Shown: positions 1 through 64,000 of the stretch, in pieces
How the letters are laid out: every line of letters begins with the position of its first letter
Numbering within the stretch: position 1 is the stretch's first letter
Assembly (NCBI GenBank): GCA_050015455.1
Contig: JBEKBJ010000003.1
Location: 36,202-100,201 of the forward strand
Length of the DNA stretch: 64,000 bases
From: Candidatus Binatia bacterium
GTDB taxonomy: Bacteria; Desulfobacterota; Binatia; HRBIN30
Reading direction: 5' to 3'
Position numbers and translations under genes: made by a program
The notes under the pieces: model-generated
The model's database searches: none
The model's input: the letters and a program-made list of their open reading frames with translations, nothing else
Told to the model about the DNA's origin: nothing

Positions 1-1356
1 GAGGACGCGGTGCGCAACGAGACGCATCCCGAGGCGCGGGTCGCGTGTATCGGGCCGGCCGGCGAGAATCGGGCGCGGGTCGCCTGTGTGATGAACGACA
101 AGGGGCGGGCCGCCGGCCGCTCCGGCGTGGGCGCGGTGATGGGCGCCAAGAACCTCAAGGCTGTGGCCGTGTACGGCAGCAAGGGGCTGCGCGTGTCGAA
201 CCCGCAGGAGTTCCTGCACATCGCCAGGATTGCGGTTGATGCGGTGACCAAGTCATCGGCCGAATCTAACCTGACGCTGCTCGGTACCGCCGCGACCGTC
301 GACGCGATGAACGAGATCGGCATGCTTCCGACCTACAACTTCCAGAAGGGGATCTTCGTGCACGCCGCCGCCGTCAATGGCGAGCGTGTGCGCAACGACT
401 TCATGACGCGCAACCGCGGCTGCCACAGCTGCACCATCGCCTGCGGGCGCGTCACCAAGATCACCGGCCACGGCCCGCTCGACGGCCACGGCGAAGGGCC
501 GGAGTATGAGACCATCTTCGGCTTGGGCAGCGACTGCGGCGTCGGAGATCTCGCCGCCATCATCAAGGCTAACTACCTGCGCAACGAGCTGGGGATGGAC
601 ACGATCGAGGCGGGCGCCACCATCGCTACCGCCATGGAACTGGCGCAGCGAGGGTATCTCCCCGAGGCCGACATCGGCTTCCCCTTGAAGTTCGGCGACG
701 CCGAAGCGCTGCTCGCATTGACCGAGGCCATGGCCTGCCGCAAAGGCTTCGGCGACGCGTTGGCGGAAGGCGGCTACCGGGTGGCCGCGAAGTATGGGCA
801 CCCCGACTTGTTCATGGGCTCGAAGAAGCAGGCGTTTGCAGCGTACGATCCGCGCGGCTCGGTGGGCATGGGGCTCGGCTACGCCACCTCGAATCGGGGC
901 GCCTGCCATCTGCGCGGCTACATGGTGTCGCTGGAGCGCTCCGGGGATCCGGTGAAACTCGATCCGTTTACGCCCAAGGAGAAGGGTATGCATCTGTCCA
1001 TCCTCCAGAACTCCACCGCCTTCGCCGATGCCAGCGGCCTGTGCTTGTTCTCCACGACGATGATGGGCGACCAGATGGTTGCCGATTTGGTCGGCCACGC
1101 GCTCGACATGAAAATCGACGAACGTGACGTGCAGCGTATTGGCGAGCGCATTTGGAATATCGAGCGGCTGTACAACAACCGGGCGGGCTTCACCCGCAAG
1201 GATGACAGCCTCCCGCCGCGCATGCTCGAAGAGCCGCTCAGCGAAGGGGCGGCAGGCGGCCATGTCGTCCTGCTCGAAGACTACTACCAGTACCGCGGCT
1301 GGGACCACGAGGGGCGGCCGACGCCGCAGAAGCTGGCGGAGCTGGGGCTGGCGTAA
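1..1356 (+). CDS. Aldehyde:ferredoxin oxidoreductase (tungsten-type AOR family), 5'-truncated by window edge
   Basis: The ORF runs to the window start. The GAKNLKAVAV motif, the Cys-containing RGCHSCTIACGR segment and the overall AOR domain 2/3 pattern are present. Confidence 0.8.
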   Translation, partial: EDAVRNETHPEARVACIGPAGENRARVACVMNDKGRAAGRSGVGAVMGAKNLKAVAVYGSKGLRVSNPQEFLHIARIAVDAVTKSSAESNLTLLGTAATVDAMNEIGMLPTYNFQKGIFVHAAAVNGERVRNDFMTRNRGCHSCTIACGRVTKITGHGPLDGHGEGPEYETIFGLGSDCGVGDLAAIIKANYLRNELGMDTIEAGATIATAMELAQRGYLPEADIGFPLKFGDAEALLALTEAMACRKGFGDALAEGGYRVAAKYGHPDLFMGSKKQAFAAYDPRGSVGMGLGYATSNRGACHLRGYMVSLERSGDPVKLDPFTPKEKGMHLSILQNSTAFADASGLCLFSTTMMGDQMVADLVGHALDMKIDERDVQRIGERIWNIERLYNNRAGFTRKDDSLPPRMLEEPLSEGAAGGHVVLLEDYYQYRGWDHEGRPTPQKLAELGLA

Positions 1357-1366
1357 GCAGTACAGG

Positions 1367-2455
1367 TTACCGGGCCAGCAGGCGGGAGGGGTTGTCGACG
1401 GTCAGCCGTTGGATGTCTTCGCGCGCGATGCCGACCCGCTCCAGCGTCGGCACCACAAAGCTGCACAGGCGGCCGTAGCCCTCTCCGCCGTAGCGGCGCA
1501 GCAGAAGCTTCATGAAGGTGTCGGTGCCGAGCACGAGCTGCGCCGCGTAACCCGCCCGCAACAGCGCTACGAGCCCGGCCAGACGTTCCCAGTCTGCCAT
1601 CGCCGCGATCCCCATAGGCTCCGCGTCCCAGTAGTGTCCAAAGGTGTCGATCGACAAATTCAGACCACGCTCGAGCAACCGCATGGCTGTATCGACGTTG
1701 ATACGCGCGGCGTCCGGTTCAAGGATCAACCGCGTCAGGTCGCGGGTGACGAACTTCATGTCGTTGTGGGCAATGACCGTCCGGTCGAACGGCATGCCCT
1801 CGCTCTCCAGGATATCGGCGATCTTCGCTCCCGCCTCCGGTCCCAGCAGTATTCCCTGGTGCACCGTGAGTGAAAGGCCGGTCTCGTGGGCAACCCGAGC
1901 CGCGGCTCGCAGAGCATTCACCTCCGGCTCGCAGAAATCCTCCTCGATCGCCACCTTGACGTGGCCAGGCAAGACGCCGGTTCCGTCGAGCCCGTCGCGG
2001 ATCTCTTGGCGCATGTACGCGACCATGTCGTCGATGCGCATGCCAAGGAACCGCTCAGGCCAGGAGTCGCGCGAGTACAAACCCGTCGTGGCAATGATGT
2101 GCACCCCGCTGGCTTGCGACACGCGGCGCAACGCCAGCGGATCGAGCCGCAGTCCAGGCGTGCTCATGTCGACCACGGCGCTCCCGCCCACTGCTTTGAA
2201 GTCGGCCAGCTCCGCCGCCATGAGCGCCTCGTCGCGCATGACGAAGGCATCTCGGCTCATGATGAAGCCGTGTTTGAGTATGCCGAGGTTGTCTAGCCGG
2301 ATCGGTTCATCCAGCTGCACCGGCGGGTTGCTCGGGACAAAAGCCTCGAAGCGCCGGCGGAAGCAGCTGCCGTCATACAGGGTGTGCTCGTGCATCGAGG
2401 TGAAGCCGAGTTGCTCCGGGGTGATCGGTCCGCGGACGGTCATGATTTCAGCCAT
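1367..2455 (-). CDS. Phosphotriesterase-family metal-dependent hydrolase (PTE/Php-like)
   Basis: SMHEHT metal-binding motif near the N-terminus and a TIM-barrel amidohydrolase-like pattern. The start is set at MAEIM, which is preceded by GAGGAG; the longer ORF upstream is Arg-rich and lacks an RBS. Confidence 0.7.
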   Translation of the reverse strand: MAEIMTVRGPITPEQLGFTSMHEHTLYDGSCFRRRFEAFVPSNPPVQLDEPIRLDNLGILKHGFIMSRDAFVMRDEALMAAELADFKAVGGSAVVDMSTPGLRLDPLALRRVSQASGVHIIATTGLYSRDSWPERFLGMRIDDMVAYMRQEIRDGLDGTGVLPGHVKVAIEEDFCEPEVNALRAAARVAHETGLSLTVHQGILLGPEAGAKIADILESEGMPFDRTVIAHNDMKFVTRDLTRLILEPDAARINVDTAMRLLERGLNLSIDTFGHYWDAEPMGIAAMADWERLAGLVALLRAGYAAQLVLGTDTFMKLLLRRYGGEGYGRLCSFVVPTLERVGIAREDIQRLTVDNPSRLLAR

Positions 2456-2643
2456 CGTGCTTGCTCCTCTTCGCTCTGCGCGGCATTGCCTCTTCGGTTC
2501 GCGCGAGATCGCATACAAGAGGAGCGGTGTTCTCGTCAAAACGAACGCGGTCCCTTGGTTTCAGCGCCGCCTGTGTAAGTCAGGGACGCCGCTTCCCGCC
2601 TTGAGTCGGCACACCTCATTCGCTGGCTTCAACTGATCACACA

Positions 2644-3203
2644 ATGGAAACTCCGAAGCGCCAGCCGACACGTGCCGTGCGGGTGGGGCAAGTACAGATC
2701 GGTGCCGGCGCGCTGGTCGCGGTGCAGAGTATGTGCACCACCAAGACACGCGACTTCTGCCCCGCCTGCGCCTGGAGTTGGACCGCCTCATCGCCGGCCG
2801 CTGCGTAGGTGCAAGCGAACAGGCGACTTGACGGACGGCCAGCTATTGCGGCATGACCTTTGACGCCATGGCTTTCGCATCCAGAGCGTTTCCCAAGATG
2901 ATGCTCGGATTCGTCGTGCGCCGGTGCACCGTCGACATGGGCCATCAACCTTCGCCCGAAGAGTTTGCGGTGTGGGCCAACGACTACAAGCATGGCACCG
3001 GGATCTATCGCCTGTTCGGCCGCCCGATAACGGTGGACGAAGCGCGCCTGATCCTGCGGCACAGGTCGCGGATCGTGACCGCCCGCAGTGCCGCCCCGCA
3101 CGAACGTATACTCCCCGAGGTGGGCGTCGCGAGCGGCAACGGAACCGCCGTCGTGGTCTCGTTCTCCGAGGCCATGGCGCGCTTGAAAGCGCGGGCTAAG
3201 TGA
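2644..3203 (+). pseudogene. ispG: Decayed ispG (HMBPP synthase) remnant: recognisable N-terminus, internal loss/frameshift, degenerate C-terminus
   Basis: METPKRQPTRAVRVGQVQIGAGALVAVQSMCTTKTRD matches the canonical IspG N-terminus ([28 protein letters not shown]). Translation stops after about 54 aa. The downstream 116-aa ORF (2853-3203) aligns weakly to the IspG C-terminus (VGVASGNG vs GVTGGN; EAMARLKARA vs QLEARIRAKA). The three [4Fe-4S] Cys ligands are absent and the locus spans 560 bp where about 1.1 kb is expected. Confidence 0.5.
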
Positions 3204-3289
3204 AGCTGTCAGGATTCAGCAATCAGCCTGTGACGGCGTGGTTGACGTTCTCGCTTGCCGGCTGATGGCCGCGCGCTGATCGCTCTGTC

Positions 3290-5614
3290 ATGCGTCCCCG
3301 CGACCTTGCCGCATTAGAATTCGATCGCGTTCGCAACCGGCTGGCGGACTTCGCCTGCTCGTCGGCGGGGAAGGAAGCGTGTTGCGCCCTGGCACCGAAG
3401 AGTGAACGGAGCGCGGCCGAAAACGCGCTCGAGGCCGTCTGGCAGTGCTTCCGCTTGCTCGAGGAGCAGGGAACCATCCCGTTGTCGGAGTTCCCCGACA
3501 TCCGCTTCTCCTTGCGCACGGCGGCACGCGAAAGCTCTGTCCTCGATGGCAAGTCGCTGGTCGAAGTCCGGACGGTGCTCGCGGCAGTTGAGGAAATGCG
3601 GGCATTTTTGAGGAAGCAGGCAAAATCGTTTCCCGCGCTGGCGGAGCTGCCGGACCAGCTCGTGCCGTTGCCCGAACTGCACCACACGCTGACGCTTGCC
3701 CTCGACGAGAACGGCGTTGTGAGCGACGACGCCAGCGATGAGCTGGCGGAGGTGCGGCGCACGATTCGCCAACTGCGGGCGAAGCTCACGCGCCGGCTGG
3801 AAGATCTGCTGACGCAGCCGACGATGGCCGAGATGCTCGGTGATCGCTTCGTGACCCTGCGCAACAACCGCTTCGTGCTCCCGATTAAGACCGCCATGGC
3901 CAGGCAGTTTGATGGCGTGGTGCAGGACCGCTCGGCTTCCGGCGAGACCACGTTCATCGAGCCGTTGTTCGCGGTCGAGCTGAATAACCACCTGCTTATG
4001 GCCAGCAAGGAAGAGGAATGGCTGGTGCGGCGGATCCTCGGCGACCTCACGGCGCTGGTGCGCGCCGACCACGAGACCATTCTCGCCAGCTTCGGCGCCC
4101 TCGTCGAGATTGATGCGTTGGCGGCGCGGGCAAAGTTCGCGCAGCGCTACCGGTGCACGCAGCCGCACTTCGATGGGGAATTGGTGCTCGAACAGGCGCG
4201 CCACCCGCTGCTGCTGTTCGGCGACCGCGAGGTCACGCCCATCAACCTGCGCATCCCGAACGGCAAGCAAGTGCTGGTGATCACCGGCCCGAACACCGGG
4301 GGCAAGACCGTCGCGCTGAAGACGTTGGGGCTCATGGCGCTCATGGCACAGAGCGGCATGCTGATCCCTGCCGCCGAGGGCGCCCGCCTACCGTGCTTCC
4401 GGGCGATCTATGCTGACATCGGCGACGAGCAGAACCTCGAGCGCAGCCTCTCGACGTTCTCGGCGCACGTGGCGAATCTGACCGAGATCATCGAAGCGTG
4501 CGAGGCCCCGGCGCTGGTGCTGCTCGATGAGCCCGGGGTGGGCACGGATCCGGAGGACGGCGCGGCGCTCGGCATCGGCATGATCCAGATCCTCGAGGAC
4601 ACTGGAGCTCATGTCGCTCTCAGCACCCATTACGCGCCGCTGAAGCTGTTCGCGCTCAGCCATGACGCCTGCATCACGGCGGCGGTCGATTTCGATGTCG
4701 AAGCCATGCTGCCACGCTATCGGCTACGCTATCACTCGATCGGGGAAAGCTTGGCGCTGCCGATTGCGCGCCGGCTCGGCATGCCCGCCGCCGTTCTCGA
4801 CGCCGCCGGCGCCGCACGCACCGAGCAGGCGAAGGCGCTGGCCGCCGCCGTGGCCGCGCTCGAAGCCAACCGCCGCCGCTACGAAGAACGCCTCAGCGAA
4901 GTCGAGGAACGAGCCCGGAGCGCGGCAGGGGCACAAGAGGAAGTCAAGCATTTGTTGGAGGAGCTACGCGAAAAACGCCGCCGCCGTTGGGCGGACGAAC
5001 TGCACGCCGCCCGCGACTTCGTACGCACGCTGCGTGAGCAAGGCCGCGAACTGCTTGCCGCTGTGGAGCGCGGCGTCGCTGATCGGCAAGCATTCAATCG
5101 ATGGCTCCGGCAGCAAGAAGCGGAAATCGGCGCGCGTGAGGCGGAGTTTGCCGCCCAGTTACTCCCAATGTCCGCGCCGCCGCGAATCGGCGATCAGGTT
5201 CAGGTCGGCGACACCGGCATCCGTGGCCAGCTGCTGTCGGTGGACGGGGAGCGTGCCCGCATCCAGCGTGGCAACCTGCGCTTCGAAGTGCCGGCGGCGC
5301 AGCTGCACCGCATCGGCGAGACGGCACCAGCGGCAACGGAAGTGCACGTTGCCGCCGCACCGGAGGACACGCCGCAAGAGATCACGTTGTTGGGGCTACG
5401 GGCCAAAGAGGCCGTCGCTGAACTCGAACAATTCCTGGACCGAGCGGCACAGGCGCGTCACCCGTCGGTGCGCATCATCCACGGCGTCGGCAGTGGTGCA
5501 CTGAAGCGCGCCGTGCAGGACTACCTGTCAACGTCGCCGTACTGCACAGCTTTTCGCGCCGGCGAGCCGCGCGAAGGTGGCGCCGGAGTCACGGTCGCCG
5601 AGATTGCGTGCTGA
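3290..5614 (+). CDS. mutS2: Endonuclease MutS2 (MutS ATPase domain plus C-terminal Smr domain)
   Basis: Walker A TGPNTGGKT, the MutS domain V pattern and a C-terminal Smr domain (RIIHGVGSGALKRAVQDYL). Confidence 0.9.
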   Translation: MRPRDLAALEFDRVRNRLADFACSSAGKEACCALAPKSERSAAENALEAVWQCFRLLEEQGTIPLSEFPDIRFSLRTAARESSVLDGKSLVEVRTVLAAVEEMRAFLRKQAKSFPALAELPDQLVPLPELHHTLTLALDENGVVSDDASDELAEVRRTIRQLRAKLTRRLEDLLTQPTMAEMLGDRFVTLRNNRFVLPIKTAMARQFDGVVQDRSASGETTFIEPLFAVELNNHLLMASKEEEWLVRRILGDLTALVRADHETILASFGALVEIDALAARAKFAQRYRCTQPHFDGELVLEQARHPLLLFGDREVTPINLRIPNGKQVLVITGPNTGGKTVALKTLGLMALMAQSGMLIPAAEGARLPCFRAIYADIGDEQNLERSLSTFSAHVANLTEIIEACEAPALVLLDEPGVGTDPEDGAALGIGMIQILEDTGAHVALSTHYAPLKLFALSHDACITAAVDFDVEAMLPRYRLRYHSIGESLALPIARRLGMPAAVLDAAGAARTEQAKALAAAVAALEANRRRYEERLSEVEERARSAAGAQEEVKHLLEELREKRRRRWADELHAARDFVRTLREQGRELLAAVERGVADRQAFNRWLRQQEAEIGAREAEFAAQLLPMSAPPRIGDQVQVGDTGIRGQLLSVDGERARIQRGNLRFEVPAAQLHRIGETAPAATEVHVAAAPEDTPQEITLLGLRAKEAVAELEQFLDRAAQARHPSVRIIHGVGSGALKRAVQDYLSTSPYCTAFRAGEPREGGAGVTVAEIAC

Positions 5615-5623
5615 CGCAGGGAC

Positions 5624-6808
5624 TCAGCTCCCGCGCGGCAGCCCCAGCACTTGCATGGCGATGATCCCGCGCATGATCTCCGAGGTCCCGGAGGCGATGC
5701 TGGCCGCGGGCGCCTGCAAGAACGTGCGCTGCAGCCACTGCTCCGGATTGAAGTGCTCGCTGCCGGGATCGGGGGTGTCGTAGAGCAGGCCCGATGGTCC
5801 CAGGATCGACATGCCGATACGCGGCATCGCCTGGGTGAGCTCGGTCCAGTGCAGTTTAATGATCGAGGCCTCCGGGCCGGGCATACCCCAGCGCAGCAAC
5901 TTGTCGAGCGTACGCTGGCAGGTGTGCCGAAAGGTTTCGACACCCAGGTAGATGTCAGCCAGCGCCTGGCGCATCAGGGGGTCGCGGCTCGCGCCGCGCT
6001 CGCGCGCCAGCCGGAGGAGCTGATCGCGTCCGCGGGCCAAGAGGATCTGCATCTCGACCACGTACAGGATGCCGCGCTCGTTCTGCAATGCGGCGGTGGC
6101 AATCTGCCAACCGTTGTGCAGCTCGCCTAGGAGGTTTTCACGCGGCACCCGGACATCCTCGAAAAAGACCTCGCTGAATTCCGCCTGGCCGCCGATCTGC
6201 CGTAGCGGTCTGACCGTGATTCCCGGGCTCTTCATATCGACGAGCAGGCAGGAGATACCATTGCGCCGTTTCGACTCGGGGTCGGTACGGCACAGGACCA
6301 TGCACCAGTTGGCGTGCTGCGCCAGGGTGGTCCAAACCTTTTGGCCATCCATGACGAAGGAGTCGCCCTCCAGAATCGCCTTGGTGCGCAGGGACGCCAG
6401 ATCCGACCCGGCGCTGGGCTCGGAAAAGCCGAAGCACCAGAGATCTTCCGCCGTCAGGATGCGGCGCAAGAAGCGTTGCTTTTGCGCCTCGGTACCGTAA
6501 GCAATCAGGGACGGGCCCGCGATCCCGATCCCGAGGCTGCCAGCGACCTCGGGCGCCTGGGCGTGCGCCATCTCCTCCGTGTACGCGATCTGCTCCGGAA
6601 TCGAAGCTTCCCGTCCGCCGTATTCCACCGGCCAGGTGATTCCCACCCAGCGTGCCTCGGCGAGCTTCGCCTGCCAGGCACGCAGGCGCGGAATACGTTC
6701 CGCTTCGGGCAGCTTGGCGGCGTGTTCGGCCTGCAGCTCACCCGGAAGATTGGCCGCCAGCCAGCTGCGCAACTCCTTACGGAATACCTCGAGATCTTGT
6801 GTCCCCAT
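5624..6808 (-). CDS. Acyl-CoA dehydrogenase family protein
   Basis: ACAD N/M/C domain pattern over about 394 aa; convergent with mutS2. Confidence 0.75.
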   Translation of the reverse strand: MGTQDLEVFRKELRSWLAANLPGELQAEHAAKLPEAERIPRLRAWQAKLAEARWVGITWPVEYGGREASIPEQIAYTEEMAHAQAPEVAGSLGIGIAGPSLIAYGTEAQKQRFLRRILTAEDLWCFGFSEPSAGSDLASLRTKAILEGDSFVMDGQKVWTTLAQHANWCMVLCRTDPESKRRNGISCLLVDMKSPGITVRPLRQIGGQAEFSEVFFEDVRVPRENLLGELHNGWQIATAALQNERGILYVVEMQILLARGRDQLLRLARERGASRDPLMRQALADIYLGVETFRHTCQRTLDKLLRWGMPGPEASIIKLHWTELTQAMPRIGMSILGPSGLLYDTPDPGSEHFNPEQWLQRTFLQAPAASIASGTSEIMRGIIAMQVLGLPRGS

Positions 6809-6900
6809 GGCGGAGTTTTGTAAACGTCTGCTGCCCCGACGTCAATGTGCTGGCGTCACGGCGCAATTCGGTGTAATGAACCTCACCGCTGAGGTGTGAT

Positions 6901-8886
6901 GTGTCGAGCAAGCGAAGTTGGGGTTGGATCTGCGCCGTCATAGCACTGCTCGCACTCGGTCGGACAGCAACGCTGGCGCAAGTGGTTCCGATCCGCGGTG
7001 ATGCCAATTGTGACGGGCGGGTCGATGCAAGCGACATCGACGCCGTCATCGCGCTCCTGTTCGGTGAGGCCGGCGCCTGCCCGAGCGCAGAGGCCAACGC
7101 GGACGCCAACCAGGACGGTAGCGTGACTGCGGCGGACATCACCGCGGTGGAGCTGCTCCTACCGCTGGCGGGGCCGACGGGTACCCCGAGCGTAACCCCG
7201 ACGCCCTCAGAAACCCCGACCATCACGCCGAGCCCGCTGCCGAGCGTAACGCCGACCATCACACGCACCCCCGTTCCAAGCCTGACCCCAACGATCACGC
7301 GCACTCCGACTCGGACCGTGACGCCGAGCGTCACACTCACCCCGACACGCAGCTTCACTCCAACTGCGACCGCAGTCGCGACGGGTACCCCTACCGCGAC
7401 CAAGACTGCCACGTCCACCGCAACCCCGAGTAAAACCCGCACCTTCACACCGACTCGAACCTCAACTGCAACCCCCACCGCCACGTGGTCGCCTACCTTG
7501 ACGCGAACGCCAACGGTCACGCGCACACCCACGTCAACCTCCACTGTAACGCCCACTCCAACCCCATCGGCTACGCGACCGCCGACGAGCACGCCGACCC
7601 CGACCCCATCGCCAACCGTGACTCGGACCCCGTCTTCCACAGCGACGCCGTCGCCCACGCGCACCCCGTCACCGACGCCGACACCGTCGCAGACCGCGAC
7701 GGCGACCCGGACGCCTTCGAACACATCAACGCCAACGCCCACACGCACTCCGTCACTGACGCCGACACCGTCGCAGACTGCGACAGTGACTCGGACGCCT
7801 TCGAACACGTCAACGCCAACGCCCACACCCTCACCGACGAACACTTCGACGCAGACGCCGACGCACCCACCGTCAAAGGGGCCGATAGTAAACTACTTCG
7901 GCCTGACGACGGGGGATAACTCGGTGCTGACGCCGGATGACACGGACGCGGAAGGCAACCCAGTCTACACGCGTCCGATCGGCTTCGGCTTCTTCATCGT
8001 CATCGAAGCGAGGCCGGGCACGAGCGGGCTTCTGCCGCAGCCTATGTTCGAAAACAGCAATCCCTCCCAGCTGCCCGACGTCCAGATCGAAGCGAATCAG
8101 TCATTGGGAACGGGGGCGGGCCGCGGTAGCTTGGCGGTTTGCGACAACGGGCCGCCGCCGACGCCGCTCGGCGGTGTACCGGGGATCAACCCGCCAAGCT
8201 TTGACCCGACATCGCAGTTCATCGCCAATGCGCTGAACGACTTTGGCTGCCGGTTTGCCGACAACACCTCGGCCCCGTGTACAAAAGTCGACGACAGCGG
8301 GATCAACAAATACGTGATGGCGAACTCCAAAGCGCAGTATTGCACGAACACGGTCCTCGGTGCCGAGTTGGCATTCCCGCCCGGAGACACCCTGCTCACC
8401 GTCGAACTGCGCGACTACAACGCCGCAACTCAGACCCACGTCAACACCGGGTATCCTGTGAGTCTAGTGGTCCGCGTGCCGACCCCGGCACCAACCGGCA
8501 CCCCAACCGAGACCTTCCCTCCGACGCTGACGCCGACCATCACACTTACCAGAACACCCAGTACAACGCGGACCGTTACCGCCACGCCGACGATCACGTC
8601 GACCCCGCTCCCCAGTTCGACGTGGACGAATACGCCGCTACCGACGGTCACCGCGACGTTTACGCCGACGCTTGTTCCAACTGCCACTGGAACGCTCACC
8701 CCGAGTGCGACGGCGACGGCGACACCGACAGCAAGCCCGACGTCAAGCCCCAGCCCAACCCCGACACCGAGCGCAACCACGGCGCCCAGCGGGACGCCGA
8801 CAGCCACTTCGATGCCGAGCACGACCGAGACGGAAACCCCGGCAGTAGCCGATACCGCGACTGCAACTGAGACACCCGGGATCTGA
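6901..8886 (+). CDS. Secreted modular protein: signal peptide, N-terminal dockerin-like double repeat, long Thr/Pro-rich linker, central globular domain of unknown function, C-terminal TP-rich tail
   Basis: GTG start at 6901 with GAGG 5 nt upstream, followed by a hydrophobic signal peptide. GDANCDGRVDASDIDAVIALL and NADANQDGSVTAADITAVELLL fit the dockerin repeat consensus. About 260 aa of TPT/TPS low-complexity sequence follows. The central ~240 aa domain is Cys-containing with no motif I recognise. Confidence 0.7.
   Translation: MSSKRSWGWICAVIALLALGRTATLAQVVPIRGDANCDGRVDASDIDAVIALLFGEAGACPSAEANADANQDGSVTAADITAVELLLPLAGPTGTPSVTPTPSETPTITPSPLPSVTPTITRTPVPSLTPTITRTPTRTVTPSVTLTPTRSFTPTATAVATGTPTATKTATSTATPSKTRTFTPTRTSTATPTATWSPTLTRTPTVTRTPTSTSTVTPTPTPSATRPPTSTPTPTPSPTVTRTPSSTATPSPTRTPSPTPTPSQTATATRTPSNTSTPTPTRTPSLTPTPSQTATVTRTPSNTSTPTPTPSPTNTSTQTPTHPPSKGPIVNYFGLTTGDNSVLTPDDTDAEGNPVYTRPIGFGFFIVIEARPGTSGLLPQPMFENSNPSQLPDVQIEANQSLGTGAGRGSLAVCDNGPPPTPLGGVPGINPPSFDPTSQFIANALNDFGCRFADNTSAPCTKVDDSGINKYVMANSKAQYCTNTVLGAELAFPPGDTLLTVELRDYNAATQTHVNTGYPVSLVVRVPTPAPTGTPTETFPPTLTPTITLTRTPSTTRTVTATPTITSTPLPSSTWTNTPLPTVTATFTPTLVPTATGTLTPSATATATPTASPTSSPSPTPTPSATTAPSGTPTATSMPSTTETETPAVADTATATETPGI
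7666..7833 (+). repeat. Tandem direct duplication of an 84-bp unit (x2, near-identical) inside the TP-linker coding region
   Basis: ccgtcaccgacgccgacaccgtcgcagaccgcgac...cgcact is followed immediately by ccgtcactgacgccgacaccgtcgcagactgcgac...ccctc. Each unit encodes a ~28-aa [13 protein letters not shown][AV]TRTPSNTSTPTPT[RP] module. Confidence 0.8.
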
Positions 8887-8990
8887 GATCGCGGCCCCGG
8901 CGTTGGGCTACGCTCTGCATCGAAGGGGCGGGAGCAGGACTTGACCCGAACGCTCGCAACGTGCACGAGCAGGAGTAGAGGAGAACTACG

Positions 8991-9410
8991 ATGCAGTGGA
9001 CCAGCTGGATTGGTCTAGCACTTGGCGTGGTGATGGTCAGCGCCCCTAAGCTTGGGCCGCCACCTGTCATGCTCGACCTCGGCCCTGTCGTCCCGACCCC
9101 GGTACCATCGCCCAAATCGGCCGAGAAGAAGCGGCTGATCACGACGATTACCGTGCAGAATTCACCTGAGGGCGAAAGCATTGTTTCGTTCGAAGCCACC
9201 GATGTCGCCGATGAAGGCAAGGACAAGTTCCGCACCCTGGCTTCGAAGAACTACTCGCTGGCGGAGGAGAAACCCGAACTGAAGCATCTGCGTGAGCGGA
9301 TCCTTCAGGACCTGCGCGGCATAGAGCGGGAGATGCTCGATTTCGCCGAGCTTGCTGGCCCGCCCAAAGAGCGCGCGCCATTACAACCGGGCGACGCACG
9401 ACCGCATTGA
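8991..9410 (+). CDS. Hypothetical small protein with an N-terminal hydrophobic segment (possible signal/TM) and a charged C-terminal half
   Basis: GAGGAG RBS before the ATG and a 139-aa ORF lying between two convergent dockerin-protein genes. No recognisable motif. Confidence 0.45.
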   Translation: MQWTSWIGLALGVVMVSAPKLGPPPVMLDLGPVVPTPVPSPKSAEKKRLITTITVQNSPEGESIVSFEATDVADEGKDKFRTLASKNYSLAEEKPELKHLRERILQDLRGIEREMLDFAELAGPPKERAPLQPGDARPH

Positions 9411-9470
9411 TCCGGCGGAGAGCAGCAGCCGGACGTTGGGCTCGATCGTCTGTCCGGAATTGAATTGAGC

Positions 9471-12400
9471 CTACTGTAGCAACTCGATCAGCGCCGTGAC
9501 GTCGGCAGCGGTGACATCGCCGTCGCTGTTGAGGTCGGCATCGCTCGAATCGATCTCCTGAAAGATCGCCCCGATGACATCGACCAGCGCCGGCGGTGGC
9601 GTCGGGGTCACGGTGGGGGTGGCGGTCAGCGTCGGAGTGCCGGGGATGGGAGTCAGCGTCGGCGTCGCTGTGTTGGTCGGCCGCCGGCTGCGCGTGGGAG
9701 TTGGTGAGCCCGTTGCCGTGACCGTAGGCGCCGGCGTCGTAGCAAAGCCGGAGTAGAAGCGGCTATACAGCAGCAGATTGCTCGCGGCTGCCATCTGCGA
9801 ATTCGGTTCCGTGTCCCAACAGTACGTCAACGTGGTCACGATCACGCGGCCGGCCCCGTACTGGTACTCCGCCCAGCTCGGGCCGTCGCTGTTGTTGAGC
9901 ACAATGGTCGCATCGTCCGGCAGGTTCGTGAGCACGCCTAGGTCCGTTGGTCCCCAGCTGCTGAAGTCCTTCGGTCCTAGTACGTTGCCACCGAACGGAA
10001 TCCCGGCAAGGTACAAGTGATCAGGGGCGCTGATGTCCTCGTAGTCGTGTTGAGCCACGGCGGAGAACCCAACACCCCCCGGAGCTATGTTCAGCTGATC
10101 GCCGACCAATCCGCCGGCGTTGATCACGGCCACACCGCCGAGCGAGACGAATTGTTCAATGAAGCGGCCTGGCAATACCAGCTGCTGCAGCCAGGCATAA
10201 TTGGTGGCGCCCAATCCCGGCGGGATGTAAACCACCTGATACTGATTGCGGAGTTCGACCGGATCGCTGCTGGCAAGGGTTTGGAATGGTTTGCTTCCGT
10301 TACTTAAGCCCAGAGTCTGCGAGAGGTTGAACACGCAGGCCGCCTGCTCCGCGTCCTGTGGGAACAGGAAGGGAACGCCAGGGGACGGCGGTGTCACCGG
10401 AACGCTGGTGAAGGTCGGCGAAATCGTTGGCGTATCCGACGGCGTCGGCGTGGCAGTATCCTCTGGCACCGGCGTTTCCGAAGGGGTCGGCGTAACCGCC
10501 GGGGTCGGCGTGTCCGTGGCAGTGGGTGAACTCGTTGGCGTGAATGTCGGTGTCGCGGTCGGAGTGAGCGACGCTGTTGCGGTTGCTGTTCCCGTCGGGG
10601 CCGGCGACGGAAATGGGCTTGCGGTCGCACTCGGCGAAGGCGTTGCCGTGGCGGTCGGTGAGGGCGTCGCGGTGGCAGTAGGTGAGGGCGAGGAGGTAGC
10701 GGTCGCTGTAGGCGAAGCCGTCGCGGTCAAGGTCGGTGTCAGAGAGGGCAGCGGCGTCGGAGTCGGGGAGCTGGTCGTTGTCGCCGTCGGCGTGGGCGTT
10801 GGTGTCGGCGAGGGCGTGAGCGTTGGTGTCAGCGAGGGCGTGTACGTCGGTGTCCCCGTGGGGGTGGCGGTGATGGTGGGGGTGTTGGTGAATGTTGGGG
10901 TGTTGGTGGATGTTGGGGTGGCGGTTAACGTCGGGGTGTTGGTGAACGTTGGGGTGCTGGTGAACGTTGGGGTGCTGGTGAACGTTGGGGTGCTGGTGAA
11001 CGTCGGCGTCGGTGGGGTCCAGCAGACTTGGACGAAGACCGTCGTCGTCCGCACCTCATCACCAAGTCCAGAGAGGTGTTGCACGCCAGCCTGCAACGCG
11101 CTTAATTGTTGCCATGCCCACGCCATTCCCGTGCTCGGATTGGTCTTGTAGAGTGTGTTGATATCGGTGTAGGTGGTGGTCGTCGGCGCCGCCGAACCAA
11201 TAAATACCGACCCGCTGAGGTTGATCTGTGGGCTCGCGGAACTTCCGCTTATGCCTCCAACCGAGCGGCTGACCACGTGGACGGTCACCGATGAGATCGG
11301 ATCGGACCGTGGTGTCGGAGCCGTCAGGGCGTAGATGTCGGAACGCGCAATGCCACGGCAGTCCTGACCGCAAAAGACATAGGAGGCGTCGCCATCGTCC
11401 GGCGGCACTTCGCATTGCCAGTTCTGGCTGCACCCGGAGGCCTGGTTCCCGTTTGGAGACTGGCCGGAGCCCGCTGGCACCATCAGCAGGCAGTTTGCAG
11501 GCGAGGTGGGCGTGGGTCCCGGCGTGTCCGTCCACGTCGCCGTCGCGGTTGGGGTTGAGGTGCTCGTTGCGGTCGCCGAGGCCGACGGCGTGGAGGTTGA
11601 GGTCGAAGTGATGGTCGCGGTCGGAGTAAAGGTGGCGCAGTAGCCCGACCCTTGGCACACTGCACCGAAAACCGGGCTGCAGTTGGGCGGACACTGCCCG
11701 CCGCTTGGCGGTCCACATGCGGGATACGGGCACTGGCAACAATCATTCGAGCCCGGAGTGTTAGTCGCCGTAGGCGTATTCGTCGGCGTCGGTGTCTCAG
11801 TCGGCGTGGGCGTATTCGTTGGTGTCGGCGTTTCAGTGGGTGTGTTCGTCGAGGTCGGCGATGCCGTCGGCGTGTTCGTAGGGGTCGGTGTAATCGTCGC
11901 GGTCGGCGTCCAGGTCGCGGTGGACGTGGCGGTACTCGTAGGCGTCGCCGTCGGGCTAAATGTATAGGTTGGTGTCTCTGTGGGTGTGTTTGTTGGCGTC
12001 ACCGTAGGCGAGCTCGTCGGCGTGTCGGTCGGCGTTGCCGTGACCGTTGGCGTCGCGGTGGCCGTGGAGGTTGCAGTGTTTGTGGGTGTCGGCGTCGGGC
12101 TCGGCGTGTAGGTCGGCGTGTCGGTCGACGTGTTTGTCGGCATGACCGTCGGCGTGACCGTCGGCGAGTTCGTCGGCGTGTCGGTCGGCGTGTCAGTCGG
12201 GGTCGGCGTGTTCGTTGCCGTGTCAGTCGGGTTGGGTGTTTCGGTCGGCGTGTCAGTCGGGGTCGGCGTGAACGTCACGCAAGTCCCGCTTGGCCCGTCG
12301 CACCCGGCGTTTGGCACCAGGGTACCAGGGGCGCAGCTGCCGCCCTGGTCAATGTTTGCGCAGGCGCCCACGTACTGACAGCAGTCGGCGTGCACCTGGC

Positions 12401-12545
12401 GTGCAGCGATTTGAACCGCTAATAAAATGGTCAGTGCCGCGATCACGTGGCGCCGCGCGCGACTCTTCACGGCAAGCGTTCGATCGCTGTCCGGGCTGCG
12501 GTGCGATCGTGGCTGCGTGTATTCCACGTGCGTGGACCTGTTCAT
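9471..12545 (-). CDS. Large secreted modular protein: signal peptide, two Cys-rich modules, TP-rich linkers, two globular domains of unknown function, C-terminal dockerin-like repeat
   Basis: The signal-like segment is [27 protein letters not shown]. Two Cys-rich modules are present ([20 protein letters not shown]...; [21 protein letters not shown]...). The C-terminus [21 protein letters not shown] is a dockerin-type repeat. The start is uncertain: ATG at 12545 or GTG at 12470. The longer ORF would run into the hisS start. Confidence 0.65.
10877..11010 (-). repeat. About seven tandem copies of an 18-bp unit (ggggtgytggtgaaygtt on the + strand) encoding PTFTST repeats
   Basis: Direct reading shows consecutive 18-mers differing at one or two positions. 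They translate on the - strand as [19 protein letters not shown]. Confidence 0.8.
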
Positions 12546-12604
12546 TGACTTGAAGTACACCCTCTGATACCTAACTCGCCACCCACAGCGCAAGCGCTCC
12601 CACA

Positions 12605-13906
12605 ATGAGAATCGCGTCCGTCAAAGGATTTCACGACATCCTGCCCGACGAGAGCGTCCGTTGGCAATGGATCGAGCAGCAGGCAAGAGAGCTGTTCGCG
12701 CGCTACGCTTTCGCCGAGATCTGCATTCCGATTGTCGAGCGCACCGAGCTGTTCAGCCGCTCGATCGGCGAAACCACGGACATTGTCGAGAAGGAGATGT
12801 ACACCTTCACCGACCGCGACGGTTCCTCGCTGACCTTGCGTCCCGAAGGGACCGCCTCGATCGTGCGCGCCTACGTCGAGCATGCGCTGCACCAGCGCGA
12901 GGCGGTCTCGAAACTCTTCTACTTCGGGCCGATGTTCCGCCGCGAACGGCCACAGAAAGGGCGTCTGCGCCAGTTTTCTCAGGTCGGCGTGGAGGTGATC
13001 GGCCGCGATGATGCCGCCATCGACGCGGAGGTGTTGCTCCTGCTGCACGATCTGCTCGCTGGTGTGCAAGTCCGTGGAGCGCAGATCGAGCTGAACTCGC
13101 TCGGCTGCGGCGCCTGCCGCCCCGGATATCGCGCTGCGCTATTGGCCTATGGTGAAGCGCACCGCGACGTGCTGTGCGAGAACTGCAGCCGGCGTCTCGA
13201 GCGCAACCCGCTGCGGTTGTTGGACTGCAAGGACCCGGCGTGTCGAGAATCGACGGCCGACGCCCCGATGATGATGGATTATCTGTGTGAGGCGTGCCGC
13301 ACGCATTTCGACGCCGTCCGCGCGATGCTGGCGCGTGAGAGCGTGGAACCGCGGCTCAATCCACGCATGGTGCGCGGCCTCGATTATTACTGTCGCACCG
13401 CCTTTGAAGTAGTGGCCGAGGGCTTGGGCGCGCAAAACGCCGTCGGTGGTGGCGGCCGCTACGATGGCTTGGTGAAGGCTCTCGGTGGTCCGGACGCGGC
13501 CGGAATCGGCTTCGCGCTCGGAATCGAGCGGCTGGTGCTGGCGCTCGCCGAGCACGAGCGGATCCGTCCTCAGGTCCCTGAGGTCTTCGTCGCGCCGATC
13601 GGCTCCGTGGCCGAAATGGAAGCCATGCACCTGGCCCACCGCTGGCGTCGCGACGCGATGCGTGTTGAAATGGCCAGTGGGGGCAGGAGTTTGAAGAGTC
13701 AGATGCGCTTGGCTGATAGAGTTGGGAGCCCTTACGTACTGATCCTCGGTGAGGAAGAGTTGGCGGCGCGGTCGTTGACGGTGCGCGACATGGTGGCCAA
13801 GCGCGACTTCCCGAGAGCGATCGAAATGTCTTCGTCTGCGAACGCATTGCGGCAAGCGCTGCTGCAATGCGCGCAGCCGGTAGGGAGCAACGCACGTGAA
13901 CGCTGA
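12605..13906 (+). CDS. hisS: Histidine--tRNA ligase
   Basis: The N-terminus [10 protein letters not shown]...IVEKEMYTF aligns with HisRS motif 1 and the HisA region, and the class II core pattern is present. Confidence 0.92.
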
Positions 13907-15674
13907 AGGTTTAGGTAACTGGAAACGCAGCTTGTACTGCGGCGACCTGCGGCTCGCCGATGAAGGTCGAGAGGTGACCGTGATGGGTTGGGTGCACACC
14001 CGGCGCGACCACGGTGGCCTCATTTTCATCGACCTGCGCGACCGTGCTGGGGTCGTGCAAATCGTCTTCAATCCCGAGCGCAGCCAGGTCGCGTTCGAGT
14101 TAGCGCGGGACCTGCGTAACGAATCCGTACTGGCCGTGCGCGGCCGCGTCGGGCGCCGGCCGGCCGAAACGCAGAATCCGAACTTGGCCACCGGCGAGAT
14201 CGAAGTCATGGCCAGTGAGGCCAAACTGCTCAGCCGCGCGCGCAGCACGCCGTTTCCGATCGATGGCGGCGCGGCCATCACCGAAAGCATGCGGTTGAAG
14301 TACCGCTACCTCGACCTGCGCCGACCGGAAATGCAGGAACGGCTCATCTTCCGTCACCGCCTGGTGAAAGCGGTGCGCGACTACTTCGATAGCCAGGGTT
14401 TCGTTGAGATCGAAACACCGATGCTCACGAAGAGCACGCCCGAAGGGGCGCGCGACTACTTGGTGCCGAGCCGCGTCAACCCCGGCTGCTTCTACGCCCT
14501 GCCGCAGTCGCCACAGCTGTTCAAGCAGCTGTTCATGATCGCCGGGCTGGACCGTTATTTCCAGATTGCGCGCTGCTTCCGTGACGAGGACCTGCGTGCC
14601 GACCGGCAACCGGAGTTCACACAGATCGACCTCGAGATGTCCTTCGTCCAGCCGGACGACATCATCACGGTGACCAGCGGCATGCTGGCCGCGGCCTGCG
14701 CCTTGCGGGGCATCGAGGTGCCGCAGCCGATCCTGCGGCTGAGCTACGACGAGGTGATGCGCCGTTTCGGCATCGATAAGCCCGACATGCGCTTCGGGCT
14801 GGAGCTGTCAGATGTGACCGAGATCGCGCGCCGGGTCGAGTTCAAGGTGTTCCGCGAGACGGTAGAAGGCGGCGGCATCGTCAAGGTGCTCTGTGTACCC
14901 GAGGGCGACCGCTTGTCACGCAAGGATCTCGACGGGCTTCCCGATCTCGTTATGCCCTACGGAGCCAAGGGTGTTGCCTGGGTGCGTCTGACCGAATCCG
15001 GCTGGCAGTCCCCGATTGCCAAGTTCATCGCGCCGGCGGACCAGGCTGCGATCGAGCAGGCTTGCGGCGGCCACACCGGGGACTTGCTCATATTCGTCGC
15101 CGACACAGCGAAGGTGGTCAACGACTCGTTGGCCAACTTGCGGCTCAAGCTGGGCGATCAGCTCGGGATGATTCCGAGCGACCGCTACGCCTTCGTATGG
15201 GTGACGGATTTCCCGCTGGTCGAATACTCGGAGGAAGAGAAGCGGTTCGTGTCGGTCAATCACCCGTTCACCGCCGCGCACGAAGAGGACTGGGACCGGT
15301 TGGAGTCGGATCCATTGAGCGTGCAGGCCTTGGCGTACGATGTCGTCCTCAACGGTACCGAACTGGGTGGCGGCAGCATTCGTATCCACCGACCGGATCT
15401 GCAGTCACGTGTGTTCGCCTTGCTCGGCCTGAGCGAAACCGAGGCGCGTGCGAAGTTCGGATTCTTGCTCGATGCGTTGTCGTTCGGCGCGCCGCCGCAC
15501 GGCGGTCTCGCCTTCGGGCTCGACCGGCTCGCCATGCTGCTGTGCGGCGCCACTTCGATCCGCGATGTCATTGCCTTTCCGAAGACCCAGCGTGCCGTGT
15601 GCCTTATGACCGAGGCGCCAAGTCCGGTCGATGCGCGCCAGCTGCGCGAACTGGGATTGAAGTTGAATGAGTAA
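13896..15674 (+). CDS. aspS: Aspartate--tRNA ligase
   Basis: GTG start with AGGGAG RBS, overlapping the hisS stop. N-terminal OB-fold ([21 protein letters not shown]), the class II motifs and a GAD insertion are present. Confidence 0.92.
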
Positions 15675-15700
15675 TTGATTGGTTTGCCAGCGCTGGACTC

Positions 15701-16339
15701 ATGAGCCGCCCGCCGCTGCCTCTGCTTTCTCGCTTCTTGATTGCCTGGGTCCTGCTAGCAGTCGCCGGGTGCAATCCGTTTCACCACCCGCCGAAGCTTC
15801 CCGAGCGTGTTGATCTCATTGCCGTGATGCCGATCGAGGCGGCCGAGCATACTGGCGCGACGCCGGCCGAGCACGTAGAAACCTTGCCGCCCGGCGCGCC
15901 GCGCCAGGTGACCGCAGCGGTATATGGCGCTCTCACCAGCTCTTCCGAATGGCGTGTGGTGCCGGACTTGACGGTCGCGCAGGTGCTCACGCACGTGAAT
16001 CGCGAGGGAGATCTGCGTTCGCGGGCCCGTGCGCTCGGCAAAGAGGTCGGCGCCGACGCCGTCGTCTATGGCACGGTGTCGCGCTACGTCGAGCGGGTCG
16101 GAGCGGAGTACGCGGCGCGCGCGCCGGCCGCGGTCGCCTTAACGTTGTATCTGATCTCCGTACGGTCGGGCGAGATTCTGTGGAGCGGCTCGTTCGATCA
16201 AACGCAGCGGCCGCTCACGTCAAACCTCTTCAACTGGTGGCAATTCTGGCGCGGCGGACCGCGCTGGTTCACAGCGCAAGAGTTCACCCGCCTCGGGGTC
16301 GAGCACCTGCTCAAGGATCTCGCGAGCCGGGCGGGGTGA
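15701..16339 (+). CDS. Lipoprotein of unknown function
   Basis: Lipobox LLAVAGC followed by an alpha/beta-looking domain (LIAVMPIE...GADAVVYGTVSRY). Confidence 0.6.
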   Translation: MSRPPLPLLSRFLIAWVLLAVAGCNPFHHPPKLPERVDLIAVMPIEAAEHTGATPAEHVETLPPGAPRQVTAAVYGALTSSSEWRVVPDLTVAQVLTHVNREGDLRSRARALGKEVGADAVVYGTVSRYVERVGAEYAARAPAAVALTLYLISVRSGEILWSGSFDQTQRPLTSNLFNWWQFWRGGPRWFTAQEFTRLGVEHLLKDLASRAG

Positions 16340-16416
16340 GCTGGCCGGTTGTCAGTTGACCCGCCCGAGCGCCGCCGTTAGTTAGATATAGACTGTCGTT
16401 CATGCTGGGGTAGCCG

Positions 16417-17115
16417 GTGGAGTGGCTCGTCGTAACGCTGCACATTTATCGCAAGGTCTTTAGCCGGGCGGCGGTGTTGGCTGTGAAGAACTGGCCTGTA
16501 CTGGGCAGCGTTTTCGTGTACGGCGCCATCTGCATGGTGGCGGCAACATTGTGTTTGCCCCTGGGGATCGCAGGCGGCTTCCTGCTGACGCTGATCAAAG
16601 CCGCGTGTCTTGGTTCGCTCCTGTATCTGGTCGAAATGATCATCCGCACATCGAAGGTCACTTTGGACGACTTCCGCCGCAGCTTTGGCCCCTATCTGTG
16701 GGACGTGGTGGGAATCATGTTCCTGTTCTGGATTGTAACGCTGCTCCGCCCCGCGTTCCTGCAGCTTCCGCAAGGTGAGGTCATCCTGCTCTTCGTCTAT
16801 CTCGCGATCTTCGTGCTGTTCAACGCCGTGCCGGAATTGATCTACATGGGTCATTGCTCCGCGGCTGGGTTGCTTTCGGAGAGTTACGAGTTCATTGCCG
16901 AGAATTGGATCGAGTGGTTTCCGGCCACGCTGCTAGCAGTGGCCGTGATGGCTTTCGTTCGTTCGCTGCCGGTCAGCGGGGCGGGTTTCTACGCGCAAGA
17001 GGCGGTGCTGGCGCTCCTGCTCTACCTCACCATGGTCATGCGTGGCTTGCTTTTCATCGAGCTGCACGGCTCGACGCACCGCGGCCGGGCATTCAAGTAC
17101 CGCATGAACGGCTGA
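16417..17115 (+). CDS. Integral membrane protein of unknown function (multiple TM helices)
   Basis: Several 20-residue hydrophobic stretches. A GC-rich hairpin (gggggagggcccggccgccctccccc) lies just downstream. Confidence 0.55.
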   Translation: MEWLVVTLHIYRKVFSRAAVLAVKNWPVLGSVFVYGAICMVAATLCLPLGIAGGFLLTLIKAACLGSLLYLVEMIIRTSKVTLDDFRRSFGPYLWDVVGIMFLFWIVTLLRPAFLQLPQGEVILLFVYLAIFVLFNAVPELIYMGHCSAAGLLSESYEFIAENWIEWFPATLLAVAVMAFVRSLPVSGAGFYAQEAVLALLLYLTMVMRGLLFIELHGSTHRGRAFKYRMNG

Positions 17116-17309
17116 GCCGAACCTGCTGCTTAGCCTCCTCGGGGGAGGGCCCGGCCGCCCTCCCCCTTCTCGTAGTACGCTGCAGGCGGCTACGCCGCCC
17201 GCTGCCGGAGTCCCTTTCCACCTTCGAGCACGTGCGGGCGCGGCGTTTCGGTCGCCTGGCTCCACGATTTGAATGTTTGCCGCGCTACCAACAGCACCGG
17301 CTCGAGCGA

Positions 17310-17588
17310 TCAGTGGGTCACCACAACGCCGGCGCCGTTGTCCGTGCAACCCAAGCCGACCATCAGATCCACACTGCCGACATCGCCGTCGTTGGCGAGA
17401 AACCATTCCATCGGCCTGCCGGTGTAGCGGGCGATGCGGAACAGCACCTCGGTCGAGGGAATGCGGCCGTTGAGGCAGTTATAGAGCGCCGACAGGCTCA
17501 CGCCGATGTCGTAGGCGAAAGCCTTGGGCTCGTCCGCTACGACCTCTCTCAGCCGCTGCGCCACCAATTGTGCATCTATCCGACCCAT
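17310..17588 (-). CDS. XRE-family helix-turn-helix transcriptional regulator
   Basis: DIGVSLSALYNCLNGRIPSTEVLFRIARYTGRPMEWF is a typical HTH_XRE. Start set at MGRID. Confidence 0.6.
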   Translation of the reverse strand: MGRIDAQLVAQRLREVVADEPKAFAYDIGVSLSALYNCLNGRIPSTEVLFRIARYTGRPMEWFLANDGDVGSVDLMVGLGCTDNGAGVVVTH

Positions 17589-17680
17589 TGTCGTCTTCCT
17601 CCTCTCCGGATCGTCTCTCGGCCCCGGGCCCATCCCGGTCCGCTCGCCCCCGCCCGCTGCGGAGACCCCATCTTTCGGCC

Positions 17681-17714
17681 AAAAAAAAGGCCATCGAACC
17701 TTCGTCCGGTGGCC
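17681..17714 (-). terminator. Rho-independent terminator-like hairpin followed by T8 (read on - strand)
   Basis: The - strand reads ggccaccggacgaaggttcgatggcc followed by tttttttt. It sits inside the 490-bp regulator-ddl intergenic region with no annotated gene immediately upstream. Confidence 0.45.
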
Positions 17715-18077
17715 TTCTCATCCTCAAGGGTTGTGTCGCTTTTCTACGGATTCCCCTCCTTCGGAAGGCCACCAGACACCCAATGCGGCTTAATCTTAGC
17801 GGTGAAGAGCGTCGCCAGCATGGTCGTACCGACCACGCGCGATGCGGCCACATAGGCGTCGCCGCCGCGCACCCGCGCGTCGCATCGCGACTGCTCTTTA
17901 TCTGTGTGATTTGGCGTCTTCATCTGGGAACCCGTTGTCCTCAGTGAGGCGCATTTATCCATAGTCGGGCCCGAGATGCAAGTGGGGCGTTTTTACGCTC
18001 GTTGAACGCGAGTATGCCGAGTCCGAACGTGAGCGCAGCGGAAAACTGTGGTACGTTTCGCTCAAGGAGGTGCGGCG

Positions 18078-19217
18078 GTGACGAGGTCGAAGAACAAGAT
18101 TCATGTGGGTGTGATCTGTGGCGGACGTTCCGGCGAGCACGAGATTTCACTGCGCTCGGCGCGATCTATCGTCGATGCGATCGACCGTGACAGGTACCGC
18201 GTCAGCTTGATCGGAATTGACCACAGCGGGCGCTGGCACCTCCTGGACCAGCCCGCGTTCCGGCGCCTCACCGATGCTGCGCTCCCGGCGCTGAACGGCA
18301 CCGGCAGCGAGGTCATGCTGCTACCGACACCCACGATGGGCACACTGCTCGAGCGCGAGAAACCGGGGACTCCGCTCGGCAAACTCGATGTCATCTTTCC
18401 GGTGTTGCACGGGCCGTACGGCGAAGATGGGACGGTTCAGGGTCTGCTCGAGTTGGCGGACATCCCTTACGTCGGCGCCGGCGTGTTGGGTTCCGCCGTG
18501 GGTATGGACAAGGATGTGCAGAAGCGGTTGCTGCGTGGCGCCGGGGTTCCAGTGGTGCCGTTTGTCGTGACGACACGCGCACGCTGGAGCGCCGATGCCG
18601 TCACGGTGAGCGCGCAGGCATGTGGGCTCGGCCTGCCGCTGTTCGTGAAGCCTGCCAACCTCGGCTCATCGGTCGGGATCACCAAGGTGAAAGCCGTCGA
18701 TGACTTGGCGGCCGCGGTCGCGAACGCGTTGGACTATGACAACAAAGTGCTCATCGAAAAGGGCATCGACGCGCGCGAGATCGAATGCGCCGTGTTGGGC
18801 AACGAAGATGCGCAGGCGTCAGTTCCCGGCGAGATCTGTCCGAAGGCGGAGTTCTACTCGTATGAGGCCAAGTACGTTGACGAGAACGGCGCCACACTGC
18901 TGATTCCAGCGCCGCTCACCGAAGCCGAAGCCACGACGGTGCGAAAGCTCGCGGTGCAGGTTTTCCAGCTGCTCGATTGCGCCGGCATGGCGCGCGTCGA
19001 CTTCTTTCTGGAGCGCGGCACGGGGCAGTGGTACGTGAACGAGCTCAACAGCATTCCCGGGTTCACCACCATCAGTATGTACCCGAAACTGTGGGAGGCG
19101 TCCGGGTTGCCCTACCGAGAGCTGATCGGTCGGCTCATCGATCTGGCGCTCGAACGCCACGCGCAGCGCCGGGGGCTGAAGAAATCGTACACCCCGATCG
19201 CGGCGAAAGTGGAGTAA
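18078..19217 (+). CDS. ddl: D-alanine--D-alanine ligase
   Basis: AAGGAGG RBS 7 nt before GTG. N-domain IHVGVICGGRSGEHEISLRSA and the ATP-grasp core are present. Confidence 0.9.
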   Translation: MTRSKNKIHVGVICGGRSGEHEISLRSARSIVDAIDRDRYRVSLIGIDHSGRWHLLDQPAFRRLTDAALPALNGTGSEVMLLPTPTMGTLLEREKPGTPLGKLDVIFPVLHGPYGEDGTVQGLLELADIPYVGAGVLGSAVGMDKDVQKRLLRGAGVPVVPFVVTTRARWSADAVTVSAQACGLGLPLFVKPANLGSSVGITKVKAVDDLAAAVANALDYDNKVLIEKGIDAREIECAVLGNEDAQASVPGEICPKAEFYSYEAKYVDENGATLLIPAPLTEAEATTVRKLAVQVFQLLDCAGMARVDFFLERGTGQWYVNELNSIPGFTTISMYPKLWEASGLPYRELIGRLIDLALERHAQRRGLKKSYTPIAAKVE

Positions 19218-19243
19218 GCCCGCGCCGACCGAGGTGGGTGCCG

Positions 19244-19726
19244 CTATTTGCGAGCCAACAAGGCCGCCGCCGCCCGCAGGCCCAGGAGATAGCTCTCCGC
19301 ACCAAAGCCGACGATCTGCCCAACGGCAATGTCGGCGATCAGTGAGCGGTGGCGGAAGGCCTCACGTTTGTAGGTGTTCGACAGATGCACCTCGATGACC
19401 GGCAACTCCGTGGCCAGCAGGGCGTCACGGATGGCCACGCTGGTATGCGTGTAAGCTCCAGCGTTGATGACAATGGCGTCTGCCAACTCACGCGCCGCTT
19501 GTATGCGGTCCACCAACTTGCCTTCGCTGTTCGATTGAAAGGTCTCCAGCGCGACACCTAACTCGCTGGCCAACTCACGCAGGTGGCGCTCGATGTCGGC
19601 GAGTGTTTCGCGACCGTAGATACCCGGCTCGCGGGTTCCAACCAGATTCAGATTCGGCCCGTGTAAGATCAGTACACGAAATGCAAGCTGACTCTTCCGG
19701 CTCCGGAGGTTCGTCTTGACGGCCAT
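19244..19726 (-). CDS. aroQ: 3-dehydroquinate dehydratase, type II
   Basis: [19 protein letters not shown]...HLSN motifs; an N-terminal extension of about 15 aa may reflect a later true start. Confidence 0.88.
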
Positions 19727-19772
19727 GGCGGTGCCTTAGCAGAGTCCAAGGGGTTAGGGCCAGCCCAGCCCG

Positions 19773-19800
19773 TGGGGGCTCGGGTGTTCGAGCCCCCACG
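19773..19800. terminator. Perfect 11-bp GC-rich stem-loop (gtgggggctcg-ggtgtt-cgagcccccac) between aroQ and the giant lipoprotein gene
   Basis: The palindrome is seen directly. No U-tract follows, which is common in GC-rich genomes. Likely a factor-independent or bidirectional terminator. Confidence 0.4.
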
Positions 19801-19812
19801 GACTGCAGCAGT

Positions 19813-22800
19813 TCACGGCCCCAGCTCACCGCTCGTCAACAACGAGGTAACGTTTCCGTTTGGCGAGGTGATTGTCACCGAAATGACCGCCGGCTCGTCA
19901 CTGGTCAGTCCGGTAGGAGCCGTGAGCACAAAGGTGAATTGCGTCAGGCCGCCCACCAACTGGTTGAATGACTCACCGTCCGGCACGGTGATGCCGCCGC
20001 CCGTCACGGTGCCATTGGACGCGCTGATGGCGATTGTCGATCCGCCGACCAGGGGGTTGACCAGATCGTCATGCACATTGATCGTAAATGACATTGATGC
20101 CCCGGTCGAGAGGTAGAACGAGTAACACGATCCTGGCGACCCTGGCAACGAGCACCCTTCCAGTACCGGCGCTTGCGTGGGGCCGGAGAAGGTCACGGGG
20201 ATGGCGCGCCACACCAGGATGTTGTTATCCCAGTACCCATGCGTGCCTTGCCCGATTCCAGTCGTGCCGACGCTGTCCCAGACCCCGTTCCCATTGGTGT
20301 CGACGAACAGTTCGAAGTCGTCCGTGACGTTGAACTGGTTGTCGCAAAGGGAGCTTGGCGGTGAGATCGGGCAGGTGGAGTCAGCTGGCGGGTAGGGCCG
20401 GAAGTCGATGAAGGGCTCGGGTATATCGTCCGTCAGGATGACGTCAGCTTGCGGGCCGGGTGCGGGCGGACACGGCGGAGCGTTGAAGCCGGGAGCGCAG
20501 TCGAAAATGCCATCGCCGTTGTTGTCCTTGAACGACTCTTCGCCATGAGTGAAGGCCATGACCGTCACGATGCCGGTCGGTGGGACGACTCCCTCGGTCA
20601 CCAACGTCGCGGTCGCGACGCCGGAGGCATCCGTGGTAGTTGGGCTGACCACGCTGGCGGCGTTGGTGACGAAGGACACTGCCGTTCCCGGCGGGACAGC
20701 GTTGCCGAACCGGTCGTTGACGTACGCCGAGATTTGATCCGACAGGCCGAACGTCACGCGGCCCTGAATGTTCAGCTGCTTCGCCGCGATACTGAAGTGA
20801 TTGTATGCTGGCGGCGCACCGAGGATGCTGACCGCCGTTGATTGCGCCGAAACTCCCGGGTTCGTCACCACGGTAGCGACTACCCGCACGGTCGTAGCCT
20901 GGATGCCACTGGTCACCGTGGTGCTGACCAGCCCGTTCTGATCACTCACCGCCGACAGCGGATTGAGGCTTTCCGATCCGCTGCCGGACAGCGTGAATTG
21001 GACAGCGACGCCAGACATGGGGTTGTTTGTGGTGCTGTTTACCTTGAAGACCAGCGTCGACTGTTCCGGCAGCCCGGAGCCACGCACACCAATGGACGGA
21101 GGCGTGGCGCCCAGGAATTGGATCGAGCCGGCCGGGGGTGTTGGGCTCAGCGTTGGAGTGCTCGGGGGCGTAAAGGTGGCCACGCCTGAGGGCCAAGGAC
21201 TCGGCGTCGCCGTGATGGTGGGCGTATTCGTTGGCGGTGGCGTCGCTGTCATTGTTGGCGTCGCCGTCGGCCGGGTGTCAGGCAACGTGATCGTCTTCTC
21301 CGCCTCGATCACCGCCCCCGTCGCGGTCGTGACGCGAGCACGGATAGTGATCGTGGTTCCCTGCATATCGTACACGTACTTGATGCACGCCAGAGCATCG
21401 CCCGGCTGTGGTGTGACGCTGAAGCTGATGGTGCAAGGCTGCGCCTCATTGGTGAATCCGGGGCTGGTGATCGACACACCCGAGACCGGATTCACCAGGC
21501 TGAACTCCACCGGCACGCCATCGGCGATGGTTGCACCGTTGGCGTCGGTCACCAGCGCGCTCACCACGCTGGAGAACGTCCCGTCACCATTATCGACGCG
21601 CTGGTTCTCGGCCAGATCCACATCGATGAAGGCCGCAGGCGGTCCCTGCTGCGTGACTCCAGCCGTCGCGATGCGGCCGAGCGCATCCGTAGCGGTGATC
21701 AAGAACGTCCCGACTTCGTTGCCGGCAGTGAAGGTGAACGAACCACCGGACGCCGGCACCACGGTCGTATTCAGACACCCGACTCCGCTGGCGGAGATCG
21801 TGAACGGCGCCGCCCCGCCGCTCACCACGAACGTTTGCGGGATGCCGTTACAATTGGGCGGTGGTTCAACTCCGGCCCACAGCGTCGCGCCGCTCGGTGC
21901 GATACTGGGAGGCTGTACGGTCGGTGTCGCAGTAGGCAGAACCGTGGGCGTCGACGTGATCGTCGGCGTGGCGGTGGGACGTGTATCGATGAGAATAATC
22001 TGCCGTTCGTCCGAAACGAAGCCGCCGGTCGCGGTTTGCACGGTTGCCTGCACGGTCACGGTCGTGCCCTGCAGTGCTGCAACATACTTAAGGCACGACA
22101 GCGCGTCACCGGGCTGCAGCACGATGCTGAAGTCGATCGTACATGGCTGCGCCTGGCCGGTGTATCCTGGGCTGGTCAGTGACACCCCAGAGACCGGATC
22201 GACCAAGGTGAATGTGACCGGCACTCCATCTCCAACGACGACGCCGGAGACATCGGTCACCAGGGCGCTCACGATCGTCGTGAAGGTCCCGTCCTGGTTG
22301 TTGGTCACGTGACTGAGGATCTGATCCAAGCGCACGTAAGCAGCGCCGGGGGTTGGCGGCACGGTCGCCGTCGCCGGCACGGTCGCCGATGCCGGCGGTG
22401 TGTTCGTAGGCAGCGGTGTGAGCGTGAACGTCGGGGTCGGAGGCCCTTGGACCGTGACCCCGGCCGATGCGGTCTTCCCTGCAGCGTCGGTCACGGTGAT
22501 GGTGAAGTTACCGAGCACGTTGCCCGCCGTGAAGATGAACGAGCCACCCGAAGCGGGAACGCTGCTGACGCTGACACAGCCGCCACCAGCAAACACGCTG
22601 AATGGTGGACTGCCGCCCGTAACCACGAAGGTCTGGGTTGCACCGTTGCAGCCGTTCGGCGGTGCGCCGTCGCCTGCAGCCAGGGTCGATTGGGTTGGCG
22701 CGATCATCGGTGGCTGCGGCGTCGGTGTGGGCGACGGAGCCAGTGTCGGAGTCGCCGTGGGAGTGAAAGTGGCGGTGATCGTCGGCGTCGGCGTCGGCAT

Positions 22801-25800
22801 CGCGAGGAAGGTGATGACATCGGATACCGTGACCGAGCCGTTGCCGCCGCCCGGCAGCGAATCCAAATCTGACGTGACCTTGATCGTGACGACGTCGACC
22901 TCGGACGTCGTGGACTGCGGCGCATTGTCGAGCACAGTGAAGTGGAACCGATTGATCCCGTCGATCAGCTGATCGAAGGTTATGGCGTCCGGTAAGGTGA
23001 AGTTGCTCAGGCCGATGACGCGGGCGCGACTGCCATCAACGGAGATGGCCACCGTCGACCCGCCGACGATCGGGTTTCCCACTCCCGTATTGACCAGCGG
23101 ATCGGGATTGTCGCTGACGATCAACGTGTAGTTGAGGGATCCGCCGGCCTCTATGGGACCAGTACTGCCCGGAATCAGCCAGACGCTGGTCGGTCCGGAG
23201 AAGGTAGTGCAAACGTTGTTGAACACCACCACCTGGTCGCCGCACGCCGGTGTTCCCGAGCCTTGATCGCTGTCCCACTTACCGTTGCCGTTGAGGTCGA
23301 TGAAGTCCTCACCGGGGTCGTAGGTGCCGTTGCAGTTGGCATCGTAGAACGGTTCCGGTATCGCCAGCAGCTGATCGCCGCTGTCGCACACGCCGTTACC
23401 GTTCACGTCGATAAAGGGCCGTTCTCCGCTACTGGTCGCCAGCGTGACGACGATCCCGTTGGCCGGGACGGGGGCTTGCGTCACGAGCGTTGCCGTCGCC
23501 TGGCCGAGATCGCTGGTGGTGGTGGGGTTGCCGATCGCGCCACCCTTGGTCGTGAAGTCGACGGTTGTCCCCGGCGGCACCGGATTTCCAAAGCGGTCGG
23601 CGACAAACGCGGTGATCGTATCGGCAATCCCATAGTAGACGCCGCCCGAAACGTTGGCTAACTTATGCACCACGCTGAAGTTCGGCTGCGACGGTGGCCC
23701 GCCGAGAATACTGACGGCCGCCGAGCGCACGATGAGCGGCGGCGACACGCTGTCGACTTCCGCTGTGACCTGGACGCTCATCGCCCGCTCACCGCTGGTC
23801 AACGTCACTTGCACATTGCCAGCACTGTCCGTCACCGCCTGCAGCGGCGAGATCTGCTCGTCTGCAATCCGCGCGATGGAAAAATTCACCGTGACTGCCG
23901 AGAGGGGAGCGCCCACGGCGTCCGTGACCTGGAAGGTGAGCACCGATTGCTCCGGCAAACCCGAACCGCGCACGCCGATGGTGGCAGGCTGCGCGCCGAG
24001 AAATTGCATCGCTCCAGGCTGAGCCACCGGCGTCGGTGTACCCGGTGTCGGTGTGGTGGTGGCTGTGACGTTGACGATGGGGACGGTAACGTCGGTGATC
24101 GGCAGGCCACCACCCCCCACCTGTACGGTCGCCGTGCCAGACTCCGTCCCGGCTGGAATAACCAAAGTGGCGCTCGCCTGGCCGTTACTGTCGGTCAGGG
24201 CCGACTGATCGATGGTGCCGACGGACGTAGTGAAGTGGATGCGCACGTTCTCAACCGGATCCAAGTTGGCATCGAACACCGAGACGCGGACGAGGGCAGG
24301 GGCGTCATCGGTGTTGTTGACGAGAACCGTGGCGGGTACCACCTTCACTTCCAAATCGCTGACCGCACCTGGCAGCGTGACTGCCTGGCCGCCTTGGTTA
24401 TCGACGCTGCCCACGGTGGCGTGTACCTGTATTTCCGTCGCCTGCAGCGCGATCGGGTATTTCACGCAGGTGATGGCATCGCCGAGCTCGAGTGAGATCG
24501 GCAGGCCGGTTTGGGTAACGTACTGACTGGTGTCACACGGCGGCTCCGCGTCGGTCACCGCACTGCCTGACAGGACCACGTTCTGCGCCGGATCGTCGGA
24601 GCCGTTTGTCAGCATGGCGAAGAACACGCCGGTCCCGTCTTCAACCGGATTACCCTGTGCGTCCGTGACGCTTGCGGTCAGCACAGTCAGCAGCGTGCCG
24701 TCATTGTTGTTGCTGAATTTCTGACTGATGCTGATCCCGATGTGGCTGGCTGGCCCCGAGGAGACGGTCACCACCGTCTGCTGCTCGCTGAGCGGTGCAG
24801 GCACACCGTATACTGTGGTATCCGCGCAAGCTGCAATCGTTATCGGGCCGGGTTGCGGGCCGGCGTGCACCTGGATGACGGCAACTCCTGCAACGTCGGA
24901 AACCGAGACCGGGTCGTCCGCTGCGCACAGCGTCGTAGGGATAGGCGTCGGCGAGCTGGTCGGCACTGGTGTCGTCACAGGCAGAATGGCAGCGCCGGCA
25001 GCACTCGCTGCGGCGACAACGTGGTAGTGGACGTTGACGCCACTCAGCGGATTGCCGTTGTTGTCGAATACGCGGCCGATGACGGTGGCCAGCTCCGTCC
25101 CGCCCGTACCCGCCACTTGGATATGGGTCGGGCTCGCACCAAGCGTGATAGCAGCCGGTTCCCCTGGTGGCACGCCAGGATTGACCGTACCCGAGCCGGC
25201 CACGACCGTGATCGTCGCCGAACCGGATACACTTCCGGCTACCGCGCTGACGGTGAAGGGTCCTTCCGGCATACCGACGGGCACCTGCAACACCGAGGTC
25301 GCAACGCCGCTCTGCGTCTGGTCCGTCAGCGGATTCACGTAGCCTGCCGGCGTAACGAACAACACGTCGATACCGTTGATTGGAGCGTTGTCGGCGTCGA
25401 GCACCGCCGCGGTGAGATTAATCGCGCCGCCCGAGAGATTGCCTACCGTGGATGGGTCGGCTTGCAAGACCACGGTCGCGACCGGTTTCGTACTGACACC
25501 GGCGACCACGTTGACCGAAACGTTGCCGGTCTTGCCGCACGCCTGAGCTGAGACGGCCAGGGAACCGACGCTCGAGTTCACCGGAATGTTCAGCGTGGTC
25601 ATCGCCGTGCCGTTGTTGTCGGTCGTCTGCACCAATTGGCTGAACGACGCCGCGTTTCCCGGTTGCACCTCGAAAAGGATGGCGACTCCCGCCACTCGGA
25701 TGTTGTTCGAATCGAAGGCGATCGCAGTAATCTTAGCGCTGCCACCCGTCTGGCTGCTCACGTTCGGCGTGTCGGTCTGGACAATGATCGTCTGCACGAC

Positions 25801-26490
25801 TGCACACGGCTCGGGGGTCGGTGTCACCGTTGGGGTCCAAGTCGGCGTCGGGGTCGGGGTCGGCGTTGGCGTCGGGGTCGGGGTTGGTATCGGGGTCCAA
25901 GTCGGCGTCGGCGTCAGGCTCGGGGTTGGTGTCGGCGTCAGGGTCGGGGTTAGCGTCGGCGTCACTGAGGGCGTCGGTGTCACTGAGGGCGTCGGCGTCG
26001 GCGTGCTCGTCGCGGTTGGTGCGGGGCCCACAGAGACCCTCAGCGTCACTGACAGCCCATTGAGCGGTGACGTCGGGTCTATAACGCCGACTGTCAAGGG
26101 GTAAAGTCCGGCCGCTGGGGCCAGAGCGGAGCCGCTAAATGAGCCGTCACCACCGGTAATACCGACGCTGCCAGGAGACAACACGGTCAAGTTTGTTGTG
26201 ATCGCCACCTCTTGACCGGCAACGGGATGACCCTGGGAGTCTTTCAGGAACACGCTGAATGCAGTGGTGTCACCCGCCGCGAGTTCGACGTTCTGAATGC
26301 ATAACGTTATCGCCCCGGCATTAGAGCTCTCGGTCCATTGATTGGGACACACTGGCAGGGGGGTCGGCGTCAATTGCCCGGTCTGCGAGGAGCTGGTGCT
26401 GCTGCCGCCGCCACCACCCCCGCAGCTACTCACCAGCAGCACCAGGCCCGCTGCCAGACCCAATCTAGCCATCCCCATCCGGCGTCCCAT
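19813..26490 (-). CDS. Giant (2225 aa) surface lipoprotein built from repeated bacterial Ig-like (Big/invasin-like) modules and TP-rich linkers
   Basis: Lipobox LLVSSC followed by a Gly/Ser linker. Modules of the type [18 protein letters not shown] / [15 protein letters not shown] resemble Big_1 (invasin/intimin Ig-like) domains. Large internal duplications are present (e.g. [29 protein letters not shown]... and [29 protein letters not shown]...). Confidence 0.75.
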
Positions 26491-26531
26491 CGTTCGCCTC
26501 CTCGCGTTGCGTCAATTAAAGTGGCAGCGCC

Positions 26532-27167
26532 TCATCCACTAGTGCAGTTGTCATAGTCGGCAAAGGTCACCGTGTAACCGGCGCTGGTCTGGAATGTGTG
26601 GACCGCGTCGAACGCGGAGAAGGTGATGGTTACGTTGTAGGTACCCTGCCGGTTAAGGAAGAATCCCTTATCGCTGAAATCGAAAAGGAGGATGCCGTTG
26701 ATGGTTGTCTCGGTATGCACACAGCTCCCGGCGGTCGTACTCGAGGCGCTGATGCAATCGGCATCAGCTGAGCACTGCTGGTCGATATTGCTGCAGCGCC
26801 CGCCGGGGAGAACGCCGCCCAGCTGGTGTGTGATCGTTGCGACGCTGCCCGCCGGCCCGACGGCAATGACCACTTGCTGCAGATGCAGGTCGGCCGCTTC
26901 GTTGTTGCGGAACGTGGCGTTGATGATCGTCTGGGTAAAAGACTCGTAATCAGAGCAGCTGCCATCTTCCGCTTCCACACAGCAGTCCTGCAAGACATCT
27001 ACGTCCGCGCTGGTTGCCCTCACCGAGTCAGCTTGGGTAATCCCGTTACTGTCGAAGCCCACGAACTGGAAGACCAGCGCATCGTCGTTCCCACTCGTTG
27101 AGCCGCACCCCGTCACCACCGCCGCCACCAACGCGACACCCATCATTCGCCCGCACAGCCACCGCAT
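26532..27167 (-). CDS. Cys-rich lipoprotein of unknown function
   Basis: Lipobox VVTGC and 13 Cys over about 190 mature residues. It sits 41 nt upstream of, and co-directional with, the giant lipoprotein gene. Confidence 0.55.
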   Translation of the reverse strand: MRWLCGRMMGVALVAAVVTGCGSTSGNDDALVFQFVGFDSNGITQADSVRATSADVDVLQDCCVEAEDGSCSDYESFTQTIINATFRNNEAADLHLQQVVIAVGPAGSVATITHQLGGVLPGGRCSNIDQQCSADADCISASSTTAGSCVHTETTINGILLFDFSDKGFFLNRQGTYNVTITFSAFDAVHTFQTSAGYTVTFADYDNCTSG

Positions 27168-27194
27168 GAGTTCCTCCCTGTTGTGCGCGCCGGC

Positions 27195-28286
27195 TCAGGC
27201 CACCGCCAGCGCTGCCACCTCCGACGCGGCCAAACGTTCGAAGCGCGCGTGCCCCACGTTCTCAACGCAGACGAACTTGACCTTGCCACTTGTCACTTTC
27301 TTGTCGCCTTCAATTACCTGGGCCAGCTGCGGCGCAGAAAATTCTGGCGGCACTTCCAGCGGAAGGCCGGCCCGTTTCAGCAGCTGCCCTATTCGCTGCA
27401 CGGTTTCTTCGCTGCAGTAGCCGCGCACGAAGGAGAGCTTGGCAGCAAAGGCCATGCCGATTGCCACAGCTTCCCCGTGCAGGTAGCGCTGATAACGAGT
27501 GAGCGCTTCAAGGGCGTGAGCAAGCGTGTGCCCGAAGTTCAGAATCGAACGGTAGTCCGCCTCGCGCTCGTCGCGATGCACCACCACGGCTTTCAGGGCG
27601 CAACAGCGCCGCACTACGGAGCCCAACAAGTCCTCATCCACGGACAAGATGCGATCGAGTTGGGTTTCGATAACTGCAAACAGCTCCGCGTCCAGGATCA
27701 CCCCGTACTTGATGACTTCCGCCAAGCCCGCGAGCAACTCCCGACGCGGCAAGGTCTTCAGTGTGCTGATATCGATGAGGACGAGGCGTGGTTGATAGAA
27801 GGCCCCGATCAGGTTTTTCCCAACCGGATGATTGATCCCCGTTTTGCCGCCGACGCTCGCATCCACTTGCGCCAGCAGTGTGGTCGGGAGTTGGATGAAT
27901 GGTACGCCGCGTAAGAGTGTGGCGGCCGCAAGACCCGCGAGGTCGCCAATGACACCGCCACCCAGCGCAAGGATGGGAGAGGCGCGCTCGAGGAGCCCTC
28001 CGAGGAGGCGATCATAGATCAACGCCAGCGACGCCAAGTTCTTGTACTCCTCACCGTCTGGGATTTCGACGACAGTGACGCGATAGCCTGCATGGCGCAG
28101 CGAGGTCTCAACCGTTTCCAGATAGAGCTTGCCGACGGTTGGATTGGTGATGATGGCAGCGGCACCGGTGCCGAGCGTTGCCGTCAGCTGCGCACCGGTC
28201 TCCTTGAGCAAGCCACTGCCGATGATGATCGGGTATGAGCGGTCGCCGAGCTCTACCGTTACCGTGTCAGTAGGAGGACCGGACAC
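27195..28286 (-). CDS. aroB: 3-dehydroquinate synthase
   Basis: NAD/metal-binding pattern (GGGVIGDLAGLAAATLLRGVPFIQLPTTLLAQVDASVGGKTG). Confidence 0.9.
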   Translation of the reverse strand: MSGPPTDTVTVELGDRSYPIIIGSGLLKETGAQLTATLGTGAAAIITNPTVGKLYLETVETSLRHAGYRVTVVEIPDGEEYKNLASLALIYDRLLGGLLERASPILALGGGVIGDLAGLAAATLLRGVPFIQLPTTLLAQVDASVGGKTGINHPVGKNLIGAFYQPRLVLIDISTLKTLPRRELLAGLAEVIKYGVILDAELFAVIETQLDRILSVDEDLLGSVVRRCCALKAVVVHRDEREADYRSILNFGHTLAHALEALTRYQRYLHGEAVAIGMAFAAKLSFVRGYCSEETVQRIGQLLKRAGLPLEVPPEFSAPQLAQVIEGDKKVTSGKVKFVCVENVGHARFERLAASEVAALAVA

Positions 28287-28310
28287 CTGGTGCTCCGGAG
28301 CGTGGCGGCT

Positions 28311-30449
28311 CTACTCGCGGTGCGTCCATAACTCTGCAGCCGAGGGCAGACCCGGATGCGAACTGCCCATCACGCGGGGCGTTAAGAATACGAGTAGGTC
28401 TTCACGAGCGTCGGTCTTGTTGTGATCCTGGAACAGCCAACCAAGCCCCGGGATATCCTTGAAGAACGGCAGTCCTGTGCGGGTATCAGAGAAGTTGTCG
28501 CGGTAGATGCCGCCCAACACGACCGTTTGGCCATCCTTGATCAGAATGTGCGAGTTGGCCTCGCGGCTGATCTCAGTCGGAATGTTGTCGACCTCGCGGG
28601 TGAAATCCGCCTGGCTCGATTTGGCGTATATGTCGAGGAGCACGTAACCGTCGGAGGACACCTGCGGCGTCACAGTCAAGATAATTCCCGTCTCGATCTT
28701 TTCCGTTGCCGTCGAGGAGGCGCTAGCAGCGCCCCCGGCCCCGGTATTGATGATTGTGCCGGTCCCTGGCAACATCACGCGCAGGATCGTTAGACTCTTT
28801 ATGTTAGCAGCGACGTTGTTCAGGGTCACGACGCGCGGACGCGAGATTATCTTCGCTTTTCCCTGTGACTCGAGCGCCGAGATCCGTAGGTCCAGCGCCT
28901 GACTGTTATCGATCGAACCGAGCGCCAAATCGAGTGCACCGCCGGACCCGGGTGTTACGGCGGCAGGGAAGTCGACCATGAACGGCACACCGTTCGCCCC
29001 GGTGTTGAGACCCGAGCCGCCGAGCCCGATCGTGCCGGGGAAATTGACCCCGGTGGGGTTCCCCGTCTGCGGACCGGCCGAGTTCCGGTAGCCCCACTGG
29101 ACGCCAAGGTCCTGGGCAAAGTTCGTCGTCGCTTCGACGATATTGGATTCGATCAGCACCTGCGGCGTTTGCACGTCGAGCCGGCGCACCAGCTCGCGGG
29201 CATTGTCGATACCGCGCTCGATATCCCGCACCACCAGAGTGTTGGAGAACTCATCCACGAAGACGCTGCCGCGGCTGCTTAGGAGGCCCATTTCCGTCTG
29301 TGTTGTGCTGCCCGACGGACGGGTGGCACCCGTAAGGCCAGTGGCGCGGCCGCTGATGATCTCGGCAAGCTTGGTCGCCTTGGCGTAGTTGACGCGAATG
29401 TATTCCACCCGCAGCGGCTCCACCGCCTTCGCCGCCTCCTGCGCCTTCTGCAGCTCCTCGCGCTCCTCCCGCAAACGCTTCACCGTCGAAATGCGGATGA
29501 GGTTGCCTTCCTGCTCGCTTTCGAGATTCAGCACTTGGAGGACGATATCGAGCGCCTGATCCCAGGGCACATCGAAAAGGCGCAGCGTGACCTTGCCCCG
29601 CACTTCGTCGGTGGCCACGATGTTGAGTTTGCTGACCTCAGCGAGCAAGCGCAGCACGTTATGGACATCGGCGTCTTTGAAGTCGAGGGAGACGTGCTGC
29701 CCATGGTAAGCCTGATGCGGGACAACCTGCTCCAGTTTTGGGTTCGGCTCCCCGGTTGGCGCTCCCGCCGGGGCTTCTCGCGTGATGCCAGGCGTTGGCC
29801 GTGCGAGAGACGGCAACGGCCGCGTTTCGGGTGGTGGACCGAGCTGTGCGGCGGGTTCATTCCGTACGGTCTCGACCGCTCGGCGGGTAAAGACCACTTG
29901 CTCGCGCACCGGCTGCGTCCCTCCGGTCGGCTCGCCGAGAAAAGCGATGACCGTATCGTTTAAGTTATCAACCGTATAGGTCGGTACCGTTGTGCCGTGC
30001 AGTTCGAGTGTGAGCCGAATCTTGCCCTCATGTCGGGCGACGCGGACACCGGCGATCACGGCATCGTTCACCGTATACTTCTCTGCGGTGGTCTCACCGT
30101 CGCCTTCTGCTCCGGCAACATCGATGACCAGACGGGTGGGCTGCGTCAAGGCGTAATGCGTCACCCCGGCCGGCGAGCGGTTCAACTTGACGAACAAACC
30201 GTGCTGGCCGTTGTCTTCGATGAGTTTGATTTCACGAACGTCGAGTGTCTCCGCGACCGGCGCAGCCCCGGGCTGGGGCAGCGCGGTCTCGGTGAGTTCG
30301 CCCTGCCCCGCAGCTTGCACGGGGGAGCTTGCGGACACCACCGGTTGGTCTTGCGATACGATGACACGCGGCGCGCAACCCGCGAACGCGACGACGCTGA
30401 ACACGGCGAGACCCCACTGAACCACACCCAACCCGCTCCATCGCATCAT
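28311..30449 (-). CDS. pilQ: Type IV pilus secretin PilQ (AMIN domains, N-domains, secretin core)
   Basis: N-terminal AMIN-like repeats and a C-terminal secretin motif (VVLGGIYRD...GLPFFKDIPGLGWLF). Confidence 0.9.
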   Translation of the reverse strand: MMRWSGLGVVQWGLAVFSVVAFAGCAPRVIVSQDQPVVSASSPVQAAGQGELTETALPQPGAAPVAETLDVREIKLIEDNGQHGLFVKLNRSPAGVTHYALTQPTRLVIDVAGAEGDGETTAEKYTVNDAVIAGVRVARHEGKIRLTLELHGTTVPTYTVDNLNDTVIAFLGEPTGGTQPVREQVVFTRRAVETVRNEPAAQLGPPPETRPLPSLARPTPGITREAPAGAPTGEPNPKLEQVVPHQAYHGQHVSLDFKDADVHNVLRLLAEVSKLNIVATDEVRGKVTLRLFDVPWDQALDIVLQVLNLESEQEGNLIRISTVKRLREEREELQKAQEAAKAVEPLRVEYIRVNYAKATKLAEIISGRATGLTGATRPSGSTTQTEMGLLSSRGSVFVDEFSNTLVVRDIERGIDNARELVRRLDVQTPQVLIESNIVEATTNFAQDLGVQWGYRNSAGPQTGNPTGVNFPGTIGLGGSGLNTGANGVPFMVDFPAAVTPGSGGALDLALGSIDNSQALDLRISALESQGKAKIISRPRVVTLNNVAANIKSLTILRVMLPGTGTIINTGAGGAASASSTATEKIETGIILTVTPQVSSDGYVLLDIYAKSSQADFTREVDNIPTEISREANSHILIKDGQTVVLGGIYRDNFSDTRTGLPFFKDIPGLGWLFQDHNKTDAREDLLVFLTPRVMGSSHPGLPSAAELWTHRE

Positions 30450-30919
30450 TTCCGCTCCTGTCCTGGTTGACTGGGACCCTCCTCCTTAGGTGTTTCCATC
30501 ACGATCCGATTGATCTGTTCGCGACCGTAGAAGTCGAGGACGCGCTCCTCCACCAGAACGCGTTGCAGCTCGATAGCCGTCACAACTCCGCCGTTGTGCC
30601 CGATCGGGGTCCCCAGGGTGATGATGTACCCCATGCCGAAGCTGTCCTCCACCATGGCGCGCGGGGGGCTGGCGTCCCACACCGTAGCCACCACAGTGAG
30701 CTGACCGAGTTCGTAGCGTTGTAGTGGGGTTACCGGGCTGTGGGTTTCCGGGCGCACATCTAGCGCGAACGGGCGGAAGGGGTCGCGCAGCGGTTGCGCC
30801 GGTGCAACGTCGGCTTGGCCGGAGCTGCTGCCAGCAGCCGGTGAGGCCCCTTCCGCGCCATATACCGGTCCACTCAAGAGGAGCACAAGCAGCGCCAGCA
30901 TCGGCCACAACACGGTCAC
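30446..30919 (-). CDS. pilP: Type IV pilus assembly protein PilP
   Basis: Position in the pilMNOPQ array and a signal peptide followed by a beta-rich C-domain. Confidence 0.75.
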   Translation of the reverse strand: MTVLWPMLALLVLLLSGPVYGAEGASPAAGSSSGQADVAPAQPLRDPFRPFALDVRPETHSPVTPLQRYELGQLTVVATVWDASPPRAMVEDSFGMGYIITLGTPIGHNGGVVTAIELQRVLVEERVLDFYGREQINRIVMETPKEEGPSQPGQERK

Positions 30920-31536
30920 GGCTTGCCCCCTTTCTCCTTTTGTTTAGCGATGCGCTCACGTTCGGCCTCGTCCAGAAAACGAAAGGTCACAGCCGCACAC
31001 GACGTGTCTAGGATCAGGCCCTCGTTTTGCGCTTGGGCTATGTTCTTGATCGCGACGTTGGTAACGTTCACGATCCTGGCCATGTGTGACACCTTGTCGA
31101 AGAAAGTTGTCACCTGGTTGTACGTGCCGCGGACCGAAATATCGACGGGCACCGCAGCGTAGAAATCTTCGAACTGCTCCGGCCCCTGCTTGAACTGGAT
31201 GATATCGAGTCCCGACTCGCGTCCGAGCGAGGAAATATTGCTCAGGAGATCCGGGATTTCTTTCGTGTCGGGAAGTTGCGCGATGGCGGAACGTAAGTCC
31301 CCGTTCAGCTTAGCCACTTCAGCGCGAGCATGGTCGAGATTTGCCACCAACCCTGCTTTGCGATCGCGTTCCTGACGGAGCGCATCTCGTTTTTGCTCTT
31401 TCTCCGCGATCGCGGCGCTCCCCGGCCAGTAAATGAAGTACACAAATGCGAGGAAAAGAGCCGCCAGGCCGCCGACCAACAGCAACACGCGCTGGCGTGG
31501 CGGCAGTTCGAAGATTCGTTCGAGCAGCTCGTTCAT
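30916..31536 (-). CDS. pilO: Type IV pilus assembly protein PilO
   Basis: Single TM, coiled-coil, and a PilO C-domain (ISVRGTYNQVTTFFDKVSHMARIVNV). Confidence 0.8.
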   Translation of the reverse strand: MNELLERIFELPPRQRVLLLVGGLAALFLAFVYFIYWPGSAAIAEKEQKRDALRQERDRKAGLVANLDHARAEVAKLNGDLRSAIAQLPDTKEIPDLLSNISSLGRESGLDIIQFKQGPEQFEDFYAAVPVDISVRGTYNQVTTFFDKVSHMARIVNVTNVAIKNIAQAQNEGLILDTSCAAVTFRFLDEAERERIAKQKEKGGKP

Positions 31537-31544
31537 AGGCGGTA

Positions 31545-32177
31545 CTACGTTCCGGTCTTGCCCGCAGCCGGTGGCGTCCCGCTCGGCGGCGCTTCCGCCT
31601 TTCCGCCCGCACCGAGGTAGTCGAGGTGTGCCTTGATGATGAACCTCTTGAAGCCGCTCACAGCGGTGTTGTTGGCCACGCCCCGCACCGCCTCGCTCTG
31701 CGATGTTTCAACCAAATCGACTTCGAAGAAATACTTGGAGGCTTGCAACTGCCGCATGAACACGGCGATCGTTTGGTTATCGAGCGCGATGCCGGTGATG
31801 GTCGCCTGCGCCTTGACCTCAGTGAAGTCGACCAGCCACAGCTTCTCCGGGGCGGCGCTGCTCAGGTCCTCGAGGACGCGCACCGGGCCGACACGCTTCT
31901 GATTGAGATCGTCTATCACCTTCAACTTGGCTTCGAGCTCTTTGCGCTTTCTGTCGAGATCACGGACCTCCTGTGTTTGCGCGTCGAACTTCGTGATTTG
32001 GGCACGCAGCTGCTCAATATCCGCGTCCAGGCGTCGCGACGTGCGTCCCTGCAGCATGTACGGAATGATCATCACCAGCAGTGTCAGGAAGAAGCCGAGC
32101 AACGCAACGGAGAGCTGTTGGCGCAGGGCGATCGCCCGCTGCACATCTTTGACCGGCAAGAGGTTTATCCTGATCAT
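31545..32177 (-). CDS. pilN: Type IV pilus assembly protein PilN
   Basis: MIRINLLP N-terminus typical of PilN and a single TM. Confidence 0.8.
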   Translation of the reverse strand: MIRINLLPVKDVQRAIALRQQLSVALLGFFLTLLVMIIPYMLQGRTSRRLDADIEQLRAQITKFDAQTQEVRDLDRKRKELEAKLKVIDDLNQKRVGPVRVLEDLSSAAPEKLWLVDFTEVKAQATITGIALDNQTIAVFMRQLQASKYFFEVDLVETSQSEAVRGVANNTAVSGFKRFIIKAHLDYLGAGGKAEAPPSGTPPAAGKTGT

Positions 32178-33292
32178 TTGTCGTTCGGCCTTCTCGTGGC
32201 CAAGCCGATCGCCACGGCGAACTCGGCCGCATGCTCACGCACGTCCGGGGTATCGACACTAGGATCGAGAGCGACGTGCGCGAACGGATTGGCGATCTCG
32301 ACCGGCGCCCCTACCCGCTCGCTGAGTTGCTGGGGTAGCCCGGGCATGCGGGCCACTCCTCCGCTCAGGTAAACCGCATCGATGGTCTCATCGGTGGCCG
32401 CGGTCCAGAAGAAACTCAGGGCGTGGTGGATTTCCTCTATCAAGGCCGATGTTGCTGATGCCGTGACCGCGCTCGCTTGCTCGGCATCGACTTTGCCGTC
32501 CGGCCGTCCGGCCTTTGCCGCCTCCGCATCTTCTACACTCAAGTTCAGATCGCGTATCAAGGCCTCGGTGATGTCGCGACCGCCGACGGGCACGTCGCCG
32601 GTGAACGTCGAACGGCCTCCTTTGAGAATGTTGATGGATGAGTAGCGAGCACCGATGTTAACGAGCGCGATAGCTCGATCCGGAACAGGCTCGTAATTGA
32701 CCTCAAACATGTTTTCGAGCGCGAAGTAGTCGACATCGACCACCGCGGGGGTGAGCCCGGCGGAGCGAATGGCCTCGCTGTAGCTGGCGACGATCTCCTT
32801 CTTGGCGGCTGCCAGCAGCACTTCCATGCGCTTGCCGTCATCAAGGTAATCGGTGATCTGGTAATCGAGGTTCACGTTCTCGAGATCTTCCGGAATGAAG
32901 TTGCCCGCCTCGAAGAGAATCGTGTTCTCGAGCTCTCGGGCACTTTGGGTCGGCAAAGTAACGCGTTTTATAATCACTGCCGGTCCGGGAACCGCCGTGA
33001 TGACTTTGCGCGCACGCATCCCACGGCTCTCGCGCGCCGCCCGCATCGCGTCGGCAACGGCGGTCGTCTCATACACCATGTTGTTCTGGATCGCTGATGC
33101 CGGCGTGGGCAGCACCGCTGCCTTGAGCAGCCGTAAACGCCCCACGCGGCCGCCAACTTCGATGATTTTGATGTTGTTGGAACCGATGTCGACGCTCAGG
33201 TATGGCTCGTCACGTCGGATCGGGTTGAGGTCGGAGAGCGAACCGGTCAGGATACGCCCGAGACGTTGGGCCCATTCGCTACCTGTGGCCAT
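32174..33292 (-). CDS. pilM: Type IV pilus assembly ATPase-fold protein PilM
   Basis: Actin-like fold motifs (SVDIGSNNIKIIEV...). Start chosen at MATGSEW, which is preceded by a GGTGGGGG purine run. Confidence 0.85.
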   Translation of the reverse strand: MATGSEWAQRLGRILTGSLSDLNPIRRDEPYLSVDIGSNNIKIIEVGGRVGRLRLLKAAVLPTPASAIQNNMVYETTAVADAMRAARESRGMRARKVITAVPGPAVIIKRVTLPTQSARELENTILFEAGNFIPEDLENVNLDYQITDYLDDGKRMEVLLAAAKKEIVASYSEAIRSAGLTPAVVDVDYFALENMFEVNYEPVPDRAIALVNIGARYSSINILKGGRSTFTGDVPVGGRDITEALIRDLNLSVEDAEAAKAGRPDGKVDAEQASAVTASATSALIEEIHHALSFFWTAATDETIDAVYLSGGVARMPGLPQQLSERVGAPVEIANPFAHVALDPSVDTPDVREHAAEFAVAIGLATRRPNDK

Positions 33293-33619
33293 GTAAGATG
33301 CCCCCACCACAATCCCCTCAACCTCCGCAGACCCGCGCTGCACGACAACAGGGTTCTATTACCCGTTGCGTGAGTATGGCCTGCGGAACGAAAGATGTCA
33401 AACGAATCAACTGCATCCTCTGATCTGACCGGTGAACCCCGAAGAGCGAATTCCGAGCCAACCCGAATTACACCAGCGGCGAAATATTCACGGCTCAATC
33501 GTTCGAAATCGCGGTGACAAAGTTGTGCCGTGCAACGATTTTGACCACAGCGTAGGAAGCCGACACCGCGGACCACTTTTCCACTCAGGACCGTAGCGGT
33601 AGACAGGCCTGTCTCTGGG

Positions 33620-34234
33620 CTACCGCGCTGGGGGTCCACCACCACGCAGAAAGCTTACAGCAATGGCGTAGATTTCCGCTGACCCTTTGCGTGTCGCCTT
33701 GGGCCGTGTGGTACGTACGTTGGCAAACCGCGCTCGCAGCTCGCGCAGCAACTGCGTCGCTGCGTCACCCGTGAACAGCTTCATCACCAATTTGCCGCCA
33801 GGCGTGAGTACTTGATCAGCCAGCGTCAGGGCTACGTGCGCCAGCACTTCGGCCTGCGCCTCGTCGCGCGCCCGCACGCCGCTGAGCTTAGGCGCGAGGT
33901 CGGACAACAGGACGTCCACTCGCCCTTCGCACGCCTCCAGCATTTGCTGTTGCGCTAACCGATCAGCGACGTCACCAACCACGGTAATCACGTGCTTCTG
34001 CGGCAACGGCTCGATGGGCTGAAGGTCGATTCCAATGACCTTCCCGCCAGGGCCGACGAGGTCTGCGGCGACCTGCAACCATCCTCCCGGCCACGCCCCG
34101 AGATCCAGTACACGATCGCCGCGCTGGATTAGCCGCCCACGTTGTACAAATTGAAGCAGCTTGAAGGCGGCACGCGATCGGTACCCCGCGGCCTTGGCGC
34201 GGGTGTAGAAAGCGTCTTTTCGTCGATATACCAA
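33620..34234 (-). CDS. rlmE: 23S rRNA (uridine2552-2'-O)-methyltransferase RlmE/FtsJ
   Basis: RSRAAFKL...VLDLGAWPGGW SAM motif. Confidence 0.88.
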   Translation of the reverse strand: MVYRRKDAFYTRAKAAGYRSRAAFKLLQFVQRGRLIQRGDRVLDLGAWPGGWLQVAADLVGPGGKVIGIDLQPIEPLPQKHVITVVGDVADRLAQQQMLEACEGRVDVLLSDLAPKLSGVRARDEAQAEVLAHVALTLADQVLTPGGKLVMKLFTGDAATQLLRELRARFANVRTTRPKATRKGSAEIYAIAVSFLRGGGPPAR

Positions 34235-34277
34235 GAGGCGCTAACTTCCTATCCGCTGAGCGGCGTAGCGCTCACGG

Positions 34278-35072
34278 TCAGCGCAGCTTGAGCACATCGC
34301 TCATCGCGTAGCGGCCGAGCGGCTGCTGCACGAGCCAGAGGGCGGCGCGAATGGCACCACGAGCCAGGCACTCGCGGCTCTGCGCCCGGTGCGTCAGCTC
34401 GAGGCGTTCGCCGAGCCCTGCGAACACCACCGTATGATCGCCGACAACGTCGCCACCGCGCAAGGCCATGATGCCGATCTCCTGCTGCCGGCGTTGACCG
34501 ACCATGCCTTGGCGACCGTACACGGCATCGGCGGAGAAGTTGCGGCCGGTGGCCTCTGCTAACGCTCGGCCCAAGGCGAGCGCGGTGCCGCTGGGTGCGT
34601 CCACTTTCAAGCGGTGATGCAGCTCGACGATCTCGGGGTCGAAGTCGGCACCGAGGGCGGTGGCCGCCTCGCGCACTAGGCGCTGGAGCACAGTTATGCC
34701 GACGCTCATGTTCGGCGCGATGACGCACCGGGTCTGCGGCGCCAAGCGGTCGATCTCGGCTTGTTGCTGGTCGTTGAATCCCGTGGCCCCAATGACAATC
34801 GCGTTGCACCGCTCGACGGCAGTGCGCAAGTGCTCCAGCGCTGCAGCCGCATTGGTGAAATCCAGAGCCACCGCGCCGGGCAACAGGGCTGCGGCGAAAT
34901 CCTCGGAAATCGGGACGCCGAGATGGCCGACGCCGGCGACGTCACCCGCATCTTTGCCGAGCGCGGCGTGGCCGGCCGCTTCGAGCGCCCCGGCCAGTGT
35001 CGCTGCCTCGCTCTGCGCGATCAGGCTGATGAGCGTACGGCCCATACGGCCGGCTGCGCCACATACGATCAT
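34278..35072 (-). CDS. dapB: 4-hydroxy-tetrahydrodipicolinate reductase
   Basis: Rossmann GAAGRMG, the DFT...A pattern and ELHHRLKVDAPSGTA. Confidence 0.9.
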   Translation of the reverse strand: MIVCGAAGRMGRTLISLIAQSEAATLAGALEAAGHAALGKDAGDVAGVGHLGVPISEDFAAALLPGAVALDFTNAAAALEHLRTAVERCNAIVIGATGFNDQQQAEIDRLAPQTRCVIAPNMSVGITVLQRLVREAATALGADFDPEIVELHHRLKVDAPSGTALALGRALAEATGRNFSADAVYGRQGMVGQRRQQEIGIMALRGGDVVGDHTVVFAGLGERLELTHRAQSRECLARGAIRAALWLVQQPLGRYAMSDVLKLR

Positions 35073-35174
35073 TGCTGTGGTCGTTGTTTTTCTCGATCCA
35101 GGCGTCATTGCATCCCCGCGCCCTGATTCTCTCCCGGAGGGAGAGGCGCCCCGCAGTTGTTATTCACTCAGGAC

Positions 35175-36053
35175 TCAGCCCTTCAACAAGCCGACTTGCT
35201 CCATCACAGCCCTGAGCTTGGCGCGCGCAGCATCGCTCATGGGCAGCAGCGGCAGCCGCAGTGCGTCCTGGCAGTAGCCCATCATTGCGACCGCGGCCTT
35301 CACCGGGATTGGATTGGTTTCGAGAAACAGCGCACGGATGAGTGGCAGCAACTGATAGTGCAGCCTTCGCGCAGTGTCCCAGTCGCCACGGCGACAGGCA
35401 GCGACCATCTGCGCCGATTCCTTCGGCACGACGTTGGCCACCACCGAGATCACGCCGACCCCGCCGACCGCCAGGATCGGCAGAGTGAGCGAATCGTCGC
35501 CCGAGTACACCTCGATCTTGTCGCCACACAGACGAATCGCTTCTTGCGTCTCGTCGAGCGACCCCGTTGCGTCTTTCAGTCCGACGATCTCCTTCAGCTC
35601 CGCCAGGCGCGCGATGGTTGTCGCCTCGATCTTCGAAGCGGTGCGCCCGGGGATATTGTAGACGATCAGCGGAAACCGCGTGGCTTCGGCGACGCTCTTG
35701 TAGTGCTGATAAATGCCTTCCTGAGTCGGCTTGTTGTAATAGGGCGAGATGAGCAGCGCCGCCGCTGCGCCAGCCTCCTGGGCGGCACGAGTGAGGGCGA
35801 TAGCTTCACTGGTGCTGTTGGAGCCCGTTCCGGCGATCACCGGTATCCGGCCGCGCACGATCTTCACTACCAGGCGCACCACTTCGGCGTGCTCGGCGTG
35901 CGAGAGCGTGGACGATTCGCCGGTGCTCCCGCAGGGCACGATCGCCGAGGTGCCGTTCTGGACCTGAAACTCAACCAAACGCTCGAGCGCCTCCCCGTCG
36001 ACCCGGCCATCCCGGAACGGTGTGATGATTGCCGTCATTGAGCCGCTAAACAT
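35175..36053 (-). CDS. dapA: 4-hydroxy-tetrahydrodipicolinate synthase
   Basis: MFSGSMTAIITPF start and the aldolase class I pattern. Confidence 0.9.
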   Translation of the reverse strand: MFSGSMTAIITPFRDGRVDGEALERLVEFQVQNGTSAIVPCGSTGESSTLSHAEHAEVVRLVVKIVRGRIPVIAGTGSNSTSEAIALTRAAQEAGAAAALLISPYYNKPTQEGIYQHYKSVAEATRFPLIVYNIPGRTASKIEATTIARLAELKEIVGLKDATGSLDETQEAIRLCGDKIEVYSGDDSLTLPILAVGGVGVISVVANVVPKESAQMVAACRRGDWDTARRLHYQLLPLIRALFLETNPIPVKAAVAMMGYCQDALRLPLLPMSDAARAKLRAVMEQVGLLKG

Positions 36054-36063
36054 GCTTGTCTCC

Positions 36064-36900
36064 TTAGAGCGCGATCTCCCCACTGAACACCTCCTCCGCC
36101 GCCCCCGTCATCAGGACGTGATTGTCGGCGGCATTCCATTCGATGTCGAGGTCGCCGCCGTTGAGTCGCACCACGGCCCGCCGCTCGGTCTTTTCGTTCA
36201 GCACGGCCGCAACCGCTGCGGCGCAGGCACCGGTGCCGCAAGCTGCTGTTTCGCCCGAGCCGCGCTCCCACACTCGCATACGCAACTCGGTGCGGCTGAG
36301 CACCTTGGTGAATTCGGTGTTCACTCGCCGCGGGAAGAAGGGATGGTGCTCGAATTGCGGTCCCAGTTCTGCCAACGGTAGATCGTCGACGTCGGGCAGA
36401 AAGACGACGCAGTGTGGGTTGCCCATGGACACACAGGTGATGCGGTACGCCCGTCCGGCCACTGGCAGCGGCGCATTCACGATCCGTCCCTCGGCGGCAA
36501 CCGGAATTCGCGGCCCTTCGAGAATCGGCTCGCCCATGTCCACGGTCACGCTCGTGACGCTGCCGTCGTTGGTGTGCAGCTGGAGCAGCTTGATGCCGGC
36601 GTCGGTCTCAACGCGCAGCGAAGCGCGCCGCGCGAGGTTGTGCTCATATAAATACTTACCCACGCAGCGGACGGCGTTACCGCACATCTCCCCGCGGCTG
36701 CCGTCGGCGTTGTACATCTCCATTCGGCAGTCGGCGACCGACGAGGGACAGAGGAGCACCAGACCATCGGAACCGATGGCGGTCCGCCGCGGGCTGACCC
36801 GGCGCGCCAGCGCAGCTGGATTGGCAATGCTCTGCGCGAAGCAATCGACATAGATGTAGTCGTTGCCGATCCCGTGCATTTTGGTGAACCGAATGCCCAT
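36064..36900 (-). CDS. dapF: Diaminopimelate epimerase
   Basis: MHGIGNDYIYVD...GEMCGNAVRC and SMGNPHCV, the two catalytic Cys motifs. Confidence 0.9.
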   Translation of the reverse strand: MGIRFTKMHGIGNDYIYVDCFAQSIANPAALARRVSPRRTAIGSDGLVLLCPSSVADCRMEMYNADGSRGEMCGNAVRCVGKYLYEHNLARRASLRVETDAGIKLLQLHTNDGSVTSVTVDMGEPILEGPRIPVAAEGRIVNAPLPVAGRAYRITCVSMGNPHCVVFLPDVDDLPLAELGPQFEHHPFFPRRVNTEFTKVLSRTELRMRVWERGSGETAACGTGACAAAVAAVLNEKTERRAVVRLNGGDLDIEWNAADNHVLMTGAAEEVFSGEIAL

Positions 36901-36989
36901 TGTTCTGTTGCGACAATCCGTAATCTACACGCCAGCAAACCGACATGCCCCGCTTGACATTCCCGGTTTGACATCTTCCATTGCTTCCC

Positions 36990-38246
36990 TCACCGCAGCA
37001 TCATGGGAATGTGCTCGCCGCGCACCAGGTCTTCAAGCGTCTCACGCGCGCGCACGATGTGCAACTGCTCTCCGTCGACCAATACCTCCGGTGGTCGTGG
37101 CCGGGTGTTATAGTTCGAAGCCATGACGAAGCCGTAAGCGCCGGCGCTCATGACCGCCAACAAGTCGCCCGGCTCAATCGCTGGCAAGTCGCGATCCTTG
37201 GCGAAGAAATCGCCGCTTTCGCACACCGGCCCGACGACATCAGCGGTGAACCGCGTCCCGTTGCGCGGGCGCACCGGCTGGACGGCTTGATACGATCCAT
37301 ACAACGCCGGGCGGATCAGGTCGTTCATCCCGCCGTCGACCACGACGAAATTCTTCTCATTCGTGCTCTTCAGGTACAGCACCCTGGTGAGCAGGATGCC
37401 GGCGTTGCCGACGATCACGCGGCCGGGCTCGAGCAGGAGCGTGACGTCGAGATCACGCAGGCCCTCGGTCAACGCGCCGCCATAGTGGTGCGGCTCGGGC
37501 GGCTTCTCGTCATTGTAGGTGATGCCGAGGCCGCCGCCCATGTCCAAGTACCGGATCTGGAAGTTCTCCGCCTGCAAGCGGCCGACAAGGTCGTGGATGC
37601 GCTCCAGCGCATCGACGAACGGCGGCACGGTGGTGAGCTGGGAGCCGATGTGACAGTCCACACCTACGACCTCGATGTGCGGCAAACTGCGCGCGCGACG
37701 GTAGTCTTCCAGCGACCGTTGGATATCGATGCCGAACTTGCTCTTCTTCAATCCGGTCGAGATGTAGGGGTGGGTTTTCGGATCCACGTCAGGGTTCACC
37801 CGCAGGGCTACTCGCGCCTTCGCCCCCAGCTGACCGGCGACGGAGTTGATGGCGTCCAACTCGCCGGGCGATTCGACGTTGAGCATGAGAATGCCGGCGG
37901 CGAGGGCGCAACGGATCTCGCCCGCGGTCTTGCCGACTCCCGAGAAGACGATCTTGCCGGGATCGGCGCCCGCCTTAAGCGCGCGAAACAACTCGCCCCC
38001 CGAAACAATGTCGAAGCCGCTGCCCTCACGCGCAAAGGTGCGCAGGACGGCGAGGTTCGAATTCGCCTTTACCGAGAAGCACACGAGGTGCGGAATGCTC
38101 TCGAAGGCTTCATCGAAGACGCGGAAATGGCGGCGCAGGGTGGCCAGGCTGTAGACGTAACAGGGCGTGCCGGCGCGCTCCGCGACGGCGCTGAGCGGCA
38201 CCCCTTCGGCGTACAGCTCACCGTTGCGTTCCTGAAAGTGGTGCAT
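36990..38246 (-). CDS. lysA: Diaminopimelate decarboxylase
   Basis: PLP-binding FSVKAN, GGGLGI and the fold-III decarboxylase pattern. Confidence 0.9.
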   Translation of the reverse strand: MHHFQERNGELYAEGVPLSAVAERAGTPCYVYSLATLRRHFRVFDEAFESIPHLVCFSVKANSNLAVLRTFAREGSGFDIVSGGELFRALKAGADPGKIVFSGVGKTAGEIRCALAAGILMLNVESPGELDAINSVAGQLGAKARVALRVNPDVDPKTHPYISTGLKKSKFGIDIQRSLEDYRRARSLPHIEVVGVDCHIGSQLTTVPPFVDALERIHDLVGRLQAENFQIRYLDMGGGLGITYNDEKPPEPHHYGGALTEGLRDLDVTLLLEPGRVIVGNAGILLTRVLYLKSTNEKNFVVVDGGMNDLIRPALYGSYQAVQPVRPRNGTRFTADVVGPVCESGDFFAKDRDLPAIEPGDLLAVMSAGAYGFVMASNYNTRPRPPEVLVDGEQLHIVRARETLEDLVRGEHIPMMLR

Positions 38247-38706
38247 GCTTCTCCTCGCCCGAAACCGTGCGCGTGATGGTCACCACAGCGGATGGCGCAC
38301 TAAAGTACCGATCGAGCGTGAAAGATACAACCCGATATTGATACGTCGTTTCTGCGTTCGTGTCACGGTCCACGTACTGGAATTGCTTCACTTGCCGGAA
38401 GCGATCGCGGTCGCTTACTTCGAGGACCGCCAGGCGGCCGAACGGCACGCGCGGCTGGGTTCCCACCGCCCGCTCGACGACGAAACCGGCGAGGTCCGTC
38501 AAGCGCGTGCCGTCGGCGCAGGTGAGTGGGCGGCCCCACGAGAGTTGGATTCCTTCCGCGACGTTGGCCGCAGTCAGATCCGAAATCGTTTGCGGCACCA
38601 CATCTTCGGGTGGCCGCAGCGGCGCCTCGCGCCCGCAAGCGAGGAGCGAGGCGGCGAGAAGGAGGGGGAGCGGGAGAAAAACGCAGGACACGATCCGCGA
38701 AGTCAC
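38218..38706 (-). CDS. Small lipoprotein of unknown function, translationally coupled to argH
   Basis: Its GTG start overlaps the argH TGA stop (GTGA). Lipobox LLACG. It overlaps the lysA start by 29 nt and sits inside a co-directional operon. Confidence 0.55.
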   Translation of the reverse strand: MTSRIVSCVFLPLPLLLAASLLACGREAPLRPPEDVVPQTISDLTAANVAEGIQLSWGRPLTCADGTRLTDLAGFVVERAVGTQPRVPFGRLAVLEVSDRDRFRQVKQFQYVDRDTNAETTYQYRVVSFTLDRYFSAPSAVVTITRTVSGEEKHAPLSGTQR

Positions 38707-40079
38707 AGTCCCAGCTTTCTGAGTTGTCGCCGGATGTTCTCGGGCGCGGTGCCGCCGACAGCGCGCCGGCGCCGCACTGCAGCGGCTGCGCTGAGCCACT
38801 TCTTCACGTCAGCCGTGAACAGCTGCGAGAAACGTCGCAACTGCTCGAGCGTGAGCTGCTCGAGAGGGAGCTTCTCGTTCGAGCAGAAGCGCACTACCTC
38901 ACCGACGACCCGGTGTGCCTCGCGAAACGGCACACCCTTCCGAGCTAGATAATCGGCAAGCTCGGTCGCCAACGTGTAACCCGCTGTGGCTGCCGACAGC
39001 ATGCGTGAGCGGTTCACCCGGAGCTGTGGGATGAGCGCCATGAACAGCGTCAGGCTGCCGGTGAGCGTGTCGAGGCTGTCGAACACCGGTTCCTTATCCT
39101 CCTGCAAATCGCGGTTGTACGTCAGCGGCAGTCCTTTGAGCGTGGTCAGCAACGCCAGCAGGTTGCCGTACAGACGGCCGGTCTTGCCGCGGACCAGCTC
39201 TGCGACATCGGGGTTCTTCTTTTGCGGCATCATCGAGCTGCCGGTGGCGAAGGAATCAGGCAACTCGATGAAACCGAATTCCTGCGACGACCAGAGCACC
39301 AGGTCTTCCGCCAGCCGGCTCAGGTGCATCCCGGTGATGGCGGCAGCGGCGAGAAACTCGGCGGCGAAATCGCGGTCGCTCACCGCGTCCATGCTGTTGG
39401 TGCTGATGTCGCGAAATCCCAGGCGCCGAGCCACATACCCGCGATCGATCGGGAAGGTCGTGCCGGCAAGCGCGCCGGAGCCGAGCGGCAGCACATCGAC
39501 GCGGGCCGAGCAATCGGCGAAGCGCGCGGCGTCCCGCTCCAACATGGCCGCATACGCGAGCCAGTGGTGCGCCAACAGCACCGGTTGCGCTGGCTGCAGG
39601 TGTGTGTAGCCGGGCAGGATGACGTCCCGATCACGCTTGGCCACCGCGCCGAGGACCCGCCTTAGCCCGAATGTTAGCTCGATCAGCTTCTTGATCTCGG
39701 CTTTGAGAAACAGGCGGAGATCGAGTGCCACCTGGTCGTTACGGCTGCGCGCGGTGTGCAGCTTGCCACCGGTGGCACCGATCTTCTCGATCAAGCGCCG
39801 CTCCACCGCCATGTGAATATCTTCGTCGCTGGGTAGCGCGCGGAACTTGCCGCTGTCGAACTCGGCGCGGATCTCCCGCAACGCCTTGACGATCCGCCGG
39901 GCTTCGGCTTTGCCGATGATGCGTTGCTTCGCCAGCATCTCGCAATGGGCGACGCTACCCTCGATGTCGTGCGGGTAGAGACGGCGATCGAACGGGAACG
40001 AAGTAGTGAACGACTCGACAAGTCGGTCCGTGGGCGCGCTGAGGCGGCCGGCCCAAGCTTTCTGATAGGCCCGCGGCAT
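38703..40079 (-). CDS. argH: Argininosuccinate lyase
   Basis: Fumarate-lyase signature (GSSMMPQKKNPD). Confidence 0.92.
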   Translation of the reverse strand: MPRAYQKAWAGRLSAPTDRLVESFTTSFPFDRRLYPHDIEGSVAHCEMLAKQRIIGKAEARRIVKALREIRAEFDSGKFRALPSDEDIHMAVERRLIEKIGATGGKLHTARSRNDQVALDLRLFLKAEIKKLIELTFGLRRVLGAVAKRDRDVILPGYTHLQPAQPVLLAHHWLAYAAMLERDAARFADCSARVDVLPLGSGALAGTTFPIDRGYVARRLGFRDISTNSMDAVSDRDFAAEFLAAAAITGMHLSRLAEDLVLWSSQEFGFIELPDSFATGSSMMPQKKNPDVAELVRGKTGRLYGNLLALLTTLKGLPLTYNRDLQEDKEPVFDSLDTLTGSLTLFMALIPQLRVNRSRMLSAATAGYTLATELADYLARKGVPFREAHRVVGEVVRFCSNEKLPLEQLTLEQLRRFSQLFTADVKKWLSAAAAVRRRRAVGGTAPENIRRQLRKLGL

Positions 40080-40237
40080 GGGGTGTACCTTAACCGAAAA
40101 GGATTCTCGCGTCCAAGCGCTCGGCCGCCTCGCCTTTTACCCGAGCGTGGAATGCCCGGCCAGCCGCTGATTACGCCTGGCCGGTGGCCCCTCAGCTCGC
40201 CGGGGCCACCGGCAATACGCCATGAGCCATCGGACTC

Positions 40238-40693
40238 TCAGTAGATCCACTTGCCGTTTTCGTAGCGAAAGATCTCGGTGACCGCAGTGACCTCCAGCGG
40301 GCGGGGCGGGTTGTCTCCGGCTTCCGCGATGGTGGCGCCGCGCCTCTCGTAGCGAACCTCCTGGTAAATGATTTCGCCTACCGGCTGTTGGTACTCATCC
40401 TTGACAATACAGGAATGTTCCTTGGTGTACCCGACATACTCGCCCTGGACGCCTTCGGAAGTGGTGTTCCACTTGATGTTGCTGATGTTGTCGCGCTCGC
40501 GGGCCTCCAACTTCTGCATCCATTCTTGACAGAATGTCTGGAAAGCCTGGGCGACCTCTTCAGGTGCCGGCTTCTTCGAGGCGTGCGGCTTTGCTGACGC
40601 CGCTTTGCGAGTCTGGGTTTCTTGTGCCTGCACCGATCCCGAAGGCGCGAGAAGGGCTAAAGCAAGCAGCGTCACCATGGTTGAGAACCGCAT
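40238..40693 (-). CDS. Secreted hypothetical protein
   Basis: Signal peptide (LLALALLAPSGSVQA). A 12-bp GC hairpin lies just downstream. Confidence 0.5.
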   Translation of the reverse strand: MRFSTMVTLLALALLAPSGSVQAQETQTRKAASAKPHASKKPAPEEVAQAFQTFCQEWMQKLEARERDNISNIKWNTTSEGVQGEYVGYTKEHSCIVKDEYQQPVGEIIYQEVRYERRGATIAEAGDNPPRPLEVTAVTEIFRYENGKWIY

Positions 40694-40791
40694 TCACCAC
40701 CTCCGTTCCGAACGCGCGCAAAAATCAGCTGTACCACGAGATCTTCGCCCTGCTGGCACCTTAGGGCACCTTCGTGCAGATCGATACCGGC

Positions 40792-42063
40792 TCACTTCTG
40801 CGAATCGTAGACTCGCCACATGTCGTCGTCGTCGAAGATCTTCTCGGATTCGTCAACGTGCATGGCGTCTTTTTCAAAGTCGCGGTAGCGGCCGCGCCGG
40901 GCGCGGAACTCCTGGTAGAGGTCGTGCTGGATCATGGCGCTCATGACCTCGTTCGTGCCTGTCCAGATCTGCGCCAGGCGGGTGTCGCGCACGGCGCGCT
41001 CGATCGGATACACGTCGGTGTAACCGATCCCGCCGGTGATCTGCATGGCAAGATTGGCCACGTCCCATGCCGATTCGGTGACGAACTTCTTGGTCTCCGA
41101 GACGATGCGGCGCACGTTGTCAGCCTGAGCGTCGGCGGCCCGCGCCGCTTGATACACCATGGCGCGGCTGACATCGAGTAGCGTCTGTGCCTTGGCGATC
41201 ATGAAGCTGACCGCCTGGAATTTTCTGATCGGCTGCCCGAAGGCCTTGCGGCGATCGGCGTAGTTCATAGCCACATCGAGGCACGCCTGCATGCCGCCGG
41301 TGCAGGGTGCAGCGCTGCACAGGCGCTCCGGAATCATCATGGTATTGAAAACGAGCGCGCCGCCGTGCAGCGGTCCGATGAGGTTGGCCTTCGGTACCTT
41401 GACGTCGCGGAACACCACGCGTCCGGTCCCGCCGCCGCGCGTGCCCATGAGCCCGTAGAGATACTTCACCTCGACGCCCGGGCTGCGGTCGATGATCATC
41501 GCGCTGATACGCATTTGCGCCGGCGCATCGTCCGCCAGGTTGGTTTTGACGTAGGCGAGAAAGAAATCCGCCCCTTCCGCGCCGACGATGAAGCGCTTCA
41601 TGCCCCGCACGATAAAATATTCGCCGTGGTCTTCAGCACGGCTACTGGCTCCGAAAAAGTCCGAGCCGCCGCGCGGCTCCGTTAACGCCTCGGCCGACAC
41701 CAGCCTCCCTTCCAGCATGGGCTTGAGGTACTTCTCCTTCTGTTCTTCGGTGCCGAACGTGTTCAGCGCCTCGCCGACGATCGAGGGCATGACGTAGGAA
41801 CAGCCGGCCGCCATGCCGAGGGCGCCGATCTCGCCCATGGCGGCGCATTCGGCCACCCAGTTGAGGTCCTGGCCGCCGTACTTCTTCGGAAAGCGCAAGC
41901 CGAGCAACCGGTGCCTGGCGTACGACTCGTACAGCTCTCGCGGGTAACGGATCTCGTCGCGGTCCATGCGCCGCAGGTACTCCGGGTCGATCTCGTTCTT
42001 GACAAACTCCCGCACCTTGTCCTGCATCTGCAGTGCGTGTTCGTCCAACATGAACTCGTTCAT
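40792..42063 (-). CDS. Acyl-CoA dehydrogenase family protein
   Basis: ACAD pattern. Start set at MNEFML. Confidence 0.75.
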   Translation of the reverse strand: MNEFMLDEHALQMQDKVREFVKNEIDPEYLRRMDRDEIRYPRELYESYARHRLLGLRFPKKYGGQDLNWVAECAAMGEIGALGMAAGCSYVMPSIVGEALNTFGTEEQKEKYLKPMLEGRLVSAEALTEPRGGSDFFGASSRAEDHGEYFIVRGMKRFIVGAEGADFFLAYVKTNLADDAPAQMRISAMIIDRSPGVEVKYLYGLMGTRGGGTGRVVFRDVKVPKANLIGPLHGGALVFNTMMIPERLCSAAPCTGGMQACLDVAMNYADRRKAFGQPIRKFQAVSFMIAKAQTLLDVSRAMVYQAARAADAQADNVRRIVSETKKFVTESAWDVANLAMQITGGIGYTDVYPIERAVRDTRLAQIWTGTNEVMSAMIQHDLYQEFRARRGRYRDFEKDAMHVDESEKIFDDDDMWRVYDSQK

Positions 42064-42422
42064 GGGCCCTCCTTGCGTCGCATGGCCACTTAACGACTTT
42101 CCTGGGGGACATGCAACCGGGTGGCACACACGCGATCCCAAGGAGGTCAGCCGATGCCCTTCGGCTCGATTGCCCGGTGGTGCTGCGAAGCTGCCCTGCG
42201 TTTGTTTCGGCTGCGGTGATGGGTCGGGCCTGCCGCGCCAAGCAGTGTATGAATGGACCCCTTCGCCCTCGAACGTCGAAACATCCTCCGCGAACTCGGT
42301 TCAACAGAGGCTGCCTTTGCCCAAGACACGCACAAAAACCGCTTGCAATCGTTCCCTGAGTCGAGATAGGATTGGCTCTCTGGTCTACAAGGTCAGGTTG
42401 ACAACAAAGGAGGGTCGAGCCG

Positions 42423-44297
42423 ATGAGAACGGGGGCAATGGGCGTGAAGGCGATCGCTTGCGTGATTACCATCGTGGCAATCGTGTCGGCGCAGCAGGCG
42501 AGGGCGGGGGTTTATCCCACCAATACGTGTGTGGGCGCCAAGATGACCGCCGCCGCTGCATACTGCCAGAGTACTCTCAAGGCCTGGAGTACTTGGGAGA
42601 AGAAACAGGACGACGCCAAACGTGTCGCAGCTGTGGGCAAAGCTGCGACGAAGTTGGGCGAGAGTTGGACAAAGGCTGAAGAGAACGCCACAAAGAAAAG
42701 CGTCGACTGCGCCCAAACGACGCTTTCCTCGACGGATTTGCAGTCCCTGGTGGACGCCACGGTGGCGGGTATCGCGGGTATCAAAGATGAAATCAACGGC
42801 GGCCTTGACCTCGGCAACAAGGACAACGCCAAGTGCGGTTCGAAGCTGCTCAGCGCTGCGGCCAAGAAGTGCGCCGCCATGCTCAAAGCAGAGAGCAAGT
42901 ACATAAAAGCGCTGGCCAAGGATCCGACCGGCACGGCCCGTGATGCGGCAACAACGGCGGCCACCCAAGCGTTCTCCGACGCGTGGAACAAGGCTACGGC
43001 AGGCACCTGCCCCACGACCGCGACCAAGGATGGCATCGAGGACGAAATTGACGACCTCAACGACGAGGTGGTGACGGATACAACGGTGTCGCCGAACGTG
43101 GACGATACACAGTTCACGACGATTACGCCGACAAATCCCACTCAGTACCTCGGCACGTCGCTGCAACCGGTCTGCAAGGATGGCTCGTCGCCGTATGCGT
43201 TCTTCGTGAAGCGCGGGTCGGTGAACAAGCTGCTGATGTACTACCAGGGCGGCGGCGCCTGCTGGGACGAGGTCACGTGTGGTGGTACTTCTTTGACTGG
43301 ATATCAGGCCCTGTGCGATACGACTGTGGATCCGAGCGGCAGCGACAATCCCAACGATGCCGTCAATCACTACGGCTTCGGTGACTTGTCCAACTCCTCG
43401 AACCCGTTCAAGGACTGGAACATCGTGTTCGTGTCGTACTGCAGCTGCGATATTCACTACGGCGATGCGGAGCAAGACTATGACAACTACGACGGCACGC
43501 CGATTCACGTTGTGCACCATGGCTTCCACAACGCCAAGGTGGCGGAGAAATGGGCGCGCGAGCACTTCGTCAACCCGGAGATGGTTTTCGTGACCGGCTC
43601 CAGCGCGGGCTCGTACGGCGCACTCTTCAACGCGCCGTTGCTCGAGAAAGTGTGGCCCGCTTCCCAGTTCCGCGTCCTCGGAGATGCAGGAAACGGGGTG
43701 ATTACTCAAGATTTCCTGTTGAACGAATTCCCCAACTGGAACTTCAGTGCGAACCTGCCCAAGTACATTCCCGGGGTAATCGGGTCGTTCTCGGGTGATA
43801 ATCCTACCGGCATGGTGGGGTACATTGAGGCCGTCGCCGCGTACTTTCCCAACACGAACTGGGCACACTACGCCACGGCGTTCGACGGAGGCATGGGGGG
43901 CCAGACCGGCTTCTATCACGTGATGGTCAATCAGTCGAGGATCTTCGATTGGCCGAACTGGTGGGAGTCGAGCTGCGACTGGAACCAACTCATGGTTCAG
44001 CAAGCCAACGACACTTATGGAGCGGTTGCGGCCGGAACCAAGAACTACCACTACTACATCGGCACCGGCTCGCGGCACACGATGTGGGGAAGCAACAAAG
44101 TTTACACCGACACCACGGGTGGCGTTCAGCTCATCGTTGATTGGATCAATGACATGCTGACAGGTGGGCCGGGTTGGGGGAACGTCCAGGCCAGTCCCTT
44201 CAACCTCCTGCTGTCGGGCGACCCGCAGCCTAGTCCGCTGGTGGAACCCTTCGAATCGTCCGATGGCGGTGTCACTGTCACAGTGAACTGCCCGTAG
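42423..44297 (+). CDS. Secreted serine hydrolase of the pectin-acetylesterase/Notum-like family, with an N-terminal Lys/Ala-rich helical region
   Basis: AAGGAGGG RBS and a signal peptide. [28 protein letters not shown] and [13 protein letters not shown] (GxSxG) resemble the PAE-family oxyanion and nucleophile regions. Confidence 0.5.
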
Positions 44298-44526
44298 CGA
44301 ACTTCGGTCGCCGCGGTACCGCGACGAAATTGCCCCGGGCCGCGACTATTGGGGGGGAGCACCGTTCCCCCCCAAGAAAACCAGGCGAAACGCCGAGCGT
44401 TCCCTTGAGGGCGGGAGCAGTGCTCTCGCCCTCAACGCAAGCGCCCGCTGGTACGACAGCCCCCCCCTAGCTACTAGCTATCCGGCTGGTTGTGACAGGC
44501 GCCACATTACAGCTACAGTGGGGCAC

Positions 44527-46398
44527 ATGAACCCATATCGTAGCCGTATCACCACCCAGGGCCGCACCATGGCCGGGGCACGAGCCTTGTGGCGCGCCAC
44601 CGGCATGAAGGATGCCGATTTCAACAAGCCCATCATCGCCATCGCCAACAGCTTCACCCAGTTCGTTCCCGGACACGTGCACCTGCACGACGTCGGCCAA
44701 CGCGTGAAGCAGGTGATAGATGCTGCCGGCGGTTACGGCGCCGAGTTCAACACCATCGCCATCGACGACGGCATCGCCATGGGACACGGCGGCATGCTCT
44801 ACTCGCTGCCCAGCCGCGATTTGATCGCCGACAGCGTCGAGTACATGGCCGAGGCCCACGTCGCCGACGCGCTCCTGTGCATCTCGAACTGCGACAAGAT
44901 AACACCGGGCATGCTCATGGCCGCCATGCGGCTCAACATCCCGACGATCTTCGTCTCCGGCGGGCCGATGGAAGCGGGCACCTCGGTTGGAACGCACGAC
45001 GCGCAGGGGCAACCGCTGAAGATCGATCTGATCGATGCCATGGTTGCCGCCGGTGACAGCGCTGTCGCCGACGAACGGCTGCTCGAGATGGAGCGCTCTG
45101 CCTGTCCCACTTGCGGCTCGTGTTCCGGTCTCTTCACCGCCAACAGCATGAATTGCCTCAACGAAGCGCTGGGCTTGGCCTTGCCCGGTAACGGCACACT
45201 GCTGGCGACACACAAGATGCGCTGGTCGCTGTTCGAGGAGGCCGCGCGCCAGATCGTGGCGCTGGCTCGCCGCTACTACGTCGATGGCGACAGCAGCGTC
45301 CTGCCCCGCAGCATCGCCACTTCCGAAGCCTTCGAGAACGCGATGACGCTGGACATCGCCATGGGGGGCTCGACCAATACCGTTTTGCACCTGCTCGCCA
45401 TCGCCCACGAGGCCGGCGTGCCTTTCACGATGCAGGACATCGATCGGCTGTCACGGCGCGTCCCCAACATTTGCAAGGTGGCGCCGTCTTCGAGCTACCA
45501 CGTCGAGGACGTGAGCCACGCTGGCGGCATCTTCACCATTCTCGGCGCGCTCGACCGCGCCGGACTCGTGCATCGCGAGGTGCGCACCGTGCACGCGGCC
45601 ACGCTCGGCGAGGGCATCGACGCCAACGACATTCGCCGATCTACCGCCACCAAAGCGGCGCAGCAGCGGGCGCTGGCGGCGCCGGGCGGGGTGCGTACGA
45701 CCGAGGCGTTCTCGCAGGACAAGTACTACGCCGCGGCCGACGCCGATACGGTCAACGGCTGCATCCGTGAGGTCGAGCATGCGTACAGCGCCGACGGCGG
45801 CCTTGCCGTGCTCTACGGCAACCTGGCCGAGGACGGCTGCATCGTGAAGACGGCCGGCGTTGATGAATCGATCTGGCACTTCGAGGGTCCGGCACGCATC
45901 TTCCACTCGCAGGAGGCGGCGTGCGAGGCGATCCTCAAGGACCGCATCAAGCCTGGCGACGTCGTCGTGATCCGCTACGAGGGGCCGAAGGGCGGACCAG
46001 GCATGCAGGAGATGCTGTACCCGACCTCGTACATCAAAGCGAAGAACCTCGGGAAGGTGTGCGCTCTGATCACTGACGGTCGCTTCAGCGGCGGCACCTC
46101 GGGGCTCAGCCTCGGTCACGTCTCGCCCGAAGCGGCTGAAGGCGGCACCATCGGCCTGGTCGAGGAAGGTGATCGCATTCGCATCGACATCCCCAACCGG
46201 CGCGTCGACGTGCTCATTGACGCGCCGATGCTCAAGGCGCGCCGCCTGGAGATGCTGGCGCGCGGCGCCAACGCCTGGAAGCCAGTCGGCCGCCACCGCG
46301 AGATTTCACGCGCGCTGCAGGCGTACGCGCTCCTGACCACCAGCGCCGCGCGCGGCGCCGTGCGTGACGTCGAACAGGTGAGCGGCGCTCGCAGGTGA
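44527..46398 (+). CDS. ilvD: Dihydroxy-acid dehydratase
   Basis: [12 protein letters not shown] and SGGPMEAG motifs, and the IlvD/EDD family C-terminus. Confidence 0.92.
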
Positions 46399-46471
46399 CG
46401 CGTTGCGTGCGCGTCCCATCGTGAGAGAATAATCCGAGTCGAGGATGATACGAACGTGTTCGATCGGTGTG

Positions 46472-47272
46472 TCAAGGCTGCTGTAGACGCGCAGCCAAGG
46501 TGTCGGCCATCAGCCGGTGCAGCCGCCCGTTAGACGCAAGGGTTTGCTGTCCGAAAAGATCGAAGGGCCCGCCCCGAAAATCGCTGATGCTGCCGCCCGC
46601 CTCCTCGACGAGCAGCGCACCTGCCGCCGTGTCCCATGGCTTGAGTTTCCATTCCCAAAACCCGTCGAGACGGCCGCACGCGACGTACGACAGATCGAGC
46701 GCCGCCGAGCCACTGCGGCGCACGCCCTGCGCGCGAACCATGAAGTCGGTGAGGAAGCGGAGATAAAAGTCGAGGTGCTCGCGACGGTCGTACGGAAAGC
46801 CGGTGCCGATGAGCGCTTGCTCGATGTCGTCGGTCGCCGAGACCCGAATGGGCGCGTCGTTCAGCGTCGCGCCGAGGCCGCGGCGGGCACAGAAGGTCTC
46901 TCTGCGCACCGGATCGTGCACGATCCCTAGCAACAGCTCGCGGCCACGCGCCAGCGCCAGCGAGACGGCAAACTGCGGATACCCGTGCGCGAAGTTGATG
47001 GTGCCGTCTAGTGGATCGAGGTACCAAACGTAGCGCTCGTCCGGCGGACGCTGAAGCGCGCAGCCGGCCGAGGCCTCCTCGGCCACGATGAGATGATCCG
47101 GAAAGGCGCGTCGCAGTTCCGCTGTCAGCAGCGCCTCGATCTCACGATCGGTCTCGGTGACGATGTCGACAACACCCTTATGCTCGACGATCTTCGCCTC
47201 ACCCCATGCCGCCCGCAGGCGCTCGCCGGCTTCGGCCACCAAAGTGCGCGCAAGATGCTCGAACCCGTCCAT
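46472..47272 (-). CDS. Inositol monophosphatase family protein (SuhB-like)
   Basis: WYLDPLDGTINFAHGYP and the WDTAAG motifs. Confidence 0.85.
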   Translation of the reverse strand: MDGFEHLARTLVAEAGERLRAAWGEAKIVEHKGVVDIVTETDREIEALLTAELRRAFPDHLIVAEEASAGCALQRPPDERYVWYLDPLDGTINFAHGYPQFAVSLALARGRELLLGIVHDPVRRETFCARRGLGATLNDAPIRVSATDDIEQALIGTGFPYDRREHLDFYLRFLTDFMVRAQGVRRSGSAALDLSYVACGRLDGFWEWKLKPWDTAAGALLVEEAGGSISDFRGGPFDLFGQQTLASNGRLHRLMADTLAARLQQP

Positions 47273-47422
47273 ATCATTGACCGTCCCACATCGGATCGAG
47301 CCGGGCAAGCCGCGGCCGACTGGCCTCGTTGCGCCTGATGCAGTTGTTTTGTTGCGTAACTCCGGTTACAAGAAACCGTCCGAATCACCCCCTACCTTGA
47401 ACGAGATAGCAGGAGCACGAAG

Positions 47423-49978
47423 ATGATCGAGAAATACCAGAAGCACGTAGCCGAGCGGGCCGCGCAGGGCATTCCGCCGCTTCCCCTCAATCCAGAGCAG
47501 ACCGAGCAACTGTGCGGGTTGCTCACATCACCCCCGGCGGGGCAGGAGAAGCTGCTGTTGGATCTGTTCGAGAACCGTGTGCCGCCGGGAGTTGATCCGG
47601 CCGCCAAAGTCAAAGCCGCCTTCCTCGGGCAGGTCCTGAAAGGGACGGCTCGGAGCCCTCTGGTTTCCAAGGCCCGTGCCGTCGAGATCCTCGGCACCAT
47701 GCTCGGTGGTTACAACGTCGAGCATCTGATCGCGGCCTTGCAGGACGCCGAGGTCGCAGATGCTGCCGTCAAGGCGCTCTCCCGCACCACCCTGGTCTAC
47801 GACGCGTTCAACCAGGTCGAGAAGCTTGCCAAGGCCAACGGGGCGGCAAAGAAGGTTCTCGAATCATGGGCAGCGGCCGAGTGGTTCACCTCGCGGCCCG
47901 AGCTGCCCGTCGAAATCAAGGTGAAGGTTTTCAGGGTGGACGGCGAGACCAACACCGACGATTTCTCGCCCGCCAGTGACGCGTCGACCCGTCCCGACAT
48001 TCCGCTGCACGCGCTGGCGATGGGCAAGACGCGCTTTCCCGGCGGCATCGACACCATGGCCGAGTGGCGTAAGGCCGGCGCTCGCGTGGCCTTCCTCGGC
48101 GACGTGGTCGGCACCGGCTCGTCGCGCAAATCAGCCTGCAACAGCGTCCTCTGGCACATCGGCGAAGACATCCCGGCGGTGCCCAACAAGCGCCGCGGCG
48201 GCGTGATCATCGGCGGCGCCATCGCCCCCATCTTCTTCAACACCGCTGAGGACTCCGGCGGTCTTCCCCTCGTCGCCGACGTGACCGGCATCGGCTCGGG
48301 TGACGAGGTCACGATCGACACGCGAGAGGGCACGATCACCTCGGGGTCAGGCCAAGTCGTTTCGCGATTCAAGATCAGCCCGAACACGCTGCCCGACGAG
48401 TTCCGCGCCGGCGGCCGCATCCCGCTGATTATCGGCCGCGCGCTCACCGCCAGAGCGCGCGCGGCGCTCGGGATGGGCGAGACCGACGTCTTCCGCAAGA
48501 CCGAGAACCCCAAACCCAAGCCTGGCCAGGGTTACACGCAGGCGCAGAAGATCGTGGGCAAGGCAGCCGGTCTGCCGGGCGTGCTGCCGGGCAGCGCGTG
48601 CGAGCCCAAGATGACCACGGTGCTATCGCAGGACACGACGGGGCCGATGACGGCCGACGAGCTTAAGGAACTCGCCTGCCTCAGGTTCCAGAGCCCGCTC
48701 TTCTTGCAGTCGTTCTGCCACACCGCCGCCTACCCCAAACCGGCAGACGTGAAGATGCACCAGACGTTGCCGCCCTTCATCGCCGAGCGCAAAGGCGTCG
48801 CGCTACGGCCGGGCGATGGCGTCTGCCACAGTTGGATCAACCGGCTGCTGGTGCCCGATACCGTAGGCACCGGTGGCGACTCGCACACCCGCTTCCCGAC
48901 CGGCATCTCGTTCCCGGCGGGCTCCGGGCTGGTCGCCTTTGCCGGCGCGCTCGGCTTCATGCCGCTCGACATGCCCGAGTCGGTTCTGGTGCGCTTCTCG
49001 GGCGAGTTTCGCTCCGGCATTACCTTGCGCGACGCGGTGAACGCCATCCCGCTGTGGGCGATAAAAAAGGGCTTATTGACGGTACCCAAGAAGAACAAAA
49101 AGAATATCTTCAACGGTCGCATCCTCGAGATCGAGGGCCTGCCGAACCTCACGGTGGAGCAGGGCTTCGAGCTCACCGATGCGGCCGCCGAGCGCTCGGC
49201 GGCTGCCGGCTGCATCCAACTCTCCGAGGAATCGGTCAAGACCTTCCTGCGTTCCAGCGTCGCCCTCATCCGGCGCATGATCGAGGACGGCTATCAGGAC
49301 GCCGAGACGCTGGAGAAGCGCGCCAAAGCCATCGAGGCATGGCTGGCGAATCCGCAGCTGCTCAAGGCGGATGCTAACGCGGAGTACGCCGCGGTGATCG
49401 ACATCGATCTCAGCGAGATCACCGAGCCGATCGTCGCCTGCCCCAACGATCCCGACGATGTCAAGGTACTATCCGAGGTGGCCGGGACGCCGATCCAAGA
49501 CGTCTTCCTTGGTTCGTGCATGACCAACATCGGTCACTTCCGCGCCGCAGCGAAGATCTGGGAGGGCCACAAGCACAACCCGGCAACACGAACATATATT
49601 TGCCCGCCGACGCGGATGGACCAGGCCAAGCTCAAGAGCGAGGCCTACTTTGCACTGTTCAACGCGATCGGGGCACGCATCGAGACGCCCGGGTGCTCCC
49701 TCTGCATGGGCAACCAGCTGCGCGTTCCGGCCGGGGTGACCGTATTCTCCACCTCGACGCGCAACTTCGACAACCGCATGGGTGACGGCGCGAAGGTTTT
49801 CCTCGGCTCTGCCGAGCTGGGCGCGGTCACAGCGATACTGGGCAAGCTCCCGACGCCGGCGCAGTACCTCGCCGAGTTTGAGAGCCGTGTCGCCCCGCAC
49901 CGGGACGAGGTTTACAAGTACCTGCAGTTCGACGAACTCGGTCGCTTCGACGCCATCTACAACCGGCGCGATCTGTAA
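47423..49978 (+). CDS. acnB: Aconitate hydratase B (bifunctional aconitase 2 / 2-methylisocitrate dehydratase)
   Basis: The AcnB-specific N-terminal HEAT-like domain followed by a swivel domain and the aconitase catalytic domains, about 851 aa in total. Confidence 0.9.
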   Translation: MIEKYQKHVAERAAQGIPPLPLNPEQTEQLCGLLTSPPAGQEKLLLDLFENRVPPGVDPAAKVKAAFLGQVLKGTARSPLVSKARAVEILGTMLGGYNVEHLIAALQDAEVADAAVKALSRTTLVYDAFNQVEKLAKANGAAKKVLESWAAAEWFTSRPELPVEIKVKVFRVDGETNTDDFSPASDASTRPDIPLHALAMGKTRFPGGIDTMAEWRKAGARVAFLGDVVGTGSSRKSACNSVLWHIGEDIPAVPNKRRGGVIIGGAIAPIFFNTAEDSGGLPLVADVTGIGSGDEVTIDTREGTITSGSGQVVSRFKISPNTLPDEFRAGGRIPLIIGRALTARARAALGMGETDVFRKTENPKPKPGQGYTQAQKIVGKAAGLPGVLPGSACEPKMTTVLSQDTTGPMTADELKELACLRFQSPLFLQSFCHTAAYPKPADVKMHQTLPPFIAERKGVALRPGDGVCHSWINRLLVPDTVGTGGDSHTRFPTGISFPAGSGLVAFAGALGFMPLDMPESVLVRFSGEFRSGITLRDAVNAIPLWAIKKGLLTVPKKNKKNIFNGRILEIEGLPNLTVEQGFELTDAAAERSAAAGCIQLSEESVKTFLRSSVALIRRMIEDGYQDAETLEKRAKAIEAWLANPQLLKADANAEYAAVIDIDLSEITEPIVACPNDPDDVKVLSEVAGTPIQDVFLGSCMTNIGHFRAAAKIWEGHKHNPATRTYICPPTRMDQAKLKSEAYFALFNAIGARIETPGCSLCMGNQLRVPAGVTVFSTSTRNFDNRMGDGAKVFLGSAELGAVTAILGKLPTPAQYLAEFESRVAPHRDEVYKYLQFDELGRFDAIYNRRDL

Positions 49979-50026
49979 CCTGACAGTCGGGAGTGAGCAA
50001 CCGTCGGGCGGCCGGGAACTGAGCGT

Positions 50027-50125
50027 TCACCCCCCCACGGGTCTTGCGCGCATCCATATCAGCGCGTTGTTCACGGCCGTGAGGATCTCGTCGACGGTGA
50101 CATGGCCGTCGTGGCTCCAGTACCT
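50027..50125 (-). pseudogene. Short remnant of a paralogous dockerin-repeat C-terminus (...HDGHVTVDEILTAVNNAL...)
   Basis: The DNA is about 80% identical to 50760-50830 over 65-70 bp. Its - strand translation matches a dockerin second repeat, but no upstream ORF exists. Confidence 0.35.
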
Positions 50126-50177
50126 GGGCCATGCCGCTGCGTGGCTCCGATCGGAGGGTGAGCGTGGCAAGTTCCAC

Positions 50178-50411
50178 TTACACCGTGTCGAGGACGCGGT
50201 GGTATTCGTCGGGAGTCACGCCGATTTCTCGTAGGATTTCGCGAATCAGCGGCCGAGCCAACTCCCGGCCCGGATGATGCGGGATGGAGGTGCCGCGCCC
50301 GTCCGGGTGGCGATAAAAGGCGTGGCTTCCCTTCTGACGACTCTTCTGAAACCCAAGCGCGAACAGCACGCGCTCCAATGTGGCCGCATCAACAATGCGC
50401 AGGCGGCTCAT
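50178..50411 (-). CDS. hicA: HicA-family mRNA interferase toxin
   Basis: GSHAFYRHPDGRGTSIPHHPGRELARPLIREILREIG resembles the HicA/YcfA fold. The gene overlaps the hicB stop by 4 nt (ATGA). Confidence 0.75.
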   Translation of the reverse strand: MSRLRIVDAATLERVLFALGFQKSRQKGSHAFYRHPDGRGTSIPHHPGRELARPLIREILREIGVTPDEYHRVLDTV

Positions 50412-50638
50412 CGCTCCAGTTCAAGCTCGTGGACGCCATAAAAGCTGGGGAACTCGGTGAGGCCACGGCTCTCGGCCTCTTCGAGGCACAGTTCGACCAC
50501 CTCGCGAACGTTCCGCTCAAGTTCGTCAAGCGTTGCCGCCTGCGTGTGGGCTCCGGGAAGTGTCGGGACGGTGGCGACGAACATGCCGCTCTCGTCATCA
50601 CGTTCAATGATGACGGGGAACCGATACCGTTTGGCCAT
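50408..50638 (-). CDS. hicB: HicB-family antitoxin (N-terminal RNase H-like fold only, no obvious DNA-binding domain)
   Basis: FPVIIERDDESGMFVATVPTLPGAHTQAATLDELERNVREVVELCLE is a UPF0150/HicB N-domain pattern. Start set at MAKRYRF. Confidence 0.7.
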   Translation of the reverse strand: MAKRYRFPVIIERDDESGMFVATVPTLPGAHTQAATLDELERNVREVVELCLEEAESRGLTEFPSFYGVHELELER

Positions 50639-50752
50639 GCGCACCTCCGACTCGCCACCTATAGCACATCCGATCGCACGTTGCGCTCTGCGTGCCTGAT
50701 AAGCATTTAGCCGAACCGCGCGTCCCTGACACCCGGCACCTGACACCGCGTG

Positions 50753-51371
50753 CTACCCGCATCCCTCCAGCGCGTGGTTCACGGCGGTGTGGATCTCATC
50801 CACGGTGATCTGGCCGTCGTGGTTTGCGTCCCCTGCGAAGCAGCCATCGATATTCGCGTTCCCCAGGGCAACATCCACCATTGTCAGCAGCTCGCTTACG
50901 GTTACAGTCCCATCCCCGTTACAGTCGCCCGCGCATGGGGCTACTGGCAGGTCCAACGCAAAGGTTGCCTCGTTGTTGCTACGATCAACGTCCGCCACGA
51001 CGCCCGCGTCATCTGCCGTCACTGTAATATAGTTGCTCCGGGCTCGTCAGCGTTCCGGGCGCGAGGCTGAGCGCAAGTTGCGCCAGAGCGCCGGCATCGA
51101 GGGCGGGGACGATCGTCGTCGTGATCGGTGAACCGGATGTGCCGGCGTAGCGAATGGCCAGCGTGGACGAGGGCGCTGCCGGCGCGCAGTTGTTGACGAC
51201 CTGCACGATCACACTTGCCGACCCGTCCGCTTGCACGGAGCGCGTGAGAATGGTCACCGCGAGGTCGGTCCCGCCGACGTTCACGGACAAGCGGTTGTTG
51301 GCCGGATTGAAGTCGCTGATCGTACCGTCCGGATCGATGACCGCAAAGAGCGTGTTGGGTGCCGGCACCAC
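50753..51371 (-). pseudogene. 5'-truncated, frameshifted gene fragment: beta-rich domain followed by a complete dockerin-like double repeat
   Basis: Two overlapping frames are present. 51371-51009 encodes ...VIDPDGTISDFNPANNRLSVNVGG... 51022-50753 encodes GDCNGDGTVTVSELLTMVDVAL...GDANHDGQITVDEIHTAVNHAL. Only about 40 nt separate it from the upstream gene's stop. Confidence 0.55.
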
Positions 51372-51413
51372 CCAGGCCGCCGGAGAGCTTCCACGCGGCG
51401 CGGTCCTCTGCGG

Positions 51414-51914
51414 TCAGCGTTTCTTCCGCTGGTTGACGAGACGCGCCAGGAAGGCACGGTCGAGCTTGTCCTTGTCGCGGTACGTGTCCTTCATCCGCAG
51501 GAGCAGCTCGGGGTTGGCGAACGGGATGGGGACGCCGTCGACCTCGACGAGGTCTACGTGCCGGCTGGCCTCTTCGTAAGCGATTCCGCACGCCGCCTTC
51601 ATGAGGTCGACAACGATCTCATCGGCCACGCGCACCACGGCGTAGCGGCCAAGATCGTCGGGCGCCACGTCACGGACGGCCTGATCCTGGAGCTTCAGCA
51701 GTGCCCGCCGCACCCGCTCTTGATTCGCCGGGGAGATGTCGATCAGCAGGTCGATGTCGCCCGTGGCCCGCGGGAAGCCGGCCTGAATGACGGCCATCCC
51801 GCCAATGACCACGTAGGCTGCACCCGCCGCGTTCAGGTCTCGGCAGAGAGCCACAAGGTCCTCTAGGAGCGGGGGGCGTGCTTCCGGGGCCTCGTCAGCA
51901 TCGTCAGGGACCAT
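51414..51914 (-). CDS. Small nucleotidyltransferase-fold protein (Lnu/ANT(2'')-like minimal NTase)
   Basis: AYVVIGGMAVIQAGFPRATGDIDLLID resembles the hG[GS]...D.D NTase motif of lincosamide/aminoglycoside nucleotidyltransferases. The Arg-rich N-terminal extension of the longer ORF is discounted. Confidence 0.5.
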   Translation of the reverse strand: MVPDDADEAPEARPPLLEDLVALCRDLNAAGAAYVVIGGMAVIQAGFPRATGDIDLLIDISPANQERVRRALLKLQDQAVRDVAPDDLGRYAVVRVADEIVVDLMKAACGIAYEEASRHVDLVEVDGVPIPFANPELLLRMKDTYRDKDKLDRAFLARLVNQRKKR

Positions 51915-52105
51915 GCGTCGCTCTCTTCGAAACTCGCGAAGCGATACACTCCCTTGGGGATGAACGGCTTGTCGCCGCGGAGCCGCAAAGCGATCTCCAG
52001 CAGACCCGCGGCGGCGGCGAGCCCGCCTCGCCACCTTCGCCGTCCGACAACCTTCATGGGCAGCTCGTCGCTTGGAAGCGCGGTTCGTCGCCAGTCGACC
52101 ATCAT
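51863..52105 (-). CDS. Hypothetical small protein upstream of and overlapping the NTase gene; possible cognate partner
   Basis: 80-aa ORF ending ...FIPKGVYRFASFEESDAWSL.... It overlaps the NTase start by about 50 nt in another frame. Confidence 0.3.
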   Translation of the reverse strand: MMVDWRRTALPSDELPMKVVGRRRWRGGLAAAAGLLEIALRLRGDKPFIPKGVYRFASFEESDAWSLTMLTRPRKHAPRS

Positions 52106-52600
52106 GTCGAATGCATAGTATCACACGCCCGCCAAGTCGAGCTAGAAGCCCGGATCATTCATGCATCGATCGACTGCGAGCGCGAAATGGACGGCCGGGC
52201 GGCCGAGGCGGAACGTGAGGAGCATCTCCGCTGTCCACCGGCCGATGCCGATGTGGTCGAGGATGAGTTCGATGGGCCGTCAGGCCGCGACTCGGCGCGC
52301 GCGCAGCTCGGCCACCAGTTCCAAGTCGGGTGCCGTCGCGGTCGCCTCACTTCTCCAGATCAACCGGTCTTGCTGAGTTTGACGCTCTTCTCTGCGATGC
52401 CGGCGAGCGCCGACTGGCAGAGGAGCTTGCCAACAAGAAGAGACAGGGAGACTCCGGCAAGAGATTCGGGCTCTGGATGCACGTCCCGGTGTCGTCTTCC
52501 CCACTTTGCAAGAGAGATGATGAAACGAGCGCGCCGGCAGGATCATCAGCCCGTGCCCGGATCTTGCTTGGAAGCCTGTTGCTTGCTGTCCGCGACGCTG

Positions 52601-52981
52601 CTAGTCGTCGGCGCCTGGGGCTTGGATCAGATCGGAACGTTTACCTTTGCGCGGGCGCTCGGGTGCGAGTCTCCGTTCGTCGAGCATGTGGCGGACAGCG
52701 AGGATGGGGTGGTGCCGGAGCATACGCGGGCCGGCGTAACGCATCACCGTCTGCACCTGCTGGCGCAGCGACGGCTTGTAGCAGTGGATGGGGCAGTTGG
52801 CGCAGGTGGGCTTGTCATCACCGTAGGGACATTTCTCCAGCCGCTGCCGCGCGTAGGCCTGAAGCTCAGCACATTGCACACACAAGCTGCGCTTCATGCC
52901 GTGCTGGTCGCGGCAGAACAGCCGGATCATCGCCTCGATGGTCCGGCGCTCTCGGTTGGTTCTCGTCGCCGCGGCGTTCAT
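52601..52981 (-). CDS. YgbA-like 'nitrous oxide-stimulated promoter' family protein
   Basis: MIRLFCRDQHG...LCVQCAELQAYARQRLEKCPYGDDKPTCANCPIHCYKPSLRQQVQTVMRYAGPRML matches the conserved Cys/His pattern of YgbA-family proteins. Confidence 0.65.
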   Translation of the reverse strand: MNAAATRTNRERRTIEAMIRLFCRDQHGMKRSLCVQCAELQAYARQRLEKCPYGDDKPTCANCPIHCYKPSLRQQVQTVMRYAGPRMLRHHPILAVRHMLDERRLAPERPRKGKRSDLIQAPGADD

Positions 52982-53304
52982 GAATAGATGATCGACCGCC
53001 CCCACCCTACCCGGGCGGTTGAAACCGCGGCCACAAACTGCGCCAAGCCCGCCGGAGCTTGTCTTGAGCCCCGTCGAAGGGCGGGCTCCCCACCCAACAT
53101 CAGCCCAGTCGGCGCAGGCCGACTTCGTGCTTTTCGTAGGCGCGAATTCATTCGCCGGCCGGCGAAACGTTTATCCACACTCTCTTAAGCCGGCTTGCTC
53201 TTATCACGCCCAGACATTGATCCGCGGGCGGCGCCGCCCTCACGCACAGACTTCTGTGTCCAGCACCCGAGAGCTTGGGACTTCTCAGCCGGAGGGCGAG
53301 GAAC

Positions 53305-54741
53305 CTACTGTGGTTGCGCGCTACCAGCGGGTGGCGCTTCACCTTTCAGATATGCGTCGATGCTGTTCGCGGCGATGCGGCCCTGGCCCATGGCCAGAAT
53401 CACCGTGGCGGCGCCGGAGACGATGTCGCCACCAGCGTAGACGCCCGGGATCGAGGTCGCCATGGTCTTCTCATCCGCGACTACCGTGCCCCACTTGGTT
53501 ACCTTCAGCTCGGGCGTCGCGCGCGGCACCAGCGGGTTGGGCTTGTTGCCAATGGCAACGACCACGGTGTCGAGCTCCATGATGAACTCGGAGCCCTTTA
53601 TCGGCACGGGGCGCCGCCGGCCCGAGGAGTCGGGTTCGCCGAGCTCCATCTGGATGCATTCCATCCCGACCACGCGACGGCGCTGGTCTCCCAGGACGCG
53701 CGTTGGGGCGGTGAGCAACTTGAACTCTATCCCTTCCTCTTCCGCATGGTGCACTTCTTCTATCCGGGCCGGCATCTGCTCGCGTGCCCGACGGTAGGCG
53801 ATGGTCACATCAGCGCCCTGGCGCAACGCCGTGCGCGCGCAGTCCATGGCCACATTGCCGCCGCCTATGACGGCCACGCGTTCGCGGTTGATCGGCGGCG
53901 TATCGTACTCGGGGAACAGATACGACTTCATCAGGTTGGAGCGTGTCAGATACTCATTGGCGGAATAGACGCCGATGAGGTTCTCCCCGGGAACCTCCAT
54001 GAACGAGGGCAGCCCGGCGCCCGTGCCGATGAACACGGCGTGATAGCCCTCTTCATCGAACAGCTCGCGGATGGTGGCGTTGCGGCCGACCACGTAGTCA
54101 AAAACGAATTCGACGCCGAGCTTCTTCAAGTAATCTACCTCGGCGTGCACGATCACCTTCGGCAGGCGGAACTCGGGGATGCCGTATATCAACACGCCAC
54201 CCGGATCTTGCAGCGCCTCGAACACCGTGACCTCGTGTCCCTTGAGGATGAGATCGCCGGCGACCGTCAGCCCCGCGGGCCCGGCGCCGATGACGGCGAC
54301 CCGCTTGCCCGTTTTGGGCGCCACCGGTGGGATGAGGACCTGACCCGTGCTGCGCTCGTAGTCGGCCACGAAACGCTCCAGCCGTCCGATGGCGACCGGC
54401 TTCTGCTTGATGCCGATGACGCAGACGCCTTCACACTGATCTTCCTGCGGGCAGACGCGGCCACAGACTGCCGGCAGAGAATTTGTCTCCTTGATCTTGC
54501 GCGCCGCCTCGACGAACTTGCCTTCCTGAATCAGCTTGATGAAACCGGGAATATCGATGTTGACCGGGCAGGCGGGGACGCATTTCGCGTTTTTGCACAG
54601 GATGCACCGCTGCGCCTCCAGCATGGCGAGATCGTCGGTGAAGCCGTACGGGACCTCGTTGTAGTTGTTGATCCGGTCCTCCGGCGCCTGCTCCGGCATC
54701 GGCTGGCGGGGAATGTCTTTCTTCTTCACTGGCTGTGCCAT
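53305..54741 (-). CDS. nfnB: NfnB / glutamate-synthase small-subunit-like NADPH:ferredoxin oxidoreductase subunit (FAD, NADPH, 2x[4Fe-4S])
   Basis: N-terminal Cys clusters (CILCKNAKCVPACP; CGRVCPQEDQCEGVC), FAD site VAVIGAGPAGL and NADPH site VAVIGGGNVAMD. Confidence 0.8.
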   Translation of the reverse strand: MAQPVKKKDIPRQPMPEQAPEDRINNYNEVPYGFTDDLAMLEAQRCILCKNAKCVPACPVNIDIPGFIKLIQEGKFVEAARKIKETNSLPAVCGRVCPQEDQCEGVCVIGIKQKPVAIGRLERFVADYERSTGQVLIPPVAPKTGKRVAVIGAGPAGLTVAGDLILKGHEVTVFEALQDPGGVLIYGIPEFRLPKVIVHAEVDYLKKLGVEFVFDYVVGRNATIRELFDEEGYHAVFIGTGAGLPSFMEVPGENLIGVYSANEYLTRSNLMKSYLFPEYDTPPINRERVAVIGGGNVAMDCARTALRQGADVTIAYRRAREQMPARIEEVHHAEEEGIEFKLLTAPTRVLGDQRRRVVGMECIQMELGEPDSSGRRRPVPIKGSEFIMELDTVVVAIGNKPNPLVPRATPELKVTKWGTVVADEKTMATSIPGVYAGGDIVSGAATVILAMGQGRIAANSIDAYLKGEAPPAGSAQPQ

Positions 54742-54750
54742 GGCTGCTAC

Positions 54751-55602
54751 TCAGATGGCGTGGCCGTGCGGCCGCGGGGCCGCCGGCGCGGTGCGCGCTA
54801 CCGAGCGGATCTCCTCTTCGCTGTAGGCGGCGCGGCGGTCAAACAGCTCTTCCCAATCGACCTGGTGGGCATCGAAGAACGGGCCATCGACGCAAGCGAA
54901 CTTCATCTCGTTGGCGACGGTCACCCGACACGCGCCACACATGCCGGTGCCGTCGAGCATGATCGGATTCAACGCCACCAGCGTCTTCACCCCGAACGGT
55001 TTGGTGGTGTTGGCGGCGAGCATCATCATGAACACGCAACCTATGGCGATCACCCGGTCCAGCGGCTCCCCGTTTTCGAGCTTCCGCTTGATGATGTCCA
55101 CCGAATGGCCCTTGGTTCCGTTGGAGCCATCGGTGGTGGTTTGAATCATCTCGTCCGAGGTCGCCAGCAACTCGTCGCGGTAGTAGTGGAGGTACTGGCT
55201 GTTGGCCTCGATGACGGTGATCACGCGGTTGCCGGCCTGCTTCAAAGCGCGGGCGAGGCTGAGTATCGCGCCGATGCCGTAGCAGCCGGCCGCCAGGGCT
55301 ACGGTGCCGTACTTCTCGATTTCCAACGGGACGCCGAGCGGGCCGACGAGGTGCGCGATCTGATCGCCGGCCTTGAGCAGGACGAACTTGCGGCTCGATT
55401 GTCCGACTTCCTGCACGACCAAGGTGATCGTACCGGCCTGCCGGTCCCAGTCGCACAACGTAAACGGCACGCGCTCCGAGTGTTCATCGACCATCACGAT
55501 GACGAACTGGCCGGGCCGCGCCTTCTTGGCGATGGCCGGCGCGTAGATCACCGCCTGGTGCGCGTTCGGCGCGATTTCACGTTTCTGCAGGATCTCGAAC
55601 AC
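54751..55602 (-). CDS. nfnA: NfnA / PyrK-like ferredoxin-NADP reductase subunit (FAD, [2Fe-2S])
   Basis: PyrK/SudB-like fold with C-terminal CGACRV [2Fe-2S] ligands. The gene sits immediately upstream of nfnB, the canonical nfnAB order. Confidence 0.75.
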   Translation of the reverse strand: MFEILQKREIAPNAHQAVIYAPAIAKKARPGQFVIVMVDEHSERVPFTLCDWDRQAGTITLVVQEVGQSSRKFVLLKAGDQIAHLVGPLGVPLEIEKYGTVALAAGCYGIGAILSLARALKQAGNRVITVIEANSQYLHYYRDELLATSDEMIQTTTDGSNGTKGHSVDIIKRKLENGEPLDRVIAIGCVFMMMLAANTTKPFGVKTLVALNPIMLDGTGMCGACRVTVANEMKFACVDGPFFDAHQVDWEELFDRRAAYSEEEIRSVARTAPAAPRPHGHAI

Positions 55603-55605
55603 GGC

Positions 55606-57228
55606 TCAACCTCCAACCGCGGCGGCGGCCGCTTCCGCCGGCGGCAGCTCGCTCAAGCCGCGGACCTTCTCCTCCAGGTTGTGGCCGCGGAAATGGGTCC
55701 GCCGGTAACGAGGGTCGCCGGCGGCGGGCGCCTTCTGCAACTGCCGGATGCGCAGGCCGGCCTTGCCGGCCCCGATCTCTGCCTTGATGGCGGCCGCCGA
55801 TTCGTACTCGAAGCCTTCGGCACCCATCGCCCGCGCCAGCTCGGTGATGATTTGCCAATCGGGCTTGGCCTCGCCGGGTGGGTCGCAGGCCTTACGCAAC
55901 GGCCGCATCAGCCCCTGGCCGTCGACCCAGGTGCCCGCCACCTCGGCCAGCACCGCGGCAGGCAGCGAGACATGCGCTCGTTCGGCAAGGGCCGTGGGAT
56001 AGCAGTCCTGCGTGATCAGCACTTCGAGCTGGGCGAGCCCGGCCGCATCGACGAAATCACCGGTGAGCAACGCCGCGCGCACGCCGCTCGGCAGCGCGCC
56101 GCGCGACGCGCCATCTCCATTCGGCCGGATCTCTACGTAATGCGGCGACCGCATCACTGCACTGGTGAACTTCTGAAACACATAGCGGTCTTCGAGGGTG
56201 CTGCTGGTGTCGCACACCAAGGCGAAGCCGTCGCCGACGAACGGCTGCAGCCGCTCGACGGTATGCGCCAGCGCCTGCTCCCAGGATAACGCGCGCAGCA
56301 CTTTTCCGATCCGCACCTGCGGCTTCTTCAGACGGGTGACGCCGTTGAGGAACTCTGGAATGGCGAAGCGGCCGAGGACGCAGATGGGCACGCGCGTGTT
56401 GATGCCACGCGCCATCACCGCCCGCTTCAGCGGCGACGCCTGCACGGTGATCGCACAAGCGGCCTCGCACAAGGTGCAGGTCGTGGCGGTGAAGCGCGCC
56501 GGAGCGCCGAACCATTTGGCGTAACGGTCGGAGAGACTCCCGGTCGGGCAGACGTCGATGCACGAGCCGCAGAAACGGCAGCCCGCGTCAGAAAGCGAAC
56601 GGCCGAAGGCCTCACCGATGTGCGTCTGGCTACCGCGGCCGACGAACTCGATCGTGCTCTGCCCGTGATGTTCTTTACAGATGCGCACGCAGCGGCCGCA
56701 CAGGATACACAGGTTCAGGTCACGGTCGAGGAACGGATCGGAGCGCTCGATCGGGAGGTGACGGTAGAAGGGCACGTAGGGAAGAGAGCAGAGGCCGATG
56801 CTCTCTGACAGATCGCGGATCCCGCAGACTTGCTTGTTGTTGCACGTGTGGCAGCCGGTGGTGCAGCCCGCCTTTTCAGACCTCGGGCGGTATTGCTCGC
56901 AGAGATCCCGCTTATCGCAGACCAGGCAGGCTGAAGGATGCTCGGCGAGGATCAACTCCAGCACGGAACGCCTCAGGTTCTGGAGGGTCGGAGTGTCGGT
57001 CTTTACGACCATGCCCTCCGTCGCCAGTGTCGAGCAGGAAGCGGGGTAGCCCCGCACCCCGTCGATCTCGACGATGCACATCCGGCAGGCGCCGAAGGCC
57101 GGCAAGCTCGGGTGTGTACAGAGGTGAGGTATGGAGATGCCGTGGCGCAGAGCTGTTTGCAACACGGTCTCGCCGGCGTTGGCCGCGACCTGGCGGCCGT
57201 CAATAGTCAGGGTAGCGGCTGTTTCCAT
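55606..57228 (-). CDS. NuoG/HndD-like multi-FeS subunit ([2Fe-2S] ferredoxin domain, several [4Fe-4S], truncated molybdopterin-oxidoreductase-like domain; no hydrogenase H-cluster motifs)
   Basis: The N-terminus has a plant-type ferredoxin pattern (CRMCIVEIDG). Multiple CxxCxxCxxxCP motifs are present, and the C-terminal domain resembles the NuoG C-terminus. None of the [FeFe]-hydrogenase L1/L2/L3 motifs are seen. Confidence 0.65.
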   Translation of the reverse strand: METAATLTIDGRQVAANAGETVLQTALRHGISIPHLCTHPSLPAFGACRMCIVEIDGVRGYPASCSTLATEGMVVKTDTPTLQNLRRSVLELILAEHPSACLVCDKRDLCEQYRPRSEKAGCTTGCHTCNNKQVCGIRDLSESIGLCSLPYVPFYRHLPIERSDPFLDRDLNLCILCGRCVRICKEHHGQSTIEFVGRGSQTHIGEAFGRSLSDAGCRFCGSCIDVCPTGSLSDRYAKWFGAPARFTATTCTLCEAACAITVQASPLKRAVMARGINTRVPICVLGRFAIPEFLNGVTRLKKPQVRIGKVLRALSWEQALAHTVERLQPFVGDGFALVCDTSSTLEDRYVFQKFTSAVMRSPHYVEIRPNGDGASRGALPSGVRAALLTGDFVDAAGLAQLEVLITQDCYPTALAERAHVSLPAAVLAEVAGTWVDGQGLMRPLRKACDPPGEAKPDWQIITELARAMGAEGFEYESAAAIKAEIGAGKAGLRIRQLQKAPAAGDPRYRRTHFRGHNLEEKVRGLSELPPAEAAAAAVGG

Positions 57229-57233
57229 GGGCG

Positions 57234-60200
57234 CTACTCCGCAAAACGATAGTCGCAGCGCAGGCAGCGCGCGCATTCCATGCGTGCCTGGTCACGATCC
57301 ACGGGTTGCTCCACTTCGTCGAGGTTCATTCGGGCTGACAGCTGCAGAGATCGCTGTTTCATCCGCGCGGCCGTCACGGGTTCGGCCTCGGGGTCGAAGG
57401 AGGCCGGGTTGTTCATGGCGTCCCGCCAGAAGGCAACCGAGCGCTCGGCCGGCGCGACGTCCTTGGACAACTCTTCGTTGATGGCGCAGGCCGCCCGTTC
57501 GCCGGCGGCGATGGCCGCAAGCGCGATGCTGGGGCCCGTGACCACGTCGCCGCCTGCATAGATGACCGCGGTGCTGGTGGCGTTAGAGAACGGGTCGACC
57601 TGGATCCTTCCTGCGCGGGTGATGGTGATACGCGTCTGTTTCCCGATGTCACCCAGCACCGGCCTCTGGCCGATGGCGGCGATGATGCTGTCCGCTTCGA
57701 AGGACATCTCCTCTCCAGTGGGCTCGGGCCGGCGGCGCCCGTCGAGCTCGAACCCCGAGAGCTTCATGCGCTGGCAGACGAGGCGGCTCGCCGCCCCGTT
57801 GCCTTCGATGCGCTCCGGTGCGGCGAGGAAGACCAGCTTCACGCCTTCCGCCTCGGCCTCTTCGATCTCGGTCTTGATGGCCGGCATCTCCTCACGCGTG
57901 CGGCGATATACGAGAGTGACGTCAGCGCCCATGCGGAAAGCCATGCGGCAGGAGTCGATAGCCACGTCGCCGCCGCCGATCACGACGACCTTCTTGCCGA
58001 GAGGGAAGTCCTGGCCACGGTTGCGCGCCAGAAGGAAGTCGAGCCCCTGCGTCACGCCTTTGAGGTCCTCTCCGGGGATGCCGAGCCGGATACCCTCCCA
58101 GCAGCCCAGGCCGAGGAAGAAGGCGCGATAGCCTTCCTGCACGAGAGCTTCGTAGGTGAGATCCTTGCCGAACTCCGTGCCGAGCTTGAGATCGATGCCG
58201 AAGCCTAGGATCCAGTCGATCTCCTCCTTCAGGATGTCGCGGGGCAGCCGGTACTCGGGGATGGCGTACGCCAGCATGCCGCCGGGGCGCTCTTCCCGTT
58301 CGAAGATGGTCACCGGGTAACCGAGCCGTCGCAGATAGTAGGCGCAGGAGAGGCCGGCCGGCCCGGAGCCGATGACCGCGATCTTCTTGCCGTGGTTGTG
58401 CGGGTTGTCGCGCACCATCTGCTGCGGCTCGGGCCTGCGCGCCGTGTCCACCATGTGACGCTTGATGGCGCGGATGGCGACCGGAGAATCGATCTGCTGC
58501 CGGCGGCACTTGTCCTCACACGGGTGCGGGCACACCCGCGCGCAGATGGAGGGCAAGGGGTTCCGCTCCAGGTGGGAGGCCAACGCCTCCTCGTAGCGGC
58601 CCTCGCCGACCAGCGAGATGTACAGCGGCACGTCCACTCCGGCCGGGCACCCGTTCTCGCAAGGCGCGTGGACGATATCCGGGCAGACCCCGGCCGGACA
58701 GTACTTCTCGCGGATGTGAGCTTCGTATTCCTGCCGGAAATAGCGCAGGGTGGTCAAAACGGGATTGGGGGCCGTCTGACCAAGGCCGCACAGCGATGCC
58801 TTCTGCACCGTCTCGGCGAGGCTCTCCAGCCGCTCCAGGTCTTCTTCCTGTCCCTTCCCGGCACAGATGCGCTCGAGGATGTCCAGCATGATGCGGGAGC
58901 CGACGCGGCAGGGGGGGCACTTGCCGCAGGACTCCTCCCGCGTGAAACTCAGGAAGTAGCGGGCGATGTCCACCATGCAGCTATCTTCATCCAGCACTAT
59001 CATCCCGCCCGACCCCATGATCGAGCCAGCCTCGGCGAGGGTCTTGTAGTCCACCGGTAGGTTGAGAAGTTCTCTCGGGATGCAGCCGCCGGAGGGCCCG
59101 CCCGTCTGCACGCCCTTGAGTTGCCGCCCGCCCGGCACGCCGCCGCCGATCTCGTAGACGATCTCTTTGAGTGTCGTCCCGAGCGGCACCTCGATGAGCC
59201 CTGTGCGCTGGATCTTACCCGCCAGCGCGAAGGTCTTGGTGCCCCGGCTCGTCTCGGTACCGAAGCCCGCAAACCAGGCCGCTCCGTTGCGCATGATGGA
59301 GGCGAGGCTGCCCAAGGTTTCGACGTTTTGGATCACGGTGGGCTTGCCCCAGAGGCCGCTTGTTGCCGGGAAAGGCGGACGCGGTCGCGGCATGCCACGC
59401 CGGCCTTCGATCGAGGCGATCAGCGCGGTCTCCTCACCGCAGACGAAGGCGCCCGCACCCTTCTTGATCTTGACGTCGAACGAGAAGCCGGAGCCTTGAA
59501 TGTCGGCGCCCAACAAGCCGAGGTCTCGCATCTGGCTGATGGCGAGCTGCAGACGCTTGATGGCAAGCGGATACTCGGCGCGGCAGTAAATGTACCCCTG
59601 GGATGCGCTGATGGCGAAGGCCGCGATCAACATGCCTTCGAGCACCGCGTGCGGGTCACTCTCCAAGAGCGAGCGGTTCATGAAGGCGCCCGGGTCGCCC
59701 TCGTCGGCGTTGCAAATCAGGTAGCGCGGCAGCACACCCGTGCTCCGGCAGAACTCCCACTTCTGCCCGGTGGGGAAGCCGGCGCCACCGCGCCCGCGGA
59801 TCCCCGCCGCCTTGACCTCGGCCACGACCGCCTCGGGTCCCAGTTCGAGTGCGCGCAGGAACCCCCGGTAGCCATCGCGCGCCAGATAATGGTGGACGTT
59901 CTCCGGATCGATTAGGCCGCAGTTGCGCAGGACGTTGCGCACTTGGCCCCGCAGCGCCGGGTGCTCCTCGATTGGACCGATACCGTCGACACTCCCGGGT
60001 CCCGTTCTGCCCAATGCCCATTCCGCGCACGGATCGTTGCCCAGCACGAAGCGGCGCACTAGAGATGACATCTCGTCGGGACCGACGTTGGCGTAGCAAA
60101 CGCCGGGGAGTCCCGGCTTCTCTATGACGACGAGCGGCTCCAGAAAGCACGGGCCCATGCAGCCCACTTCGATGATGCGGGCGCCGAGACCTCGATCCCG

Positions 60201-60353
60201 GACTTCGGTGTGGAGGCGCTCGATCACCCGCTCGGCGCCCGCGGCCCGGCCGCAAGTGGCGGCGCCTACGCGGAAGACGGGCACGCTGGCCCGCTCGAGT
60301 TCCTGCCATTTCGCCTGAGCTTCAGCGTACTCTTGTTGAAGGGTAGTCGTCAT
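57234..60353 (-). CDS. Fusion protein: NuoE-like thioredoxin-fold [2Fe-2S] domain + NuoF-like FMN/NADH-binding domain + 2x[4Fe-4S] ferredoxin + GltD-like FAD/NADPH oxidoreductase domain
   Basis: GIRGRGGAGFPTGQKWEF (the NuoF FMN site), ESCGKCPPCRVG, CPAGVCPDIVHAPCENGCPAGV, then KKIAVIGSGPAGLSCA and VVVIGGGDVAIDSC (GltD-like). 1039 aa in total. Confidence 0.75.
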   Translation of the reverse strand: MTTTLQQEYAEAQAKWQELERASVPVFRVGAATCGRAAGAERVIERLHTEVRDRGLGARIIEVGCMGPCFLEPLVVIEKPGLPGVCYANVGPDEMSSLVRRFVLGNDPCAEWALGRTGPGSVDGIGPIEEHPALRGQVRNVLRNCGLIDPENVHHYLARDGYRGFLRALELGPEAVVAEVKAAGIRGRGGAGFPTGQKWEFCRSTGVLPRYLICNADEGDPGAFMNRSLLESDPHAVLEGMLIAAFAISASQGYIYCRAEYPLAIKRLQLAISQMRDLGLLGADIQGSGFSFDVKIKKGAGAFVCGEETALIASIEGRRGMPRPRPPFPATSGLWGKPTVIQNVETLGSLASIMRNGAAWFAGFGTETSRGTKTFALAGKIQRTGLIEVPLGTTLKEIVYEIGGGVPGGRQLKGVQTGGPSGGCIPRELLNLPVDYKTLAEAGSIMGSGGMIVLDEDSCMVDIARYFLSFTREESCGKCPPCRVGSRIMLDILERICAGKGQEEDLERLESLAETVQKASLCGLGQTAPNPVLTTLRYFRQEYEAHIREKYCPAGVCPDIVHAPCENGCPAGVDVPLYISLVGEGRYEEALASHLERNPLPSICARVCPHPCEDKCRRQQIDSPVAIRAIKRHMVDTARRPEPQQMVRDNPHNHGKKIAVIGSGPAGLSCAYYLRRLGYPVTIFEREERPGGMLAYAIPEYRLPRDILKEEIDWILGFGIDLKLGTEFGKDLTYEALVQEGYRAFFLGLGCWEGIRLGIPGEDLKGVTQGLDFLLARNRGQDFPLGKKVVVIGGGDVAIDSCRMAFRMGADVTLVYRRTREEMPAIKTEIEEAEAEGVKLVFLAAPERIEGNGAASRLVCQRMKLSGFELDGRRRPEPTGEEMSFEADSIIAAIGQRPVLGDIGKQTRITITRAGRIQVDPFSNATSTAVIYAGGDVVTGPSIALAAIAAGERAACAINEELSKDVAPAERSVAFWRDAMNNPASFDPEAEPVTAARMKQRSLQLSARMNLDEVEQPVDRDQARMECARCLRCDYRFAE

Positions 60354-60396
60354 GGCTCTTTGGTCCGCGAATCCTGGATGGATGTTCTTCTGCTTC

Positions 60397-60885
60397 CTAG
60401 CGTCCGACGATCGATCGCACCTTGCGTGGTGTCACGCGGGCATGCACCTCGCCGTCCACAGTGACGGTCGGAGCGAGCGCGCAGCAACCGATGCAGGCGA
60501 TGCGCTGAAGTTCATATTCGCCGTCGTCGGTAATTTCGCCCGTGCGGACGCCCAGACGGTGGTGGAACTCTTCCATGACCTGGCGCCCGCCGCGTACGTG
60601 GCAAGCTGTGCCCTGGCACACCCGGATGGTGTGTTTGGCCGGCGGCTTGAAGCGAAACTGGGCATAGAAGGTGGCGATCCCGTAGATTTCGTTGTCCGAG
60701 ATGTTGCTCGCCTGCGCCAGCTCTCGTAGCGTCTCTTCCGTCAGGTAGCCGTCGCGGTCCTGGATATCCTGAAGGATCGGAATCAGATGCTGGGTGCTAA
60801 TGCCGTTGCTACCCTCTCCGGCGAGTGCGGATGAGTAGTGGGCAAGGATTTCCCCCAGGGTGGATGCCGATGCGGTCGCGCTCAT
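60397..60885 (-). CDS. NuoE/HoxE-like thioredoxin-fold [2Fe-2S] subunit
   Basis: The CQGTACHVRG...CIGCCALAP Cys pattern of the 24-kDa subunit family. Confidence 0.8.
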   Translation of the reverse strand: MSATASASTLGEILAHYSSALAGEGSNGISTQHLIPILQDIQDRDGYLTEETLRELAQASNISDNEIYGIATFYAQFRFKPPAKHTIRVCQGTACHVRGGRQVMEEFHHRLGVRTGEITDDGEYELQRIACIGCCALAPTVTVDGEVHARVTPRKVRSIVGR

Positions 60886-60930
60886 AAAGTGGTTCCTGTT
60901 AAAGTAACTTTTTTATCCTGTAAGGGATTT

Positions 60931-60946
60931 TGCAAATTCTAAGCCA
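60931..60946 (-). promoter_or_regulatory. Sigma-54 (-24/-12) promoter-like element upstream of the nuoE-like operon
   Basis: The - strand reads TGGCTTAGAATTTGCA, matching TGGCAC-N5-TTGCW in both conserved dinucleotides and spacing. It lies about 45 nt before the start codon, inside a conspicuously AT-rich 160-bp intergenic region. Confidence 0.5.
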
Positions 60947-61047
60947 CTTCCAGATTCTTGCCCAGCCGGGGTGGCGGGCTTTGGTCTTCCTACTGGTGGG
61001 AACTACTGCTGGATTTTGTCAGCTATCATAGAGAACGCACAGGGAAT

Positions 61048-61986
61048 TCACAACAGGAAACGTGTCCCCACACTATTCTGAATGAAGGCATCGGGGAACT
61101 CTCGCGCGATGCGGTGAGTCGCCTTCCAGCCGGTGCAGTGAGCTGGGACAATCAAACCAGGATCGATTTGTTTGAGCGCAGCAACGGTGGGCTCGATGGC
61201 CTGCTCAAAAAACAAGCCGGACAGATGAAATCCGCCCATCACGGCGGCGGTTTTCTCGATTCCGGTGAGTTGCCGCGCGTGCTGGACGGTATTGATGACA
61301 CCGGCGTGCCCGCACCCGGTGAGCACCACCAAACCCTTGTCTCTGACGTGCACGACAATCGCTTGATCATCATAGAGGTACGGGTCCGGCCGGTAGCTGC
61401 CGTCGATGAAAGCATGGTGGAGCGGAAGGCCGACTTCAAACGAGGTCGCCCGGGACACCTGTCCAGTGACTAGCACAAGATCGTCCAGCAGAAGCGAGGG
61501 ACCGCGCTCTTCGGCGAATTCGACGCCGTTTTGCGACAAGCTCTGGCGATCCGGGGGCGGCAGGTTCACCTCGAGACCGTCCGGGAGAACGAGTTTGCGT
61601 TGCAGGAAGGCGTCGGGGTGCAGCACCAGCGGCATCCTACGCTTGCCGAGGCGATCGACGAGTCTTGGTAGCCCTTGCGTGTGATCGGCGTGGCCGTGAC
61701 TGAGGACGATCGCTTGCAGATCGCCTGCCTTCAGCCCGAGCACGTCCATGTTGTGTACCAGACCGGTCTTGCTCAGGCCGGTGTCGAAGAGCAGGGAGGC
61801 GGAAGTGTTACCCTTATGCACGGTGACCAGCGCCGCGAAGCCGTGCTCCGCTATGGGATTCTCCCGCGTCAGCACGTCGGGCGAGAACGGCAGGCGCTGG
61901 ACGTTCTGGGCGCCGGGAAGCAGCAGATCGATGCTGTTATCGAGGATCGTGAGGATCTCGACCCGATCGACCTCTTTCAGCGGCAT
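61048..61986 (-). CDS. MBL-fold metallo-hydrolase
   Basis: HxHxDH motif (LSHGHADHTQG) plus downstream His/Asp ligands. Confidence 0.8.
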   Translation of the reverse strand: MPLKEVDRVEILTILDNSIDLLLPGAQNVQRLPFSPDVLTRENPIAEHGFAALVTVHKGNTSASLLFDTGLSKTGLVHNMDVLGLKAGDLQAIVLSHGHADHTQGLPRLVDRLGKRRMPLVLHPDAFLQRKLVLPDGLEVNLPPPDRQSLSQNGVEFAEERGPSLLLDDLVLVTGQVSRATSFEVGLPLHHAFIDGSYRPDPYLYDDQAIVVHVRDKGLVVLTGCGHAGVINTVQHARQLTGIEKTAAVMGGFHLSGLFFEQAIEPTVAALKQIDPGLIVPAHCTGWKATHRIAREFPDAFIQNSVGTRFLL

Positions 61987-61991
61987 CGCGG

Positions 61992-62132
61992 TCAGTTCAC
62001 GCCTCCATTAGGGCGGCAGTATCTACACTGGTCGCACGCCTGGATCAAGCCGTAAGCGTCTCCGTAAGCGTCTCCACATTTGTGGCAGGGACGGCTAGGG
62101 CTTCTACCCGATGGGATCCGGCCCCATGACAA
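61992..62132 (-). CDS. Possible 46-aa zinc-ribbon mini-protein (TTG start), 5 nt upstream of the MBL gene
   Basis: MSWGRIPSGRSPSRPCHKCGDAYGDAYGLIQACDQCRYCRPNGGVN has a CxxC...CxxCxxC pattern. The ORF is shorter than the ORF-track cutoff and its TTG start is unverified. Confidence 0.25.
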   Translation of the reverse strand: MSWGRIPSGRSPSRPCHKCGDAYGDAYGLIQACDQCRYCRPNGGVN

Positions 62133-62198
62133 CCACTACTCACTCTGGCCGCGACCTGTCATTGCATGGTAGTGAACATCTGAAGGACGGATGCAAGG

Positions 62199-62450
62199 AT
62201 GGCCGAAGGTAATCCGATGAGAATCGAAGAGGCGGTGCTTACAAGGCTGCGGACACTTGGGGACAGCGAGCGCGAACGCCTGCTCCGGCAGATAGACGAA
62301 TGGATTGCCCAAAACGCTGCCGCGCAGTCTGCCGACGTGAACGGGGCGATGGCGGCGGTAAGGACGACGTGGGCGAGCGTAGCGCTGGACCGAGCGACGC
62401 TCCGCTGGATCGCTGAGGACACAGAGCTGGAGTATGAACACGGTGGCTGA
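62199..62450 (+). CDS. Putative antitoxin (DUF2281-like small protein) paired with the PIN toxin
   Basis: An 83-aa ORF overlapping the downstream PIN gene by 17 nt. The helical MRIEEAVLTRLRTLGDSERERLLRQIDEW N-terminus resembles PIN-associated antitoxins. Confidence 0.5.
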   Translation: MAEGNPMRIEEAVLTRLRTLGDSERERLLRQIDEWIAQNAAAQSADVNGAMAAVRTTWASVALDRATLRWIAEDTELEYEHGG

Positions 62451-62934
62451 TGTGCAGAGTGGCAGCAGCGTGTTCATCGATGCCAATATTTTCATCTACC
62501 ACTTCGGCGGAGAGTCCACTGATTGCAGGATCTTGCTGGAACGGTGCGCGCGCCGTGAGTTGCAGGGCTACAGCTCGACCTCTGTCCTTGCAGAGGTGCT
62601 GCATCGTCTGATGGTGGCCGAGGCCATCCAAAAGGAGCTGGTCACCGCAAAAACCGCTGTCAGGCGGCTGAAATCCAAGCCGGAGGTCGTCAGACAGCTT
62701 ACGAAGTACAACGAAGATGTGGGCAAGATCCGACAGATGAATCTCACCATTCTGCCGCTCACTCTCGATGTCCTTACCAAGAGCGAAGCGGTCAGGAGGG
62801 AAGAGGGATTGCTGACCAACGACTCTCTTGTGGTTGCCTTCATGCGGGACAGTGGGCTCTCGAAGCTGGCGACCACGGATGGCGACTTCGGAGGAATTGA
62901 CGGCCTCGATGTGTACCGGCCGGCCGACGTTTGA
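62434..62934 (+). CDS. vapC: PIN-domain ribonuclease (VapC-like toxin)
   Basis: Acidic PIN residues in VFIDANIFIY, LTNDSLVVA and TTDGDF. Confidence 0.75.
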   Translation: MNTVADVQSGSSVFIDANIFIYHFGGESTDCRILLERCARRELQGYSSTSVLAEVLHRLMVAEAIQKELVTAKTAVRRLKSKPEVVRQLTKYNEDVGKIRQMNLTILPLTLDVLTKSEAVRREEGLLTNDSLVVAFMRDSGLSKLATTDGDFGGIDGLDVYRPADV

Positions 62935-63155
62935 GGGGACGAACGTCGGGTCTCCACCTCTGAGGTCTGCGCCAGTGTCGAGCTTGCCCCGCAGGACGTC
63001 GCTTCTCGTGCCACCCAAAGGATGCACAACGATCACATCCGCAACAGGTGCAGGCGGAGTGAAGGTCCGATCGTAGACGGGCACGAGTTAGCCCTGATGT
63101 GACAATAGATGAGTCTGTTTCCGTGCTGCGGCAGGCGAACCTGTCATTCCCGCGC

Positions 63156-63175
63156 ACGCGGGAATCCAGGCGGGG
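63156..63175. repeat. Perfect inverted repeat ATTCCC-N8-GGGAAT (attcccgcgcacgcgggaat)
   Basis: The palindrome is seen directly. It sits at the transition from the vapBC pair to a lower-GC region of fragmentary ORFs. Confidence 0.5.
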
Positions 63176-64000
63176 AGAGGCGGACGGGTGCACAGCCATG
63201 GATGCCCGCTTTCGAGTCGCTTTCCAAAGGGTGACGAGCCAGTGGTGCTCGCCTTCGTTGTCTTCTCGTGAGGAGCAGAAACTGTATGCGAAACACTCAT
63301 AGATCGCGGCGGCCGCTGGCCGCGGAATCGGTTGCCCGCATGGCGGACAAGGGCGAGGATGTATCGCGCTTCTTCACCAACGAGGGAAGGATGGTGCGCC
63401 CTGCGCAAGGTAGTCGTCGTACGTCGACTTGAAGTGGTAGTCGATAAGCTCCCAAGTCGCACGCGGAAATGACCCCACAAGGTCGAAGAGCGACGCGTTC
63501 GGCTTTCCGAGATCATCTGTCGCCATATTGCTCACCCGGTGATCACGCACCTCACCTATCAGATTAGCCGCACCGCCCCAGGCAAATGGGGAGGCGAACG
63601 GTCAAGCCGATTCAGGAACTCGGCATAGGCTTTGGGACTTAGCCATAGCGTACTGAAGCCAACAACGGGTTCCGCAGCGACGCCGTTGAACTCATAGGTC
63701 AACCTCGCAGCTGCCATATCTCTTTTGCCCTTGGCAACGCAATGGTCACCGCGCAAGTGCTACGCTTCGATCCAAAACTGCCACATGGCTGAAGTGTCAA
63801 GGCGTCAGCGATGCTGTTGCGGCCTGTCATCAGCATCGGGGGCGTATGAAAGTTCCTAGCAAGGGAAAAGTGAGCGAAAGATCCGAGCCAACCATCATGG
63901 CTTACCCAGCGAAAGCTGAAAGGCGAAAGTGAAAAGCTTTGCCTGTCCCCTCTTGCCGGTGAACGAGCACGCGGCCTACTCACCGCGCCGCGTTGCGTGT

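Follow-up and report, generated by a model that had tools for sequence, protein, structure and literature searches.

Does the gene cluster at positions 53305-60885 of a 64,000-nucleotide stretch of Candidatus Binatia DNA (hereafter the window) encode a single oxidoreductase, or more than one enzyme? The cluster consists of five minus-strand genes encoding, in order, a NuoE-like protein, a 1039-aa NuoF–GltD fusion, a NuoG-like protein, an NfnA-like protein and an NfnB-like protein. All five ORFs, which a preliminary description of the window had proposed as a cluster, were found in these positions and on this strand, with coding-type GC3 values of 0.76-0.87 and intergenic spacings of 43, about 5, 3 and 9 bp in gene order. 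Pfam and NCBIfam searches recovered all of the domains that the same description had led us to expect (Complex1_51K, NADH-G_4Fe-4S_3, Fer4_20 and Pyr_redox_2). As the exact fusion protein is encoded by 14 contigs from public metagenomes and by one NCBI MAG, a Candidatus Binatia, the NuoF–GltD fusion is not an assembly artefact. We found no terminator-like site on the minus strand within the cluster. A weak sigma-70-like promoter match lies on the same strand ~50 nt upstream of the first gene (60936..60964); since promoter matches in the region are not above shuffled expectation, it is no more than compatible with a single transcription unit.

The first three proteins are of the Bfu/HydABC type, nearest to Stn/NfnABC (Sporomusa ovata, Caldicellulosiruptor saccharolyticus and Thermococcus sibiricus; PDB 8oh5, 9bov and 9n5u). 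The 162-aa NuoE-like (BfuC) subunit (60397..60885, minus strand; PF01257, 2Fe-2S_thioredx, 153 bits) contains a thioredoxin-like [2Fe-2S] domain with Cys90, 95, 131 and 135. Judged by bit score, its closest solved relatives are C subunits of the Bfu type, well ahead of Nqo2 (84 bits); it is close to the Stn/NfnABC proteins (NfnC, 134 bits; StnA, 115) and to HydC (134), though it scores highest with the NiFe-Bfu hydrogenase C subunit (7t2r_C, 141). The fusion protein (57234..60353, minus strand; Complex1_51K, SLBB, NADH_4Fe-4S, Fer4_20 and Pyr_redox_2) begins with a BfuB-type core (residues 1-562; 58668..60353, minus strand), of which residues 27-561 align to StnB, NiFe-Bfu HydB and Csac NfnB with 673-681 bits, the top score being that of StnB (8oh5_B), compared to 393 bits for Nqo1. 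Its N-terminal thioredoxin-like domain (Cys34/65/69/86) aligns to StnB residues 3-93, which bears out the NuoE-like domain described there earlier.

This core contains a predicted FMN/NAD(H) site, a predicted B1 [4Fe-4S] site (Cys476/479/482/522), a B2 Cys3His site (Cys459, His546, Cys552 and Cys557) and the Bfu-type motifs DEGDPGAFM and GAGAFVCGEE. In a published alignment, these two motifs and the B2 histidine distinguish Bfu enzymes from non-bifurcating homologs. The cofactor-site and motif residues are invariant across 20 homologs, as are Lys198 and Glu308, which correspond to K164 and E274, the residues that bind the NADH ribose in Csac, and we infer that NAD(H) reacts at the FMN of this core. 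The likeness to the HydABC/BfuABC family (Schut et al. 2022) extends to the BfuBC core motifs, the ligands of B1, B2, B5 and C1, and a BfuA with A1 and [4Fe-4S] clusters; however, the BfuB of the window has no IPR017896-type ferredoxin domain and so fails the family's domain definition. A published table of Bfu types contains no NfnSL-linked type.

The remainder of the fusion (residues 563-1039; 57234..58667, minus strand; PF14691 and PF07992) is an NfnL/GltD-like module, and both Pfam and the alignments agree with the earlier statement that NuoF and GltD modules are joined in one polypeptide. It has predicted sites for two [4Fe-4S] clusters (Cys565/569/604/608/612/616, Lys631 and Cys1030/1033), FAD and NADP(H) (GGG…YRR816-818). 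The GGG…YRR motif, which, given its established role in GltD-family proteins, we take to be the NADP(H) site, is kept in both this module and NfnL, in line with the two GltD-type NADPH modules that had been claimed. Over its full length the module can be aligned to residues 102-567 of 9bov_A and 102-568 of 8oh5_C, and the alignment takes in both the lysine that ligates a cluster (K170 in Csac/Sov) and the RCxxC motif at the C-terminus. As Lys631 and Arg702 are the equivalents of K170 and R239 in Stn-type modules, we assign it to the Stn type. Its scores are 346-358 bits with the NfnL-like inserts found in StnC and in the NfnA proteins of Tsi and Csac, compared to 275 bits for canonical NfnL, so both halves of the fusion support the kinship to Stn that had been suggested.

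The GltD module stands where BfuB normally carries its ferredoxin-binding domain. Between the last B2 ligand and the first cysteine of the GltD module lie just 7 residues, and neither Pfam nor alignment to solved relatives detected the C-terminal two-cluster ferredoxin-binding domain (B3/B4) of the B subunit in the fusion. Two near-orthologous clusters (L084 and L086; 70% identity for the NuoF-like protein, 70-72% for NuoG-like, 78% for NfnS and 78-81% for NfnL) have B subunits that retain the 2×CxxCxxCxxxCP C-terminal domain, so the cluster in the window shows a domain swap. In a neighbor-joining tree of the F domain, calculated without support values, the two forms are interleaved. Our cluster shares with Stn/NfnABC the FMN, B1 and B2 residues, a Lys-ligated [4Fe-4S] cluster, a permuted RCxxC and an A subunit whose Fdh-like domain is no longer catalytic, but it differs in carrying the NfnL-like module at the C-terminus of the B subunit, in place of B3/B4, and not as an insert within the A subunit, in having a much shorter Fdh-like remnant, and in having two added subunits, NfnS and NfnL.

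The NuoG-like (BfuA) subunit is encoded within a minus-strand ORF at 55606-57276 (556 aa). Given the agreement of 5-nt spacing, public gene calls and homolog lengths, translation most likely starts at Met17 (position 57228, 5 nt past the stop of the fusion gene), yielding a 540-aa protein (55606..57228) with Fer2_4, NADH-G_4Fe-4S_3 and Fer4_Nqo3 domains. It has predicted sites for a [2Fe-2S] cluster, a His-ligated [4Fe-4S] cluster, two ferredoxin-type [4Fe-4S] clusters and a Molybdop_Fe4S4-like cluster, and an additional G-C-x2-C-x5-C motif. While the best solved relatives of the BfuB and BfuC core subunits are bifurcating Bfu enzymes, that of the NuoG-like subunit is FdsA of Rhodobacter capsulatus FdsABG (6tg9; 219-223 bits), whose Fe-S ligand set it matches, including the cluster next to the pterin site; the FdsB and FdsG partners are, in contrast to the B and C subunits here, of non-bifurcating types. 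The alignment to FdsA (6tg9_A) covers residues 24-374 and 669-765 only, just the last ~70 positions of the Pfam Molybdopterin model are matched, and Molydop_binding and Fe_hyd_lg_C domains were not found in the protein by Pfam or NCBIfam. The missing FdsA stretch (~375-668) is presumably the region with the active-site Cys, His and Arg. By these comparisons, the NuoG-like subunit is a gutted formate dehydrogenase alpha subunit from which ~300 internal residues, including the active site, and the C-terminal dinucleotide-binding domain are gone.

The NuoF–GltD fusion is widespread, and in other lineages it partners formate dehydrogenases with full FdhA (L003, L005, L006 and others) and hydrogenases with true [FeFe] HydA (L008, L031 and L044), which, together with the partial Molybdopterin match, could mean that the catalytic subunit of a conventional formate dehydrogenase or hydrogenase had been overlooked. 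We consider this extremely unlikely, as the active-site region, the whole Molydop_binding domain and Fe_hyd_lg_C are missing, the truncated form is kept at 60-94% identity in many clusters and genomes, and no catalytic gene occurs among the annotated flanking genes, which adjoin the cluster and span most of the remaining window. The missing active-site region and H-cluster effectively refute this candidate by sequence. As the preliminary description had stated, the NuoG-like subunit has no H-cluster and the annotated genes include no catalytic hydrogenase or formate dehydrogenase module; what it retains of a pterin domain is a non-catalytic remnant.

The last two genes encode a 283-aa NfnS (NfnA-like) subunit (54751..55602, minus strand; DHODB_Fe-S_bind; PRK06222, 359 bits) and a 478-aa NfnL (NfnB) subunit (53305..54741, minus strand; Fer4_20 and Pyr_redox_2). 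They had been called a canonical nfnAB pair directly following the NuoG-like gene, a description that holds for their order (with a 9-bp gap), which is that of NfnSL/NfnAB from Thermotoga maritima (4ylf) and Pyrococcus furiosus NfnI (5jca), and for NfnL, which scores 618 bits against TIGR01316 (cut-off, 472 bits), contains both cluster motifs (RCx2Cx4Cx3CPV and GRVCPQExQCx3C) and has predicted sites for two [4Fe-4S] clusters, FAD and NADPH. NfnS has the predicted FAD and [2Fe-2S] sites and matches solved structures (5jca_S, 275 bits; 4ylf_A, 228 bits), but its dinucleotide loop is AGCYGIG in place of the canonical GGGVGVA. A Tyr-containing altered loop (IGAYTG for GGGVG) also occurs in the NfnS homolog of P. 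furiosus NfnII ('Xfn', 5vj7), although NfnII is a free heterodimer, its substitutions differ in detail and its similarity is lower (187 bits). As the loop in the window is still glycine-rich, a loss of NAD binding is suggested by analogy with Pfu NfnII only.

Several features tie this pair to the three upstream genes. Almost half of the best homologs of the NuoG-like protein (59 of 120) are NuoG-like–NfnS fusions, as at loci L002, L055 and L085, an arrangement that is not among the four catalogued Nfn fusion patterns; with linkers of 30-58 residues, these fusions prove co-assembly and not which cofactors touch. The identical five-gene order is found in Phycisphaerales (L001) and in the near-orthologs; Eubacteriales, Bacteroidales, Syntrophorhabdus and Desulfocapsaceae have it too, but there the B subunit is not fused. 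At a Methanothrix locus (L057) the order is kept as far as NfnS, with no NfnL detected there. Two signatures co-vary with NfnSL linkage: the loop (G/A)GC(Y/F)G(I/V)G, common to all Bfu-linked NfnS examined (canonical, GGGxG), and the G-C-x2-C-x5-C motif of BfuA.

These observations bear on whether the locus instead encodes two independent neighbors: an Stn-like NADPH:NAD+ oxidoreductase made of three subunits and, next to it, a conventional NfnAB transhydrogenase acting by itself. The fully canonical NfnL, the function of NfnSL as a free heterodimer in characterized organisms and the varied gene contexts in which nfnAB is known would fit such an arrangement. We nevertheless regard it as unlikely in view of the frequent covalent fusions, the synteny across distant phyla, the gaps of 3 and 9 bp in the window, and the absence of the two signatures from the stand-alone NfnS of L079 and from true FdhA partners, respectively. 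Thus nfnAB does not behave as an unrelated neighbor, and the NfnS/NfnL pair is most likely a physical part of a complex with the NuoE-like, fusion and NuoG-like proteins. We therefore think it probable that the five gene products form a single soluble Fe-S oxidoreductase with several flavins, a hybrid of two Nfn types that balances NADH, NADPH and ferredoxin. Such a hybrid would unite two known, unrelated types of NADH/NADPH/ferredoxin bifurcating transhydrogenase. We found no published description of this Bfu–Nfn arrangement, and it is common in metagenomes.

The electron path and stoichiometry that we infer for this complex begin with NAD(H) reacting at the FMN of the fusion. NfnS, its altered loop no longer handling NAD(H), would hand electrons to the Fe-S chain of BfuA, a transfer that the extra three-Cys motif may assist, while NfnL would provide one NADP(H) site and, in its distal [4Fe-4S] cluster, the sole remaining canonical ferredoxin site. 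The low-potential branch, which in other Bfu enzymes runs from C1 through the C-terminal clusters to ferredoxin, would here (FMN–B1–C1) end on the fused GltD module and directly reduce NADP+. In this way the complex would balance the NADH, NADPH and ferredoxin pools in the manner of Nfn and Stn. By our reckoning, simple book-keeping of this path gives odd or wasteful stoichiometries, such as NADH + 4 Fd(red) + 3 NADP+, and a futile NADPH→NADP+ loop would arise if NfnL acted as a dehydrogenase only.

We hypothesize that the five-gene complex bifurcates electrons. As the B3/B4 domain is absent and a B4 mutation abolishes bifurcation in Tsi NfnABC, bifurcation of the Bfu type cannot be assumed. 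This absence, together with a loop change in the manner of Pfu NfnII, in which the NAD site is occluded, makes it possible, though in our view doubtful, that NuoEF–NuoG is an NADH diaphorase arm (compare FdsABG and Hox) replacing the lost NAD site of NfnS, with the NfnL FAD as the sole bifurcating center and the fused GltD module as a second plain NADPH entry or a regulatory site; such a complex would yield the canonical Nfn stoichiometry without a second bifurcation. However, the core keeps all the other Bfu-specific features that are missing from non-bifurcating homologs (B2 His/Cys site, thioredoxin-like domain at the N-terminus, DEGDPGAFM and GAGAF motifs), the near-orthologs retain a ferredoxin-binding domain that would be purposeless on a mere diaphorase, and an ungated NADPH site wired to an NADH site would short-circuit energy coupling.

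Finally, the NfnSL-like pair, along with the fused module, might feed a third substrate instead of balancing pyridine nucleotides; this could be a sulfur compound of the kind suggested for relatives of the SudAB/Nso type. Pfu NfnII has been discussed as using another substrate in place of NAD(H), and NsoC, which is homologous to StnC, has been described as an NADPH-dependent sulfur oxidoreductase. We judge this very unlikely here, as the nucleotide-binding motifs are all intact and neither Pfam nor NCBIfam revealed a catalytic domain for another substrate in the operon. Under the same very unlikely reading, the substrate might instead be a partner tied to a Cys-rich, 134-aa YgbA_NO family protein (PF11756, 149 bits) encoded on the minus strand 299 bp downstream of the cluster (52601..53005). 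The AOR that had been noted in the window is indeed present, but lies 52 kb from the cluster with no sign of linkage. The YgbA_NO gene is absent from most related clusters, and no homolog was found at related loci beyond the window, L084 and L086. Its membership in the system is uncertain, although it could have an accessory role or share the regulation of the cluster. It is conserved beside the three closest clusters, adjoining the same genes in both L084 (60% identity) and L086 (50%).

The window has a G+C content of ~64%, and five minus-strand ORFs with a strong third-position GC bias run from 60885 down to 53305. Using Pfam and NCBIfam profile searches, we assigned these to a NuoE-like protein (60397-60885; 162 aa; PF01257, 153 bits), a NuoF–GltD fusion (57234-60353; 1039 aa) in which Complex1_51K, SLBB and NADH_4Fe-4S are followed directly by Fer4_20 and Pyr_redox_2, a NuoG-like protein (55606-57276; 556 aa) with Fer2_4, NADH-G_4Fe-4S_3, Fer4_Nqo3 and only the tail of the Molybdopterin model, an NfnA-like protein, hereafter NfnS (54751-55602; 283 aa), and NfnB, hereafter NfnL (53305-54741; 478 aa), which scored above the TIGR01316 cut-off at 618 bits. 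The NuoG-like protein most likely starts at Met17 (57228; 540 aa), as this codon lies 5 nt past the stop of the fusion gene and agrees with public gene calls. The five genes are separated by 43, about 5, 3 and 9 bp, and no terminator-like sites were found on the minus strand within the cluster (scan counts at the shuffled expectation). A weak promoter-like match upstream of the first gene is not significant alone, the scan counts again equalling those of shuffled sequence. A 1004-aa ORF on the opposite strand (53275-56289, plus), overlapping nfnL, nfnS and the NuoG-like gene, has codon-position GC of a non-coding type and was dismissed as a high-G+C artefact. Since identical proteins recur in a Candidatus Binatia MAG and 14 metagenome contigs, the five-gene cluster reported in the preliminary description is confirmed in its ORFs and domains.

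Members of the HydABC-type bifurcating (BfuABC) family use a third substrate to drive the coupled reduction of NAD+ and ferredoxin. Residues 1-562 of the fusion (aligned 27-561) matched StnB, the NiFe-Bfu HydB, Csac NfnB, HydB and Tsi NfnB at 639-681 bits, compared with 393 bits for Nqo1 of complex I. The NuoE-like subunit gave its best matches to solved Bfu C subunits (115-141 bits, versus 84 bits for Nqo2), contains the [2Fe-2S] thioredoxin-like domain of a BfuC and is encoded by a gene adjoining that of the B subunit. The NADH/FMN motifs of the fusion, DEGDPGAFM and GAGAFVCGEE (in the window, ICNADEGDPGAFMNRS and GAGAFVCGEETALI), are the forms that set Bfu proteins apart from the non-bifurcating DEGxxGxF and GAGAY in the alignment of the Bfu survey. 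The fusion retains the B1 cysteines and the Cys3His B2 site. The four ligands of B2 (Cys459, His546, Cys552, Cys557) correspond to C438/H525/C531/C536 in 7t2r_B and are invariant in 20 homologs; the survey found the B2 histidine to be missing from non-bifurcating homologs. As the preliminary description had proposed, the NuoF and GltD modules share the 1039-aa protein with an N-terminal thioredoxin-like (B5) domain, which over residues 27-125 of the fusion matches residues 3-93 of StnB and Csac NfnB; its conserved Cys34, Cys65 and Cys69 would bind either [2Fe-2S] or Zn. Because Lys198 and Glu308 correspond to the residues of Csac NfnB that hold the NADH ribose and are invariant in homologs, the FMN site looks NAD(H)-specific. 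Together, these comparisons place the first three proteins in the Bfu type, nearest to Stn/NfnABC, the Nfn-type members of the family.

The best solved relative of the NuoG-like (BfuA) subunit is FdsA of the Rhodobacter formate dehydrogenase, of which only residues 24-374 and 669-765 have counterparts; the stretches ~375-668 and beyond 765 are unmatched, and the first of these presumably contains the active-site residues of FdsA. Likewise, the PF00384 (Molybdopterin) match covers only profile positions 282-352 of 353, and no Molydop_binding domain (PF01568) was found by Pfam in this subunit. No H-cluster domain (Fe_hyd_lg_C) was detected by Pfam in any of the five proteins, a domain easily found in the HydA proteins that accompany the fusion in other phyla. 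The absence of an H-cluster and of a catalytic pterin domain, originally noted from the sequence alone, therefore holds under both the Pfam search and the FdsA alignment. All Fe-S ligands of the subunit are kept, including those of the cluster that would adjoin the pterin. As the shortened form is conserved at 60-94% identity across many assemblies, it is a maintained scaffold and not a decaying gene. We also observed a ~25-residue insertion just after the His-ligated [4Fe-4S] motif that carries an extra G-C-x2-C-x5-C (G-C-(H)-x-C-x5-C) motif (residues 126-135, numbered from Met17; 56824-56853, minus strand). This motif may be a further metal or Fe-S site. All NfnSL-linked BfuA proteins that we examined have it (the window, L001, L002, L051, L052, L054, L055, L058 and L084-L086, among our numbered comparison loci from other contigs), and the true FdhA partners in L003 and L005 lack it.

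The B subunit differs from the rest of the family at its C-terminus. The Bfu survey describes a C-terminal ferredoxin-like domain with two [4Fe-4S] clusters (B3/B4; IPR017896) as part of the family definition, and this domain is the ferredoxin-binding site and is needed for bifurcation in Tsi NfnABC. In the fusion, no Fer4-type Pfam match follows NADH_4Fe-4S, the alignment to BfuB ends at residue 527 of 584, and a GltD-type Fer4_20 domain starts 7 residues beyond the last B2 ligand. Along its whole length, the C-terminal half of the fusion matches the NfnL-like inserts of Csac NfnA (102-567) and StnC (102-568); the alignment with the Tsi NfnA insert spans residues 105-500. It scores 346-358 bits against these inserts and 275 bits against canonical NfnL. 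Lys631 aligns to the cluster ligand K170 of the Csac and Sov proteins and Arg702 to Sov R239; across 20 aligned homologs, Arg702 is invariant and Lys631 is kept in at least 90%. The roles of both residues are taken from the Stn and NfnABC structure papers. The C-terminal RCxxC motif that completes the two clusters and the NADPH motif GGG…YRR are intact, so that, together with NfnL, the cluster contains the two GltD-type FAD/NADP(H) modules expected from the preliminary description. In Stn/NfnABC, the NfnL-like module interrupts the A subunit between its [2Fe-2S] N-terminal domain and its NuoG/Fdh-like part, an architecture that we saw in L064, L070 and L079. The window uses the same domains with other wiring: the module is joined to the end of the B subunit, where the ferredoxin-binding domain would otherwise be, and the A subunit runs through without a break.

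A comparison with the nearest relatives of the cluster, L084 and L086, indicates that this is a natural domain swap. Their proteins are 70% (F, the NuoF part of B), 70-72% (NuoG-like), 78% (NfnS) and 78-81% (NfnL) identical to those of the window, and their B subunits have an ordinary 2×CxxCxxCxxxCP ferredoxin-like domain at the C-terminus, a B3/B4-type domain also carried by the L051 ortholog. In a neighbour-joining tree of the F domain, built without support values, the window, L084/L086 and the fused proteins of L001, L002 and L004 form one clade, sister to other NfnSL-linked unfused forms, and fused and unfused B subunits are interleaved over the whole tree. The fusion itself is widespread. 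Its best 120 database matches all have both domain sets, with all but two covering at least 97% of the query, and it is present in ~50 of the 80 best loci on one-genome-per-species contigs, from Planctomycetota, Chloroflexota, Desulfobacterota, Verrucomicrobiota, Nitrospirota, Acidobacteriota, Bacillota, Omnitrophota, an Asgard archaeon and others. In many phyla it is paired with a true [FeFe] HydA or a full-length FdhA (L008, L031, L044 and about 15 further loci; L003, L006, L019, L021, L029, L043 and L062), and in a Loki/Promethearchaeota MAG (L035) with a small HoxU-like protein. The HydA- and FdhA-paired fusions would be hydrogenases and formate dehydrogenases with an NADPH module at the usual position of the ferredoxin-binding domain. 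A Dehalococcoidia cluster (L005:9499-18025) encodes NuoE, NuoF–GltD and NfnSL alongside a full-length FdhA that matches both Molybdopterin (279 bits) and Molydop_binding (124 bits), and may be intermediate between the FDH-linked and NfnSL-linked forms; a gene for an SfrB-like protein, combining a NuoG N-terminus with GltD, lies upstream of it.

The last two genes appear to belong to the same enzyme. Judged by its motifs, NfnL is canonical: RCx2Cx4Cx3CPV and GRVCPQExQCx3C, the cluster motifs defined in the Nfn distribution review, are present in the 478-aa protein as QRCILCKNAKCVPACPV and GRVCPQEDQCEGVC, along with the Rossmann folds for FAD and NADPH. NfnS conserves its [2Fe-2S] and FAD motifs, and its dinucleotide loop reads AGCYGIG versus the canonical GGGVGVA. 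A (G/A)GC(Y/F)G(I/V)G loop was found in every examined Bfu-linked NfnS with a degenerate or truncated A subunit, whereas GGGxG is kept in Pfu NfnI, Tma NfnA and the stand-alone NfnS of L079; the NfnS of L005, beside a full FdhA, has AGGVG, with the central G-x-G kept and without the C-Y of the linked forms. The same five genes occur in the same order in a Phycisphaerales locus (L001) and in L084 and L086, and clusters of similar layout, their B subunits unfused, are found in Eubacteriales, Bacteroidales, Syntrophorhabdus and Desulfocapsaceae; in a Methanothrix locus (L057) the order matches through NfnS, and NfnL was not detected at that locus. Furthermore, the NuoG-like protein and NfnS are a single polypeptide in L002 (a Hydrogenedentes contig), L055 and L085. 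When database homologs of the NuoG-like protein in the window were ranked, 59 of the best 120 were such fusions (~828 aa), a pattern not among the four fusion patterns of the Nfn review. The synteny, this gene fusion, the NfnS loop and the BfuA cysteine signature all argue, as had been suspected earlier from gene order, that nfnAB encodes part of the enzyme formed by the first three proteins and is not an unrelated neighbour. The abundance of NuoG-like–NfnS fusions and the conserved operon also suggest that NfnSL is not a free heterodimer here.

These features allow us to propose how the complex might work. The cofactor sites read from the sequence comprise one for FMN/NAD(H), two of the GltD type for FAD/NADP(H), and one NfnS FAD with a [2Fe-2S] cluster; the BfuA Fe-S ligand set is uninterrupted, and the ferredoxin-binding domain of BfuB is absent. 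We propose that the five proteins would assemble into one complex in which NfnS does not react with NAD(H) but feeds electrons into the BfuA chain, as suggested by the gene fusions, the altered loop and analogy with Pfu NfnII, whose NAD site is reported to be occluded. The title of a 2025 paper still calls NfnII NAD+-dependent, so we treat this analogy as a lead only. NfnL would supply NADP(H) chemistry and the sole remaining established ferredoxin site. The GltD module on BfuB would replace B3/B4, accepting low-potential electrons from the mobile BfuC cluster and passing them to NADP+; the main argument for this role is that the two C-terminal modules are interchangeable in near-orthologs. 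The ferredoxin:NADP+ oxidoreductase activity reported for NfnB on its own makes a built-in route from the low-potential clusters to NADP+ plausible. The net task of such a complex would be an Nfn-like balancing of NADH, NADPH and ferredoxin.

Redox book-keeping yielded several unattractive stoichiometries, none of them preferable: bifurcation in series gives wasteful ratios, and NfnL acting as a plain dehydrogenase gives a futile loop. A serious rival, although we think it improbable, is that the Bfu-type part serves as a non-bifurcating diaphorase arm; the absence of B3/B4 speaks for it, and the bifurcating-type motifs and B2 histidine of the fusion speak against it. The NAD and NADP pools are ~100 mV apart in vivo. 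On the bifurcating reading, the NuoF–GltD B subunits could be a large overlooked Bfu branch, in which the low-potential FMN/Fe-S arm leads into an NADP+-reducing flavin instead of ferredoxin and electrons are split between NAD+ and NADP+, and which in the Binatia operon would be coupled to flavin-bifurcating NfnSL, giving the first complex to combine in series two bifurcation sites that differ in mechanism. We offer this last reading tentatively and consider it doubtful.

The predicted enzyme combines the components of Stn/NfnABC with those of NfnSL and would work like them. It is unlike the Bfu family in its B subunit without a B3/B4 domain, unlike Stn in that the NfnL-like module is outside the A subunit, and unlike NfnSL in the non-canonical loop of NfnS, which is probably not free. 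For the 2022 Bfu survey a C-terminal ferredoxin domain was obligatory, and its types include none linked to NfnSL; HydDB assigns any HydA followed by a 'NuoF' to group A3. We found no description of an NfnSL-linked Bfu cluster or of a NuoF–GltD fusion in the Bfu, Nfn, Stn/NfnABC, Hydrogenedentota Bfu or genome literature, of which our coverage was partial. NfnSL and NfnABC/Stn have been described as two unrelated solutions to one task, with a Thermococcaceae organism having one or the other; judging from this operon and its many relatives, they can be joined in a single complex as well. The ferredoxin-binding domain, held to be essential for Bfu-type bifurcation, seems to be exchangeable in evolution for an NADPH/FAD module. 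If so, the set of Bfu enzymes would be larger than surveys requiring that domain can detect, the group A3 rule would hide a distinct class of NADP-linked hydrogenases, and the window and L084/L086 proteins, differing mainly in one domain, would offer a clean handle on the low-potential branch of Bfu enzymes. Although the basis is inference from sequence, these predictions should be of real interest to specialists in electron bifurcation.

We also considered the genes around the cluster. A link to the aldehyde:ferredoxin oxidoreductase (AOR) of the preliminary description was rejected because its gene is a fragment (10-1356, plus; AFOR_C, 449 bits) that is cut by the window edge and lies 52 kb away, with unrelated housekeeping, pilus and lysine-biosynthesis genes between. 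A Bam-type (class II benzoyl-CoA reductase) context, suggested by the likeness of BamGHI to NuoEFG, was also discarded, with no Hdr-like or BamB genes near the cluster. On the other side, G+C falls to 0.59-0.61 at 61000-64000, a region with an MBL-fold gene (61048-61986, minus) and a PIN-domain gene (62434-62934, plus); neither is conserved beside the cluster in relatives, save in copies of the same contig. The cluster sits among ordinary chromosomal housekeeping genes. A lysine-biosynthesis block identified by Pfam (34278-38246, minus) contains dapB, dapA, dapF and a gene for a PLP-dependent Orn/DAP/Arg decarboxylase (probably lysA), and beyond it come argH (38703-40079), ilvD (44518-46398) and aconitase B (47423-49978). 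The window also has a set of type IV pilus assembly genes (28311-33343, minus), for a 712-aa PilQ-like secretin, PilP, PilN and PilM. Finally, a YgbA_NO gene (PF11756; 52601-53005, minus), whose product has seven cysteines in ~45 residues, lies 299 bp downstream of nfnL. YgbA_NO homologs are not seen with more distant clusters, and they lie directly beside the cluster in its two nearest relatives, downstream in L084 and upstream in L086.
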